DNA of 63,887 bases, filler included, from Folioceros fuciformis (lineage: Eukaryota), in NCBI GenBank assembly GCA_049999805.1. It is 11 parts of 11 records of this genome, joined end to end, with 100 filler letters (N's around TTAATTAATTAA, not from the genome) between each part and the next. Parts side by side here need not be neighbours in the genome. Positions count along the whole stretch, not along the records: positions 15,365 to 25,214 come from JBNGIO010003145.1; 10 more parts are not named here. One strand, 5' to 3'. Shown here piece by piece: positions 1 to 63,887 of this stretch. Within the stretch, counting starts at the first letter, position 1, and the number at the start of each line of letters is the position of its first letter. A model generated the notes under the pieces. It saw only the letters and a program-made list of their open reading frames with translations, was not told the origin of the DNA and did no database searches. Both the position numbers and the translations under genes were made by a program.

Positions 1-99
1 GGTCAAGACATATGGTTCATATCTTAGAGATAGTGCTTGCAAGGAGTATATGGTTCTTGTAACTATTTTTTTACGTGAAAAAATAGAAGGAGAGTCTAC

Positions 100-1800
100 A
101 TGCAAGTCCATGGTATGGGATATTCATAGATGAGGGGATAGACATGACAATGGTGTAACAAATAATTATTTATATCTATTTTTTATATAATGGGATAGTA
201 CGAACAGAGTTTTTAATCATAACTAATATAACAAGTCCACTACAGAAGGGATCTTCAACACCCTGGTTGAGCAATCGTCACTCTTTGATTTGGACATAAA
301 AATGAGTGGATTTGCAAGCGATGGAACTTCATTCATGGTTGGCAAGGACGAAGGCCACGAGATCACAATGTTGTGAAGTTTCTATGTAATATGAATCCAT
401 ATTTTGCTCAAACTTATTGTGTTGCTTACCGTATGGCGCTTACATTTGCAAAGGTAGCATCTATGGTTCCTGACTTTAAGGCAGCAGACAAGATTGCTAA
501 GAAATTGTATGCTATTTTTCATCATTCAAGTAATAAGACTACGGCTTTACGTGAATTGCATGTGCAATTAGAAATGCAAGTCTTAACTTATCATAAATTC
601 ATGATATCCGTAGGGTGTCTAGAGGACAAGCCATGAGCAGAATAGCTTGTCTATTACTAGTTTTATTTAAATTTGCTCATGAGAGCTTAAATTAGCCAAA
701 TGCTAATGAGAGTCCAATTAGTTTTTCTTCTTTGTAGGGGAAGACCGACTTTCAAGCTTTGCTAATGACTAAGGTATTATTTACATTTCACTTTTTATTA
801 GATATCTTAGAGGTCCTTAATTCCTTGAATACTAACTTTTAATATGATTATCTTAGTCAGGTAGCATAGGCCCCTCATAGATTCTGTTGTTGAATAAGTC
901 AAAAGTATGTATTAAGTTGATAGGGTGAGTATGGGGAGTAGAAAGCCTTTCTCTTTCATTGAAAACTTAGAAAAATGTTATGAAATGTATGAGGGTTTTG
1001 TAATATTTGACTACTTAGAAAAAAGTTATGAAATGTATGAGGGTTTTGTCATATTTGACTACTATGAAAGTGAACTAAGTTCTTGCATTATTAGTGCTAA
1101 TAAATATGCTTAGTTGTTGTTGATGCATTGAATAATAAGTTTCCTAATCTTTGTGTGTTGAATGGTTGTGGTCTGTTTAGTTCTAAATTTTATCTTGAAG
1201 ATGCCTATAAGTACATATAGTTAGCTAATAGTTTATTAAAGATATTGTTGAAAAAGTTTGGAACTAATTCTTTGGATACAAATACTAATGTTGTTGAGTT
1301 GTTAACCTTTGTGTCCATCTTAAAGTTTTCTTGTGTTCCATTAAGTATGTTAGCAACTTACAAAATATACTCAATAACTCGGGAACAAATAGTACCAACC
1401 CCTTTTATGTTAAGTCTTTGAAATTATGTCTGATCATACCTTGTGGTACTACTACATATGAGTGAGGATTTTTTAAACAAAACTTTGTGATGAATAATAT
1501 GAGAACTAATCTTAATATTTTGACCCTTGACCATTGATGAGTATATCGAGCAATGGCATGTTAAGTCATGCTAAGGAAATAGATTGAAATGGTATTCTTA
1601 ATGGCATGCTAAGGAGATACATTGGAATGGTATTTTCAAAGCTTGGAAAGACCAGCCCTGACCATAGAATAGATTAGACATTTATATGTTTTATATTTAT
1701 AAATATTTATTTACTATTTAGTGACCAAGGGTCGCAAAAAGGCACGGTCCCTGGTCGGTCCGGGACCGAGGGTAGCCAGGCTAGGCGGTCCCGGGAATTG
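100..1800 (+). mobile_element. Degenerate hAT-superfamily DNA transposon remnant (transposase pseudogene)
   Basis: Fragmented translation gives ASDGTSFMVGK (~313-345; cf. hAT TDGAxxMxG), AQTYCVAYRMAL (~405-441; cf. HCxAHxLxL) and a C-terminal dimerisation-like segment PCGTTTYE*GFFKQNFVMNNMRTNL (~1440-1515). Many stops and frameshifts. GGTCC/GGACC-rich subterminal-like region at 1745-1795. Ends not defined. Confidence 0.75.
965..1060 (+). repeat. 48-bp tandem duplication inside the hAT remnant
   Basis: acttagaaaaa(t/a)gttatgaaatgtatgagggttttgt(a/c)atatttgact occurs at 965 and 1013. Confidence 0.9.
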
Positions 1801-2874
1801 AGACAGTACTCGGTCAAAATGACGGCCTCTGAATCACAGCCAAGTACAATGGAGTGTGGAATCGCGAATCTGAAGTGGAGCTTCTACGTGCCAAAAAGGC
1901 TATCGGCAACACGTTTTCCATAGGTGGCGAGTGACACCTGTCTGATGCAGGATATGTATTATAAACGGGATTTTGCACACAACCTTGTGTACAAAAGCCA
2001 AGCCGCTTTGCTGACGTCAGCGAGAGCCCTGCAACCATGGTGTCCGCCCACAGGTTCCAGCACCATCTTGCTGATCTCTGGGCTCACATCCGTCCGGTAT
2101 GGCAGGTGACTGACCTGCCTACCCTCAAAGTGAGACACGCATGTCACTCCTACTTCCACCTACACCCATCTGCCATACCAAGGGCTGCCACCAATTCATG
2201 CAATGGTAAGTCAGCTTCGAATTTATGGACGCGTCAAAGTATGCTCTGCCTAAGTAAGAGCAATATCAGCCACCTTGAATTCTACAAGTCGAGTCCCAGT
2301 CAACTTATGGATAGGTAAGATAGTCCAAAGAGTCATCACTAACTTTATTACCTGGAACTACGGATCAGACAAAGCGCCATTTTAATATTGGCTGGAGCAA
2401 GTCAGAATCTAGGCTTGCGCGCTGGCTGAGGAACTTGGGCTAGAACTTAAGGACGCAAGAGACTGCAATTAGACTTACATTTCCCAGAGGTGATAAACCT
2501 TATCCGTTAGGGTACCGAGAGAACATGAAACAGCGTTCCTGCACTCCAGGATCTGCCTACCAATAGAATGTCTAAATCCAAAACTTGCCAGGGCCCCGCC
2601 CGTCTGCCTGCCTGTCTATCTACTTAATTGAACGTGGTCACAACAACGCGCCTCTCTTCCCACTCGAACAAGCTCCGCTACATGATCCATACGCTGAGGC
2701 CAGCTCCAGGTCTTGTTAACTCCCGCAGCCTGAATTCAGGATTGCAGCTCTCCGAAGCACTATGGGGCAATGGCCATCCATAGAAAAATTGCAGCCATGT
2801 CAAGTACATGCTCGCAAGGCAGGAGATAAGGCTGACTCTTGAAATGTCATCCGGCATAAGGAACTTTAGTTTGT

Positions 2875-4054
2875 TCACGGCTTGATCACAAACAATGGCT
2901 GCACAGTGGATTCAGTGTGAAATTGTGCGGTCAGTACGACAGAAACACACACTAATGACGGAAGATGGACCGTCTGGTTGCAAAAAATACTTACAGATTC
3001 GATGGACACAGGTTTCCCGTCTTCAGCAACGATTTCGAGCAGAGTACCAGATTGATCAGCCTACAGCGAGAACAGAAACGCATTACCACGGTTTAGACTT
3101 TCAAAAGGTTTTAGTTCCAAAAACCTAGGACAAGGCAGAGACGAGAGTTAAGAACCTCGATCTCGTTCATCAGCTTCATAGCCTCCACAATGCAGATGAC
3201 TTGCCCTTTCTGGATCTTGTCTCCGATCTGCAACAAGCACAGTACTACTCAGTACCCACACAGAGGAGGCGGAGTGACAAATCACAGATGTCCAATGCAC
3301 TAACCTTGACAAACGGCGGCTCACCGGGCCCGGGGCTCCGGTAGAAAGTGCCTGCCATGGGGGACAGCATCGCCGGCAGCGAGGGAGAAGGAGGCTTGGG
3401 GGCAGGAGCCTCGGCAGGGGCAGCCTTCACAATTTGCTCCGCAGGCCGGGAGACCTCGACCGCGGGCGGAGGGGGGGGCGGCCCGTAAGGATACGGAGTA
3501 TGTCCCATAATGTGAGGCCCAGGAAAAGCCGCCTGCACTTGCGACACCGGCGCCGGAGGAGGAGGGAGCGCCTCCGTCTTCCGTATCAGCAATTCATAAT
3601 CAAGATGCTTCAGCTCCAGCTCCACGATGTCCCTGGAATCCACAAGTCTGCATGCACACGCCATTCCCATATGAGCAAGCACCTGAAATTCCACACCACT
3701 CAACACAAAGTGCCCTCACACAACAGATCCCGCTCCTCACTTGATCAAGTTGGCCACATCCGACAAAAAGGCAGAGGCAGCTGTCTCTGGCGCAGCTTCT
3801 GCATTCGGAGCTGAAGGAGCAGGAAGCGGAGCCTCCGTCTTGAGCAGCTCCTCCTCCGCAGGAACGACCTTCACCTTCTCGTCAGCAGCCGACGCATGCG
3901 AATTGGAGCAGCGCACAGCGCCCCGCTGCTGCTGCGTCCTCGAGCCCGCAACCATAGACTGGCTCACTCCTCCAATTCTAGGCAAGGCGAGCTGTGCTGA
4001 AGGCCATTGCACAGTTCGCAGCTGCAGCGCTGTGCTGGCGGCTGAGGTAGCCAT
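2875..4054 (-). CDS. BCCP: Plastid acetyl-CoA carboxylase biotin carboxyl carrier protein; exons 4054-3741, 3647-3305, 3227-3156, 3060-2995, 2898-2875
   Basis: Ala/Ser-rich transit peptide, LIKLVDSRDIVELELK, Pro-rich linker, SPMAGTFYRSPGPGEPPFVK, biotinylation motif IVEAMKLMNEIE, then ADQSGTLLEIVAEDGKPVS and PLFVIKP*. All four introns are GT-AG and keep the frame. Confidence 0.95.
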
Positions 4055-5915
4055 AACGACGGAGGGCGGAAACGTGAGGCAGTGGACGCAGAAAGCTCTG
4101 CCTCAAAGGAGGAAATCCTCTTGCACAACGGAGGGAATGCTCTCGCGGAGGGAATGCTCCCGCGGCGTGGTCTGAAAAGGTGACGGGCAGAATTTGTCCT
4201 ATCCCCGAACGGAAATAGCGATGCCTCGCAAACCTAAGCTGCAAGAATGGAATGTTGGAATGTTAACCACGAGCCCGGGACGGACAAATCAACACCCGAC
4301 TCCTCCCAACCCGTCCCAAGGATCTTCTCACACGACAAACAATAGGGGATTGGAGTTTCCACCCAGAATTCTTTCATAGTCTGTCATTTGCACACACTCA
4401 CAAACGTTCATCATCATGACATTATAACTATAATAAATTATTACATGAAGATGTGACTAAAACAACATCAGTACACTATGAAACCCTGTCTTAGGTTAGG
4501 CAATTCAGATTTGTCTTAGAATGCCGTTTTGAACAAACTCTGGGGGCTAATCCCATTTTCGTGCATTTTTCAGTTCACTACATTTTGCATACATGTCCGT
4601 CAGGCAGTATTGTCATATCCGCCGGTCGTCTTTAGCTTTAGACACACTGTTAGTGCAATTGCCTGCCCTGTGAGGCCTTCAGAAGACACAGAGAGTGAAA
4701 TCGTGAGCAAAAAGCAGGTCCTCCGTCTCCATTTGTCCATACAGAGCAAGTCCACCATCTCTCAGCCCTTACTGAGCACACTCAGATATCAGGGCGCTCC
4801 ATGTCACCACATCCTTTGTGCTCACTCCGTCCAGAACTGTAGTATAACCTTCAGTGCACCAAATTAACAGGTCAGGGCATTCCATATCTATGAAAGACCT
4901 GCCGTGCCTTATTTCAGTTCTCCCCAATTTGCATACATGGAGCAAACATACAAGTCACTACGATTGCCACTGGGCAACACATCGTAGTGCACTTGTCTGC
5001 CAGATTACAAGTTGTGGGCACACATGTGGCACATGCTTGAAGGGCAGCTGCAAAGACTTGAGTATCCGCCTTCACTCCTGACGTACAGTACGCATCTCAC
5101 GGTACACTTGTATGGCCTCCTGAGGTTTCCCATGCTGAGCGAACGCAGAGATCATGGAAGACCACAGGAACACGTTCGGTTTGCGCACCGTGAAAAACAC
5201 ATCTTAAGCCTCCTGCAGACTGCCTCAACAGCAAGATCTGATTCCCCAAGGTTGCATTCCACTCATACCCAAGTTTGACAGTGAGATCATGAAGACCAGT
5301 CGTCAACCAGCCACAACCTAGTTGTACACAGTTTCAGCATGGAGCACAACAAGAAACACAGGATTCACAGAGATTGTGTGCGCCAACGAGGACAGGACTG
5401 CAACGGTCTCAGACGGCGTCCCCTGCACACGGATACAGCCTTGAACCATCATTTTGAAACCTATGAATGTCCGTAGGCATCCACACGAAACATCGCATCC
5501 CGAGGACTGAGGACTCATCTTCTTGGTTAGGGGCCGGGCGTCGCCATCTCAAACGGAGACTCCCGCTCCCGCGCGATCATGTTTCCGGAAGACATTAAGC
5601 TAACGTTTAGACGTTCCATTCCAGCACGAAGTACATGACAAAAAGAACAGTCCTGCGTAGCGTATTTTATAACAACTGGCTCAAAAGAGAGTACAGAGCT
5701 CAAAGGAAGGTACTGTACTACGCTTATAAAGTCTATGCACATTGCATGTATCCACTACAGGCAGTGCTATATTCCTTCCATGTGCACAATTGCCCTTATG
5801 CATCTGCCTCGTTACGACTTGCTACTACAAGGCCTTTGGAGTGTTCAAACCTTTTTTGACATTTACATCCCAACAGAAGGAGTCTGAATCCAAGCAGAGG
5901 TTGCTGGACAGTCCG

Positions 5916-6203
5916 TCAGCCTGGCACGCAGACGCCGTTGCTGCACAGGTAGGGGATGCTAAATGTACCCGGAGGAGGCCTGTAGCATTGGTTACCGCAG
6001 GCTCCGCAGTTGTCGAAATCTGTCAGAACGTCGACGCACACGCCGGAGCACAGGATACCTACCTCACAAGGCACAGGGGAGCTAGCAGGACCAGGCCGCG
6101 GACGCGGCCTGCTTGCTTCAACACCATGGCCGATCGTTCCCGCGCACAACATGCTTGTCAACAACAGCGCATACAAAAACAATGCGCTCTCCCGTCTTGC
6201 CAT
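5916..6203 (-). CDS. STIG1-like secreted cysteine-rich peptide
   Basis: 95-aa intronless ORF with a hydrophobic signal peptide and the STIG1-type core CSGVCVDVLTDFDNCGACGNQC...CSNGVC. TATAA on the minus strand near 6280-6284. Confidence 0.8.
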   Translation of the reverse strand: MARRESALFLYALLLTSMLCAGTIGHGVEASRPRPRPGPASSPVPCEVGILCSGVCVDVLTDFDNCGACGNQCYRPPPGTFSIPYLCSNGVCVPG

Positions 6204-7158
6204 CGCACCTTAAGCCTGCTGGCCACACAGGTTCCCCTCGCACTCCAATCTTGCTTGCCCTGCAGGTCGTGAAACCCCTTATAATGCCGTCCCGACGGCC
6301 CAGTCATTCAAGACACGGCCAGGCACGCTCTCCAGTCTTACGAGACTCGGCCACGCACGGGCCCAGTCTTTAGTTTGAGCTTAGACCGGGCCCAAGTTCA
6401 GAGCCAGGGCTACTGTCCGCTCTGGGATTCTTGGTTTAGAGGTCAGGCGGTCACCAGATGCACCACTGCCGACACACTTCCGTGGTGGCAGATGAAATGG
6501 CAGGGAGTCGTTTTGTCCTCTTTGGTGTGCCGAGTCAAGAAAAAAAATAAAAAAATAAAGCAGAAGTTCATCTCATTGCTGCCCTCGTTCACACTTCAAG
6601 CTCCTTGGCTTTTCTCACTCTCGGTTGTCAGCTCGTGAGCTTTTCTCACTTTTGGTTGGGAAATGAATGTGCGAGATGCTGGTTCTAGTTGCACACAGGT
6701 TTCTCCCTTCCAAGCTTCGGCTGGATGGAAGGCTCTCGTGCATGCTGCCTAACTTGGGAAAGCCGCCATGTTTTTCGTTCTCTCCGCTGTAGCTCAGCTA
6801 GTTGCGGAACAATACGTAGGATGAAGGAAACATAGGTAGGTAATTTGGAAAGAAGGACCTACTATGGAATTGTCAACGACTGGACTGGAGAGAAAAGAGA
6901 ATGGCAAGCGCAGATCGCTTGAATTGCAACATTTCAACACCACAACTCAGAATTTCAGATTTACAGAAGGTGCTTGCAACAGGACACATCCTACTGCAAA
7001 AGCGCCACAAATGAATGCAGCACTAGCCACTTCTGTAAAAATTTAGTTGCACAAGAAACCAAACAGTGTTGGAGGGGAGTTGGCAGACAGATAATTCCGC
7101 CTCCAGATGCTGCCTGTTTACAATCTAATGTGTCATCTTCAAATTGCTGTTTGTTGAC

Positions 7159-7756
7159 TCATTCGGTCCATGTAACATCAATGTTTCGGATCTCAGGTTT
7201 CTTCTCCTCCACCTTCGGCACGTTGACAGTAAGAACGCCATTTTCCACGCTTGCTGCAATCTGATCCAGCTTCACGTTCTTGGGAAGACGAAACTTTCGA
7301 AGAAATTGGCCGTAAGTCCGCTCGACATGGTGCCACTTGTCTGTCTCGTTCACCTCTTCCTTGCTGCGCTCGCCACTGATCTTCAGCACATTGCCGTCCT
7401 CAACTTCTACTTTCACCTCTTCTTTCCTCAGACCTGTAAAAAGTTGGCATCATGTATCATGTAAGTTCATCACACTAATGGCGCCTCCAGACCACCTGTG
7501 ACCCTCGACATCAAAATTGCATGGTGCACTGGGAGGTATGCTTACCAGGCAGATCAACCTTGAAGACGTGCGCAGTCGGTGTCTCCCTCCAATCAACTCT
7601 GGTGCTGGCTACAGCAGAAGCATCCCGAGCGAAAGAGCGCGCGGGAGTCCTCTCCGCTTGGCCAAAGCGCTCGAAGGGGTCCAAATGCAAAGTGAAAGTG
7701 CGGGGCTCCCAAGCACTGTCATTGCCGACGAGTGTGAAGAAAGGGGCCAACGCCAT
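7159..7756 (-). CDS. Cytosolic class I-like small heat-shock protein (HSP20/alpha-crystallin); exons 7756-7546 and 7433-7159
   Basis: [51 protein letters not shown]...[18 protein letters not shown]...[11 protein letters not shown]...IRNIDV. The phase-1 GT-AG intron 7545-7434 restores the frame. Confidence 0.93.
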
Positions 7757-7945
7757 GTATGTATGCGAGACTCTTCACCGGGTGGCAAGAATACGCACGA
7801 AGGGGAAACTTGCTGGAGGACACCACAGCTACCAATAGAGACAATCGCCTGGAATTCAGCTGCCGACAAATGTCGCTTAGAGCAGAAGCACTTACAAGGC
7901 ACTGCAATACATTAGATGCGCGTCTTAAGAAGGCCAGCCTTCATG

Positions 7946-8039
7946 TTCTGGAGCCTTCTCGCACAGACCGCTCGGACATGGCTACCAGCTTCTCGAAGTT
8001 GGAGGGAACAGGACCGTTCCGGTTCCTTCGCGAACTTTC
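7946..8039. promoter_or_regulatory. Heat-shock elements upstream of the sHSP gene
   Basis: Perfect three-unit HSE TTCgcGAActTTC at 8027-8039, TTCtcGAA at 7990-7997, and imperfect TTCtgGAGccTTC at 7946-7958, all 190-280 bp upstream of the ATG. Confidence 0.8.
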
Positions 8040-8975
8040 TTACTTTTGGTTCACAACGAAAAACTAAACATGCGCGTTTTAATGACAAGGGTTGTTGTTT
8101 ATATGACTACCTATTAAAAAATCCCATACATGCAATCCAATACATGCAATCCCAGGTTTCCCACTTGGCTTTAATTGTAGACGATTTCAGCTTTAATATT
8201 TCAAGCCATGATAAATAATTATTAAATGAGATGATAAATTTTTCTTATATGAATTTTATAAAATGATTATTTTTCTATTATATGAATAAATTTATCTATC
8301 CCCATGTATTCTTTTGATTTTTGTGATAACCAAAAACATCCTTGGATTTGTATGAGTAGAATATGGCATGCCACGACAGATAGATCTAATAGGGTTTACA
8401 CCTAGAGTATCTAACGGCATATATACGGAATACCGATACGGTGACGCCATCTTTGACATAAAGTTTTGTGCACGGCGGTTTAGAGTCCAAGCTTTTGGAC
8501 GTCACAAATCTACCCTCTTTAGTAGTAGGGCGCCATCTAGGCATCTTGATGGGGACAAACCTCTAGTGTCATAACATTTTGCTCCCTTGCACATTCACTT
8601 CGGGTTAGTCACTAAGTCATTAACTTTTTTTTGTTAGGTTTTGTGGTTCAGCATCCATCCGGGAGATGTCAATTCCTGAGTAAGTGGTAGGCGTTGGTAG
8701 AGATCCCCGAGCTCTGAGCACTGACATTTGTGTATGTAAGCCTTATGTGTTAGAAACCATCGGCTCTTACAATTGTGGCAAACCACGGGACCCTATAGGG
8801 ATATGGAAAACAGAGCTCACAGCACATGCATAATGGGGGATGTTGTGAGAGCACAACAACAAAAAGGAGCAGTGATGAAAGAGTGCACAACAATCAAAAG
8901 AAGACTGAGATGGACTAACAACGAGGAAAGGTACAGCACAATGAGGTGTGTCTTTGCACCCCTTAAATACGAGGG

Positions 8976-9164
8976 AGCATGGTGTGCACTACGGATTTGA
9001 AGGGTAACCGTGCAAATCTAGCATGGTGTGCACTACGGATTTGAAGGGTAACCATGCAAATCTAGCATGGTGGGCACTACGGATTTGAAGGGTAACCCTG
9101 CAAATCTAGCATGGTGCGCACTACGGATTTGAAGGGTAACCGTGCAAATCTAGCATGGTGCGCA
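8976..9164. repeat. 44-bp tandem repeat, ~4.3 copies
   Basis: Unit agcatggtgtgcactacggatttgaagggtaaccgtgcaaatct starts at 8976, 9020, 9064, 9108 and (partial) 9152, with 1-2 substitutions per copy. Confidence 0.95.
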
Positions 9165-9531
9165 TGTGGAGTGAAACTTGCACCCAAGAACCACCAAGGG
9201 GCCACACTTCCCCTTACTATCGTTGCAGTCTTATGATTCGCTCCCAAAGAAGTGAACTAATGTCAAGGTTACCTACATCTCCCTAATCTCACCCTATCTA
9301 TCAGCATATACCAAGTGCTACAGCAATAGGTCAGAAGTCTCGGTCTTGTCTTCGGCTCCTACCACAACACCAACCCCAGCCTCAACAAAATGAGAACTCC
9401 AGCATTGTCTTCAGCCTTCATTTCCAGCTCCAAGTATCAATCACTTCAGTGCTAAGAGGAGGCTCCAGCCCCAAGTCTGGCCTCCAACTCTCAGCACCTA
9501 GTGCTAGCTACCTCCGCAGCTGAACGAGAAC

Positions 9532-9631
9532 NNNNNNNNNNNNNNNNNNNNNNNNNNNNNNNNNNNNNNNNNNNNTTAATTAATTAANNNNNNNNNNNNN
9601 NNNNNNNNNNNNNNNNNNNNNNNNNNNNNNN
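9532..9631. other. Artificial scaffold gap linker (N44-TTAATTAATTAA-N44); identical linkers at 12826-12925, 15265-15364, 25215-25314, 29293-29392, 41487-41586, 44567-44666, 47892-47991, 54635-54734, 59958-60057
   Basis: Fixed 100-nt length with a core that has stops in all six frames. True gap sizes and contig orientation are unknown. Confidence 0.97.
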
Positions 9632-12600
9632 CCGCCCCACTCTCCCCATCGGCGGGCGCGTCCACCACAACTGCCAGTGCTGCAGGCGTTGCTCCACTGC
9701 CATCCTTGGCTCCAAGCACCTGCAGCTCCAACTCTGCATGAATCTCAGGGATTGTAGCATCCTCGCCACCCTTGCTACCTGTATCCTCATCGCCACCCCA
9801 GCTACCCACAATCTCGCTCCTGATCCCCGAAGATCCAGCCTCCGTTGACCCTCCTGCAGACGCAACCACCATTGCCCTTCCTGTACGCGTTGTGGCCACC
9901 ACCCCTGTATGCACGGGTTCAGGGTTGTTCCCTCCCATGCTGTCTGCTACCATTGCCCCTCCCTCGACTGCGGTGGCCACCGGCCCCGCTCGGGCAACAG
10001 CAGCTGCTGCCCCTCTTGGATTGGCAGCCTCCACTGCCACTCCTGGAAGGTCAGCCTCCACTGCCCCTCCTGCAGCAGCAACGGCTGCGGCACTACTTCT
10101 TGGTTCGGCGTCCTTCGCGCATTTTCCAGCACCATCAGCCGCTGCCCCTGCTGTTGGTTCCGCCTCCACCGACCAATCCTCCATCACGGTTGGTCGCTGC
10201 TCCTCGTATTCTGCCGACCTCCATCGGCCATACTCCACCAGCAGCTGCTGCTGCCTCCACAGCGGTCTCCTACATATCTACAGCCACACCTACTCCTCCT
10301 ATGTTAGCTTCCACTGGCCACCCTCTGGCCACAACAGCCATTGCCTCCACAGCGGTCTCCCCACAGTCTGCAGCCACACCTGTTCCTCCTCCTATGTTTC
10401 CCTCCACTGGCCACCCTCCGGCCACTACCTCCACAGGTGTCTCCCTAATATATGTGAGGCCACGTCCACCCTTGCCCTCGCCCTCCTCCCCCTTCCTGCT
10501 CACCAAAACCACCACTCCTACGTCTTCCTCATCCCGCTGCAATGGGCTCCATTCCTCATCTCCATCTTCTTCATACTGCCTTGTGATTTCCTCCATTCCT
10601 ACACCCCGAACACACCCTCTCCTGCAGCTAACGCAGCCTTCCCTTCCCCGCTGACCTTTTGTCCCCACTCCTCGCTCGCTTACCAACCTCGCCCTTGCAC
10701 TCCACTCGCCTTGCAACCCTCCCCACCTCACCCCTGCGCTGACTGCAGCCCACGCTGCCTGCACCCGCCATCCACCACGGCAACTCCCAATGCTCACTTC
10801 CAGCACAAGGCCGCCAACACCTCCAACCCTCTATCCAACACGTTCGATTCGCCACCCTCCTAATGCCGACTCGAACTGGATGCTGACAGTAGCACGCAGC
10901 GGTGGAAGCAGCCCGCCTAGATCCTACAACCCACAACTCCCAGCTGCCACGACGCTGCTCTCCACTCTCTTGCCCGCACGCTCATGGTTCGGCATGTCAC
11001 TCCCACGAGGAAGGCGCCGCTGTTTCGGTTTTCGGGTCGCCAAAGTTTGCAAGCACAACCCGTCTCGCGCTTGACAAAAAAACGAAACCCTCCACAGCTA
11101 GATGCTCTGTCTACCCTCGTCAGTCGTCGCGGATGCACCCTCCCAACACCGGGTTTCACCACTACACGATTTCGGGTTGCATAGTCCACCTATGGGCCCA
11201 GGACGGGCTGCCATCCTTGCCTGTTGGACTGCTTACTACTCTGATGTTTATAGCTGGTTGTCACACATATCCCCGAGATGTCTCACCTCGTGATATTACG
11301 CCATTTCCTTTTGTTTTGCACCAAATACATAGGCATGTAACCCCGCACCCACATCCCATCATGCCCTACGCCCCCGTCTCATCAGGCCATCCCACCGAAT
11401 CGCCTAATCGTGTTTCCAGCACATGTCGTGGCCCACAGCCGACCAGATCCATCCCCTCCTTGTACTTGAAATCTGTTCAAGAACGAACCTCCACGCCATC
11501 CACCACCTTCCCTACGGGTCGCGCTATGTCTTGCATTCTTCCAATGCTTGCTGCGCACAAACAGGACTGCGCGGGAGGTGTCCATATCCCTCATGACTGC
11601 CACAAGCTGGAACTCACACCCGATTACGGGACCGTGTCCATGGATATTGCCTCCTCAAACAGACGAATCGTGTCCTTCGTTGTGTCGCCGCTTGCAGGAT
11701 TACATGCTTCCCAATAAGGGTTTCCCCATCCATTGTGCCGCCGTAGTCCCTTTGGTGGGAATGTTCAGTGGGAACATGTCCTTGCCCACAGCTCGTTCTC
11801 CCCCACACCCTTCACCTTCACACGCCTAAGCCTGCGGGTTGGTTTATCTTTTTATATGCTAAGTTATGTTCCTGAATTCTGGCAAACAGCTGTCCTTCAC
11901 GCCTTAGTGGCAGCTCCGTCTACCCTCACATGGCGTTAAACGCATGCCTTTCCACAAACCCCACCCCCCATCTCCGCCCCATGTCCATCACATGTCTTCA
12001 CTACACACTTTCATTTCCAACATCGTAACTTGTGCCCCTCTCAACCCTCCACTACGCCCTTCAACAATATTTTCATTTGTATACCAATATATATACATAT
12101 GTGCAGCACACCATATATAGGTTCCTTTTTCCAAGTGTGCTCGGTTGTGACATGACATGCACCGTCCTTGCTAGGCCATCGGCAATCAATATAGCATAGT
12201 TTTCATCTGTGGTGCTTGCAAGAATGCCTTGGTGTAGTCTATATACAAATGGGTTGCTTCCAACAAAGGGTATACACTCGCGAACTTATATGTAGCTACA
12301 GTCCTTGGCCATCGACGCTTCTGATTGATCCAACCTCGCGACCTGATACACAAATGTTGTCCTTGGCCATTGATGTTTGTTATTCATAGTAATTTGCATC
12401 ATTCTACTCCGTTGTGGACGTTGGGTATCGCCCCCTTTTTCATGGTCCTAACTCTCAATCTCCAAGTACGTTGGAGTCCTTGGCCTTTGACACTCGTGCT
12501 TTATCCAACTTTGCAAACTTGTTCGTCCTTGAAGACAATGTTCATCGCCCATTGTCATTTTCCCTTATCACACCCTACTTTGTCGCATGCACTTGTACAC

Positions 12601-13585
12601 TATGAACGAAACGACAACTCGAACACAGTACACATTGCTTGGACCACTATCAGGTTTATGGTGCCCCAGTTCATTCTCAAACAACTACATGACATAGTGT
12701 GTTGGTGGATACATGGCCATGCCCCGTTGCCCTTGCCCACCACACTCCACTCCGCCCCCCCTCAATGTCATTGCATTCGAACCAAAGATACACATTCGCG
12801 AACTTATATTCAACTGAAGTCCTTGNNNNNNNNNNNNNNNNNNNNNNNNNNNNNNNNNNNNNNNNNNNNTTAATTAATTAANNNNNNNNNNNNNNNNNNN
12901 NNNNNNNNNNNNNNNNNNNNNNNNNTAGCTTAGCTCTTAGCTTAGCTTTTAGACCAGCTCCCTACAAGTCCTTTTTTGCAGTTGTGACTTTTGCATTTCA
13001 CAGTTGTGGATTGGTTTGGTTTTCTAGCTTTAGCAGCAAGCGTGACTGTAGTATTGGCTTGCCTTCTTTTCCTCTTCCAGCCTAGCTAGATGACTTGTTG
13101 TTTGCTGTGCATGTTCATGGGGGAATGCAACCTAAGGAGCATGGGACCAGTCCTCGTTATAGATTGAGATCCTGTGACATCCCTGGACAAAGCACCCCAC
13201 CTAGACGTGCATACACACAACGGAGGAGGGCAGCCAAGAGGCAGGAGCAAGCTCAGGAGTTTGTGGAAGTCAGCATCGACCCCGACACTCCACCTTCAAC
13301 AACAAGGCTAGCAACCAACTGGTCCCCATTTACAAGTTTCCTCATCTCTGAGCCTTCAACTTTGGAGGGAGAGCAGGCTCCATTTCAAAGCCAGCTACCT
13401 GAGGAGAGGAGGAGACACAGGGAGAGTTCTTGTTAGAACAGTCCTTGGGCCATACACCCTTGGAGCAGCCCCACTTGCCAATGTGGGGTGGGCAGCCTTC
13501 AATTCACTCAGGCCTTAGATTTCCTCATCCAGGACAGCCATACATCAGCCAGTAACGTGCTGAGTATTCTGAAGACTCAGACGAC

Positions 13586-15216
13586 ATGGAAGGAGGAGCA
13601 CCTTACAGGCATGAGAGATTTTCAGGGAGGCCAGGTACACAACCCCTACGAAACTTCAAGTTATTTGTCAATGGCATGATCAATCGAGTCAAGTTTAAAC
13701 ATGGTGCTACGTACAGCCACCTCTACATGTTTGAACAATTGGTTGGTCATCTAGCAAACGAGGCCCTAGACTTGTATGAGGTGCACCAAGCTGAACTCAC
13801 AGCAACGGTGGCTACGCCTAACCCCCTGTTCCAGAATGCCTTGCAGCTAGCTTACAATGCTAAGCTAGCTAATGCAATTAATGCTCACCAGGCTGGTATT
13901 GCTGTGGGAGCATTGCAGCCACAGTGCAACCACCAACAGGGGTCAGCCTAACAACGGTGGAGATGGCTGCAGCTACTGCACGTGTGGATGCTGACATCCT
14001 CACACCCAAGCATGCCAACCTAGTGGAAGACTTTTTGGAGATTTTGGAAAAGGCTTTTCCCCTCAAGACACTTGAGAAGCTTGCAGAGGTAGCAAGTTTT
14101 GCGCGCAAGAAAGGTGAAACTGTTCAGATGACCTTTCGTCGACTACAGAAATTGCGAGAGGGTACAGGAATGCTAACAGACCAAGAGGCAGCACAAAAAT
14201 TCCTCACAGCGTTGGAAGGTGATCCACTTTTCCACTTTCAGCTTGTCACACCCCTTGTGGATAAGTATGGAGATAGTTATACTTTGGAGCAGGTGCATGA
14301 GGAGGCTGAGAAGAAGGAGATTGCATTCTCAGCATATGCCTCAAGGCATTCTAAGGCCTTCACGCATTATCAAAGCATGTTCTCTAGTAAGAACATAGCT
14401 GCTGGGACTGTAGGTGCTGGGGCATCCAAGTCTACTCAAGCCAAGCCAGCCAAAGCAGGAGCTGCAGCAACCTTGGAGGCTTTGTGCAATCGCTGTGGCA
14501 GTCCGGAGCACATGGCTCCGGACTGCAAGTGCCCTCCAGAAGGATTGCTTTGTTCTCATTGCCACAAGCTTGGACATCTTGTGACTATATGCTTCCAGAA
14601 GCATCCGGAGCGAAGGCAAAAGCAAGGGGGCACCACAAATGTTGTAGGGACAGTTCCCACTTCCACTGATTCAAGCCTCTCGGCTACAGGCAATACAGGA
14701 GTCTCACGCAGCAAACAGCAGTGAGAGAAGGCCAAGGCCAAGGTGGCTACTAATGTAGACAAGCTCACTTCACTGGAAGCAACCGTGGCTGCTCTTGCCA
14801 CACAGGTGGGGGCACTTTCAGCTAGCATCTCTAGCAGCGTAGCTACTTCCAAGCCAGCTAGGACAGCCACATTGGTGGCATCACCAATAGAGGATGATGA
14901 GGACTATGGGCTACCACATGAGGCTTGTACAGTAGATGTGGCAGCATCACAGCCAAGTTCCCCCTTGCCTTCTACATGGGTAGGACAAGATCTTCGATGG
15001 TTGACCATGGCTGCAATAGCTGGATCTACTAGACCAGTCACACGACAACGTGGGGCAAGGGCTGCCATGCCTCAGTCTTTCACTCCCCTTCCTCCAGGAG
15101 CATCCATCCCGATGCGGGGACAGGATCACTTGGACGATGGACAGCTAAATATGGCTGGTCCAGGATTACAGGACAAGTTACTTACGCATACAGCAGTTAC
15201 CATGGGGAATGCTTAG
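13586..15216 (+). mobile_element. Retrotransposon gag-like region (Ty3/Gypsy-like) with two CCHC zinc knuckles; frameshifted, truncated by gap
   Basis: Overlapping ORFs 13586-13951, 13924-14724 and 14743-15216. Capsid-like FARKKGETVQMTFRRLQKL, knuckles CNRCGSPEHMAPDC and CSHCHKLGHLVTIC (both C-X2-C-X4-H-X4-C). Confidence 0.7.
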
Positions 15217-15364
15217 CGGCCGTGTGGGCTGTTTGCCATTTCCGCCCATATCTGTTTGGGAAGCNNNNNNNNNNNNNNNNNNNNNNNNNNNNNNNNNNNN
15301 NNNNNNNNTTAATTAATTAANNNNNNNNNNNNNNNNNNNNNNNNNNNNNNNNNNNNNNNNNNNN

Positions 15365-16621
15365 ATTCCTTATTGGAAAAAGCAAATACTTGCCTGCTAC
15401 TTTCCAAAATCCTTACAAAATCCTCCCTAGCCTCCAAAGTTATCTCATCAGAAATACGCCACTAAAAATCCATACATTCCTGTTTCTCATGGACATTAAC
15501 CTCATAGCTTGAGCTAGCCACATTCCCAGCTTTTCTTTCTACATCTACAACCTTTGCCCCATATCTCATTTGCTTGCTCTGCTTACCCTCATCACCTAAA
15601 ACCTCATCATGCTCTCTCATTCTTTTAGTCTCCTCTCAAGCGTCTAAACCTTCATATCTTCTTACTGTACCCAGACTACGTCTCTCCAACCTTGTGCTTA
15701 AAATAACTTTCCACTTTCTCTTCCACTCCTGATAAACTTTTATAGACATCATAAGCCACCTGACTGTATTCAAATTCATATCTTGTCCGAGTTTTTTATT
15801 CCTGTGCTCAAATGTTATGCCCTCCACTTAAGTAGTATTTGTATCAAAACCCATCGCCCTCTCTCTCTCCATGAGAGATGGCATATCCCACACCTTCCTC
15901 TTTGTATCAAATATCATCCCAGGTCCTTCCCCTTTAAATGCATTAGCGCCCTCAAAACTTACAAATGTCGGTAACGCCCTCCTGAGCTCCCCCTTTTTAT
16001 TTACACAATAGAAAGGCTGTCTATCCTCTGAAGTCACCTGCTTACTCACTCGCCCCTTATCTAATATCTGATCAACTATTAAATCATCATCCCTACGCCA
16101 CTGACTCACAAGCATCTGCAACAAATGCCTAGGCATCATATTATTCCAAAAACAACGATGCCTATGAGCCCTAGATCCAAACTGCACTGCATTCAACTTT
16201 ATAGGTTCAACCAAACAATACTTGATCTTCTCAAAATCTCGCCTCAACACCATTTTTCTATCCATTTGTGAATCCTAGGCATCATGTTATTCCAAAAACA
16301 GCGATGCCTATGAGCCCTAGATCCAAACTGCACTGCATCCAACTTTATAGGTTCACCCAAATAATACTTGATCTCCTCAAAATCTCACGTCAACACCATT
16401 CTTCTATCCATTTGTGAATTCACATTCTCAATCAAAAAACCACATTCTTTCCTCTGATGCTTTCGCACCAAATTCAAAATCCTAATTTGCTCATAAAATA
16501 ACACCTACCTATAATCCAACAAGCCTTTTCCCTTGCCTACCATTGAATACCCTTGACATTCCTAGCCAGCTATTATCAGATCAATTTCTTCCTCCATTTG
16601 AAATTGTACCAATCCAATAAG
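15365..16621 (-). pseudogene. 3' part of a retrotransposon-borne C5 cytosine DNA methyltransferase (motifs IV-X), followed by the start of the RT region
   Basis: Hand translation from 16621 downward: LIGLVQFQMEEEIDLIIAG*ECQGYSMVGKGKGLLDYR*VLFYEQIRILNL (motif IV, Cys codon 16558-16556), GFLIENV (motif VI, 16429-16421), DAVQFGSRAHRHRCFWNN (VIII), PSLMERERAMGF (IX), RNKKLGQDMNLNTVRWL (X). After a linker comes WRISDEITLEAREDFVRILESSRQVFAFSNKE (~15460-15365), which resembles the pre-RT segment of Gypsy pol. Confidence 0.85.
16128..16419. repeat. 146-bp tandem duplication inside the methyltransferase (frameshifting)
   Basis: 16128-16273 and 16274-16419 both encode MDR.MVL..DFE.IKY.L.EPIKL.AVQFGSRAHRHRCFWNNMMPR. 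The copies differ at several positions. Confidence 0.9.
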
Positions 16622-17085
16622 TGTTACGGATAATAAATGATATCCTAACACAGATTAACCAGTTATAACCTACTAGTAGTTAGGCTAAAGTGAATAGACA
16701 CTTTAGTCAATATTTAAACATACACAATTTTGTATTTAATTAATTCATTCAATGTTTACAACAAGCTTCCGCTTATTATCATGGTATCATAGCTCTGGCT
16801 CTTTGATCCATGCTGCTCAGTTGTACATAGATTTAGGCTACTCTATAAAATAGAGCAGATGTTGTACTCTAGATGAGACAAGGTGTCTTTTAACATAGCT
16901 TAGTGTGCATTCATTTATGCACGCTGAGCAATGTTGGAATGTCCACTAGACAACATTTGATGAGTCTAGCTACAATGGGATCATTACACATATTAGACTA
17001 TGTTGGTCCCATCTGAGCAACAGGGATGACGCGTAGGTCTAGAAATAGGCATCATGTTCTAAGTGTAGGGGAATTTAAAACTAAA

Positions 17086-17517
17086 ATGACTTCTACCTCA
17101 AATAGATACCTTGAGGATTCTTCAAGGAGAATCTCTAGACAAACCTTACGCAAGTCAGTCATCCCCATAGTATCTCAAAAATTGGAGATATCACTTGGTG
17201 AACAAAGGAATCAGCGTTCCTGTATCTGCTATGCAAATCTGTGCCCAAGCTCAAGACGAGGATTGACAAGACGATCATCAAGAGTGTTGTCACCGTTTGA
17301 AGATGAAGATTCAATCCTGAAAGTGACTCGCCCAGCAATTGTTGGTTGTATTTGAGACACTCAACTTCTGCTGTTCAGAACAAGATCAGATCTCACCTTA
17401 CAGATTGATTCAACAATTCGAATGATTGCCGCTCTTACAGAGGATCTGGGCTTGCATGCAATCTTAGACTTCTCAAGTGCAAACTGCGACTATTCAGAGA
17501 ATTGCGCGTTTTCTTAG
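17086..17517 (+). pseudogene. Extra 5' ORF (ORF0-like) of the Copia element, one internal stop; unknown function
   Basis: The frame of ORF 17026-17355 continues past TGA as DTQLLLFRTRSDLTLQIDSTIRMIAALTEDLG...FS*. It lies between PBS and gag. Confidence 0.4.
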
Positions 17518-20500
17518 AGTTTCAGACCCCAGGATTTTCACTGATGGATTCTCAAGCTGCCCTCTACTTACCGTCGCTATCGCCTTCGATTCGCGAGCGC
17601 GATGCTTGAGAGGCGACCTGATTAGATAGGTGAGAGGCGTGCTGCAGCTGGAGGTGGACAAAGCTCACCACTCCAAGCGCTACGTGCAGCCAACCACCAA
17701 CAGGCGCCTTGCGCAGGACTAACGGTTGGTAGTCATGTACACGTAGGCACATTTCTCCTAGATTGTGTACACCTATCATGAGCACACAACTTGTCATATC
17801 CTTAAACTTGTAAGTTAGGGCACGTTTGGTGTTTCTAGGTCACACTTACTTACCGTTTCAAATCTCCATGTCGTTTCGGAGTGGCGTTTTGATTTTGATT
17901 TGTTTTTTGATTAGTTAATATCCTACAAACATTTGACGCATATACGTATTCTCTACGTGAATGCATAGACATTTTCTGTATGTCAGGTCTCTCATTTCTC
18001 TTTGAAGAGACTGATAGTGATCCTGACACATACCAAGAAACGGAGGCGTCATTTTTGCAGTCTCTAATGTCTCAATTTTCCTCTATGGTTGCTCCTCCTG
18101 CACCTATTCTCCCTGTTGTTATTGCACAAATGACTACAATACAGTCTGCAACTTTCGGAGGCGAATTCAAGGAAAAAGACCGTTTTGATGGTACACATAC
18201 CAAGTATGAAAGCTGGCGAGCTAGGATGAAGGCATTCCTAGATGCTTGTGATGTGTGGGAGGGGAGTATCCAATGGCTCGATTCCTATTCCTGCACCAAT
18301 TGATCCCCAAGATGTTAAAGACAAGTTTGTCAAAGGGAACAAGGTGGCCTTTGCCATCATACTTTCAGGCCTTGGAGAAACTACAGTTACAGAAGTTGAA
18401 AGCTTGCCTACAGCTGCTGCTGTGTGGGAGCAACTTAAAAACACTTACCAGGTTCAAAATATATTGACGCTGGTTTCTGTTCGTAATCAATTCTATCGCT
18501 TGCGTTTGAAGGAAGGAGATAGTTTGGGAGCACATATAACCAAGTTTTGGTACCTAAGAGCACAGCTTGCTACGCTCGGCAGCATAATGACCAAAGTGGA
18601 TGTTGTTGCTCAGTTGCTTGGCAGTTTACCTCCCACCTATCAAACCTTCATCTTTGGACAGAATGCTGCTTTTTAGTCTTCATATATTGCTGTTGCTGCT
18701 GGTTAACTAGCAACTATCAACCTGAACAATGTGATTGGCGCGCTCCTTCAAGAGGAGCAAAGCCATCACAGGTCTGGATCCAGTTCCAGAAATCGAGGTG
18801 AAAAATTGCTCTTGGCAGCCAAGGGCAAAATGTTTGGGAAGGGGACGGATAAAGGAGGAAAGAAACCTACCTCCATTTTGTCCTTGACTGCCAAACGAGT
18901 TGGCACTTGCCAGTGGTGTGGCATCCCTGGACATTGGGAGCACAATTGTCGTAAGACGCAAGTTGGTGATCCTAAGAAGGACGTGAAAGTAACACAAGCT
19001 CATGTTGCTGTGAAGGACTCAAAGTTACCTTGACACAAGAGTGCTGCAATAGCCTTCATTGTGTGCTTCAATGCTACTTGAGAGCTTTCATCACTGTGGT
19101 TGATTGGCTCAGGTGCCTCTACACATGTTTGCAACAACCGGCAGTTGTTCACAACTTTCTGGAACACAACCTCACCACAGTTAATTTATGTGGGAGATGC
19201 TCGAGGAGTTGCAGTTAAAGGTACTGGACGAGTAGTCATACCTTTAATGAGTGGAGGAACACTTCAGTTGGAAGATGTTCTCTATGTGCCCTCCATGTCA
19301 AAGAACCTGATCTCCATCCGAGCAATTACAAGTAGTCAGTTGTATGGTTTCCGTTTTGAGGCTAACCACTGTTACATTTACAATTTAGATGATTTAGACC
19401 ACCATGTAGCAGAAGCTGCAGCAGTTGGTGACTTGTATCAGTTGTTCACTACATCCAAGAGGTTAGAACGAGCTTATGTAGTCACTTTGACGAATCAGGC
19501 TAAGTTGTGGCATGCTAGATTGGGTCATGTAAATAAAACCAAACTTGACCTTATGTCGGCGTCAGATTGTTACAGAGAGAAGTTGCCGTCATGTTTCAAA
19601 TCACTTCCTGTTTGCAGTTCCTGTGTCCTATCCAAGCAAAAAGAACTACCCTTCAAGAATAGGAATGCCACAAGGGCAACATCCTTGTTAGAGTTGGTAC
19701 ATGCTAACATAGCTGCAAAACTGCAAATTAAGTCATTAGGAGGTGCTGAGTACTATCTAACAATCACTAATGATTATTCAAGATACACTTGGACTTACCC
19801 ATTGTGACACAAAAGTGATACTTCGATCATATTTCGTCCTGGATTGTCATGGTTCAACGCCAAACCGGCTGCTTGGTAAAATGCCTAGGAACAGACAATG
19901 GAGGTGAGTTTGTTGGCTACAAATATGATGAGCTGTTTAAAAGGTGTGGCATCATTCGCCAACTGGCTGTACCCTACACACAACTGCAAAATGGTGTTGC
20001 TGAACGTAAGAACCAGACACTTATGGGCATGACTAGGAGTATGCTATCTTATGCGGGATTATCTAAAAAGTAATGGGCTGAAGCCATTATTACTGCAACA
20101 TATATACTAAACAGGCTACTTATAGCTGCTGTTCGAGGACGGACCCCTTATGAAGTTTTCTGGGGACGTAAGCCCAATATAAATCACTTAAGAGTGTTTG
20201 GATCCTCTGCCTTTGTATATGTTCCTGTAGAAAGAAGGAAGAAGTTAGACGACAGGGCAATTCCTTATCTTTTTTTAGGTTGCTCTGAGGAGAGTAAAGC
20301 CTATAAGTTGATTAATCCTCAAACTCATAAGGTAGTGCTCGCAAGAAGTGTCACATTTTGTGAACTTACCTCTCCTAGATCAGATACTTCACATGAAGAA
20401 CTTGAGGGAGAAATTACCTGTTAGAGAACGGAGGCCACGGTTAGAATGGACAGAAGTACCATATGAGTTTGTTGATTTTCGGAAATCAGCATATATGGCC

Positions 20501-22440
20501 AACTTATCTATCCAAGAAGTGAGGCCTGATCCTTAGTCGTACAGTGCAGCTCTCAATGGCCCTGATCGTGATCATTGGAGGGTTAGTATAAATGAAGAGT
20601 ATAATAGCTTAATAAAGATTAACACATGGGAATTGGTGGACTTACCTTATGGACGTAAACCCATTACCTGTAAGTGGCTGTTTAAAACAAAGCTAAATTC
20701 TGATGGCACAATTGCTCGCTATAAGTCTCGACTGGTTGCAAGAGGGTTTAGCCAAATCCCTAGAGTGGATTATGGGGAGACGTTTTCTCCTGTTGTTAAA
20801 CCACCGTCTATTCGGATTTTACTTACTATGGCCGTAGAGTTTGACCTTGAGGTTCATCAGATGGATGTGTGTACAGCGTTTCTCCATGGTGAGCTGGAGG
20901 AGGTCCTGTACAGGGAGTAGCCAGAGGGCTTTGTTAGTACCCACTGGCCTCAGCGAGTATGTAAGCTCTTGAAAACTCTCTACGGATTGAAATAGAGCCC
21001 GAGGGCTTGGTATAAACGAATCATGAAGTACCTCAAGCAGAAGGGCTTTGTGCAGTGTGGGGCAGACTCCAATGTGTTTTATTTCTCAAAAGGAGCCGTC
21101 TTCATTATTCTTGCCCTTTATGTCGACGATGCCATCCTGTTGAGGAACAGTACCTCCATGTTAGATAAGGCAAAGGCCTTGCTTCGAGCAAAGTTTGCGA
21201 TGACATACCAAGGCAAATTACAATTTTGCCCTGGAATTCAGATCTTACTGGATAGGCCTGCTGGAGCAATTGTACTACATCAGACTAAATATCTCAAGGA
21301 GATTTTGAAACGTTTTGTTCTTGATTCTGCTCGTCTAGTGTCCACTCCCTCAGTAGTGGGAGTAAAGCTCACAGCAGACATGTCCCCAACAACTGCTCTA
21401 GATCTTGCTGACATGCAAGCTGTACCTTATGCTGAGGCTGTGGGTTGTCTTATTTTCATTGCCAATTAAACTCGCCCCGATATCTCCTATGCAGTGAGTA
21501 TTGTTAGCCAATTTCTCAAATGCCCAAGCAGACCTCATTAGGCTACTGTCAAGAGGATTTATTGATATCTTAAGGGTACAATTCATCTTGGCTTGCATTA
21601 TATAGCCAGTGGACATAAACAGATGGTACTTACCTCTTGGGCTGATGCCAACTGGGCTTCAGATGCCGATACCAGACAGAGCCTTTCAGCCTATGTGTTT
21701 CAACTTGCGTTGGGATCTGTAAATTGGTCCTGTAAAAAGCAAGCATCGTTAGCGCTGTCCAGCACTGAAGTTGAGTATAAAGCCTTAACAAATGCTTGTA
21801 AGGAAGCGGAGTGGGAGAGGCAATTCCTGGATGGTATTCACTTACCTCAGAATGAACTAACCCAACTCTTCTGTGATAATATGAGTGCCATTGCCTTGGT
21901 CTTGAATCTAAGATTTCATGCACGAACAAAACACATAGAGTTGTATCATCATTTTATACGTGATGCAGCAGAAAGAGAAGTTGTAAAGTTGAGTACATAC
22001 ATACAGACAGCAACACTGCCAATGTTTTGACTAAGGGGCTTGTTAAGACAAAGCACTACAGACATGTGGCAGCTCTTGGCTTAAGGATTTTGTTATGCCT
22101 ACTCCCTCTTCTACAACTTGAGGCTGTCACTTGCCCTATGGGAAGGATGAAGAAACCCAAGGACTTAGTGTGTTTATTGTCGATTGGTTAAGGAGGTCCA
22201 AACTCCCAGCGTGTCCGCTTAAATATCTTCCTGTTGTTGTCCTTTCTTATACAGGCAAATTCAGGTAGCAATATTTTAGTGGATGAAGCCAACAAGTTAT
22301 AGTACAAAGCGTAAATTGTCTGCAGCAAATTGTATGGTAGCAGTCTTAATCGCTTACCTGTAAATGTGAGTGGGACTGTAAGGTTTTCCACCGTGAACCT
22401 CTTCAACGTAATCCATCAAGATTAGCTCCTTCACCAAGTG

Positions 22441-22857
22441 CTAACACTCTATCTCTGTGAAAGGATGGTTAAGATCGTTAGGATCAGGCTTAGGAGATAG
22501 CAACTCTTGCAACTCATACAGTTTGCAGCTTGACTCCTTTAGGGCCTCTTTCAACTCGTCGCACTTCTTCAGGACAGCATGTAGGTGACAAAACATGTTC
22601 CTGTCAGCCAAAGTCGGTCTCTGGAATCTGAGAATCTGAGAAGTCTGAGAATCTGGAAGCGAGGGTTCTCTAGTGTCTTTGGTCTTCACCAGACTTGAGC
22701 TTGGATGACCTATTCCAGGTTGATGCACAAAAGGTTGTTCTTGGCGAGGCAGAACGCGATTCCTGGTCGGCGCCATCTTGTTGATCAGCGCTGCTTCGGC
22801 TCTGCATGTTAGAAGTGTGGTGAGCACGCATATAAAGACATCCAGGAACGGCTCCAT
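22441..22857 (-). CDS. Antisense 3' extra ORF inside the Copia element (138 aa, hydrophobic N-terminus, coiled-coil-like C-terminus)
   Basis: Open ATG-started ORF between RNase H and the PPT, opposite to pol. Analogous ORFs occur in two other Copia elements of this window. Confidence 0.45.
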   Translation of the reverse strand: MEPFLDVFICVLTTLLTCRAEAALINKMAPTRNRVLPRQEQPFVHQPGIGHPSSSLVKTKDTREPSLPDSQTSQILRFQRPTLADRNMFCHLHAVLKKCDELKEALKESSCKLYELQELLSPKPDPNDLNHPFTEIEC

Positions 22858-23197
22858 TGCTCACAGCCTTGAAGCCGCACGTGTCAAGAATGACAATCAG
22901 AAGAGTAGGTGCAACTCTTGAAGAGTGGGAGTAATCACTGCCTGATCCGTTCAGTTGTGGAGGAACCCGTGTAACGCAAGCGTAACGAGTTTTAATGGTT
23001 GAATAATCAGGAATCCGTTCTATGGCTAAATGGGAGTGTTACGGATAATAAATGATATCCTAACACAGATTAACCAGTTATAACCTACTGGTAGTTAGGT
23101 TAAAGTGAATAGACACTTTAGTCAGTATTTAAACATACACGATTTTGTATTTTAATTAATTCATTCAATGTTTACAACAAGGTTCCGCTTATTATCA

Positions 23198-24056
23198 ATA
23201 AGCCTAACATCTTGCGGCCAAACAGAAAACGCTTGCTTCACAGCTTTAACCTTTAATTGTTCAAGATACTTTTTGCATAATTTAAACACCCTTGCCTTTG
23301 CAATTGCCTGACAAACTTCATCTGGATCACAATAAATATAACGTCTGACCACATACCCAGTAGCCAACATAGCCTCCAGACCAGATGCAATCCCAGCAAA
23401 CAACTCAACCACAACCAATCCATACTCAGACAAACTCAATGTCACAAGTTTATTACACACAGGTTCAAGTTTACAAACTGCTTCCTTTGTACAAAACTGA
23501 ATTTTATCATCTAGCTGAAACTCAACCTGTCGCTTTTCAAGCTCTCTAAAAATTTCAGCTAATACTCTACCAACATTTTCTCTCATTGCAATTTCTTCCA
23601 CTCTGTTATGACTATATTCCTTTAAACATAACTTATCCATATGCCTCTCCATCCACAACTTATCATCTTCATCTTCTTCCTCCTGCTCATCCCAAGAAGT
23701 CGTCATGTTTACTACACACGCATCTTGCATGTCCTCCTGTAATTGCAACTTAAGTGGAATTGTTGCTACTCTCATTCCTTCACCTTGTCGCCATCTTGGA
23801 CGATAGTAGAACTCCTCTGCCCATAAGTCCACCCCTCCTCCATGCATGAATAAAGCCTATGTTCCCAAAATAACATCAAAATTTCCAGATTTGACAATCA
23901 AACATTTCATATCAATCGTTGTCTCTTCTTTTGTCCCAGGCTTAAAACATAACTGCAATTTCTCTTTAGTTTCCCCCATCATTGCCTCCAGGCCTCCATT
24001 GGCCATCCTTATCTTCCATCTTGTCTCCTGTATATCTTCCTTTCTCAATCCCATAG
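23198..24056 (-). pseudogene. 5' part of the methyltransferase-bearing pol: C-terminal half of a retropepsin, acidic linker, and C5-MTase motifs I-III
   Basis: IRMANGG...CLIVKSGNFDVILGT (retropepsin flap and DVILG, 24054-23857); GGGVDLWAEEFYYRPRW; LVVVELFAGIASGLEAML (motif I, ~23418-23365), YIYCDPD (motif II), WPQDVRLI (motif III) running into the Copia TSD. Confidence 0.85.
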
Positions 24057-25214
24057 TGTGGACTCCACATGCTGAACAGGTCCCTGGAAAATGGTAGGAT
24101 TTTTTTTTTTTGGAATCTTTGAGTGAATCCTATAGTGAAATAGTTAGAAGATTAGGTTAGATTAGTAGCTAGATTAATGGTGAGTCGATAGGGTCTAGGA
24201 GGGTATGTGGTAGATAGGACACGGGCTCCAGTTCCTCAAGATAAGGTAACAGAGGAACAGGAACCCTAGAATGGGTCATGGGAGGTGAGCCGGGGTTGCC
24301 TCTGGCTGATGCTTGTGGAAGCGGGAGACGGGGATAGAGGTGCCTGGTGCCGAGGGCCTGAGAGCAGGCGGTCACGCAGGAGGGCCTAAGGTTGTGGGAG
24401 CATCAGATTTGGGAAAAGCTAGCCAACCAGATGGCTAGGCTAGGGGGAGCATTGACTCAGGGTAAGATGGCTAGGCTAGATGGCTAGGCTAGGGGGAGCA
24501 TTGACTCAGGGTAAGATGGCTAGGCTAGGGGGAGCATTGACTCAGGGTAAGTAGGCTGGAGGATAGCCGAATCAGGAATGGGCCGGCTGTTCGGCTAGCC
24601 ACTCTGATCGGCTAACTTGACCTGGGCTGAGGACGGGCCTGGCCGGCGGGACGCAGTCGGAGTAGGGCGGCGCGAGGTTGGTCAACTATGCATGCAGAGC
24701 CAGCCAGCTGGGAACGGTTGGGAGCAACAGCTGGGTGCAGACGGGTTGGTCGGGCAGTTCGTTGGTGGGCTGGCATCCAGGGGGTGGTTGCAGAAGACAG
24801 ACCCAGGCGGAGGACAGATCGGTGGCTGGAGCCAAGACTCACGCCGATGGTCTGGCTGCCTAGCCAATAACAGGTGGCGGTTGCGTAGACCGAGGGCCGG
24901 GAGCCAGACGGCTTGGCGGGTCTCGGCTAGACACGACATCCAGCCCGGTTGAAGTAGGCTATGTCGGGCAGGGGTTGCGCTGGACCCAAGTCGGCAGGGC
25001 GTTGGGGCCCGGATAGCCATTGTTGGCCAACCAAGATCGCGAAGAGGGTGACTGGTCGGAGCTGGGCAGAGCAACCTCGCTGGCTGTCTCAGCCAGGCAC
25101 TCGCCTGGCCTGCTAGCAGTCGGGATTGGGTCGGGCCGGCTACAGCTGATCCAGCCTGGTGTGGTCGGGCTGGGCGGGCTGGCTGACGGGGATCCTGGAG
25201 GTCTATTCCTGGCC
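24057..25214. mobile_element. Second LTR-type insertion interrupting the protease; truncated by gap
   Basis: Begins TGTGGACTCCACATG...TCCCTGGAAAATGGTA..T-run, clearly similar to the start of the PBS-confirmed LTR at 62358. It cuts the protease frame at 24056. Confidence 0.6.
24429..24551. repeat. 36-bp tandem repeat x3 (plus a 13-bp partial copy)
   Basis: Unit agatggctaggctagggggagcattgactcagggta is repeated identically. Confidence 0.9.
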
Positions 25215-25314
25215 NNNNNNNNNNNNNNNNNNNNNNNNNNNNNNNNNNNNNNNNNNNNTTAATTAATTAANNNNNNNNNNNNNNNNNNNNNNNNNNNNNN
25301 NNNNNNNNNNNNNN

Positions 25315-27933
25315 ATCAGACAAATCTGGCGGCACAGGAATAGGAGCTGGAGGATCTGCAGTAGGAGGTTGCTGCTGCAAATCAGCAGGAACATCTAGAG
25401 GAGCCAAGACCTGGTCAGGTAATTGTGGCAGGTCTTGCTGTTCAGGAGCTTGTTCATGATTGTTAAGCTCATGCTGTGCTTCCCCCCCTGCAGGAGCAAC
25501 CTCCTCAAGATCATGATCAGGGAATGTGGTAACAGCAGGTAACAAGGAAAAATCAATGTTCGAAGGAGACCCCCCCTCAGGAGGAACTGCTCCCACTGGC
25601 TGCCAAAAGTGATCTTCATCAAAAGTGATGCTGCGAGCATAGATAACTTGATTACGAGGTACGTCATATAGCTTGTATGCCTTAATACCCTCAGTGTACC
25701 CAAGCATAAGAAGCTTGAGGGCTTTAGCAGCTAACTTGGTTCTTTTCTTCTTAGGGATGAAGGCATAAGCAATGCAGCCAAAGGTACGAAGATGAAGAAT
25801 GGCTGGCTTCCGTCCATAGAAGGCTTCATAAGGTGTTTGGCCAATTACAGGAGTGGTAGGTAATCTGTTGCGAAGATACACAGCTGTCATAAGGGCTTCA
25901 GCCCAGTAACATAGAGGTAAGGAGGCTTGATGAAGGAGGGAGGAGACCATCTCCTGAAGAACCAGGTTTTGGTGCTCAGCAACTCCATTTTGCTGAGGTG
26001 TGTAAACAACTGTAAGTTGTCTCCCAATACCTTCATCTCTACAATATGCCTGAAACTCTCCAGAGGTAAACTCTCCACCATTCTCAGAACGGAGGGTTTT
26101 AAGTTGTTTTCCAGTCCAACGTTCTACAAGTTTCAGGTAATCCTTAAACAGAGAAAAGCCTTCATTCTTAGCTTTCAGAATGTAAGCCATAACAAATCTT
26201 GTTTTGTCATCTGTGAAGGTGAGAAAGTATTTGCCTCCTCCAATGGAGGGCTGAGAAAGAGGCCCACATATGTCAGTGTGAACAAGTTCAAGAACATCCG
26301 AAGCCCTATGAGGAGTCTTGTTCTTGAAAGCTGCTTGATGGCGTTTAGAGAGGACACATGCCTCACATAACGGTAAGAGTGGCAACCTACCAATCTGGCC
26401 ATCAGCATACAGATCACTAAGAGCAAGTTTCTGCAACTTTGCGCTGTGAGGGTGACCTAACCTATTGTGCCATAGTACAGCTTTGGCTTCTTGCTTAGCA
26501 ACTGTCTCTGGAGATTGTGAAGCAAGTGTAGCCTTAGCATCACTAATGTGAGTATGTAACCTGAACAGGTCACTATCTGAAGAACCATATGCCAAAACCT
26601 TACGAGGGTCAAAGGCATCAATGATCCTACATTCTATTGGGGTAAACAAGATGTGTGTATTGTTATCCTGATTGAGTTTTCTAACAGAAATGAGGTTCCT
26701 GGTCATTTCAGGAACGTGATACACATCTGTGAGCACAAGTGTGCCTCCAGAGGGAACAGGAAGCTTGACTGTCCCAATGCCTGGACACACAAGTTTGCTA
26801 TCATCACCCAGGTAGACAAAACGATCTGTTACTGGTTTGTATGTGATGAAGGCATTTCTATCTATGCTAATGTGCGCAGTTGCACCAGTATCAAGGTACC
26901 ATTCACTAACTGGTTTGCCTTGTGTATTCATAGATAGACAAGTGGGATTGATAAGGGGAGGAGTAAACTTCCTGGTAAGAACAGTAAGGGCTGACGGCGA
27001 GCCGTGCTTTGTAACAACAATAGGTGTCTGGGATGCTGAGTTAACCTCCTTGCGAGGAACTCCAGCCATCTTCTTACGACACTCATTCTCCCAATGGCCG
27101 GGAGTCTGGCACCAATGGCACTTCCCTACCTTTTTGGGCTTCTTTGGTGCAGTAGCTTCCTGTGAGCTGCCAGCACCAAAAGAGGTATTTTGCCTACCTC
27201 TGAAATTTGGCTTCTTCTTGCCTTTGTTGTTGTTAATGTATAGGGCTTGCTGTTTTCCAGGGCGTTTAAACTGTCCCCTAGTGACTTCCTCTTGAAGAAG
27301 TGCACTTAAAAACTCTGAGAAGGAGGTCTTGGGGAGGTCAACTCCAGCAGCCTTTGCAATCTTGCGACCCTGAAGCTGTGAAGTGTTGTAGGAGGTAACA
27401 AAATGTTGCCATGACTCTGGCAGAGTCATCATAAAGTGCAAAATCAAAGCTGAGTCATTCAAACTTTCTTGTGCTGCACTTTCCAGTTTAGAGACAAGAG
27501 ATCTGAAAACAGTTAGATGTTTCTCAATTGAATCTCCTTCTCTCATGCGCAAGGTCTGAATATCACGGAGGGCAGTCAGCTGAGATGTTTCATCCGTTCC
27601 AGCATACAGGTCTTGAAGCCGCATCCATATCTCGGCAGAGGTTCTGCAACCAGCAGTCTGTCTCAACATATCAGTCGTCAGACCACTCCGGATAAGGTAC
27701 TGTGCTGCTTCATCTTTAACGACCCAAGCGTCCTGTGCCTTTTTCTCGTCAGATGAAGGCATGGTTCCAGGAGGCACTGTAGCTGGAAACTTAATGTCCC
27801 CAGTTGCCCATTTCCATAATAGTTTGTTTTGTAATGCTCCTCTCATTCTAATGACCCAAATGTCATAGTCAGACCCCCCAAACCTGTTCTTTTCCCTAAA
27901 CCCCTCACCCGCTAGATTAGCAACGTCACCCAT
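25315..27933 (-). CDS. Copia gag-protease-integrase polyprotein (open up to the gap)
   Basis: Uninterrupted ~870-codon frame with the canonical Copia domain order. The second integrase Asp reads SENGGEF rather than SDNGGEF. Confidence 0.9.
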
Positions 27934-28086
27934 GTGTGAAGCTGTTGTTAGCCCTCCTCACTGTGAGGATTTTATGGGTAAAGTGTTAATGCACCTGTCT
28001 AACCTGCCCTGTGCAGATTAACAGGCTGAAGGATCTAGGGTTGTTCAGAATGCATCAGCATAAAGCTGCAAACTGCAGCTTCCACA

Positions 28087-28665
28087 TTACAGAGGTAGGA
28101 CAGGGTCAAGTTGCTGATCAGCAACATGTAGATTGACCAACTGTCTTTCTGTAATGTTCCTTATGTTCTGGTCTCTAATTTCCCAGCGATTGAAGGCATA
28201 GGTTGAGCATGACGGACATGAGTTTGGGTAATCAAACTTATAGTGCTTGTTGCGTTTGCCTGCTGACTTACATGATGTGCCTCTTGTGGCAGGGTTAGCA
28301 AGGAGAGCAGGCTTTAGCAAGGCAAGTAGTTTAAAATCCAAGTGTCCTATGTGCTCAAGAAGACTCCGTAAGTCAACCGCAATCGCAGCAAGCTTCTGAC
28401 TTATATTTTGAAAGCGCCTATCAACATATTGCTGATGTGCCTCCAGTCTAGAAGCTAATTGTGTTGCGCTTGTGTGCGGTGCAGGGTTTGTGGTCAGAAA
28501 CCCCCTAGGGTTAGCATTTCCACCAAAGCCGTGATCTGCCGCTAGTCTTCTGGCTGCATTCAGTTGCGCACCAGGAGCTCTTCGCCGATGCCGTTGATTC
28601 TGTAGAGGTTCCTCAAAGGGAAATGGAAATTCTGGCAATTGTTGCCTTTCCAGAAGATTGGCCAT
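28087..28665 (-). CDS. Extra 5' ORF (192 aa) upstream of Copia gag; coiled-coil-like centre and CxxC near the C-terminus
   Basis: ATG-started intact ORF between PBS and gag on the element's sense strand; heptad-like segment LASRLEAHQQYVDRRFQNISQKLAAIAVDLRSLLEHIGHL. Confidence 0.55.
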   Translation of the reverse strand: MANLLERQQLPEFPFPFEEPLQNQRHRRRAPGAQLNAARRLAADHGFGGNANPRGFLTTNPAPHTSATQLASRLEAHQQYVDRRFQNISQKLAAIAVDLRSLLEHIGHLDFKLLALLKPALLANPATRGTSCKSAGKRNKHYKFDYPNSCPSCSTYAFNRWEIRDQNIRNITERQLVNLHVADQQLDPVLPL

Positions 28666-29906
28666 TCATTTGGCCAGAAGTTTTGTATTTACATAGTTTT
28701 CAAAAAAAAAACATTTCATAATTCACATCTTGACTTTGTGTATAAATTGTGAGCATTTCTATCAAATGTTCTAATGCAACTGGTATTAAATTGCATTGAA
28801 GCAATGTAACAACAGAAACATCAAACACATCTTCAAGAAAAGACACTAATTATAAACACGAATCAAGAAAGAAAAGTATAAAACGGTTTCTTGAAAAGCC
28901 TGTGTATTTTCTTATTAGAAACCATTTTCTAATAAAGACAGCAAACACAAACCATAGATTTATGCACATCAGAATGTGCACAATTTTAATGTGCATTCCT
29001 GAGAATGCAACTTACACCTAACATGGCTCTGATACCATGACAAAATTAATAAGAAGGTGTAAATCAATTACATTTAAGTAATTACATCATTATTTATTAT
29101 CAAGAAGAAGTAAGTTAATTAAGAAACCAACTAGACTTAAACTAGCTGTTGAAAGGACATGACCTTTAGCTAGAGACACAACCCTAGCGAAGCGACAAGT
29201 AGCTAAAATGAAAACCATATCCCTATTCACACTAGCTACATATGAAACGAAACCCTAAGCAATGATTCAATACACTATCTTCCATTAGTTTGNNNNNNNN
29301 NNNNNNNNNNNNNNNNNNNNNNNNNNNNNNNNNNNNTTAATTAATTAANNNNNNNNNNNNNNNNNNNNNNNNNNNNNNNNNNNNNNNNNNNNAGGCGAGC
29401 GCGAAGGCGAGCAGGTCGAACCAGACACGCTTCATCCTGGCGCAGACGGCGTCGGCGGGAGGGAAGGATTGAGGCGAGCGAGAGGCAGCAGACGCGGACT
29501 GTTGGCCTGCTGGCCGGTACGCTACGCTGCCGCACACTACGCAGCGAGGCGATCGGCGGCGTGGCGCTTCGCTCGGGGCCCAAAAGGCGTGGCGGAAGTG
29601 CGGGACCCGCTTCTGCTCTCAGTGCGTTGCCATTGGCATGGCATTGGCAGTGTGGCAGGGGCAACTTGGCAAGGCACAGGAAAGGGGGGGAGGAGGACGA
29701 ACCTGAAATATGTTCTAAAACAATAATAATATTTTTGAAAAATGTTACCGCGAGCGAGGGATGAGCGACCGTTCTGGGACAGCTGAACGGGACACCTCCA
29801 TAGACGGGCCACGATGCCATGGAACCTTTCTGTGGACTACTGGAAAGGCTGGGCCGGGAAGGCCAGCCGTCCAAGCAACTCCAAGCCTAAAGCAAAGGCG
29901 ATGCAA

Positions 29907-30915
29907 AATAGGAATTCCCTTGACGAAGGGAAGCGGTGCATTCAGTGCTATCACGTGTCTAAAGCTGCTTGTTGGAGCCCGCATGCCGCCTCTTGCCTGC
30001 CCATTGGCCGATCTTGCATCTTCTCTAACCATTCTTGGCCCTGCGAATCGAGGAGGATTGTTGACAAGCTGCATCAACAAATCTTTGTTAGCCTTGTCCC
30101 CTCTCTGCCATTACTGTTTGTCCACGCGTGCCCAGGATCATGGCTGACGCAGTTGCTCTCATAATTTTCCTTTTTTTCCTTCCTTTGTCGTCCAGCATAA
30201 ACTTTATAAAGACAAAACAAGTTCGTACTGAGAGCCTGAGCGGGGAGATCCAGCGAAGGCTAGGAATGAAGTACGTTGACCCTCTTGAAGTGGGCTCCCG
30301 GGCTCCCTAACGGCATTGGCAGCATACTGGTTCTGCTTCTGCATCTTCGTCTTCTTCTTCTCTCTGCAGATGGGCTGATAGTATATATCATGTCATCAGC
30401 TCGCAAGTAAGCCTGCTTTCTTTTCACTTCCTCCTCTGCTTCAAGCACAGCATCTTGATTCATGAAGACTAAGTCCATCTCCTTCTACCTTGCCAAAAAA
30501 CTGGTTAGTCGATTCTCTTTTGCTTCGTCATATCTTGGGTTGGGACAGCTGGATAGGAGACCTACTGTATGTAGATAGATGCCTCGGATGTGATGTATGT
30601 ATGTAACTTTTTGTGTGTTCTGGAAAGGCCAGGAAAGGGTTGGGTTGCAAGACTCGCACGGAAAGGCGAGGAAGAATAGGAATATCCTTCATGAAGGAAG
30701 GGGCGCACTGAGCGCTGTCACGTGTTTAAAGCAGCTGGCGAGAGCCCGGATGCCGACTCTTGGCGTACTTTGCAGCTTCTCTGACAAGGCCTGGCTGGCC
30801 CTGTAAATCGGGGAGGCTTGTTTGCACGCTGCACGCAACAAATCTTTGTTAGCCTTGTCTCCTGTGTGCCATTAATGCATTTTCACGCGTGCCCATGATA
30901 ATGGCCGTCACAGTT
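29907..30915. repeat. Diverged direct duplication of a ~245-bp segment (29907-30154 and 30675-30915)
   Basis: Shared collinear blocks aataggaat, tcacgtgt.taaagc, gagcccg.atgccg, caacaaatctttgttagccttgtc, tgccatta and cacgcgtgccca. Confidence 0.8.
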
Positions 30916-32113
30916 TCGCCCCTTCAGAGTTCACTTTTCAGGGCTCAAAGGATGTGGGTACAGTATCTCCATTCCTCTTGCTCAACTGCCCGTTGTAAGA
31001 GTCCATAGATTCAGCTTGAAGATAATGCCGTTCCAAGAGTTCTGGACACTGCTGATCACTGGCCGGAATTAGAAACACTTTGCTCTGGGCCGGAGCCGAT
31101 GAGATGTGTGAAATAGGATGAAGGCTGTTTCCCTAGCGTAATCGCCTTACAACCAGGCACGAAAGTACATACACACTCTCCCGACACCCATGCCCTGGGC
31201 CTAGGTAGCGTGTGAAACTTGTTGTCCCACACACGGCAGACCGGGAGGTGTTGTGGATGATGGACACTAGTTTTCATGGGGCACTGGTAGACTTCTTCCT
31301 TGCTAATGTTCGAGTGCGTCCAAGGAAAAGAGACTTGACTGGCACGTATCAGTGGGGTTCATGGACTACACCATGGTGAACTAAGCCGTGCGAGACCAGC
31401 CAACTGTTGTTGCGGCTGCAAGATGTGACACTTAAGCCAGAGCACAAGTCATCTGACGAGAAGTCTGTTGTCGGACAGCGCAACTTGAGACTCTCGTGAA
31501 TGCATATCCACTTCCCATGTTCGAGGTAGGGTCCAACCCTTTCTAGGGCTGTAGCGAGAGGTAGGGTTTGCGCCAGCCAGGGGAAGATCTGATCAGGCAC
31601 TCCATGAGTAGCAGCCTCGCTTTCCTCCTACCCAGCGACAGCGTTGGAGTTGAGACACATCCTACTGTCCGACTTGCTGCCGGCTAAAAGTTGCATAAGC
31701 TGCTTCATGAAAGCGAACAGAGTTCGCCTGAACGTGTGTCTCCACAGCGAAATTGGCAAGGGATCATCAGCGAAGTAGAACGCATTGCAAGTCAAGGATG
31801 CCAGCGCGACGGAAGGCGATAGGTCGGTACGAGGTCTTCGGAAGTTGGAAAGCGCGTGAGATCACAGTTCAAACATCCCTGCTCAAGACATCACATCATC
31901 GGGTGGGTTTACAGACAAACTAGGCACTGGAAAGTGATAGAAGCTTGCACTATGGAAACATAAAAAATGTGCTTCGACACTGATGTTATGGTACAATTCA
32001 TCACCACCTGGGATAGGGCTAGTCTTGCCCACGCCGGGCCACGCCCCTAAGGGCCCCAATTCGAGCCGGACCCAGTCCTTGTGTACATGTGGTCAGTAAT
32101 AGCCAAGCGTGCA

Positions 32114-35100
32114 TCACGCTGCTCCGTGTCGCAATTCAACGAAGACAGCAACAGTCCGAGCTGGAACCTCGAAAACACCTATGTCGGGATCAAAAGCCGA
32201 CGTTCGTACCACAAGATCGTGTGACGACATCTGCAGCACAGATCGTCTGATTCAGATGACAAAACAGCTGGATAGACTCAGGGAGCCCCCACTCATGTTG
32301 TCATCATTTTTTTATTTAAGTTACCTGTACGGGATGAAGGGTAAGCCCAAGTCCTTTCAGCTCTGGCACGTCAGATACGAGTTTGCTTGGACGGGCATTG
32401 AAGATCACCACGATTCGACGGTAACTGCCAGCCAGGAAGCGGGATTAGGTGTTGCAGACGAACATGAATTGTCTCACAAGGGAACCCCATCGATGGAGGA
32501 CGCAGATGAAGTACTGACTTGCTGTCAAGTTGCGGCAGCCCAGATTGTCCATGGTTTCCATCTTCCAGGAGCATTACTATGGCACCCAGAGCTTTACCTT
32601 TTCCTTTGTTGAGGAATTTAAGTCTTGCCTGCATACGACATGTTCCCGAGTGACCACAATCTCCTTTCATACGAAATATCATTGCTGTGCAGTGAGCAAT
32701 ACCTGTACGGCAGCTGCAGTCCTCAGTCGAAAGAGGGGAGAGGAGAAACGAATTCTCAGGAGTTCTTTGAAGTTTTCTAAGGCGGCCAAAATATGTTGCT
32801 TGGTTGGCTTGAGAGCGGGATCAGCCAGTAGCTTACGCATTCTGCAAGCCTTATCCAGTTACACACAAGCTTGAGGAAGGAACTGCTCTCACACCAGACA
32901 GAAGACGCTTACATATGCCACTTGCTCCCATTCTTGCTCTTCGGAGGCAGGCCAACGCCGAAATTGTTTGTTGCATACGTGAAATCCAGCCTGTGTGCAC
33001 AAGTCAGGATCCAGATGGAATTTGTGCGACACTAAACGGAAGCTTTGCTCACTCGGCCATGTAGATGCTTACTTGTTGAACCAGTCTCCCGAATTGTAAG
33101 AATCTCTATCCAAAGACTTGGACCGTAAGATTTCATCACCGGCATGAAAGAATGGTACGCCCTGCGCGAAAGCTTGAAGCCCTGAGTACATGCACAACTA
33201 CTTTACGTACACAGACGAAGGGAAGAGATTGAAACCTGTGCCAGGGCCACAATGGCCGAAGCTAGATGGTTGATGCGGCATCTCTGCCCGAGTGACACAT
33301 CGCTGGCTGACTGCACGTCCGCACAAGAATCATCAGCAAGAGCACTATCAGCAAGAGTGAGAATATCAGAGTGGTCGGCACTGGACGAACTTACTTTCAG
33401 CATGATGATATCAAAAAGCGTTTCATTGTCATGGGCTGAGACGTAGTTCACCTGCCAATCAAACCATATCAGGTTCACCATCGTATCTCGCGGATATTAG
33501 TCTGCACCTCTTGACATCAACCCTCACCAGCTCTTCAGGACTCTCGGCATATGCCACTGGCACTCCATCGTGGGTGAGAACTTGAGACCCATGCACCTGC
33601 GAACGGAGTTGAACGGTAAAACTGACAAACGGGCAGGCTCTAACATATTCGACACTTCATGAACAACGCTGCCATCATACCTCCACGCCATTGTGACTTG
33701 TGAACGAATAATCCCGCAAATTGCCGGCAAGCCCTAGCTGCAACCAGTACCGCGTTGTTGCTATGTTTAGGCCGCACAGATAGCATTACCCAGATGTATG
33801 GTGCACAATGCCCATCCAAGTTACTAGCATGCCCAGCATTGCGGACACACATGATTAGCATGTACAGAATAAGATGGATAGACTCTTACTTCAATCCAGT
33901 CGGTTGTTGCAGCTAGAGAATTGGCCATGGCTGTCTCATCTCCTTGATCGAGTTCGTTTGGCTGCAAATTACGCACAAGGGCATAGCCACAACTGTTGGA
34001 TATCGTCCTTTTTGTACAAAATAGATTAGGATACTCAAAACACTCACCTGAAGCAATAGACCTGTCAGAAATCCTTGTTGCAGGGGATCACCAAAGGGCG
34101 AACCACCTAGTGCTGTGTCTCGGATCCGATCATTGAAACTGCGAATAGCGCAAGATAGCCCCCAATGATGTTGTGATGCACTGCTTCCAGCAAGACCCCT
34201 TCACAGCTTGGATACCAATTCTAGAAAGAGCAGAAAGAAAATACCTCCCAATCCCTGTGCCAGCGAGATTATGCTGTGCAGCATTGACTCCTCGACCATT
34301 GTTAGCTACCTCTCCAAAGTTCCAGCCTTCCCCGTAGCTGTAAAACACGGGTCAGATGACGAGACAAGACTCAGACGCTGGTTCAGTTAGGTTTCACGAT
34401 GTGAAAGACCTCAGGTCTGACTAAAGCAAAGCAATGAGAACATAGTAAGGCACGTCATCTCAGTGCTTTCTGGTCTGTATGCTTCACAGATCTCGAAAGG
34501 CCCATGCGTGGAGACTTACAGATAGATCTTCGAGCCATCAACTCCATTCTCTTCCACAGTTAAGCTCCTCAGAAGCTTCTTGGCACGAACCTGATCAGGG
34601 GTCCCAGGGCACACATCATGGACCAGACTCTACCACCACTTTGTCCATGGAAAAAAGCAAAAGAACATGAATCTTTGTCATACCATCGTCCTCTTCATGA
34701 TGTGTCCCATCAAATCAAACCGAAATCCATCTACCTGTCCAGACAGTCATGAGGTTGGATACATGAATTTCTCGAAAACAGCACTGCCTTGGCCTTGTGC
34801 CTATGAAAAAGATCGAATTTCATTACCTTGTAGTTTTTAGCCCAATGCACAAGGTCGTCAACTATGAGCCGATCCACCATGTAATGCTCGCTTGCTGTGT
34901 TATTCACACAAGTGCTGTTCTCTATTGCACCATCCTTGTTGCGCCTCAAGTAGTAACCAGGTACAACCTGCAGGCAGACAACTTACAAATGTTTAACATA
35001 ATGGTTCAGAACAATCTCCTTTCTGACCAGTGATGAACCACGTACCTTGTCAAGCCCTGAGTAGTTGTCTTTCGGTCCGCTAGCATGCAAATGATTGTAT

Positions 35101-38100
35101 ACAACGTCGAGCACCACACGAAGACCTAGACCGTTAAGTGCCTAAGGCCACACAGACAAAGGTTGAGTTCATCTCTGGATAGAACAGCATCAATAGGCCA
35201 CGCCATGACCAACACAACTGCTGACCGATTGCAGCACTAGAGGTTACACGTACTTGCACCATCTTCCTATACTCAACGATTCGGGCTGTTCCGTTTGGAT
35301 CTGTTGCGTAACTCCCATCAGGGACACCCCAATTAACAGGATCGTATCTGCGTAATTTACCCGTTCATTCAGAGGAATGAAGAAGACTGATCTTCGCTCT
35401 GCGGCATGCTCAACCATTGCTGCCTGCTATGGACGAATATGGACGACAGTAAAATAGTAGTAAGAAAAGTTCGCACCCCCAGTTAAATCCATCTTTGTCC
35501 TGTATAGCCACGACTGCAGCTTGTTGTTCTTCAGAGTCTGAAGGTAATGAACCCAATCTCTCAGCATCTGTTGCAATTCAGGAAATCGAACTGTTAGTCT
35601 ACAAGAAACTGCTTCTACGCAAATGAAGATGACCTCAACAAATATTGGGAGCAGGCTTTCACCAACAGATTGCCAGGTGGATTTTATTTCATCGACAGAC
35701 GCGAAGTCAAAGCTGGGAAGGAGATGAACGTGGGTGAGACCAGCTTTGGCCAACCGCTGGAGGTGTGCTACACCTGCACTACTCTAATCAGCAGGAGAGA
35801 TGTACGAGTCAATTACAAAGTTCAAAGGAATCAGACCGCAAAGAAAACGAAGCTAAAACGATACCGGATGCAGCTCCCGTTTCTTGCACAACACTTTTAC
35901 CAATTTCCACAAGGGTTTTACCTTTTCCGCGAATGCCAGGTACGTGCCTCTCAGGCCTGGCTGAACGCTTTCATCACTGATACTGTAACAAACCAGATAA
36001 AAACTTAGGATCCCTTCTGCATCTACAGGAGAAATTCAATAGAGATTCGCTATTTCAAAGTTGCAATCGACCTGAAGTCTCGTACGTGCAACTCGTAAAT
36101 GGCGATGTCATTAAAGCTCTCAAGCTTTGGCTTACTAGCTGCAAGGCTGTGCCATCCTTCAGGCTGGAGTGAGGCTTCTGAAAGATCAACAATGAGAGAG
36201 CACTCTCCATTGGCCGAAAGACTGGTTCAGGTGAACAAAAAAGGTCAGATTTCGCTATGCCAGACATGCTACCAACCCGTGTAAAAGATCTGCAATAAAA
36301 GCCACCACACAATTTACACTCATGTCAAGCCTCTGGACGCACATACCCTCGAGAGTATGGATCATTGGCAAAAGATTTTTCAATCCGCAACGTGGCTGGA
36401 TGAAACACGGTAACCTCGTACAAATAGTATAATCCTTTCCAGGATAAAGGCCCAACAACACTCCAAACGCCATCCTTCTCCTTCATCTGAACCAGCTTCT
36501 CCGGGTCTCCACCTGAGGGAGAAGAGTACAACAGGAGTCGAACATTCTACACATGTTCCAGTGAGATCAATGCAATAGATTCAACCTCTGATTAGGATGA
36601 CCGGAGCACCTAGTTTCAGGCATTGGGGTCACACTTAAGACGGTGCATACCTGCGCCGTAGGGGCCCACACGTGAAGGCCAACATTGCTTCCTGAAAACG
36701 TAGGTCCCAAGGTCCCATCGAATCCAAAAACATCATCAAGAACTCCTGGGAGCTGAACGCCTGAGGCATCTATAGGTGCTCCATCTCCTGCACGGGGACC
36801 CTCCTGTCAGTGAGGTATCGATGTGAACCAAGTGGGCAATAACGGCGAGGAAAAGCACTCACCGTCAACGGACGCCACCGCCAGTTGGCTCGTCACCAAC
36901 TCCCGTACCTTCTGACCGGAAGGCAATCGGAGTGCAACATAGTCTTTTATGTGAGGGAATCTCTCCAATACCTGCCCAGTGACGACGCGAAAGATAACCC
37001 TCAAATTTGCAACTTCAGGAGCGAAGAAAATACGGGCTTGTCAGAAAGGAACAGACACATATGGCGCTGACCTCGGCTGGAAGGCCACCACGATCGATTT
37101 CTAGCTTGATTTTCTTGTCGGAACCTGCAGTACCAAGACCATTAGCAAGCAAACCAGGTGGTGCAGACAGACCAACGCTTCCGCAGCATGTACCCTCACC
37201 TTCAACACCTTTGCCAGTGAGATGCAAGGCAGCTTGTTTACTGGTATGGAGATAAAATTGGGCGTTCTCCAACGAAGACGGCCAGCCAATGAGGTTTTCC
37301 GAAACCCAGAAGGCTCTTGCCATAGCCAGGTTCCCCTGCAGTCCAAAAGCTGATCAGACCATCGAAATAGCTCCTGAATACAATACCCTGCTAGGCTAAT
37401 TCTGCCGAAGAAACGGAGCCTTCGGACGTACCAGAGGAATAGATGATAAGTCAGGCTCCTCGAGGAAGACACTCGTTTGTTCCGCTACGAGCCACACAGC
37501 GTTACTGGTGGACGCATCCAGCAAACCCGAAACGTCCTGTGAAGAATTCAAATCTAAAGCCTTGCTGCCAGATGATCAAAAGCACCAAGAAGGCCAACCC
37601 TCCGTACAAACTTGTTTCCGTTGAAGCAGGCAAGGAAAGGCGGTCAAGCAATGCACCTTGTTCTCTCCTGCATGCACAAGAAAATGCACGTCGCCAGCAG
37701 ACTGTGATCGAACTTCCCAATACACACCGAAGTTGTCTGTTCCCGAAGGATGAAGAGGGCTGTGCCAGGGGGTTTGGACATCTGTGCTCCCCCAAACGTG
37801 CAACCCCCAATTTTCGTATTTCCCATCTCTCCTGAAGCAACAGCAATGCGAAACGACAGTGACATCCTGCTGGTGCCAAGGATGTGCACCTGCAAATGAA
37901 CTACCAACTCAGGATGCCTTCGTAAAATACCGGTGGTAATGAATGTAGACTGTCTTCGGTTCATCAGTTTCTTCCTGCTTGTCCTCCATGATAGCTTCCG
38001 AAAGTTTAGCCATATGAGTCTTCCCCACTCTCTCACTCTTATCTCGGCTCCTTACAAACCGAACTCCACCCTCACTCCCATCCACCTGCGGACCGCCCAA

Positions 38101-38232
38101 CGCCAAATTCTTCTTTCCCAAAGGGCCGACGCAAGGCCGAACAAGCCCACGTCCTTCAGCAACCAAGTTCGGCCTCGGGGGATACAAGCAAGAATGGGGG
38201 CACCTTGCAATGCCAAATCCGCTTGTCATCAT
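32114..38232 (-). CDS. PU1: Plastid pullulanase / limit dextrinase (GH13), many exons; start codon approximate
   Basis: Ordered exon motifs [128 protein letters not shown], ending [17 protein letters not shown] (stop 32116-32114). GT-AG introns. Confidence 0.95.
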
Positions 38233-39493
38233 AACAGCTGCGAGATCGGACAAGCGGAAGCAAGGAACCGAGAAAGGGCCCAAGCACAAGTGTCAGCAGC
38301 TTCGTCATCAATTACAATAGAGTGCTCAAAGAATCAACATTAAAGCACAAAGCCAGCGCCGAAGAAGAGGTTTCCAAGGCTGTATACACCCATACACAGT
38401 GAAGACAATCGAGTTCCTGCCCCGTCCCGCCCCGCCACGATGTGACTCAGGAGCTCCTAAATTCAGAGCTGGACAGAGCAAGCACTGGCTGCGCTCCTAC
38501 CCACATTGCTCACTGCATTCACGCCTACAGCATTCCCGTGCCTGTCACCGTGTAACAGAGCGAGGAGAACAGGGTGGTCAGAAACAAGAGCATCTAGCCT
38601 TGGAGAGCAAACAATTCAGGTACACAGGCTGGTAGGAGACTTTCTCCCATAACACATTCTGCATTCTCCATTCTGCATTTTGCAATGCTGTACGAGAACG
38701 TTCATCACAACTACACTTGCATACCATGCGATCATACGGAAACAGGGAATGCAATCAAAGCCGGTAAATTTCCGATGCCATTCAATGAGCCAATTCCAGA
38801 TGCCGGGTGACAGAAAGCTTGACCAGCGGCCCGTTTTGACGGCCATGAAAGCGTACGTGTCGGCCGTCAGCAAAGCTACTCTCAGATTTCTGGAATGGAC
38901 CAATCAGGTATCTGGGAATCACGCCATCTTAACCCTTGCTCAGCATTACCGAACACGTGCCTTCACAACTCCACGGACAACTGGGTCTCCATCTCGCGTA
39001 CACGTAAGTACATATGTACATTCAAGCCAGGTCTCCAACTTGCTTCCGCGTACGTACATACATTCAAGCCAGGTTCAATCACCGTATGTATGTACATATT
39101 TACATTGCACGTACATACCCTACATCTTCGTCTTCCGCGTGACTGCGAATCTAATTTCTTTTCCCGAAATTCTCTTCCCTCCGCACTGCCATAGGCGTAA
39201 GCTCAGTCCTAAATTAAGAAGAAATTTGCGTCATGGTTGGGATTACATGCTCCTTTCCATATCCTCGCTTTACATGTCTGGTGTCTCCGAGGTGTTCACC
39301 ACCATATTGGCCTTGTCCACCGGATTGCTTTGGAGCCCCTTATTTGAGAACATAGCTTCATTTCCCCCGAATACGTTTTCCTCTAAGACTCCTATTATCT
39401 GGTGCACAAAGCCTTGAATTCAATCCATTTCCGTGTATTTCGCATATTGCATGTCTTCAGGCATGAACACACAAGAGGTAAGTAACAAACAAC

Positions 39494-41268
39494 TTTTTTT
39501 TTTTTTAAGACATGGTTAGTTCCATCTACTCCAAAGATTGGAGGAACAACCCCATTAGGGCCAAAGGCAAAAAGAGGTACTCTCCAATATCATTTTAAAA
39601 AACTACCTATTGCTCCCAAAATGTAATGATGTGGAATAACAAAAGGCCTACCTACCTCTAGTGCCGAAGAAGCCGCTTGACCTGCGCTTGTTGCTGTTCT
39701 AAAAACTACAATGGCCAATACTTATTGCAAAGCAATGGATACACGTTGTTGAAAGAAGGCCACCACAGAGGAAAGAAGGAGAATACCATTCCTATTGCTC
39801 TTATAAACCTTGGTGCACTCCTTGATAAACCTTGAAAAGTCCTTGCCCATAGCTCCATGAGTCTCAAGAGCAAGGGGGATGAAAGTATGCCCGTCTTGCA
39901 AGGGAGAATACTTATGGACTTTGGCACTTGCACAACCCTCTGCTGCCCAACCAGGGGGTTGATGATGACGTGCTCACAAATCGAATTCCTAGTGGGATCC
40001 GTAACAACCACATCAGCAACACAAACCTGTTCTCCCATAGTGAAGAAAAGGTTGGCTCTACGTGAAACCCCATTGCGCAAAGTATATGAACGCTCCCTAT
40101 ACGGAAGAAACCCACACTCCCTAGCCATTGACAACATGACATCCCAAACTGCATCATGAGTGGAAATGCGGTCCCCCCCAACGGGACAACATGCCAAATA
40201 AGACCCTGTATCGATAATGGCAACCCCACAACTGCATGTAGAGAGAGAAAAAGCCAAGAAGTGGGCCAAACCTAAGCGAAATCTCATCGCGGTGGCGAAA
40301 GTTGCTGGTGCGATTCGAAACGCTTGGATGCAAGGTCGAGCTAAAAGCCGAGAGCCCGCTCCTTTACCTGAACAAGATCGAATACGAGTTCAAGAAGACC
40401 TAGGGATGGATGAGTCTAAAAGAAGGGTTCTTAGTGCTTGGCCATATTGCTCTTCTAGGAGGCAGGCACCCTTCAACCCTTCCCTAGACAAGGAGGTGAA
40501 AGAAGGAAGAGCCTCACAAGCCTCCAAAGGTAGAGAATCCCTCGCTTGCCTAAGAGGCACCTGTAAAGGGAAAACGCGTTCCTCAACACCTGAAATAAAA
40601 CTTTCAAGAACAGGGGAATCTTGTAGCAAAAAATAAGACGCCAAAATTAGAGCCCATAGGGCCCAGCTGCCGAGAAAGGCAACTAGGGCAGAGACCTCCA
40701 TGGCCAAAAGACCAACCCCTCCAAAGGCGACTGGCAAAGAAGCCTGCTTATGAGCCAAATCAGCGACAGCGCACTCGAAGGTGCCCTGACCTATGATTTC
40801 CCAAGAGCCTGCATAACTTCATAGTCAAACTTCCTGAGACTTGATAAGAAAAATGGAGAAGGCGCAACAGTTCTAGTGAGGTAACCTGGTCGCCGTGCAA
40901 AACAAGAAAAAAGGATACCAAACGCAATATGAGGATCATCGATTTGTGAGAGGTCCATGATATGAGCCAAATCTTAATCCAATGCTTCATCCACAAACCT
41001 ATGAAAAAAATCAAGAGGTCCCACAGGCACACACAAGACTTGAAGTCCCTACGAGGGGGTGATATCCCCCCCCAAATATTGAAGGGGGGGGGGGAGTGAT
41101 GCTTGAAGAGGACCAAACCTTGCCCAAGAATATGAGTGTCATCAGCCATGGAAGGGAAAAGGCATTCCCGAAATATTAAGGCAGTAGAGGACAACGCACG
41201 AAAATGCGCCATTGCAAAAAGAGCACCCCCTAGCAGATCCCCTTGCCTTGTGCCTGTTGCTGAATCAA
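39494..41268 (-). mobile_element. 5'-truncated, degenerate non-LTR retrotransposon with RT and a restriction-like endonuclease (CRE/RLE type)
   Basis: SATGTRQGDLLGGALFAMAHFRAL...LFPSMADDTHI (RT), QASLPVAFGGVGL, then CSCG...C..GGDRISTHDAV...RRANL...VADVVVTDP (zinc knuckle plus RLE). Poly(A) on the minus strand at 39494-39506. Confidence 0.8.
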
Positions 41269-42055
41269 AAACTTATTAACGCGCAGTCGTTTTTACACAC
41301 ACGCCAGTAAACTTGAGTTTTAGGGCACGTTTCGCTAGGGCTGATATAAGAAAACAGTTTAAGCAGTTTAAGTAGTTTTATTAAAACAGTTATATAGCAG
41401 CAGTTACGAACCGCTTTATGTAAGCCTATATAAGGGCACTTAATACCCCTTTCTAATATGAGATTATTACTATTACCGTATCTACANNNNNNNNNNNNNN
41501 NNNNNNNNNNNNNNNNNNNNNNNNNNNNNNTTAATTAATTAANNNNNNNNNNNNNNNNNNNNNNNNNNNNNNNNNNNNNNNNNNNNACCCAAGAGGGGAG
41601 TGTGTTCCCTTCTTCCTTTTGTTTGGGGTTAGTCTAGTGACTCTTGCCGGGTAGGAGGAGTCCGTAGGGAAGTGTAGAAGGTAGTGGTGTCGTTGCTGGT
41701 TGCTGGTAGTTGTTGGTGTTGGTGCTGGAGCGAGAGAGTGAGTGAAGTGTGTGAGGGAAGTCGCAGGTCTGAGAGGTTAGAGTCGTTGTAGTGACTGGAG
41801 TGAGTTTGTGGGCACCGAGAGAGGTGCAGCTGACCGCCGGACAGCGAGGCCTGTCCTACGCCTGATCGGAGCTGAAGGAGAGCCCTCGAATCCATCATCG
41901 AGTCGATCAAGTCCGACCCTCCATCCACAGCAGCAAGGAACCCCATCGCTCCTTCGTGGGAACGAAACCCAATGTCTCAACGACAGTGGGATAAGTGTGG
42001 CCACTAAAGGTGGAACCCATTGGCAATCAGTGCCCGAGGTTTTGCCTCCACAATT

Positions 42056-42476
42056 GCTCTATAAGCATAGGAAGCATCTTGAACTAACAGGATATACAGA
42101 TGCTGATTGGGTTGGTTGTGCGTATGACAGAAGATCAACCAGTGGATATGCATTCAGTCTAGGAAGTAGTATGATCAGTTGGCAAAGCAAGAAACAACCG
42201 ACAATTGCTTTGTCAAGCACAGAAACAGAGTATTGAGGAGCTGCAATGGCAGCCTGTGAAGCAGCTTGGTTGCAGAAGTTGCTACATGATCTTGGAAATA
42301 TAGTGAACAGCAAGGTCACATTCTACTGTGACAACATGAGTAGCATGAGGTTGGCTACTATGTGAAGACCGAAGACTAGGTAGCAGGTATCTTTACTAAG
42401 TCGCTAGGTAGAGATAAGTTCTTACACTTTCGTGAACTGCTTGGAGTGTTACAAATAGTCTGAGCTTGAGGCAGAG
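42056..42476 (+). mobile_element. Copia RNase H fragment followed by PPT and a probable 3' LTR
   Basis: [62 protein letters not shown], then a purine tract GAGGCAGAGG ahead of GTTAGAAATCAAGCTC. Confidence 0.85.
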
Positions 42477-42864
42477 GGTTAGAAATCAAGCTCTAGCTGA
42501 ATTGTTATTAAGAGCATACAACACTTAGGATAGTGTAGATTATCCCATATTGAACTCGTAGTTATCTACCACCTAAGTGTTATCAGGATATACCAGGTTA
42601 TTGCACCTTCGAGACTAAGGCTTACCTTATCGAGGGTTGCCCCGCTTGAAGGCTATATATGTAGCATCCTGTGCACCATAAGGTATGTATTGTGGAGTCC
42701 ATCTAAGCTAGTGGTGTTGTTTCAACAACGATCCGGGTTGGACCTGCATAATGTGTCTGATACACTCGGGTGGCTCCCCCTGCATGTTAACGCACATCAT
42801 CTTGGTCTTGCTCCAGTTCACGTTGCACCCTGATAGCTAACCAAATATCTGTACCTGGGAGAGC

Positions 42865-43384
42865 AAGGCTGTTACGGATGTCGTATCAGCAAATGAGAAT
42901 AACAAGGTATCATCAGCGAAGGTCGAGATAAGCAGATGCGAGCCATTCGGATTCTAAATGTTCTCAATCCTTGAGTCCTGCTTGATTGCTCGCAAAAGAA
43001 AATCAATGACAATTATGAACAGGAACGGGGCCAGAGGGCATCCTTGACGTACCGACCTCTTGATATCAAACCTGTCGGTAAAGGAGTCGTTCACAGAGAC
43101 CATTGCGCCTGCATCCTCCTAGAGAATTGCGATCCATCTGCAGAAGTTAATACCTAGCCCAAAACTTCTCACACATCTCCAAAGGAAGTGCCATTCAACC
43201 AAATCATAAGCCTTATAGAAATCTAAGGAGATAAACATTGCCGGCTTGTGTTGAGATAGGGCATTAAACTTAGCCTCATGCAAAAGCAGCAGGTTATCTA
43301 GAATACACCTGTTCTAGATGAACCTCCGTTGCTCCACCTCCAGCCAGTCATCCAAGAAGGGCTTGAGCCTGTTCGCTAAAATAT
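42865..43384 (-). mobile_element. L1-clade LINE reverse transcriptase fragment (degenerate)
   Basis: Hand translation LANRLKPFL...EQRRFI*NRCILDN...SLDFYKAYDLVEW...RSVRQGCPLAPFLF...STFADDT. Confidence 0.88.
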
Positions 43385-44566
43385 TGCACCCGGGGGTGCT
43401 GCGAGGTCCACACAAACCCTTTTTGTCGTTATAGCATTGGGATTCGATCCCAAGGGAATGATTTGGGTTAAATAACACAGGTTGTCTCACAAAGTTAGTT
43501 ACTACCCCAGGTCAGTCTCGCACGGCTACTATTACCACCTATCCGGCCACCTTGATCTGACCGCGACTCCACTACCACCATTGCCCCCTCAACTACCTTA
43601 TCCCCGGGCTACCTTGTGACCGGCCCGGCTACTCTGTCGCCCCTATGGCTACTACTACCCTCGGCTACTTCCGTTTCTCCCTTGGCAACGGTTGCCCAAC
43701 CGGCCACCTCAGTGGGGTCCACACACTCTCTCTTTCTTTCTCTAACTCACACCTTCTCTCTCTCCCTCTCTCTCTCTCTCTTTGTACTCCCTCTCTCTAC
43801 TTACCGCACGGCTTACTTTTCCGGCTTGTGCCTCCTAATGGTCGAGACCCGTTGCGGATCTCTCTCCCTTACTGGCGATCTGCCTTTCCTCACGACACAC
43901 ACCCTTCCATCCACTCATGCCTACTCACTACCCCTCTTAGGGGTCGAAGGCGCTCAATACACACACAGACACGAACCTACACATACCTACCCGGCTCTCA
44001 ACCAGTCAACGCGCCCTCCTCCACTGTCGCGTTCTGCTCATAACCCCAGGTCAGACTTCTCACGTCCACTTGCGTGTCCCTGTGCTTCAGTCACTTACAC
44101 ACCTATCAACTTCTCTTCACCTCATTGCATCTTGTCACAGCATGTGGGGGAAAATATTGTACCTGGGGGTACCGCGAGGTCCACACAAACTGTGAACCTC
44201 CAAAGTTTGGGGTAGTAGTTTGTTTTGGTTGAAAAAGAGTTAATAGTGGTATGGTTTGGTTTTCTTTTTCAACTTATTTTCCCTAATGTTCCTTGATTTT
44301 CTGGTCATTTTTCCTATTTTTCTTTGTGCTAATTAGATTAATTGACAGGAAATAGTTGGTCTGGTTATAAGAGTGGGTATAGGTTTGGTCCCGGACCTGG
44401 GGAGGTTTAGGTTCGGTACCAGGCCATAGGGTTGGGTGATTAGTTTAATATTAATTAAAGATATATAATATTAAATGATTAAATAATAACATAATAATAT
44501 TAAATAATAAAAATAATATAATAATGGTTTGAACATAAGAACGGGTATCTGGGTATGTCAGTGTCA
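43378..44566 (+). repeat. Two adjacent or nested copies of a non-coding repeat family (starts ~43378 and ~44143), related to 55677-56226
   Basis: Both start AAAATATTG-[palindrome]-(C/T)GCGAGGTCCACACAAAC. The first continues ...gggattcg.tcccaag.gaatgatttg, as does the reverse complement of 56212-56125. Confidence 0.7.
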
Positions 44567-44829
44567 NNNNNNNNNNNNNNNNNNNNNNNNNNNNNNNNNN
44601 NNNNNNNNNNTTAATTAATTAANNNNNNNNNNNNNNNNNNNNNNNNNNNNNNNNNNNNNNNNNNNNGGCGCTCACTACTGTCATGCTGGAGCAAGGGATT
44701 GACTGATTTTGCCTGAGATCTGAAGCAATTTATTGAATTTCTTCTTTGCTACCAATCGGCAGTTAAAACGGTTATTTGGCTCCTCCCCTGCCATCTAAAA
44801 AATATCCAATGAACACTTTTATTAGTTTT

Positions 44830-47800
44830 TTAGGGCACGTTTTTCAGAACTTAGGATAGTTTTCCTAATTAGGGCACCTTTCACATTCATTTATATAGTC
44901 ACTTAGATCTGAATGGCCACATAGGTTTTTTGACATACCTTCTTGTTAGTTTGCAATTGCTTGTTGCATTCCTTCCCTTGTCGCACTTCTCTTCATCCTC
45001 CTGCAAACACACAGACATGGCCGCACCTACTTTTACATCTGATCTTAAGCATAAAGACAGATTTAACGGCACTAGGTATGACATATGGAGTGTTAGAATG
45101 AAATCAACCTTGCTTTCTCGTGGAGTCTGGAAGGTGGTTGATGGATCTAATCCGAAGCTAGGCACTCCATCTAATCCTACAACAACAAGAGCTACAGTTA
45201 CCGAAGCACAGAAGGATACATGGGATAACCTGAATAGAATTGCCATGGCCTTGCTTGTTAATGGGCTTGATTCAGATCTTGTCCCCGAAGTAGAGTTCCT
45301 CACCAATGCTAAGGCAATTTGGGATGAGCTTGCAGGAACCTACAAAGTTGAAACTATGAAAGCTTATGTGCAGTAAGGCAGCAATTTTATACCTTGCGCA
45401 TGAAGGAAGGAGATTCTGTTGCAGCATTCACCAGTCGATTTCAGCATTTGCATGCTGTCGTGCTCCTGGTATCAGCTGTTGTGAGCACTTCAATTCAGTC
45501 CATCAGCTGCAAGGCTAATGTCTTGTGCACTCAAAAAAAAAGAGAACAAAAAGATTGTCCATGCCTTAAGATGTTAGGCTGCTCACATGCGCCATAGCTC
45601 ACTCCGTGTCGTAAAGCTGCAAAAAGGGGACTGCCCTCGTCGGGCTGCCCAGAGTTGGTAAGTCACTAGCGGGATGCCACCATCTCCCTTACACCCTCAA
45701 TCTGCATAGCTCTTCCTTTCATAGATGGCTAGTGAACAGCAAAAAAAGGTTTAGGTCGTCCGGTGGTTCCTCTCATGAGCGACTTCGACAACTACCTTTT
45801 TCCTCGCTGTGTTTAGTTTTTATGTTTGGTGCCCCTCCAAGCAGTTTTCCATGGGCTGTATGAGCCCACGTGCTTCTAGTGGGCAAGTAGCCATGGCTAG
45901 TATTTTAGCCATTTACCTAATTTAGGTTGAGTTAGTTTAATCACCTATTATCTAATCAATTGAATTCCACTAAACTATCACGTTCACCATGATGCTCTAC
46001 TATAAGTCCATTTTTGCCACAATTTCACGACAATGCGCAAATGGCTGCTCTTGGCACAACTATGCAAGAAGTTGATATGATGGCTCAGCTTCTCACCAGC
46101 CTGCCTCCTAATTACCAAACATTTGTCACTACACGGAACGGTCCCATTCGAACTGCTGGCCAGAATGTCAAGCTCACAAATGTTATTGGGGCTCTTTACC
46201 AAGAGGAGATGAGCTGCCATATGTCATCAAGGGGACAGTGTTCTAAAACAGACAAAGTATTTTCTGCGACAAGAGGAGGTCGTTTCAACACAAGAGGTAG
46301 AGGGAGAGGTCAATCACCTGCTCAGCGCAACATTACCAATCCTTCCACTTCAAAGAGACAAGGTAACTGCAATTGGTGTGGGACTCCTGGGCATTGGGCC
46401 AGAGAGTGCAGAAAGAAGAAAGCCGGGGAGCCTCAGCGGGCAATACCTCAACCTGCAACTGCACACGCCACATCACAATCCAGAGATAAGGTTTCAGAAC
46501 CTTAGTCTAGTAAGCCAGTAGTAAAAATCTTGACAGCTTGCTTGAGCACTTACATGAGTGAGGTAGACAGTTGGTACCTTGATAGTGGTGCCACAACTCA
46601 CATTTGTCGTGACGAGTCCCACTTCACTAGCTTGACGCTTACCAGTATCTCTGAAAAAGTTTTCTTGGGTGATGAATCCAGCTCCAGCAGTCTGCACATA
46701 CTTGGTAGAGGAGTATGTAAGCTCCCACTTCATGATGATACCATCTTAGTTTTACCAGACATTCTCTATGTGCCTAAGATGGCCAAAAATCTGATGTCCC
46801 TTAGTAGGATAATGCAAATGAAGGATTTGATACTTACAGTCTTAGAAACCACTTGTTGCTTTGCCCGTCGCAGCTCCCCTTCTCACTGCATTTTTCAAGT
46901 TGTCCTAGAATCAGAACTGTATCGTCTGGACATCACCTGCATTTGTCGTGAACAAGTTAATTCTACAACTATTGGTCCTTTAACAACGGACCAACATGCC
47001 AGACTTTGGCACGCCTGCCTGGGGCATGCAAATCGTTCTAAACTTGTTGATCTATCTAAGTAGGACTGTTACAAGGAGCCCCTCCCTCGCTGTTTTAAAG
47101 ATCTGCCAATTTGTAAAGTATGTGCTTTGGCAAAACAACGGGAGACACCCTTTCCTACAGCTCCTGCATTTCAATCCACAGCAGTTTTGGAGTTAGTACA
47201 TGCAAACAACAGTGGGAGACTTCAAGAACGATCTCTTGGTGGAGCACAATATTACTTTACCCTTACTGATGACTACAGCAGATATACATGGACTTACCTT
47301 GTGGAGCACAAGAGTGACACCTTTCTTTTCTTTCAAGATTGGTTGCTGGTTGTTCAAAGGCAGACTTGTCGCATGCTGAAGGTGTTACACACCGACAATG
47401 GAGGGGAGTTCACGAGCTTCGCCTTTGAGCATTTCCTGGAGACATAAGGCATTATCCATCAGCTAATAGTTCCATACACGCAACAACAGAATGGCGTTGC
47501 GAAAAGAAAAAATCAGACACTGATGGAAATGACGCGATCTATGCTTTTGTGGTCTGGATTACCTAATCCTTTCTGGGCTGAAGCTGTAGTCACGGCTACC
47601 TACATATTGAATCGTCTTACCTCTCATTCTGTTTCTGGTGGCACACCTTTTCAACTATTTTGGAATCGAAAGCCGAGTATTTTACACCTACGTATTTTTG
47701 GCTCTTGCGCTTTCGCTTATGTGTCTGCAGAGAAGAGACGGAAGCTTGATAATTGTTCAAGACGATTGATTTTTGTAGGCTACAATGAAGTGACTAAGGA

Positions 47801-47891
47801 CTATAAACTTCTGGACACTCAAACAATGTAGCCAGTGGTAGCTTGCAGTGTTACCTTTATTGAGAATTTGATTCCTTTATCAGCTGATTCC
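44830..47891 (+). mobile_element. Degenerate Ty1/Copia element (gag-PR-IN), related to the 49419-53879 element; truncated by gaps
   Basis: KDRFNGTRYDIWSVRMK, CNWCGTPGHWAREC, WYLDSGATTH, LWHACLGH, LTDDYSRYTW, TDNGGEF; several stops. Confidence 0.92.
45456..46032. mobile_element. 577-bp solo-LTR-like insertion in Copia gag with a 4-bp TSD
   Basis: Ends TGTCGTG...CACGACA (7-bp inverted repeat) flanked by ATGC at 45452-45455 and 46033-46036. Removal restores gag ...RFQHLHAQMAALG. Confidence 0.85.
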
Positions 47892-47991
47892 NNNNNNNNN
47901 NNNNNNNNNNNNNNNNNNNNNNNNNNNNNNNNNNNTTAATTAATTAANNNNNNNNNNNNNNNNNNNNNNNNNNNNNNNNNNNNNNNNNNNN

Positions 47992-48381
47992 TTCCCAGCA
48001 CCTCAAGGATTGTCCCCAAAGTTAAGGCCTAAGTATGGAGGTCCTTTCGTAGTTCTGAAGCGCATTGGGAATGTGGCTTACAAACTACAACTGCCTAATT
48101 GGATCTTCTCTCATTATGTGTTTCATGTCTCTTTGCTGAAACCGTTTGTGATTTCGAAAGAGAATGAAGACATGAACAAGAAAGACTATGTTATCCTGGT
48201 TCAATATAACCATAGTTTGCAGGAGATTGTTGAATTCCTAGCACAAAGAGAAGTGCCTTATGTCCGTGATAATGTTCTAGAGTATCTAGTAAGGCTTCAT
48301 GATTTTGCAGATCCTATTTGGTTTTCACTTCAAGATGTGCAATAAGGATCATGGATGATCTCACGTTATACTACGAGTCAT
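47992..48381 (+). mobile_element. Ty3/Gypsy chromovirus integrase C-terminus (GPF motif plus chromodomain-like region)
   Basis: [26 protein letters not shown]...[10 protein letters not shown] followed by IVEFL...[14 protein letters not shown]. Confidence 0.85.
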
Positions 48382-48643
48382 TGATATCAACGTAATAATA
48401 AATCAATTATATGTAAATTTGTATTCATAGAAATAAATAGGAAAGATAACAATAAAAGGTATTTTTGTGTTTCTGCCTCTCATTATTCATATTCATGTCT
48501 TCTTTATATATTACTCCAAATGACCTAATTCGAAAGGGTGCCTAAATAGGTAGTTAGTAAATATGGGTAATGACGGGGTGAAGGGTTATTACTTTAACAC
48601 TCCCTCTTAACCCTCACAAGTCACGCATGATTCTAAGTTACGT

Positions 48644-49168
48644 GTGGACTTCATTACGCCCCGAATTCTACTCAACACCCTATTTCTTCACGCTCACCAC
48701 GAGATCGGCCATGGGGCTGTAACGCGAGCAGTTCTTAAGAGCACCGTGGCACAGAGACAGCCATCATCGGAGCATACTTCCTCAGAACTTATCAAGATGT
48801 CGGCCTGCAACAAGAAGCTAAAGCTCAAAGGAGAGGAGGAGATTGTATCGGCGGTGAAGGCCCCGAAGGACAACCCACTTCCGACAGCTCCAACTCTGGC
48901 CACCAATCCTGCTTCTAGCTTGATCTCCCGCGCCACCTTACAGCAGGATCTGCGCAATCTGAGGATGAGATGGGCTGGAGTGAAAGATATCTCCTGGCAG
49001 TTCCCCAAAATAGTCGGGGAACTTGACCCCCAGAGAAGTTTCAGCTTCAACTCAACGAACAACCTTGTATCAGATGGTTCAGAAGGCGAGGAAGAGGTGA
49101 ACAGCTGGTCGCTGAGTTATGTGGTAGGGGAGAAGCCACTGGCCAACCTCATGCAGCGGGTGATTTAA
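48644..49168 (+). CDS. Antisense 3' extra ORF of the Copia element (ATG at ~48797 gives ~123 aa); unknown function
   Basis: Open frame between the pol stop and the PPT, opposite to pol. Confidence 0.4.
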   Translation: MDFITPRILLNTLFLHAHHEIGHGAVTRAVLKSTVAQRQPSSEHTSSELIKMSACNKKLKLKGEEEIVSAVKAPKDNPLPTAPTLATNPASSLISRATLQQDLRNLRMRWAGVKDISWQFPKIVGELDPQRSFSFNSTNNLVSDGSEGEEEVNSWSLSYVVGEKPLANLMQRVI

Positions 49169-49418
49169 TCTTTCGTTTAAGCTTCATCCACTCACTGCAT
49201 TATGGCTAACCTACTGTCACTGTGGTATCATTAGGTACTGACTAGTTTCATCTCCCTTTGTCTCTGCAGAAGAACAAAGGGAAAGAGATCCTGTAGTAGA
49301 AGGGAGAACACAACATCAAACTGCCAAGCTAGGAATCTAATAGATAGGTTTCTCTCTCCCTCAGCGCCACGGTACATCCTCGAGATGGTGCCTGGAGGGG
49401 TGAAGAGGAACAATCTGA

Positions 49419-52400
49419 TCACATGCTTTGTAGATAATTAGAAAAATCTACCAAGCCTAGGCCCTCCATGTGTGTATAGTGTTTATTCTTAGGCAAACCC
49501 TTCGTTAGGATATCAGCAGTGTTGTCCTCTGTCGGAATATACCCAACAACAGCAGTCCCCTTCTCAACTACATCTCTGATGTAGTGGTGTTGTATTTCGA
49601 TATGTTTAGTTCGGGCATGATACTTAGGGTGAGAAACAAGGTCAAGTGCGGACATGTTGTCGCATAATAAAGAAGTAGGTTCTGGTTGTTGTTGTCCAAG
49701 GTCTGCAAGCAAGGTACGTTCCCATTCAATTTCCTTAGAGGCTTCAGTCATACTCTTATACTCCGCTTCTGTCGATGATAGAGCGATTGACGATTGCTTT
49801 TTACTGCTCCAGCTTACGACCGCTGAAGATAAGAGAAAACAATATGCCGAGATGCTCCGTCTTGAGTCACTATCCGAAGCCCAGTCAGCATCTGTGAATC
49901 CAGAGAGGGTAAGCTTGCCTGTACCTGTTGTCTTATAAGCAAGTCCATAAAATTCTGTACCCTTCAGATATCGAATAACCCTCTTAGTGGCAACCCAATG
50001 GACCTTTCCAGGGTTTTCTAAAAACTGGGACAATGTACTGACAGCGTATTGAATGTCAGGTCTCGTCCAGTTTGCAATGAACAGTAAGCCTCCTACTGCT
50101 TGGCGATATGGAACAGTAGCCATCTCTCGGATTTCATCATGTCCTTGTGGACATTGTAGACTGGTAAGCTTAGTCCCAATAGCCATAGGGGTAGAAACTG
50201 GACGTGCCTGATCAAGTTTAAACTTTAGCAGCAATTCCTGCACATACTGATGCTGATGGATTATCAGCAGTCCTTCTGACCTCACTCGCAGCAGCTGAAT
50301 TCCCAAGCAGAACTTCAGTTCTCCGATATCTTTCATATCAAACTTGCTGCTTAACATGTCTTTAACTTCTACTAACAAAGGTTGATGATTTGTGGCTAGG
50401 ATCAGGTCATCAACATATATAGCAAGTATCAAAAAGTGTTGCCCACGGGTTAGCTTGTATACAGTGCCATCAGCAGTGTTTTGTGTAAAAGAATTTTGCA
50501 GTAAGTACTCATGGATGGTCAAGTACCAAATTCGACCACTTTGTTTTAAACCATAGATGGTTTTCAATAACTTAAGAACCTTATCCGGATGTCTCCTGTC
50601 CTCGTATCCTTCAGGCTGGACCATATACAGCTCCTCGTCCAGAGAACCATACAGGTATGCTGTACATACATCCATTTGATGAAGATCAAGGTCTAACTCG
50701 GCAGCTAGTGCAAGGATCATCCGGATGGACTGAGATCGGACTACTGGGGAGAAGGTCTCTTGATAGTCCAGACCTTCAACCTGGGTAAAGCCTCTTGCCA
50801 CCAACCTTGCTTTGTATCTGGCAATTTCACCTTTGGCATTTAACTTCAATTTGAATACCCATTTGCAGGAGATTGGCTTTCTGCCTTTGGGAAGATTAAC
50901 TAATTCCCAAGTACCATTCTTCATAAGGGAGTTGTACTCATCATCAGTAGCAGTCTTCCATCTCTCTTTTTCGGCACTAGAGAAGGCCTCTTTAAGTGTT
51001 TTAGGTTCCAAATGGAGTGTACTAGATGCTGAATGACAAACGTCTGCATATGAGGTTCTGAAGTCTATAGATTCATATCTAGGTTCCTTCCACTCTGTAG
51101 GAGGTTGTCTGACTCTACTGGAACGGCGAGGTGGAAGGTCAAGTACGGGGGCTGGCGGAACATGCTGGTAGTCAGGTTGTAGTGGCTGTTCAGGTAACGG
51201 GAGCGGTAAAACTCCCTCTAAAGCTGGAACGGGAGGTAAGATTTCCTCTTGCAACTGATGAGCATCAATGGGTGGGACCTGATCAGGTATCTCCAAATTC
51301 TCATTGTTATCATGTTCCATAGGTACATCTGGTGCAGGTATGTAAACAGAAGTGTCTATGTCAAATTCCTCAGCAAGCTCATCAGCGGGATCAGTCGGAT
51401 AGACAGATTCGGAGAAATTAGAAGGGTCAACAGCGGAAGGTGAGTCAGCAGACAGCTGAAAATGGTCTGGTAATCTTGGCTGATGAATTTCGAGGAAAGT
51501 GACTGAACGGGCTAACACTACTTTTCTGTTGGTAGGGTCATAGAGCTTATAAGCCTTCGATTGTTCACTATAGCCAACGAAAATAAGGGCTTGAGCTCGA
51601 GGATCCAGCTTGCGTCGTTTCTCCCCCGGAACGAGAGCAAAAGCCTTAGAGCCAAAAACTCTGAGGTGAAGAAGGCTGGGCTTTCTACGCCACATCACTT
51701 CAAAAGGAGTCCGGGCTGTGAGGGAGCTAGTGAATAAACGATTCAAAACATAAGTGGCGGTAACAATCACCTCGGCCCAAAAATGTTGAGGTAAACCTGC
51801 CCATAAGAGCATGCTCCGTGTCATTGCAAGAAGAGTCTGATTCTTTCTTTCAGCTACTTCATTTTGTTGTGGAGTGTAGGGAACAGTAAACTGGCGTTGG
51901 ATGCCTCTGTCCTGAAGATAGGAATCAAAAACATGATTGACAAATTCTGAACCATTGTCTGTACGAAGACATTTGAGCTGTTTTCCTGTTTGTCTCTCAA
52001 CTAGCTGTAGCCATTCGGTAAAAATATCGAAGGTATCACTTTTCAAATGCATAGGGTATGTCCAGGTGTACCGGGAGTAATCATCCGTCAAGCAAAGGTA
52101 ATAAATTGCTCCCCCTAATGATGAAACTTGGATCTTTCCTGAAATATCAGAGTGCACTAATTCCAAAATGTCTGTAGCCCTGTAGGTGGCGGCTTGCGGA
52201 AAAGGATGTTCTTTCTGCTTAGCAATAATACAAGCTTCACAGGGAGGAAGCTCCTTGAAGACTTGAGGTAATTGCTCAGCATGACAATCCTGTAAAGACA
52301 TATCCAGCAGTTTCCTCTGATTTACATGGCCTAGTCTTGCATGCCAAAGGACAGCAAGCTGTTCAGGGTGTTTTGAAACTGCAGCAATGCTATGCTGGAT

Positions 52401-53879
52401 AGCATAGATATCTAAGTTGTATAAGCCATATTCCAGAGTACCCTGAAAGACTGAGGACATTGGCTTGGCTGACAGGTAGAAGGAGCAAATATTGTTCGAG
52501 GCTTTCATCTCATACTTTCCAAGCTGCATAAGCTTACTTAAGGAAAACAGGTTTTTCGCCATCGATGGGACATACAATACATCAGTAAGGGTAAGTATCG
52601 AGCCATCGTGTAATGTAAATTTGCAAGTGCCTGTCCCTTGAATAGGTAAGCTGGTCCGTGCTGTCTCATCGCCCAACAGGACACGTTCTGTATTGGTAGC
52701 AGGGAAAAACTCATAGAATTGTGATTTGTTCCTGCAGATATGGGAAGTAGCACCGGAATCCAAGTACCAGCTCTCTTCTGTAGGAAAAGTTCGAGCTAAG
52801 CACACTGTAAGGATCTTCACTACAGATTTAGTGTCACCTTGTGTCCTTGGTTTAGTTGAAGCTGTCGCCACTGTTTTCTGCATACGCTGGGGCTCACCTG
52901 CTTTTTTCTTCCTGCAGTCTCTTGCCCAATGTCCTGGAATTCCACACCAATGGTAATTTCCAGGACGCTTTCCTGTAGCAAAAGATCGGTTTGTAGGATT
53001 CGAGGGCATCTTCCCTTTTCCTTTAAACTGTCTTTGATGTGCAACCAGTATCCTTTCTGATTTGTTCTTAGGAATAGATTGAGAGAAAACCCTGCTCTGC
53101 TCCTCCTGGTACAAGGCCCCAATTACGTCTTCCAGCGTAAGTGTGCTTGTACTTCCAGAGGCAACAGACGCACTGGCCTGTCGGATTGGGCCATTTTGGC
53201 TGGTCACAAAAGACTGGTAAGAAGGAGGCAACCTGGTTAACAATTCAGCTACTGCATCTAATTCAGACATAGAGACACCAGTCAGCGAGGTGATCTGTGC
53301 CTTCAGATGTCTGAATTTGCTGGTAAACATTGCAACCTTATCTCCCTCTTTCATTCTCAAATTATAAAACTCATGCTTCAAAGCGCATAGAGTTAATACA
53401 TTTTTAACTTGATACGTTTTCTCTAGCTGATCCCAAATGTGGGCTGCATGTGTGAGGAACTCAACTTCAGGAATAAGGTCGGCATCCAATCCTCCTATCA
53501 GAAGGGCAACTGCGATGCCATTTAACTCCTCCCACTCTGCAACTTTTTCCGCAGTTGGTGGGGGTATAGAATTGGGATCAGGTTTCTTATAAGTTCCATC
53601 GACTATATTCCATACATGCCTTGCCGTCAGGGTGGCCTTCATTCGTATTCGCCAGACAGGGTATCTAGTACCATTGAAACGGTCTTTTTCTTTCAATTCA
53701 GATGTATAAATTGCTTTTGGCGAAGTCACACTAGCCATACTGACTGATGCTATGTGATTAAGGCTCAAACTCTGCAGGCTATGTATGAGGGAATCTACTG
53801 CGCCAGCCAAACCTGTGGTCATAAAACTAAGACAGGGTATAACGGAAACAGTATGGGATTTTTGGTGACTCAATTTCAA
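49419..53879 (-). CDS. Full-length Copia gag-pol polyprotein (gag, PR, IN, RT, RNase H); true start probably an internal ATG
   Basis: 1486 codons without a stop. WYLDSGATSH, LWHARLGH...CEAC, TDNGSEF, HQMDV, YGLKQSGRIW, IYVDD, FTDADWA, SSTEAEY, RTKHIE, ADILTK. Confidence 0.96.
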   Translation of the reverse strand: MKLSHQKSHTVSVIPCLSFMTTGLAGAVDSLIHSLQSLSLNHIASVSMASVTSPKAIYTSELKEKDRFNGTRYPVWRIRMKATLTARHVWNIVDGTYKKPDPNSIPPPTAEKVAEWEELNGIAVALLIGGLDADLIPEVEFLTHAAHIWDQLEKTYQVKNVLTLCALKHEFYNLRMKEGDKVAMFTSKFRHLKAQITSLTGVSMSELDAVAELLTRLPPSYQSFVTSQNGPIRQASASVASGSTSTLTLEDVIGALYQEEQSRVFSQSIPKNKSERILVAHQRQFKGKGKMPSNPTNRSFATGKRPGNYHWCGIPGHWARDCRKKKAGEPQRMQKTVATASTKPRTQGDTKSVVKILTVCLARTFPTEESWYLDSGATSHICRNKSQFYEFFPATNTERVLLGDETARTSLPIQGTGTCKFTLHDGSILTLTDVLYVPSMAKNLFSLSKLMQLGKYEMKASNNICSFYLSAKPMSSVFQGTLEYGLYNLDIYAIQHSIAAVSKHPEQLAVLWHARLGHVNQRKLLDMSLQDCHAEQLPQVFKELPPCEACIIAKQKEHPFPQAATYRATDILELVHSDISGKIQVSSLGGAIYYLCLTDDYSRYTWTYPMHLKSDTFDIFTEWLQLVERQTGKQLKCLRTDNGSEFVNHVFDSYLQDRGIQRQFTVPYTPQQNEVAERKNQTLLAMTRSMLLWAGLPQHFWAEVIVTATYVLNRLFTSSLTARTPFEVMWRRKPSLLHLRVFGSKAFALVPGEKRRKLDPRAQALIFVGYSEQSKAYKLYDPTNRKVVLARSVTFLEIHQPRLPDHFQLSADSPSAVDPSNFSESVYPTDPADELAEEFDIDTSVYIPAPDVPMEHDNNENLEIPDQVPPIDAHQLQEEILPPVPALEGVLPLPLPEQPLQPDYQHVPPAPVLDLPPRRSSRVRQPPTEWKEPRYESIDFRTSYADVCHSASSTLHLEPKTLKEAFSSAEKERWKTATDDEYNSLMKNGTWELVNLPKGRKPISCKWVFKLKLNAKGEIARYKARLVARGFTQVEGLDYQETFSPVVRSQSIRMILALAAELDLDLHQMDVCTAYLYGSLDEELYMVQPEGYEDRRHPDKVLKLLKTIYGLKQSGRIWYLTIHEYLLQNSFTQNTADGTVYKLTRGQHFLILAIYVDDLILATNHQPLLVEVKDMLSSKFDMKDIGELKFCLGIQLLRVRSEGLLIIHQHQYVQELLLKFKLDQARPVSTPMAIGTKLTSLQCPQGHDEIREMATVPYRQAVGGLLFIANWTRPDIQYAVSTLSQFLENPGKVHWVATKRVIRYLKGTEFYGLAYKTTGTGKLTLSGFTDADWASDSDSRRSISAYCFLLSSAVVSWSSKKQSSIALSSTEAEYKSMTEASKEIEWERTLLADLGQQQPEPTSLLCDNMSALDLVSHPKYHARTKHIEIQHHYIRDVVEKGTAVVGYIPTEDNTADILTKGLPKNKHYTHMEGLGLVDFSNYLQSM

Positions 53880-54045
53880 AAGTCATATATTTTAGGGATG
53901 GCTGTTCGTGAAAATAAATAAAAAAACCTAACCGTTTCATAATGTTTCATGCAGAGGGGCATGCGCCAATGAGAATGAATTAGACACTTTAAGGTGAAAA
54001 GACGCACGACCAGTCGTGCCCTTTCAAATCTCGTACGTGTCAGGT

Positions 54046-54582
54046 TCAATTCCTGGCTGCATCGCCAACTTCTGCATGCGCTACAATCGAGATTAAATTA
54101 TCAAGTATTCTTACAACTTCGAATAGATCATTTCTTATTCCATGTGATCCGAGAGTAACTGCTCTTTCAGTAGAGATTCTTAATTCCTGAATTCGATTCT
54201 GAATGATCACTTGTTGTGAGAGTATTTGGGATTGAATTCTCTTCAACTGCCTTAATTGAGTTGTAAAATCTTTGATAATTATACTAATTTCCTCTTGTTT
54301 TATGTTAGTATCATACGAAGCGGGGGCAGATTCACTATACTTGCGAGGAGATGTTCTGGATTGGATGATCGTTTCAGAATTTAGATGTCTCGGATTCTTC
54401 AGAAATTTCTTTGCTGATTTATCCTGGCAGCATTGCTCATTTTTCAGATATTCTATGAAATCTCTATTAAATACAGAAGATAGCTTCTGCCCAAGCTCAG
54501 GACAGTCATTTTTCATAGACAATTTGTGAATAAAATTTTGGCTATGATCTAATCCGTTTTTTGGATTTTCTATAATTGCCAT
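54046..54582 (-). CDS. Extra 5' ORF (178 aa) immediately after the PBS and upstream of Copia gag; coiled-coil-like C-terminal half
   Basis: ATG-started intact ORF on the element's sense strand; IKDFTTQLRQLKRIQSQILSQQVIIQNRIQELRIS. Confidence 0.55.
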   Translation of the reverse strand: MAIIENPKNGLDHSQNFIHKLSMKNDCPELGQKLSSVFNRDFIEYLKNEQCCQDKSAKKFLKNPRHLNSETIIQSRTSPRKYSESAPASYDTNIKQEEISIIIKDFTTQLRQLKRIQSQILSQQVIIQNRIQELRISTERAVTLGSHGIRNDLFEVVRILDNLISIVAHAEVGDAARN

Positions 54583-54734
54583 ATCGGCAATTCATATGAC
54601 TGCCTGGCTTATTCATTATTACACTATATGCTCTNNNNNNNNNNNNNNNNNNNNNNNNNNNNNNNNNNNNNNNNNNNNTTAATTAATTAANNNNNNNNNN
54701 NNNNNNNNNNNNNNNNNNNNNNNNNNNNNNNNNN

Positions 54735-54901
54735 ATGCTGTCTTCCTCCCGCCGTGGCTCCCGAGCGTTTCGACGCTGCCTTCCTCCTTCCGTGGCTCCC
54801 GAACGTTTCGATGCTACCTCCCTCCCGCCGTGGCTCCCGAGCGTTTCAACGCTGCCTCCCTCCTGCTGTGGCTCCTAAGCGTTTCGACACTGCCTCCCTC
54901 C
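54735..54901. repeat. 38-bp tandem repeat, ~4.4 copies, abutting a gap
   Basis: Unit a(t/c)gctgcct(t/c)cctcccgccgtggctcccgagcgtttcg starts at 54735, 54773, 54811, 54849 and 54887. Confidence 0.92.
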
Positions 54902-55676
54902 TAAGCTTGCACCTGCTTGATTCTGCCTTGCCTGATAGCCGCACCTCCCGATTCCACCCTACGGGATATGGTGAACGCCGCCGCCGCCGCCCTAGCTCCT
55001 ACCTAGCTGAGACGTTGATGCAGGATTCTAGTTGTCAAAGGTCGACGTTAATGTAGGAAATTGTGGACGATGTTGATGGCAGACACCGTGCCTTCACCCT
55101 CTCCTTTTACAAGTCCTATTCTGGCGCGCACAACTTTTTTCTCCAGGTCCTCCAACACCACTAGATGTTGAGGTTTTTGGGTTGACCTAAACAGTGGTGA
55201 TTTAAGATATGATGCATTTTTTTGAGTTGGGCTAGTTGTAAACTGGGGTTAGAGTAACCTTGGGTTTATTTTCCTAATCGTAGTTAGCCGAGATTAGATG
55301 CTGGTTTTTGCTTGTTGCAAACGATCATCCAGTATTAATTATGACAGCTGTTTGATACGAATGTACTTAGTTAAACAATGCTATTCACGGAAGGTTCCGT
55401 TTCAAACTAACCACCAAAGCGAAGTGAGTAATATTTCCAGCGGCTGCTTCCAAGAGCACCTACGAGATTGAAGCCATCTTCTCTGTGCCTAGGGGTGGCG
55501 AGAGCTTATGCATGAGCAACTTTAGGGTGAAGAAGCACAGCCACCACTTGCATTCAAGGTGATAAGAGATGACAGCGCTATGAATGGATGGCAAGATGCA
55601 ACACTGGAACCGAGAATGAGAAGGATGCCCAATCCTTTGGGCATCGTATAGGGCTCATTGAGAAGATGTGTGGTGG

Positions 55677-56226
55677 TGTGGAGGAAAATATTGTGTCCGA
55701 GGACACATTTTGGTGTGTTTGCATGTGAGGAGAGTGTTGCATGCGTGTGCGGGAGAGTGTGGCTGATCCGCGGGGTCTTATTCGTTAAGGATTAGCATTT
55801 GCATGTGTGAGGGGTATCCAATAAGACCAGATCTATGAGTCTAGAAGTCCCTGGGGCAGAAACCCGTAGTGGAAACCCGCGGCGGCGCATTCAAGGTGGA
55901 AAATAATAGTTAGGGTTTTGAGTGGGACCCACCATGGTACTGGAGACCACTACCGGTCGCGGAACCCGTGACCGCTGTCGTAGAGTAGGGACCAGAGTCG
56001 TAGAGTAGGGTCTACGGTAGCTAGACTAACTGGAGGGTAGAGGTAGTTGAGCTTGTAGGTAGTAGGGCAGTAGTGGATAAGGCCTGACCTAGGTAAGAGC
56101 CAGTAGTAAAAGAAACCTATGTTACTTGTCACAAATCATTCGCTTGGGAGCGAATCCCATGGTTACAACGACATAGAGGGTTTGTGTGGGCCTCGCAGTG
56201 TCCTCGGACACAACATTTTATTCCAC
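55677..56226. mobile_element. ~550-bp non-autonomous element or solo LTR with ~30-bp terminal inverted repeats
   Basis: Left GTGGAGGAAAATATTGTGTCCGAGGACAC versus reverse complement of the right end GTGGAATAAAATGTTGTGTCCGAGGACAC. No convincing TSD seen. Confidence 0.65.
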
Positions 56227-57379
56227 TGTAGGCCTTGGTCCCTTCTATTCCCACACGCACATGGAAAACAAGGTTTCAGCAACCCCAGTTGTTGGTTCCA
56301 CGACTGTTGCTGCTTCCTTCACCGCCGTGGGACTCCCCTCTACCGGAGTCGTCTCTCCCCTACCAATAGCGGCTTCCGCTACCTCGGTTGTGGACCTGCT
56401 GCTCCGTTTGACCTTGGGCGCGCCATGCCCCTACAATGGCGAAATCGGCTATTTGTAGAGAGCCTAAGACATGCTCGAATAAAGCATCCTTCAACGATGC
56501 AAATATGAATTGCCATGCAAAATCAACACGTGCATCTTGTTTATCATTAAGTTGTTGTACACACATGTGTGGAACCTTTGATTGCCGAGTTTGTCAATAG
56601 CAATTGAATGCAATTCATCCGTCCCAAAACGTGCAAACACGCATGAACTAGGTGAAAAGGTTCGTGAAAGGTTTGGATCCCGAGCAAAGCACCATTTGTC
56701 TGGAAAGACCCGAATTATTTCAAACGGTGTTAACATAAAGAGTGATATGTTGCTAGTACTATAGCCCCTGAGGAGACCTAGTATCAATATCCATCGCTGC
56801 TAGTTTATAGGCCCTAGGAAGCACTAGAGGTATCAATATCCACTCCCCTACGAGCTATCTCTTACCAATAGCTCCTCAAGGGGTCTCAGGCAAACCTTTA
56901 CTTCTTAATCAATGGTGGGTCTTGCTTTCGTCTTCTTGTCTCTTTTGCATATGGCTTACTTGGTACATTGTTTTTTTTTTGTGACGAAAAGAATTCTGAT
57001 TATGAGTGGAAGATGCCTCCCACTTACAATACAAAGGGAACCCCATGCTAACATATGTACATAGATCGAGCACCAAAAGAAAGGGGCAAAGACAGGCCTT
57101 GAGTCCAAAACTTGAGATAAGGCGCTCAGGGAGCGCTCCCCTACACTATGGTGCCCGCAAACTGCCAAAGGCGCTTATGCTCATGGCTCAAAGTCTCCCA
57201 AGGACCCTAAGGACTCACCTTCCCCAGGGGCACGAATGATTCCAACGCGTATCTTTCCCAGGCATTAGGAAGCCTGCCGTCCTCTAATCTTTCCGCTTAA
57301 ACTGTTTCCGACGGGATTGCTCCAAAGCTTTTGCTGCAATCAATAAAAGCTCCCATATGCGCCACAACAAAGCTTTCGA

Positions 57380-59957
57380 TGAAGTTATTAAGACATGGAC
57401 TAGGATCGGCCGAACAGGAGCAAGACGTGCGTGAGAAAAAAGATTATGAATTATGTTGTGTCCGTCGGCCTTTCTGGTTGCGCGAACAGGAGGTCGGTAC
57501 GGCAGTTAGCCGTTTCCTAGCAGTTGGCCGTTGGCCTTCTGCCAGTATAGCTAGGGTAGTGTTTCGTATCTAAATATGTAAAACCCTAACTAGCATAAGT
57601 GTTCGATTATTAAAGTAATTAGGGCACAACCCTTTTCTAACGCTCCCACTTGCTCGACACTTTGTGCTCGCCGCCAGCCTCTGGCAGGAAACATGAATCT
57701 TGGCCAGATGTCTGCGGTTTGGATCTCGATGGCCTGCCTTTTGCTTGTCGCTAGAATCATTGCTAAGCTTGAGAGAGCGTGCACTGCATCACGCCGCCAC
57801 CGTCCTTCTTCAGATTGCCTGAGTGAGGATGAAAAAGTCCTTAGCCATCTTCGCATGCTCCAGACCAAGCTGAGAGAGTCCAGGGGTCTTGCGCCTCCAG
57901 ACCTTGAAGGCTTGCAGCGCCTTCCAAAGTTTTCTCGATGTCCACAGTTGAACATGTTGTTGAAGCAAGTAGAGATCGGCCAGGATGGCAGCTTGACACT
58001 TCGTTACTCTCCATGGTTCCGCGAGGATCCTGAGTGAGCTTGAATTCCCTGCAAAACAAACAGCGTGCACCCATCCTTTTGTGCAGCTGCCTTGGTGAGG
58101 TGCCGCCCTGACCAGTAATTGGTTTGTCTGTGCGGCCAAAGCCGGTGCAGTGCTTGTCGTGCTTATCTCGTGAGAGTGGCTTTGTAAATATGTCCGCTGT
58201 GTTGTCATCTATGGGGACGTTCTCTAGGTGGATATGCCCATCTGCTATTGCTTGCTGTTTGAAATGAAACCTAACATCTATGTGCCTCGTGCGTGCGTGC
58301 ATGACCGGATTCCGAGACAACGCGATGGCGGACTGATTGTCACAGAATATGGTCGTCGGCTCAGGTTGTGTCATCCCGATGGAGTCCAACAAAGCTCTTG
58401 CATGCAGCACTTCCTGTGTGGCCGATGTCGTTGCTATGTACTCTGCCTCAGTGGAGGACAGAGGAACGATTTGCTGCCTTTTACAGGTCCAGGAGATGGT
58501 GCTCCCACTCAAAATCACACAGTAAGCCGTGACCGAGTTGCGAGTATCCTTATCTCCTGCCCAGTCCGCATCAGTAAAGCAGACTAAAGTAGGAGGTATC
58601 TTGCCTGGCTGATGCTTGTATAGGAGGCCGAGCTTCGGATGCAATTTCAGGTATCTCAAAGCTCTCTTTGCCTTCGTCCAATGCTGCTGTCCAGGGTTAG
58701 ATATATACTTCGAAATGTTGTGAGAAGACAGAGCAAGATCCGGTCTCGTCCAGCCACTCAGCCAGACTAGGCACCCTGCTAGTTCGCCGTAGGGAATGCC
58801 TAACATCTCCTGCCTCTCTTTGTCTGTTGTAGGTGCCTGGTCCATCGAAGAGAAATCTCCCACTGTGAGAGGTGTACTTACAGGCTTGCAGTCCTTCATA
58901 CCAAACTTTTCGAGGAGCCTGCACACATAATGCTCCTGGTGGATGAAGATACTTGAATCTACAAGGTTGACGATGGCTTGCACTCCTAGAAAGAACTTGA
59001 CCATGCCCAGGTCAGTCATTTTGAATTCTGAGGACAGGATGTCCTTCACTATCTGCATTATCTTTGGTGCACTTGCAAAAATTAGCGTGTCATCAACATA
59101 TAGAGCGAGGTACGCCACCGCATCCCCTTCTCTCAAAATATATACATTGCCATCTGCTGGTGATTGTACAAAACCTGACTTGATCAAGTATTGATGGATG
59201 CGATTGTACCGGGCTGTTGGAGACTGTTTCAGGCCATACAGCGTCTTCTGTAACTTACAGAAGTGATTCGGATGTGACTTGCTGATGTAGCCCTCCGGCT
59301 GCTCAATGTAAACTTCTTCTTCCAGGGTACCGTTCAGAAAGGCAGTTTGTACATCCATTTGGTGCACTTGCATCTTCATTTGTGCAGCAACAGCCAGCAG
59401 TGCCCTTACAGAGGTAGACTTCACAACTGGAGAGAAGATCTCATTATAGTCGAGGCCTTCTCGTTGTGAGAACCCTCGCACCACTAACTTTGCTTTGAAG
59501 CGAGCTGTGCTCCCATCAGGATGGAGTTTCCGCTTGAAGACCCATTTGCAAGTAATGGGTTGTCTGCCTGGAGGAAGAGGGCACAGCTGCCAGGTATGGT
59601 TGTCGATCAAAGACTGATACTCTGAATCAATAGCAGCCTGCCACTCTTTGTGCTCCTTTGAAGTCAAAGCTTCCTGGTAGGACGCGGGTTCATCCAAATC
59701 TTGTGCAGCCATCAATGCTTGCGCCAGGAGAGCTCTGTGGGACACGTTCACTGCAGGCTGGGTGGTCCCCTCCACTACAGGCATACCTTCATGTCCTTCG
59801 TCTTCTGCAGCAGGTAAGACTTCATGTACCTCCTCGACGGCTGGCAAAACTGATGTGGATGACACCTTTCTCCCCCGTTTGGCAGCAGGGCGAGAGAAAG
59901 TGGGGGACAATGGTGGCTCCCTCCATGCAGCCGGTGAGGAAGTGTGGTGTCTGGCGG
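57380..59957 (-). mobile_element. Ty1/Copia 3' half (RT-RNase H, antisense extra ORF, PPT, 3' LTR ~57642-57380)
   Basis: ORF 59910-57841: EPASYQEAL, CKWVFK, HQMDVQTAFLNG, YGLKQSP, LYVDD, FTDADWAG, SSTEAEY, RTRHID, ADIFTKPL. PPT AGTGGGAG is followed by (C)GTTAGAAA at 57642. Confidence 0.92.
57693..58037 (+). CDS. Antisense 3' extra ORF of the Copia element (114 aa, hydrophobic N-terminus)
   Basis: The ATG lies ~45 bp inside the PPT. MNLGQMSAVWISMACLLLVARIIAKLE is signal/TM-like. Same position and orientation as 22441-22857. Confidence 0.45.
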   Translation: MNLGQMSAVWISMACLLLVARIIAKLERACTASRRHRPSSDCLSEDEKVLSHLRMLQTKLRESRGLAPPDLEGLQRLPKFSRCPQLNMLLKQVEIGQDGSLTLRYSPWFREDPE

Positions 59958-60295
59958 NNNNNNNNNNNNNNNNNNNNNNNNNNNNNNNNNNNNNNNNNNN
60001 NTTAATTAATTAANNNNNNNNNNNNNNNNNNNNNNNNNNNNNNNNNNNNNNNNNNNNCGTGCTGCCTTGCTGGCCTTGTGCCTTCTACGCCCGGGGTGCC
60101 CTCTACACCTGCGATGTCTCTCCAATGAGTTTGCGGTCGGGTCTCCGGCTCCAGCTCCGGCTCTTGCTCTGCACTGCAAGTAGATTGGAGACCCTTGTAC
60201 GCAGCAGCGTGCTCACTTCGAAGTTCCCTTGTGCATCTTGTCCGCAGCAACGCGAGCCATCACCATTGCTCCACAACCCAAATTCCACAGCCTAG

Positions 60296-60698
60296 GCTCT
60301 GATACCACTTGAAAGGATCGCTAGAGGAGCATGATGAAAGAGAGGAGAGGAGAAAGAGAGGTCACACTCTCTCACAATAGAGTCTCACAATACAAGGGAG
60401 CTCAAGGGGGTATTTATACCCTCTAGAAGAGCTCCTTAGGAAGCTTCACAAGAAGCCCACAGGAAGCTGCACAAGAAGCTTCCTACAGATTAGCTTAAGC
60501 TAAACTAAACTAATGATACTTAACTAGACACTAATCTTAGACTAAACAAAATGCAAACCTCAAACCTACAAAATGCGTAGGTATGTTCGCCGCGTAAGTT
60601 GACCACCAGAGAGCAAGGAACACAAAATGAGACTCAAACAGACACAAAAGAGAAAAGAAGACACAAATCAAACCATTATGTGGACAAAGCACTCAACA
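60296..60698 (-). mobile_element. 5' LTR (60698-60310) and tRNA-iMet PBS (60307-60296) of another LTR element
   Basis: GCTCTGATACCA, then CT, then TGAAAGG...CTCAACA on the plus strand; TATAAATA on the minus strand at ~60411-60418. The outer boundary is inferred from TG...CA. Confidence 0.75.
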
Positions 60699-62135
60699 TG
60701 GTAGGATAGGAGCCTGTCCCATATCCCAAAATTTCACGTTCCACACCTCGCGAGTCCACTAGATGCTAGTGGTCTGCAAGCGTAGGTTCCGAGTGGACTA
60801 CATTGTCTAGTTTGGTTTGCTAACTCAACATCGTCTTTTGCATGAAGAAAATGTTTCCATGTGGTCGCAAATGGGGAAACTTATTTTGGGAGGGATGCTT
60901 ACCAATACGAAGCACAAGGGGAGCCGTTGGATTTCAAGGAGTTGGAGATAACTCTAAACAAGGAGACAGTCTAACTACATAGCAAGATCTTACAAACTAA
61001 TGAGGAGTTGCTGAAGATTGCTCACTGGAAGGCTATCAGCCTACATGGCAACAACTAGGCGGAGTTGAAGAAAGCTTTTTCTTCCTTGACAAAGTGGAAG
61101 GAGGACAGTGGCATGGATGTTGAGGATTCTGAATGGGAGGAAGTACCAAAGCACAATGATGAAGAATGGGCATGAGAAGCTACAAAAACTCTGTCTAATT
61201 TGGCAGACCTTTTGCCATGGGAGGTATCTGCCATTGGTGGATATACGGAAAGCAAAGCGGTCCTACCTACGAACGATGGAGGTGGGCACCTCGAAAATGA
61301 CAACACTCCTGCTGAAGGAGCGAAAGTACCTAAGGTCATCAAAGGAGCAGCAAAGGGTGTTATTGTGCAGATAGAGAGAAAGCCTACCCGTGGCATACGT
61401 AGCCCTACGCAAGAGAAAGGTGAATGTCAAGAGTTGGATAAGGGCACATAGATTGCGATTTCAATTGTGTAGGAGGCCCAAGGGGCAAAGCATCTTTCTC
61501 TGCAGAGGCAGCCCTAACCCCATTAGTGACTCTGGAGTGGCATCCAAGGGGATTAACCCCATTCCAAAGAGATCAATACACTTCCTCCACAGTGCTCCAA
61601 GAGGCATAAGAAGGAGGATTAGAGAAGAGAAGATGAGTCCAATAAGCTGAAGCATTCAAACTACACGACGTATAGATATAGAAGAGGATAGCAAGTGAAT
61701 CTCTAGATATAGAAATTTCCGATTACCTCTTAGGTAGATGGTTTACTTACTAGACTACTTTTTGGTTTTATCTTAATATTACCTCTAAATACCTAGCCCT
61801 TAATAGTCAATAGGCTAGGACTATAAGATGGGCTTATATTGCTCACCTCCATGTGGAATTCTGGCTTTGCAAAAGGATTTTTGGGTGTGGTGTTTTTGGA
61901 CTCAGCTTGGAGAGCCCTTATTGTGCTGATTTTTGGAGGATTGAATCCTTCATTCTGAGGGGATTGTCACCCTGTTCTTTTGCCCCAATTTTCTCACTAG
62001 TGGTGTTGCTCGATTTCAAACACCAAGAATAACACATTCGCTCACGAGCACAGACCAAGGAAGCCTACAACAATAGTGGGTGTGGCCACTACACGAGGAA
62101 TCTAGGGGTTCCTAGGTTTTGCGTCCACATGTTTT

Positions 62136-62357
62136 TTTGAAAAGGTGAAGATTGGATTTTTGCTTGTCGGCAACACGCATGATGTTGTTGATAAGATGTT
62201 CTCTTGTTTTTCTAGGACCCTAAAACATAAGAAGGCTCTTTCATTGGATAATATGTTGGAGATTATAACATAGGTGTACATGTTGAACTCGGAAGTGCGG
62301 ATTGTTATAGAGGTGCCTTATTTTAGATGCTATGTTTGGCCAAAAGGTATGGGCAAG
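62136..62357 (+). pseudogene. Sola-like DDD transposase fragment
   Basis: Hand translation FEKVKIGFLLVGNTHDVVDKMFSCFSRTLKHKKALSLDNMLEII resembles the FLxxGHTHxxxDxxFS motif. It is cut by the LTR at 62358. Confidence 0.65.
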
Positions 62358-63887
62358 TGTGGAGTCCACATGGTAAATAGATCCCATGGAAAAATGGTAT
62401 TGTTTTTTTTTTTTTTGAGTTTTGGTTGAATTCCATGAGGAAGTAGTTAGGAAATTAAGCTAGGTAGTGGTTGTGGGCGAAAGGTGAACGACTAGGTTGT
62501 TCCCTGGGTCGGGTGTGCGTAGAACCCTAGGGCTGTGCGTGTCAAGGCGAGCTGGGGTTTCCCTGGGAGGTGTCGGTGGAATCCGGGGACAATGATGGGG
62601 ATGTCAGGCCTTTGTGCCCGGTGCATCGGCTGGACAAGACCATGGGAGTCTGAAGAGGTACAACTCTTCAGACAGAGGCTATAAAAGCCCACCTCTTGTA
62701 ATCAATTGTATCAAATAGTAAAGCACTATCTTTGATCAAATGCTTCTACAAAGCACCACAAACTTGGTATCAGAGCACAAGTTTGATTACTGAGTTCATC
62801 ATGCATTATGATGTGAATCTAGATGTTCTTCTAATATGCAACGTCTTTCTTATGCCTTTGGTATTTGTAATATGAAGCTATTTTATACTTATTCATAGTT
62901 TCTCTTATACTTAACTAAACATGTTTTTCTAATAAAATAGTTTGGCTGCTTCTATGATTAACCTTTATATTCATTAAAGTTTCATGGATCATTACCACTC
63001 TCTCATTCTTCATCTTATTCCTTTTAGCACTCTTCTCGCTCTTCCTTGCACAAAATTTTGTTTCTTTATTGTTTGACATAAAGTTACAACATGGCAAGAA
63101 GAAACAATCACAAGAGCTATCATGCAAGGAGGAATGGAGAATTAGAGAGGAGAAGTAGACGTAGAGTGCATCCTTGATGTTCTCATAACTGTAATAGGCT
63201 GAATTCTACATTTCTCAACAACCTAGGGAGGAAGATAGGAGGATCCAACTTCTTTCTTCAAAATGATTTGCTGACATCTTCGACAGAAAGTATACCAAGC
63301 CATCAAAGGTTATTTAGACATCGGTCTACTAGTGATGATCCTCGTCTGCTTCGATGCCGTCGAGATACTTTTAGTGATTAGTATATTAAGTTCACCTCCT
63401 ATCCTTCAGACAATAAGGAGATAGATTCACCTTTTTATTCTCCAACCACACCAGTTGCAAGTAATTCTTCGTCACATCGTCCTAATCAATCAGGTCAACA
63501 TCACCGTATGACCACTGCTAAGAAATTTTATTACGCTGATGGACGGACAACTTCACCCCCAGCAAATATTCAACAAGTCACTCACAAAGTGCAAGCAAAT
63601 CATGCAACCTCCTACCAACAACTGCAAGCGGAAATCACAACAACTGCAGATTTCCTTTCTCACTTCAGAACACATCAGCATGGTTTGTCTCAAGATACCA
63701 CACCAACCTCAGCGCCCAGTGTTCATGCTCCATTAATTGCCAATGCCTCTTCAGATCTGCCACAACTAGGGAATACAAAAGTTGAAATTCACAAGAGTTC
63801 ACAACCAAATTCTAACAATCATTCTATTTCGAATCTCTGCTTGGAATCTTGACAATTTTGCAGCAACAATCTTCCACAAGAGGCGCC
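62358..63887 (+). mobile_element. 5' end of an LTR retrotransposon: LTR 62358-62760, PBS 62765-62776, leader and start of a degenerate ORF
   Basis: TGTGGAGTCCACA...GCACCACA, TATAAAA at ~62680, then AACT-TGGTATCAGAGC. Long frame from ~63260 to 63852 with one internal stop. Confidence 0.8.

Follow-up and report, generated by a model that had tools for sequence, protein, structure and literature searches.

Cytosine methylation is normally a weapon of the host against transposons, and an element carrying its own de novo methyltransferase reverses this logic of host defence. A locus in the genome of Folioceros fuciformis (assembly GCA_049999805.1) raises the question of whether such an enzyme is encoded there within the pol gene of a retrotransposon. 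The window, the whole stretch of DNA that was analysed (63,887 nucleotides of contigs joined end to end), contains on one contig (JBNGIO010003145.1) the separated pieces of a C5 cytosine methyltransferase (DNMT), whose minus-strand frame is split by another transposable element. Our analysis indicates that the locus is very probably a dead copy, truncated at its 5' end, of a Gypsy-DNMT3 retrotransposon of the Ty3/Gypsy type, with a polyprotein of the order gag, protease (PR), DNMT3, reverse transcriptase (RT), RNase H (RH) and integrase (INT), followed in the relatives by a C-terminal PHD. The closest known kind, itself already published, is KnitGypsy-Dnmt3 of Klebsormidium.

Self-comparison of the sequence revealed direct repeats at 16620-16781 and 23035-23197, and their alignment delimited the long terminal repeats (LTRs) of a Copia insertion (16622-16781 and 23035-23197, 160 and 163 nt, with five substitutions and one indel), both flanks of which carry the target duplication ATAAG (16617-16621 and 23198-23202). 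The insert has the hallmarks of Ty1/Copia elements, namely LTRs with TG...CA ends, a 5-bp duplication and the order gag-PR-INT-RT, with matches to the Pfam domains Retrotran_gag_2, Pol_BBD, gag_pre-integrs and RVT_2 in its inner ORFs. It lies between DNMT motifs I and IV and splits the minus-strand frame into ...gtt agg ctt at and t gga ttg gta..., separated by LTR...LTR plus CTTAT. As the initial annotation had claimed, excision of the Copia element together with one ATAAG joins the frames exactly and gives ...VRLI/GLVQFQMEEEIDLIIAG*ECQGYS (slash, junction; asterisk, stop codon). Contigs from DNA runs under the same organism label pass directly from 16614/16617 to 23196/23199, skipping 6581 bases that equal the Copia element plus one duplication; three such flank-joining contigs without Copia were found in run X1 and four in run X2, and X1, X2 and X4 are one sample, maybe the assembly's own source, so that the joining contigs are not independent of the assembly.

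Table 1. Features of the DNMT-bearing locus, with positions counted along the window
Feature	Position	Strand	Basis
Retropepsin C-terminal half (...IRMANGG...FDVILGT)	23857..24056	-	homology to relatives from 24054
PR-DNMT linker and DNMT N-terminal part with motif I	23198..23856	-	from after the stop 23857-23859 to the right-hand ATAAG (23198-23202)
DNMT motif I, ELFAGIASG	23380-23406	-	translation
Nested Ty1/Copia element, decayed	16622-23197	+ (opposite to the DNMT frame)	direct repeats, LTR ends, Pfam domains
DNMT segment with motifs IV and VI	16420..16621	-	PF00145; family-motif alignment
DNMT motif IV, AG*ECQGYS	16544-16570	-	translation; aligned with the relatives' motif AGW[E/P]CQ
DNMT motif VI, FLIENV	16421-16438	-	translation
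Duplicated motif VIII region, two 146-bp copies	16128..16419	-	each copy aligns to one and the same stretch of 49 residues in relatives (e.g. P0157 1109-1157)
DNMT motif VIII, GSRAHRHR, twice	16301-16324 and 16155-16178	-	translation
Target-recognition region and motifs IX and X	15639..16127	-	alignment with relatives
DNMT motif IX, ERERAMGF	15846-15869	-	translation
DNMT motif X, LGQDMNLNTV	15762-15791	-	translation
DNMT-RT linker with conserved pre-RT motif (...W...L...FAFSNKE) at its end	15365..15638	-	aligned with 12 relatives in which RT follows

With the Copia element and one 146-bp duplicate discounted, motifs I, IV, VI, VIII, IX and X of a C5 cytosine methyltransferase follow each other in canonical order (Table 1), motif VIII being present twice because of the tandem duplication. 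The description of this enzyme as intronless holds, as the six motifs lie in one continuous frame without introns, and the middle DNMT piece alone matches PF00145 (E 1.6e-11; 44.7 bits, cut-off 22); neither the N-terminal nor the C-terminal piece, taken singly, matched this Pfam profile. Motif IV retains the catalytic Cys; two codons ahead of it lies a stop (at 16563), where all other contigs of the DNA runs read Trp.

Both neighbours of the DNMT, an upstream protease half and a downstream pre-RT linker, are in frame with it, and each matches the relatives on its own, in line with the arrangement first proposed for the locus. By BLAST, the retropepsin half alone matched the proteases of P0062 (E 1.4e-14) and P0085 (residues 501-589, E 1e-12), and Pfam places gag-asp_proteas at residues 473-569 of the latter. 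The pre-RT tail alone had no BLAST match at E<0.05; against a profile of the pre-RT segments of eight relatives it scored 16.5 bits, compared with 7.9 for the best of 1000 shuffles. The contig (15365-25214) thus retains the second protease half, the methyltransferase in full and the linker that leads towards RT, and ends about 70 residues short of the expected RT start, with RT, RNase H, integrase and the terminal repeats of this copy lying beyond it. What had been called a gap at 15265-15364 is a linker, N44-TTAATTAATTAA-N44, that joins concatenated contigs and is not a gap in one contig; as it is artificial, the sequence beyond it in the window is not physically adjacent. Judged by its protease half, its pre-RT motif and its relatives, the copy is a probable member of Gypsy, and its reading as a decayed Ty3/Gypsy-type pol fragment, in which a nested Copia insertion hides an in-frame DNMT located between protease and RT, is supported.

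The class of the enzyme was assessed by profile and by fold. The 29 top matches of the family profile in PDB were DNMT3A, DNMT3B and DNMT3C (E 9e-20 to 4e-14), followed by DRM (2.5e-11) and M.HaeIII (4e-10), and DNMT1 was absent from the profile's PDB matches. For the relative L036, the fold of the DNMT domain was predicted with a pLDDT of 90, and its Foldseek matches (best E 4e-20) were DNMT3A, DNMT3B or DNMT3C in all cases listed within ranks 1-50. By the family profile and the modelled fold of this relative, the domain is predicted to be DNMT3-type. It resembles host DNMT3A/3B/3C and plant DNMT3/DRM in catalytic fold, in motif order and in the AHRxRxFW that follows motif VIII, but it is embedded in a polyprotein, lacks PWWP and ADD (neither was found by Pfam on the pieces) and, unlike DRM, is not rearranged. 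In the alignment, motif IV reads S-P-C-N in host DNMT3A and W-E-C-Q in the family, the latter in 43 of the 113 distinct family sequences as well as in the window. The usual catalytic motif is Pro-Cys, and we know of no W-E-C-Q variant enzyme that has been assayed so far.

A DNMT3-type domain could also come from a host DNMT3 gene or processed pseudogene that lies beside unrelated Gypsy debris by chance, and the absence of introns, expected for a retrocopy, and the lack of RT on the contig would fit such an origin. We regard this as highly improbable and already largely refuted, as a single frame runs through protease half, DNMT and pre-RT linker (Copia and duplication discounted), the pieces are collinear with single polyproteins of the relatives, the linker regions and not the DNMT alone are homologous to these polyproteins, the sequence is multi-copy in the DNA runs of the organism, and the host-type PWWP and ADD domains are missing. 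The multiple copies are seen in hundreds of DNA-run contig pieces, 80-95% alike, that cover the DNMT flanks, some of them from copies without Copia; the family is therefore multi-copy in this host as well as intronless.

The polyprotein reading of the locus was extended through its relatives. Among 1.84 billion representative proteins, phmmer with the C-terminal piece gave 531 matches with E<=1e-3, of which 293 reached E<=1e-10; the top match was 44% identical, and many of the 531 are Ty3/Gypsy polyproteins. A word-indexed protein search for longer relatives confirmed none among 1154 candidates when the PR-linker-motif I piece was the query, and two among 371 when it was the C-terminal piece. 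Of 159 family proteins, 145 match two or all three pieces of the locus in collinear order, and the join is therefore not a matter of chance. Two polyprotein orders, both confirmed by Pfam, occur in the family: PR-DNMT-RT-RH-INT(-PHD), as at the locus, and RT-RH-DNMT-INT-PHD. PR and/or RT flank the DNMT as at the locus in 18 of 168 family proteins, and 70 are of the RH-DNMT-INT type, the remainder being DNMT-only fragments (74) or proteins without a DNMT match (6). In the best 80 metagenome loci, RT lies downstream of the DNMT in 67 and is not on the piece in 13, and none has RT or RH upstream of the DNMT. A DNMT within a Pol that also has Gypsy-type protease, RT, RNase H and integrase was found in P0157 (zf-CCHC, Asp protease, DNA_methylase, RVT_1, RNase H and integrase, by Pfam) and in L036, in which two ORFs in one frame, separated by a single stop, together give the full order (gag, Asp protease and DNMT, then RVT_1, RNase H, integrase and PHD). 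In the Protein Atlas, the nearest clusters are unnamed save one with PF00145 in 33% of its members.

These relatives also bear on the possibility of an assembly chimera, in which a DNMT-bearing repeat was wrongly joined to protease-like and RT-like repeats. The assembly is fragmented (contigs of 2-12 kb), and the region is repeat-rich with a repeat boundary at 24056/24057; against a misjoin, the same order recurs in independent public proteins and metagenome contigs, and DNA-run contigs bridge the Copia site precisely, though they are from one sample, maybe the assembly's source. A chimera is thus very unlikely.

Named relatives include Closterium (Zygnematophyceae), the liverwort Calypogeia fissa and Chromochloris, and no K. 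nitens protein was present among the 30 clusters looked up. The annotated liverwort relative, a protein of 258 aa, weakens the earlier statement that such elements are not part of standard land-plant LTR lineages. A single clade of 90 rows (SH-aLRT 99) unites the RH-DNMT-INT type in a DNMT tree built from 124 rows, and the window falls outside this clade with all 15 PR-DNMT-RT rows; a reduced tree of 44 rows shows the same split (SH-aLRT 95), both trees being quick searches confined to family members, with a long branch (1.2) for the window. The RT-RH-DNMT-INT-PHD variant (P0013 of Chromochloris zofingiensis; P0021 and P0029 from metagenomes) is about 35% identical across the whole DNMT domain and has a motif IV of the form W-[E/P]-C-Q, Gypsy RT, RH and integrase, and a C-terminal PHD finger, but its DNMT lies between RNase H and integrase and it belongs to the separate clade (SH-aLRT 99 and 95 in the two trees).

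Comparison with published systems places the locus nearest to KnitGypsy-Dnmt3, described by de Mendoza et al. 2018 (PMC5890265) as a Gypsy element of Klebsormidium whose Pol contains a Dnmt3, and the link to this work made in the initial annotation is apt, the domain being DNMT3-type in both. The likeness, drawn from the published description and not from sequence or from the order of domains in Pol, consists of a non-rearranged Dnmt3-type methyltransferase in an intronless, multi-copy, Gypsy-type Pol ORF, and of A-coding-B-A-B repeats that relatives of the element at this locus have in common with it; the copy at the locus differs in being dead. According to the same source, KnitGypsy-Dnmt3 had no activity in yeast, a result its authors call inconclusive, and de novo methylation of CG by an isolated retrotransposon DNMT3 domain in yeast is shown for one class only, SymbioDIRS-Dnmt3. 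In Symbiodinium, both SymbioDIRS-Dnmt3 and SymbioLINE-Dnmt (PMC5890265) are likewise retrotransposon-borne cytosine methyltransferases, with Dnmt3 in Pol in SymbioDIRS, but they are a DIRS element with a tyrosine recombinase and a LINE in dinoflagellates, and the authors inferred independent acquisition of their methyltransferases. The EpiLTRs of Cymbomonas and Euglena (bioRxiv 10.64898/2026.05.21.726589) are reported as LTR retroelements with a cytosine methyltransferase in pol, but their DNMT is sister to DNMT4, is located at the pol 3' end and is combined with a chromodomain and an adenine methyltransferase, and the locus showed no such features. In the literature as far as covered here, a Gypsy-borne DNMT3 is described in one charophyte, and a 2026 preprint mentions 'streptophytes (Gypsy-DNMT3)' in passing.

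The terminal repeats of the relatives suggest a refinement of the Gypsy-DNMT3 reading. Split direct repeats of the form A1...B1-A2-B2 (A-coding-B-A-B) occur in seven of 22 testable related loci, the A pair only in three and the B pair only in three, and the Fig. 4 legend of PMC5890265 gives KnitGypsy-Dnmt3 the repeat structure of a DIRS element. The element of the DNMT3-bearing lineage might accordingly not be a strict LTR retrotransposon, combining split direct repeats, as in DIRS/Ngaro, with a Gypsy-type integrase, a proposal to which we give even odds and which is a refinement of the Gypsy-DNMT3 reading, not an alternative to it. Against it stand the nine of 22 loci without such repeats, the identity of only about 40% between those relatives and the window in the DNMT domain, and the absence of either end of the window's copy from the contig. 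Within the 9.3-kb contig of L036, no LTRs were detected.

The same enzyme clade is thus present, with two different domain orders, in Gypsy polyproteins of Closterium, a liverwort and a chlorophyte and in hundreds of metagenome contigs, and the relatives are much more widespread than the single alga published. The chances seem balanced that Gypsy-DNMT3 is a large and old green-plant retroelement lineage, comprising hundreds of clusters at 50% identity, with two insertion points of DNMT3 in Pol, a PHD finger, split repeats and a common Trp-Glu-Cys-Gln, and extending from chlorophytes through Zygnematophyceae into land plants (by the liverwort protein and possibly this host, in which it is multi-copy and the motif IV Trp is kept in other copies). 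In live relatives, the methyltransferase is translated as part of Pol, as shown elsewhere, and, whether released by the protease or active as a part of Pol, it could methylate the element's own cDNA, new insertions or nearby host DNA; self-methylation of cDNA is inferred from the literature. Such methylation would set the epigenetic state of the element in place of the host. Whether gains and losses of plant DNMT3 interact with transposon-borne copies, and whether the Glu-for-Pro catalytic variant is active, are now testable questions. The locus itself is only a fossil; this copy makes no protein and is evidence that the family was multi-copy in the host.

The copy is dead, with seven in-frame stops (23857-23859, 16562-16564, 16505-16507, 16385-16387, 15828-15830, 15636-15638 and 15462-15464), a frameshifting duplication and the Copia insertion; at 24056/24057 the element is truncated on its 5' side, and gag and the N-terminal, catalytic half of PR are missing. 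At the truncation point, 16 DNA-run contigs have loose ends at 24057, and another, very abundant repeat occupies 23919-24247. The 146-bp tandem duplication (16128-16273 and 16274-16419, nine differences), whose upstream copy contains the stop at 16385-16387, shifts the frame by +2 and broke it; the Copia insertion with its ATAAG duplication was later, judging by its lower divergence and on the assumption of equal rates, and the seven stop codons accumulated in this copy. The one possible RNA run yielded a single 47-nt piece, with eight differences, on the DNMT part, which speaks neither for nor against expression. Rfam returned no match for the window sequence. As to the Copia sequences, the proteins are only about 30% identical to any named protein, ten long ORFs elsewhere in the window have Copia domains only or no domain, and the best matches of a neighbouring Copia ORF are 26-38% identical and come from assorted vascular plants and metagenomes.

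The initial annotation had described a cytosine methyltransferase (DNMT) frame on the minus strand of the contig at 15365-25214 that is split by a nested Copia element, and this observation was confirmed as a whole. Translation of the minus-strand flanks, which read …gat gtt agg ctt at before the Copia element with its CTTAT and t gga ttg gta caa… after it, recovered the frame join exactly as described: …DVRLI is followed by GLVQFQMEEEIDLIIAG, an in-frame stop and ECQGYS…. The insert is a decayed Ty1/Copia element. A repeat search of the window found its direct repeats, and alignment gave LTRs, 160 and 163 nt long, which start with TGTTAC, end with TTATCA and are five substitutions and one 1-nt indel apart. 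ATAAG stands before the left LTR and again after the right one, and the inner ORFs carry the Retrotran_gag_2, Pol_BBD, gag_pre-integrs and RVT_2 domains. Other contigs of the window carry two open Copia ORFs that are potentially young copies: one of 896 aa encodes gag-PR-INT, and the other, of 1,487 aa, a polyprotein with gag, Pol_BBD, integrase and RVT_2. The identity of a neighbouring Copia protein to named proteins is low, at 26-38%.

Positions of features in the window
Feature	Position	Strand	Basis or detail
Nested Copia element	16622-23197	+	LTRs, ATAAG duplication, ORF domains
Left direct repeat of Copia	16620-16781		Repeat search
Right direct repeat of Copia	23035-23197		Repeat search
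146-bp tandem duplication, two copies	16128-16273; 16274-16419
In-frame stops of the DNMT-bearing copy	23857-23859; 16562-16564; 16505-16507; 16385-16387; 15828-15830; 15636-15638; 15462-15464	-	Within the part homologous to relatives
Abundant repeat, raised contig depth	23919-24247		Summed depth about 10x neighbours
A12 run	24101-24112	-	Near the 24056/24057 boundary
49-bp tandem repeat, three copies	24429-24562		In GC-rich stretch
Open Copia polyprotein ORF	49419-53882	-	1,487 aa, other contig
Open gag-PR-INT ORF	25267-27957	-	896 aa, other contig
Gag with CCHC knuckle	13580-14712	+	Contig 12926-15264
RNase H fragment	15159-15263		Reaches end of contig 12926-15264

Copies of the element were sought at a likeness of at least 80% in contigs from sequencing runs under the same organism label, three of them from one sample and one older. 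Joins from 16614 to 23196 occur once in the DNA run X1 and twice in X2, and joins from 16617 to 23199 twice in each, with the intervening sequence marked as not known in all of them. Both joins omit 6581 bases, the 6576-bp Copia element plus the 5-bp duplication, and the joining contigs are copies or alleles without Copia. Such joins at the expected size are what the excision proposed in the initial annotation predicts, and they come from a sample that is possibly the source of the assembly. Each DNA run placed 1,387-1,772 contig pieces on the 9.85-kb stretch, mostly 80-95% alike and covering the DNMT flanks throughout, so the host carries many diverged copies of the element.

The window copy itself is dead. 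Seven in-frame stops interrupt the part homologous to relatives, and a tandem duplication of 146 bp, whose copies differ at nine positions, shifts the frame by +2; each copy encodes motif VIII, and both align to the identical 49 residues of relatives. In the final piece a single frame covers motifs VIII, IX and X and reaches the end of the contig with …ILESSRQVFAFSNKE. In Pfam scans the middle piece matched DNA_methylase (PF00145) at E 1.6e-11, scoring 44.7 bits where the cut-off is 22, and the N- and C-terminal DNMT pieces, each scanned alone, gave no match. Since the duplication has diverged by 9/146 (6.2%) and the Copia LTRs by 5/160 (3.1%), the duplication is older than the Copia insertion, assuming equal rates.

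By itself, the middle piece is roughly as close to M.HaeIII as to DNMT3A/B (E about 3-5e-6), and all 26 weak matches of the C-terminal piece are DNMT3A/B/C. A profile built from 14 family members, the window piece among them, settled the class as DNMT3 when run against PDB: the top 29 distinct sequences among its 54 matches are DNMT3A/B/C (E 9.2e-20 to 3.9e-14), followed by a DRM (2.5e-11), M.HaeIII (4.4e-10), M.HhaI (1.9e-9) and DNMT2 (4.5e-8), and DNMT1 is absent from these 54. We also folded the DNMT domain of the related metagenome locus L036, which is about 40% identical to the C-terminal DNMT half of the window copy, with a 26-row alignment (mean pLDDT 90.0, pTM 0.88). The Foldseek matches listed for this model (ranks 1 to 50, with gaps) are all DNMT3A/B/C, and the best of them has an E-value of 4.3e-20 with a TM-score, on the target, of 0.82. 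Alignments with DNMT3A/B show the C-terminal ERERAMGF…LGQ block, and the signature after motif VIII is GSRAHRHRCFWNN in the window versus SAAHRARYFWGN in DNMT3A/B.

Motif IV of the present family reads A-G-W-[E/P]-C-Q, with WECQ in 43 and WPCQ in 27 of 113 distinct family sequences; the cysteine, ENV and other motifs are retained family-wide. By this sequence comparison, glutamate instead of the near-universal proline in front of the catalytic cysteine is a family trait and not a product of decay. The window reads A-G-stop-E-C-Q, which places the stop at the conserved tryptophan. At 16563, the middle base of this stop codon, all other contigs differ and restore a Trp codon (9 in X1, 11 in X2 and 27 in the DNA run X4), so the motif IV stop is private to the window copy.

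Upstream of the DNMT, residues 117-219 of the first piece (from 24054, DNMT excluded) match by BLAST the protease region of proteins in which the DNMT lies between protease and reverse transcriptase (PR-DNMT-RT), including P0062 (E 1.4e-14), residues 501-589 of P0085 (E 1e-12) and 13 others. The aspartyl protease recognized by Pfam covers residues 473-569 in P0085 and 708-757 in L036 ORF1. The 116 residues upstream of this half had no BLAST match to relatives. Among the organism's DNA-run contigs, 16 records have loose ends at 24057, and the summed depth over 23919-24247 is raised about tenfold (in X1 about 3,449 versus 170-410 on the adjoining DNMT parts). Another, far more abundant repeat thus cuts the element off at 24056/24057, inside the protease, leaving only half a retropepsin visible. 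The 49-bp tandem repeat lies beyond the cut in a GC-rich stretch, and an 854-nt contig from X3, a possible RNA run, is identical to 24631-25214 with zero differences.

At the other end of the locus, BLAST with the pre-RT tail alone found nothing. When the tail was aligned with 12 relatives that have a reverse transcriptase downstream, a common pre-RT block emerged (…E-x-W…L…L…FAF-x-L-x-E-LG), inside which the contig ends; RVT_1 starts about 70 residues further on in these relatives. A profile of eight non-redundant relatives, with the window left out, scores the tail at 16.5 bits, and the best of 1000 shuffles reached 7.9. The interval 15265-15364, which had been taken for a gap in front of the reverse transcriptase, proved to be no gap within a single molecule. 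The 63,887-base window consists of separate contigs, joined at ten places by the 12-mer TTAATTAATTAA between two 44-N runs, and this interval is one such linker, so the sequence to its left belongs to a different contig, whose place and orientation in the genome need not follow those shown in the window. That contig, 12926-15264, encodes a gag homologous to the PR-DNMT-RT gag (L036 ORF1 66-482, E 3e-14; P0085 116-346, E 8e-10) and, only about 450 bp past it, a fragment of RNase H that shares 60% identity with L036 and P0110. From these similarities, it may be an internally deleted relative without PR-DNMT-RT.

Protein relatives were collected by an exhaustive phmmer search of 1.84 billion representative proteins with the 303-aa C-terminal piece, in which stops were written as X. 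This gave 531 matches at E<=1e-3, 293 at E<=1e-10 and one at E<=1e-30, with the top match 44% identical to the query. Collinear matches to two or all three window pieces were present in 145 of the 159 family proteins examined. Many relatives are 1,000-3,200 residues long, and Pfam scans of eleven showed Ty3/Gypsy polyproteins with two domain orders. The first runs from zf-CCHC through Asp protease, DNA_methylase, RVT_1 and RNase H to integrase in P0015 and P0157; P0085 from Closterium sp. NIES-68 shows zf-CCHC, gag-asp_proteas and DNA_methylase, and P0051 zf-CCHC, DNA_methylase and RVT_1. In the second, RH-DNMT-INT, P0021 and P0029 carry RVT_1, RNase H, DNMT, integrase and PHD, and P0013 has the same order from RNase H onward, from residue 46 and without RVT_1; the DNMT of P0021 and P0013 was placed by BLAST, not Pfam. 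Segments of the Pfam-scanned proteins served as BLAST queries to place the domains in 168 family proteins, some near-identical: 70 are of the RH-DNMT-INT and 18 of the PR-DNMT-RT type, 74 are DNMT-only fragments and six have no DNMT match. In both architectures the integrase is followed by a C-terminal PHD finger (PF00628, E 3e-10 to 4e-13 in P0013, P0021, P0029 and at 5086-8226 of L036), the position at which chromoviruses have a chromodomain.

The two orders are separated in a DNMT tree of 124 domains (118 different), built by a quick IQ-TREE search from family members only, unrooted, with rows under 200 residues of DNMT span removed and the window given X at its breaks. An RH-DNMT-INT clade of 90 rows (65 typed, 25 fragments, zero PR-DNMT-RT) has an SH-aLRT of 99, and the window falls among the complementary 34 rows, which include every one of the 15 PR-DNMT-RT rows and 18 fragments. 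The same split was recovered with support 95 by a quick search of a reduced 44-row set. With a length of about 1.2 the window branch is long, and its placement speaks to the side of the split only. Thirty cluster look-ups named Closterium sp. NIES-53, -54, -65 and -68 (Zygnematophyceae) for the PR-DNMT-RT type and Chromochloris zofingiensis (Chlorophyta) for RH-DNMT-INT; the remaining relatives were metagenome assemblies, apart from P0012, a 258-aa 'unnamed protein product' with the accession CAM6104272.1 from a 13.3-Mb contig of the leafy liverwort Calypogeia fissa. P0012, known from this protein alone, lies on the window's side of the tree and shares 37% identity with the window across 172 residues.

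The pattern ERE[RLQ]AMGF occurs in at least 599 stretches of JGI metagenome contigs, and at least 289 of these encode a relative. Among the best 80 of these loci, a reverse transcriptase lies downstream of the DNMT in 67 and is absent from the piece in 13, a protease is detectable upstream in 24, and a reverse transcriptase or RNase H upstream was found in none. Most related copies are decayed, with a DNMT-spanning ORF below 500 aa in 23 of 25 loci listed. L036 is nearly intact, with ORFs of 1369 aa (Asp protease, DNA_methylase) and 1047 aa (RVT_1, RNase H, integrase, PHD) in the same frame with a single stop between them.

Terminal repeats were checked in the 22 of these 80 loci with sufficient flank. 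Seven (L004, L013, L018, L023, L054, L073 and L080) have the layout A1…coding…B1-A2-B2, with A of about 300 bp and B of about 100-180 bp; the A pair alone and the B pair alone occur in three loci each, and nine have neither pair. The same A-coding-B-A-B layout is given in a figure legend for KnitGypsy-Dnmt3 of Klebsormidium nitens (PMC5890265). The proposed identity of the element stood, and the term 'LTR' was imprecise. These seven loci are PR-DNMT-RT elements with a DDE integrase, that is, DIRS/Ngaro-like repeats on a Gypsy body.

The window locus is a dead example of the already known Gypsy-borne DNMT3 elements. A literature search outside subscription journals and supplements found such elements described only by de Mendoza et al. 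(2018) and only from K. nitens; it found neither the two domain orders nor the Closterium, liverwort and Chromochloris members nor W-E-C-Q described. A 2026 preprint (10.64898/2026.05.21.726589) refers to 'streptophytes (Gypsy-DNMT3)' and introduces EpiLTRs, a separate class that is DNMT4-like. The wider family merits more attention than this fossil copy. In live elements, the methyltransferase would be produced as part of Pol and may act on the element's cDNA, new insertions or nearby chromatin, possibly guided by the C-terminal PHD finger of the relatives. According to PMC5890265, the DNMT domains of KnitGypsy-Dnmt3 are under purifying selection and SymbioDIRS-Dnmt3 domains conferred de novo CG methylation in yeast; for KnitGypsy-Dnmt3 the test showed no signal, a result that its authors considered inconclusive. 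The run X4, from the sample of X1, has a bisulfite-like bias, with C>T and G>A at 944 of 1,390 listed change places versus 678 of 1,759 in X1, and its depth on the DNMT flanks far exceeds that on Copia. If truly bisulfite, it could report the methylation of these elements.
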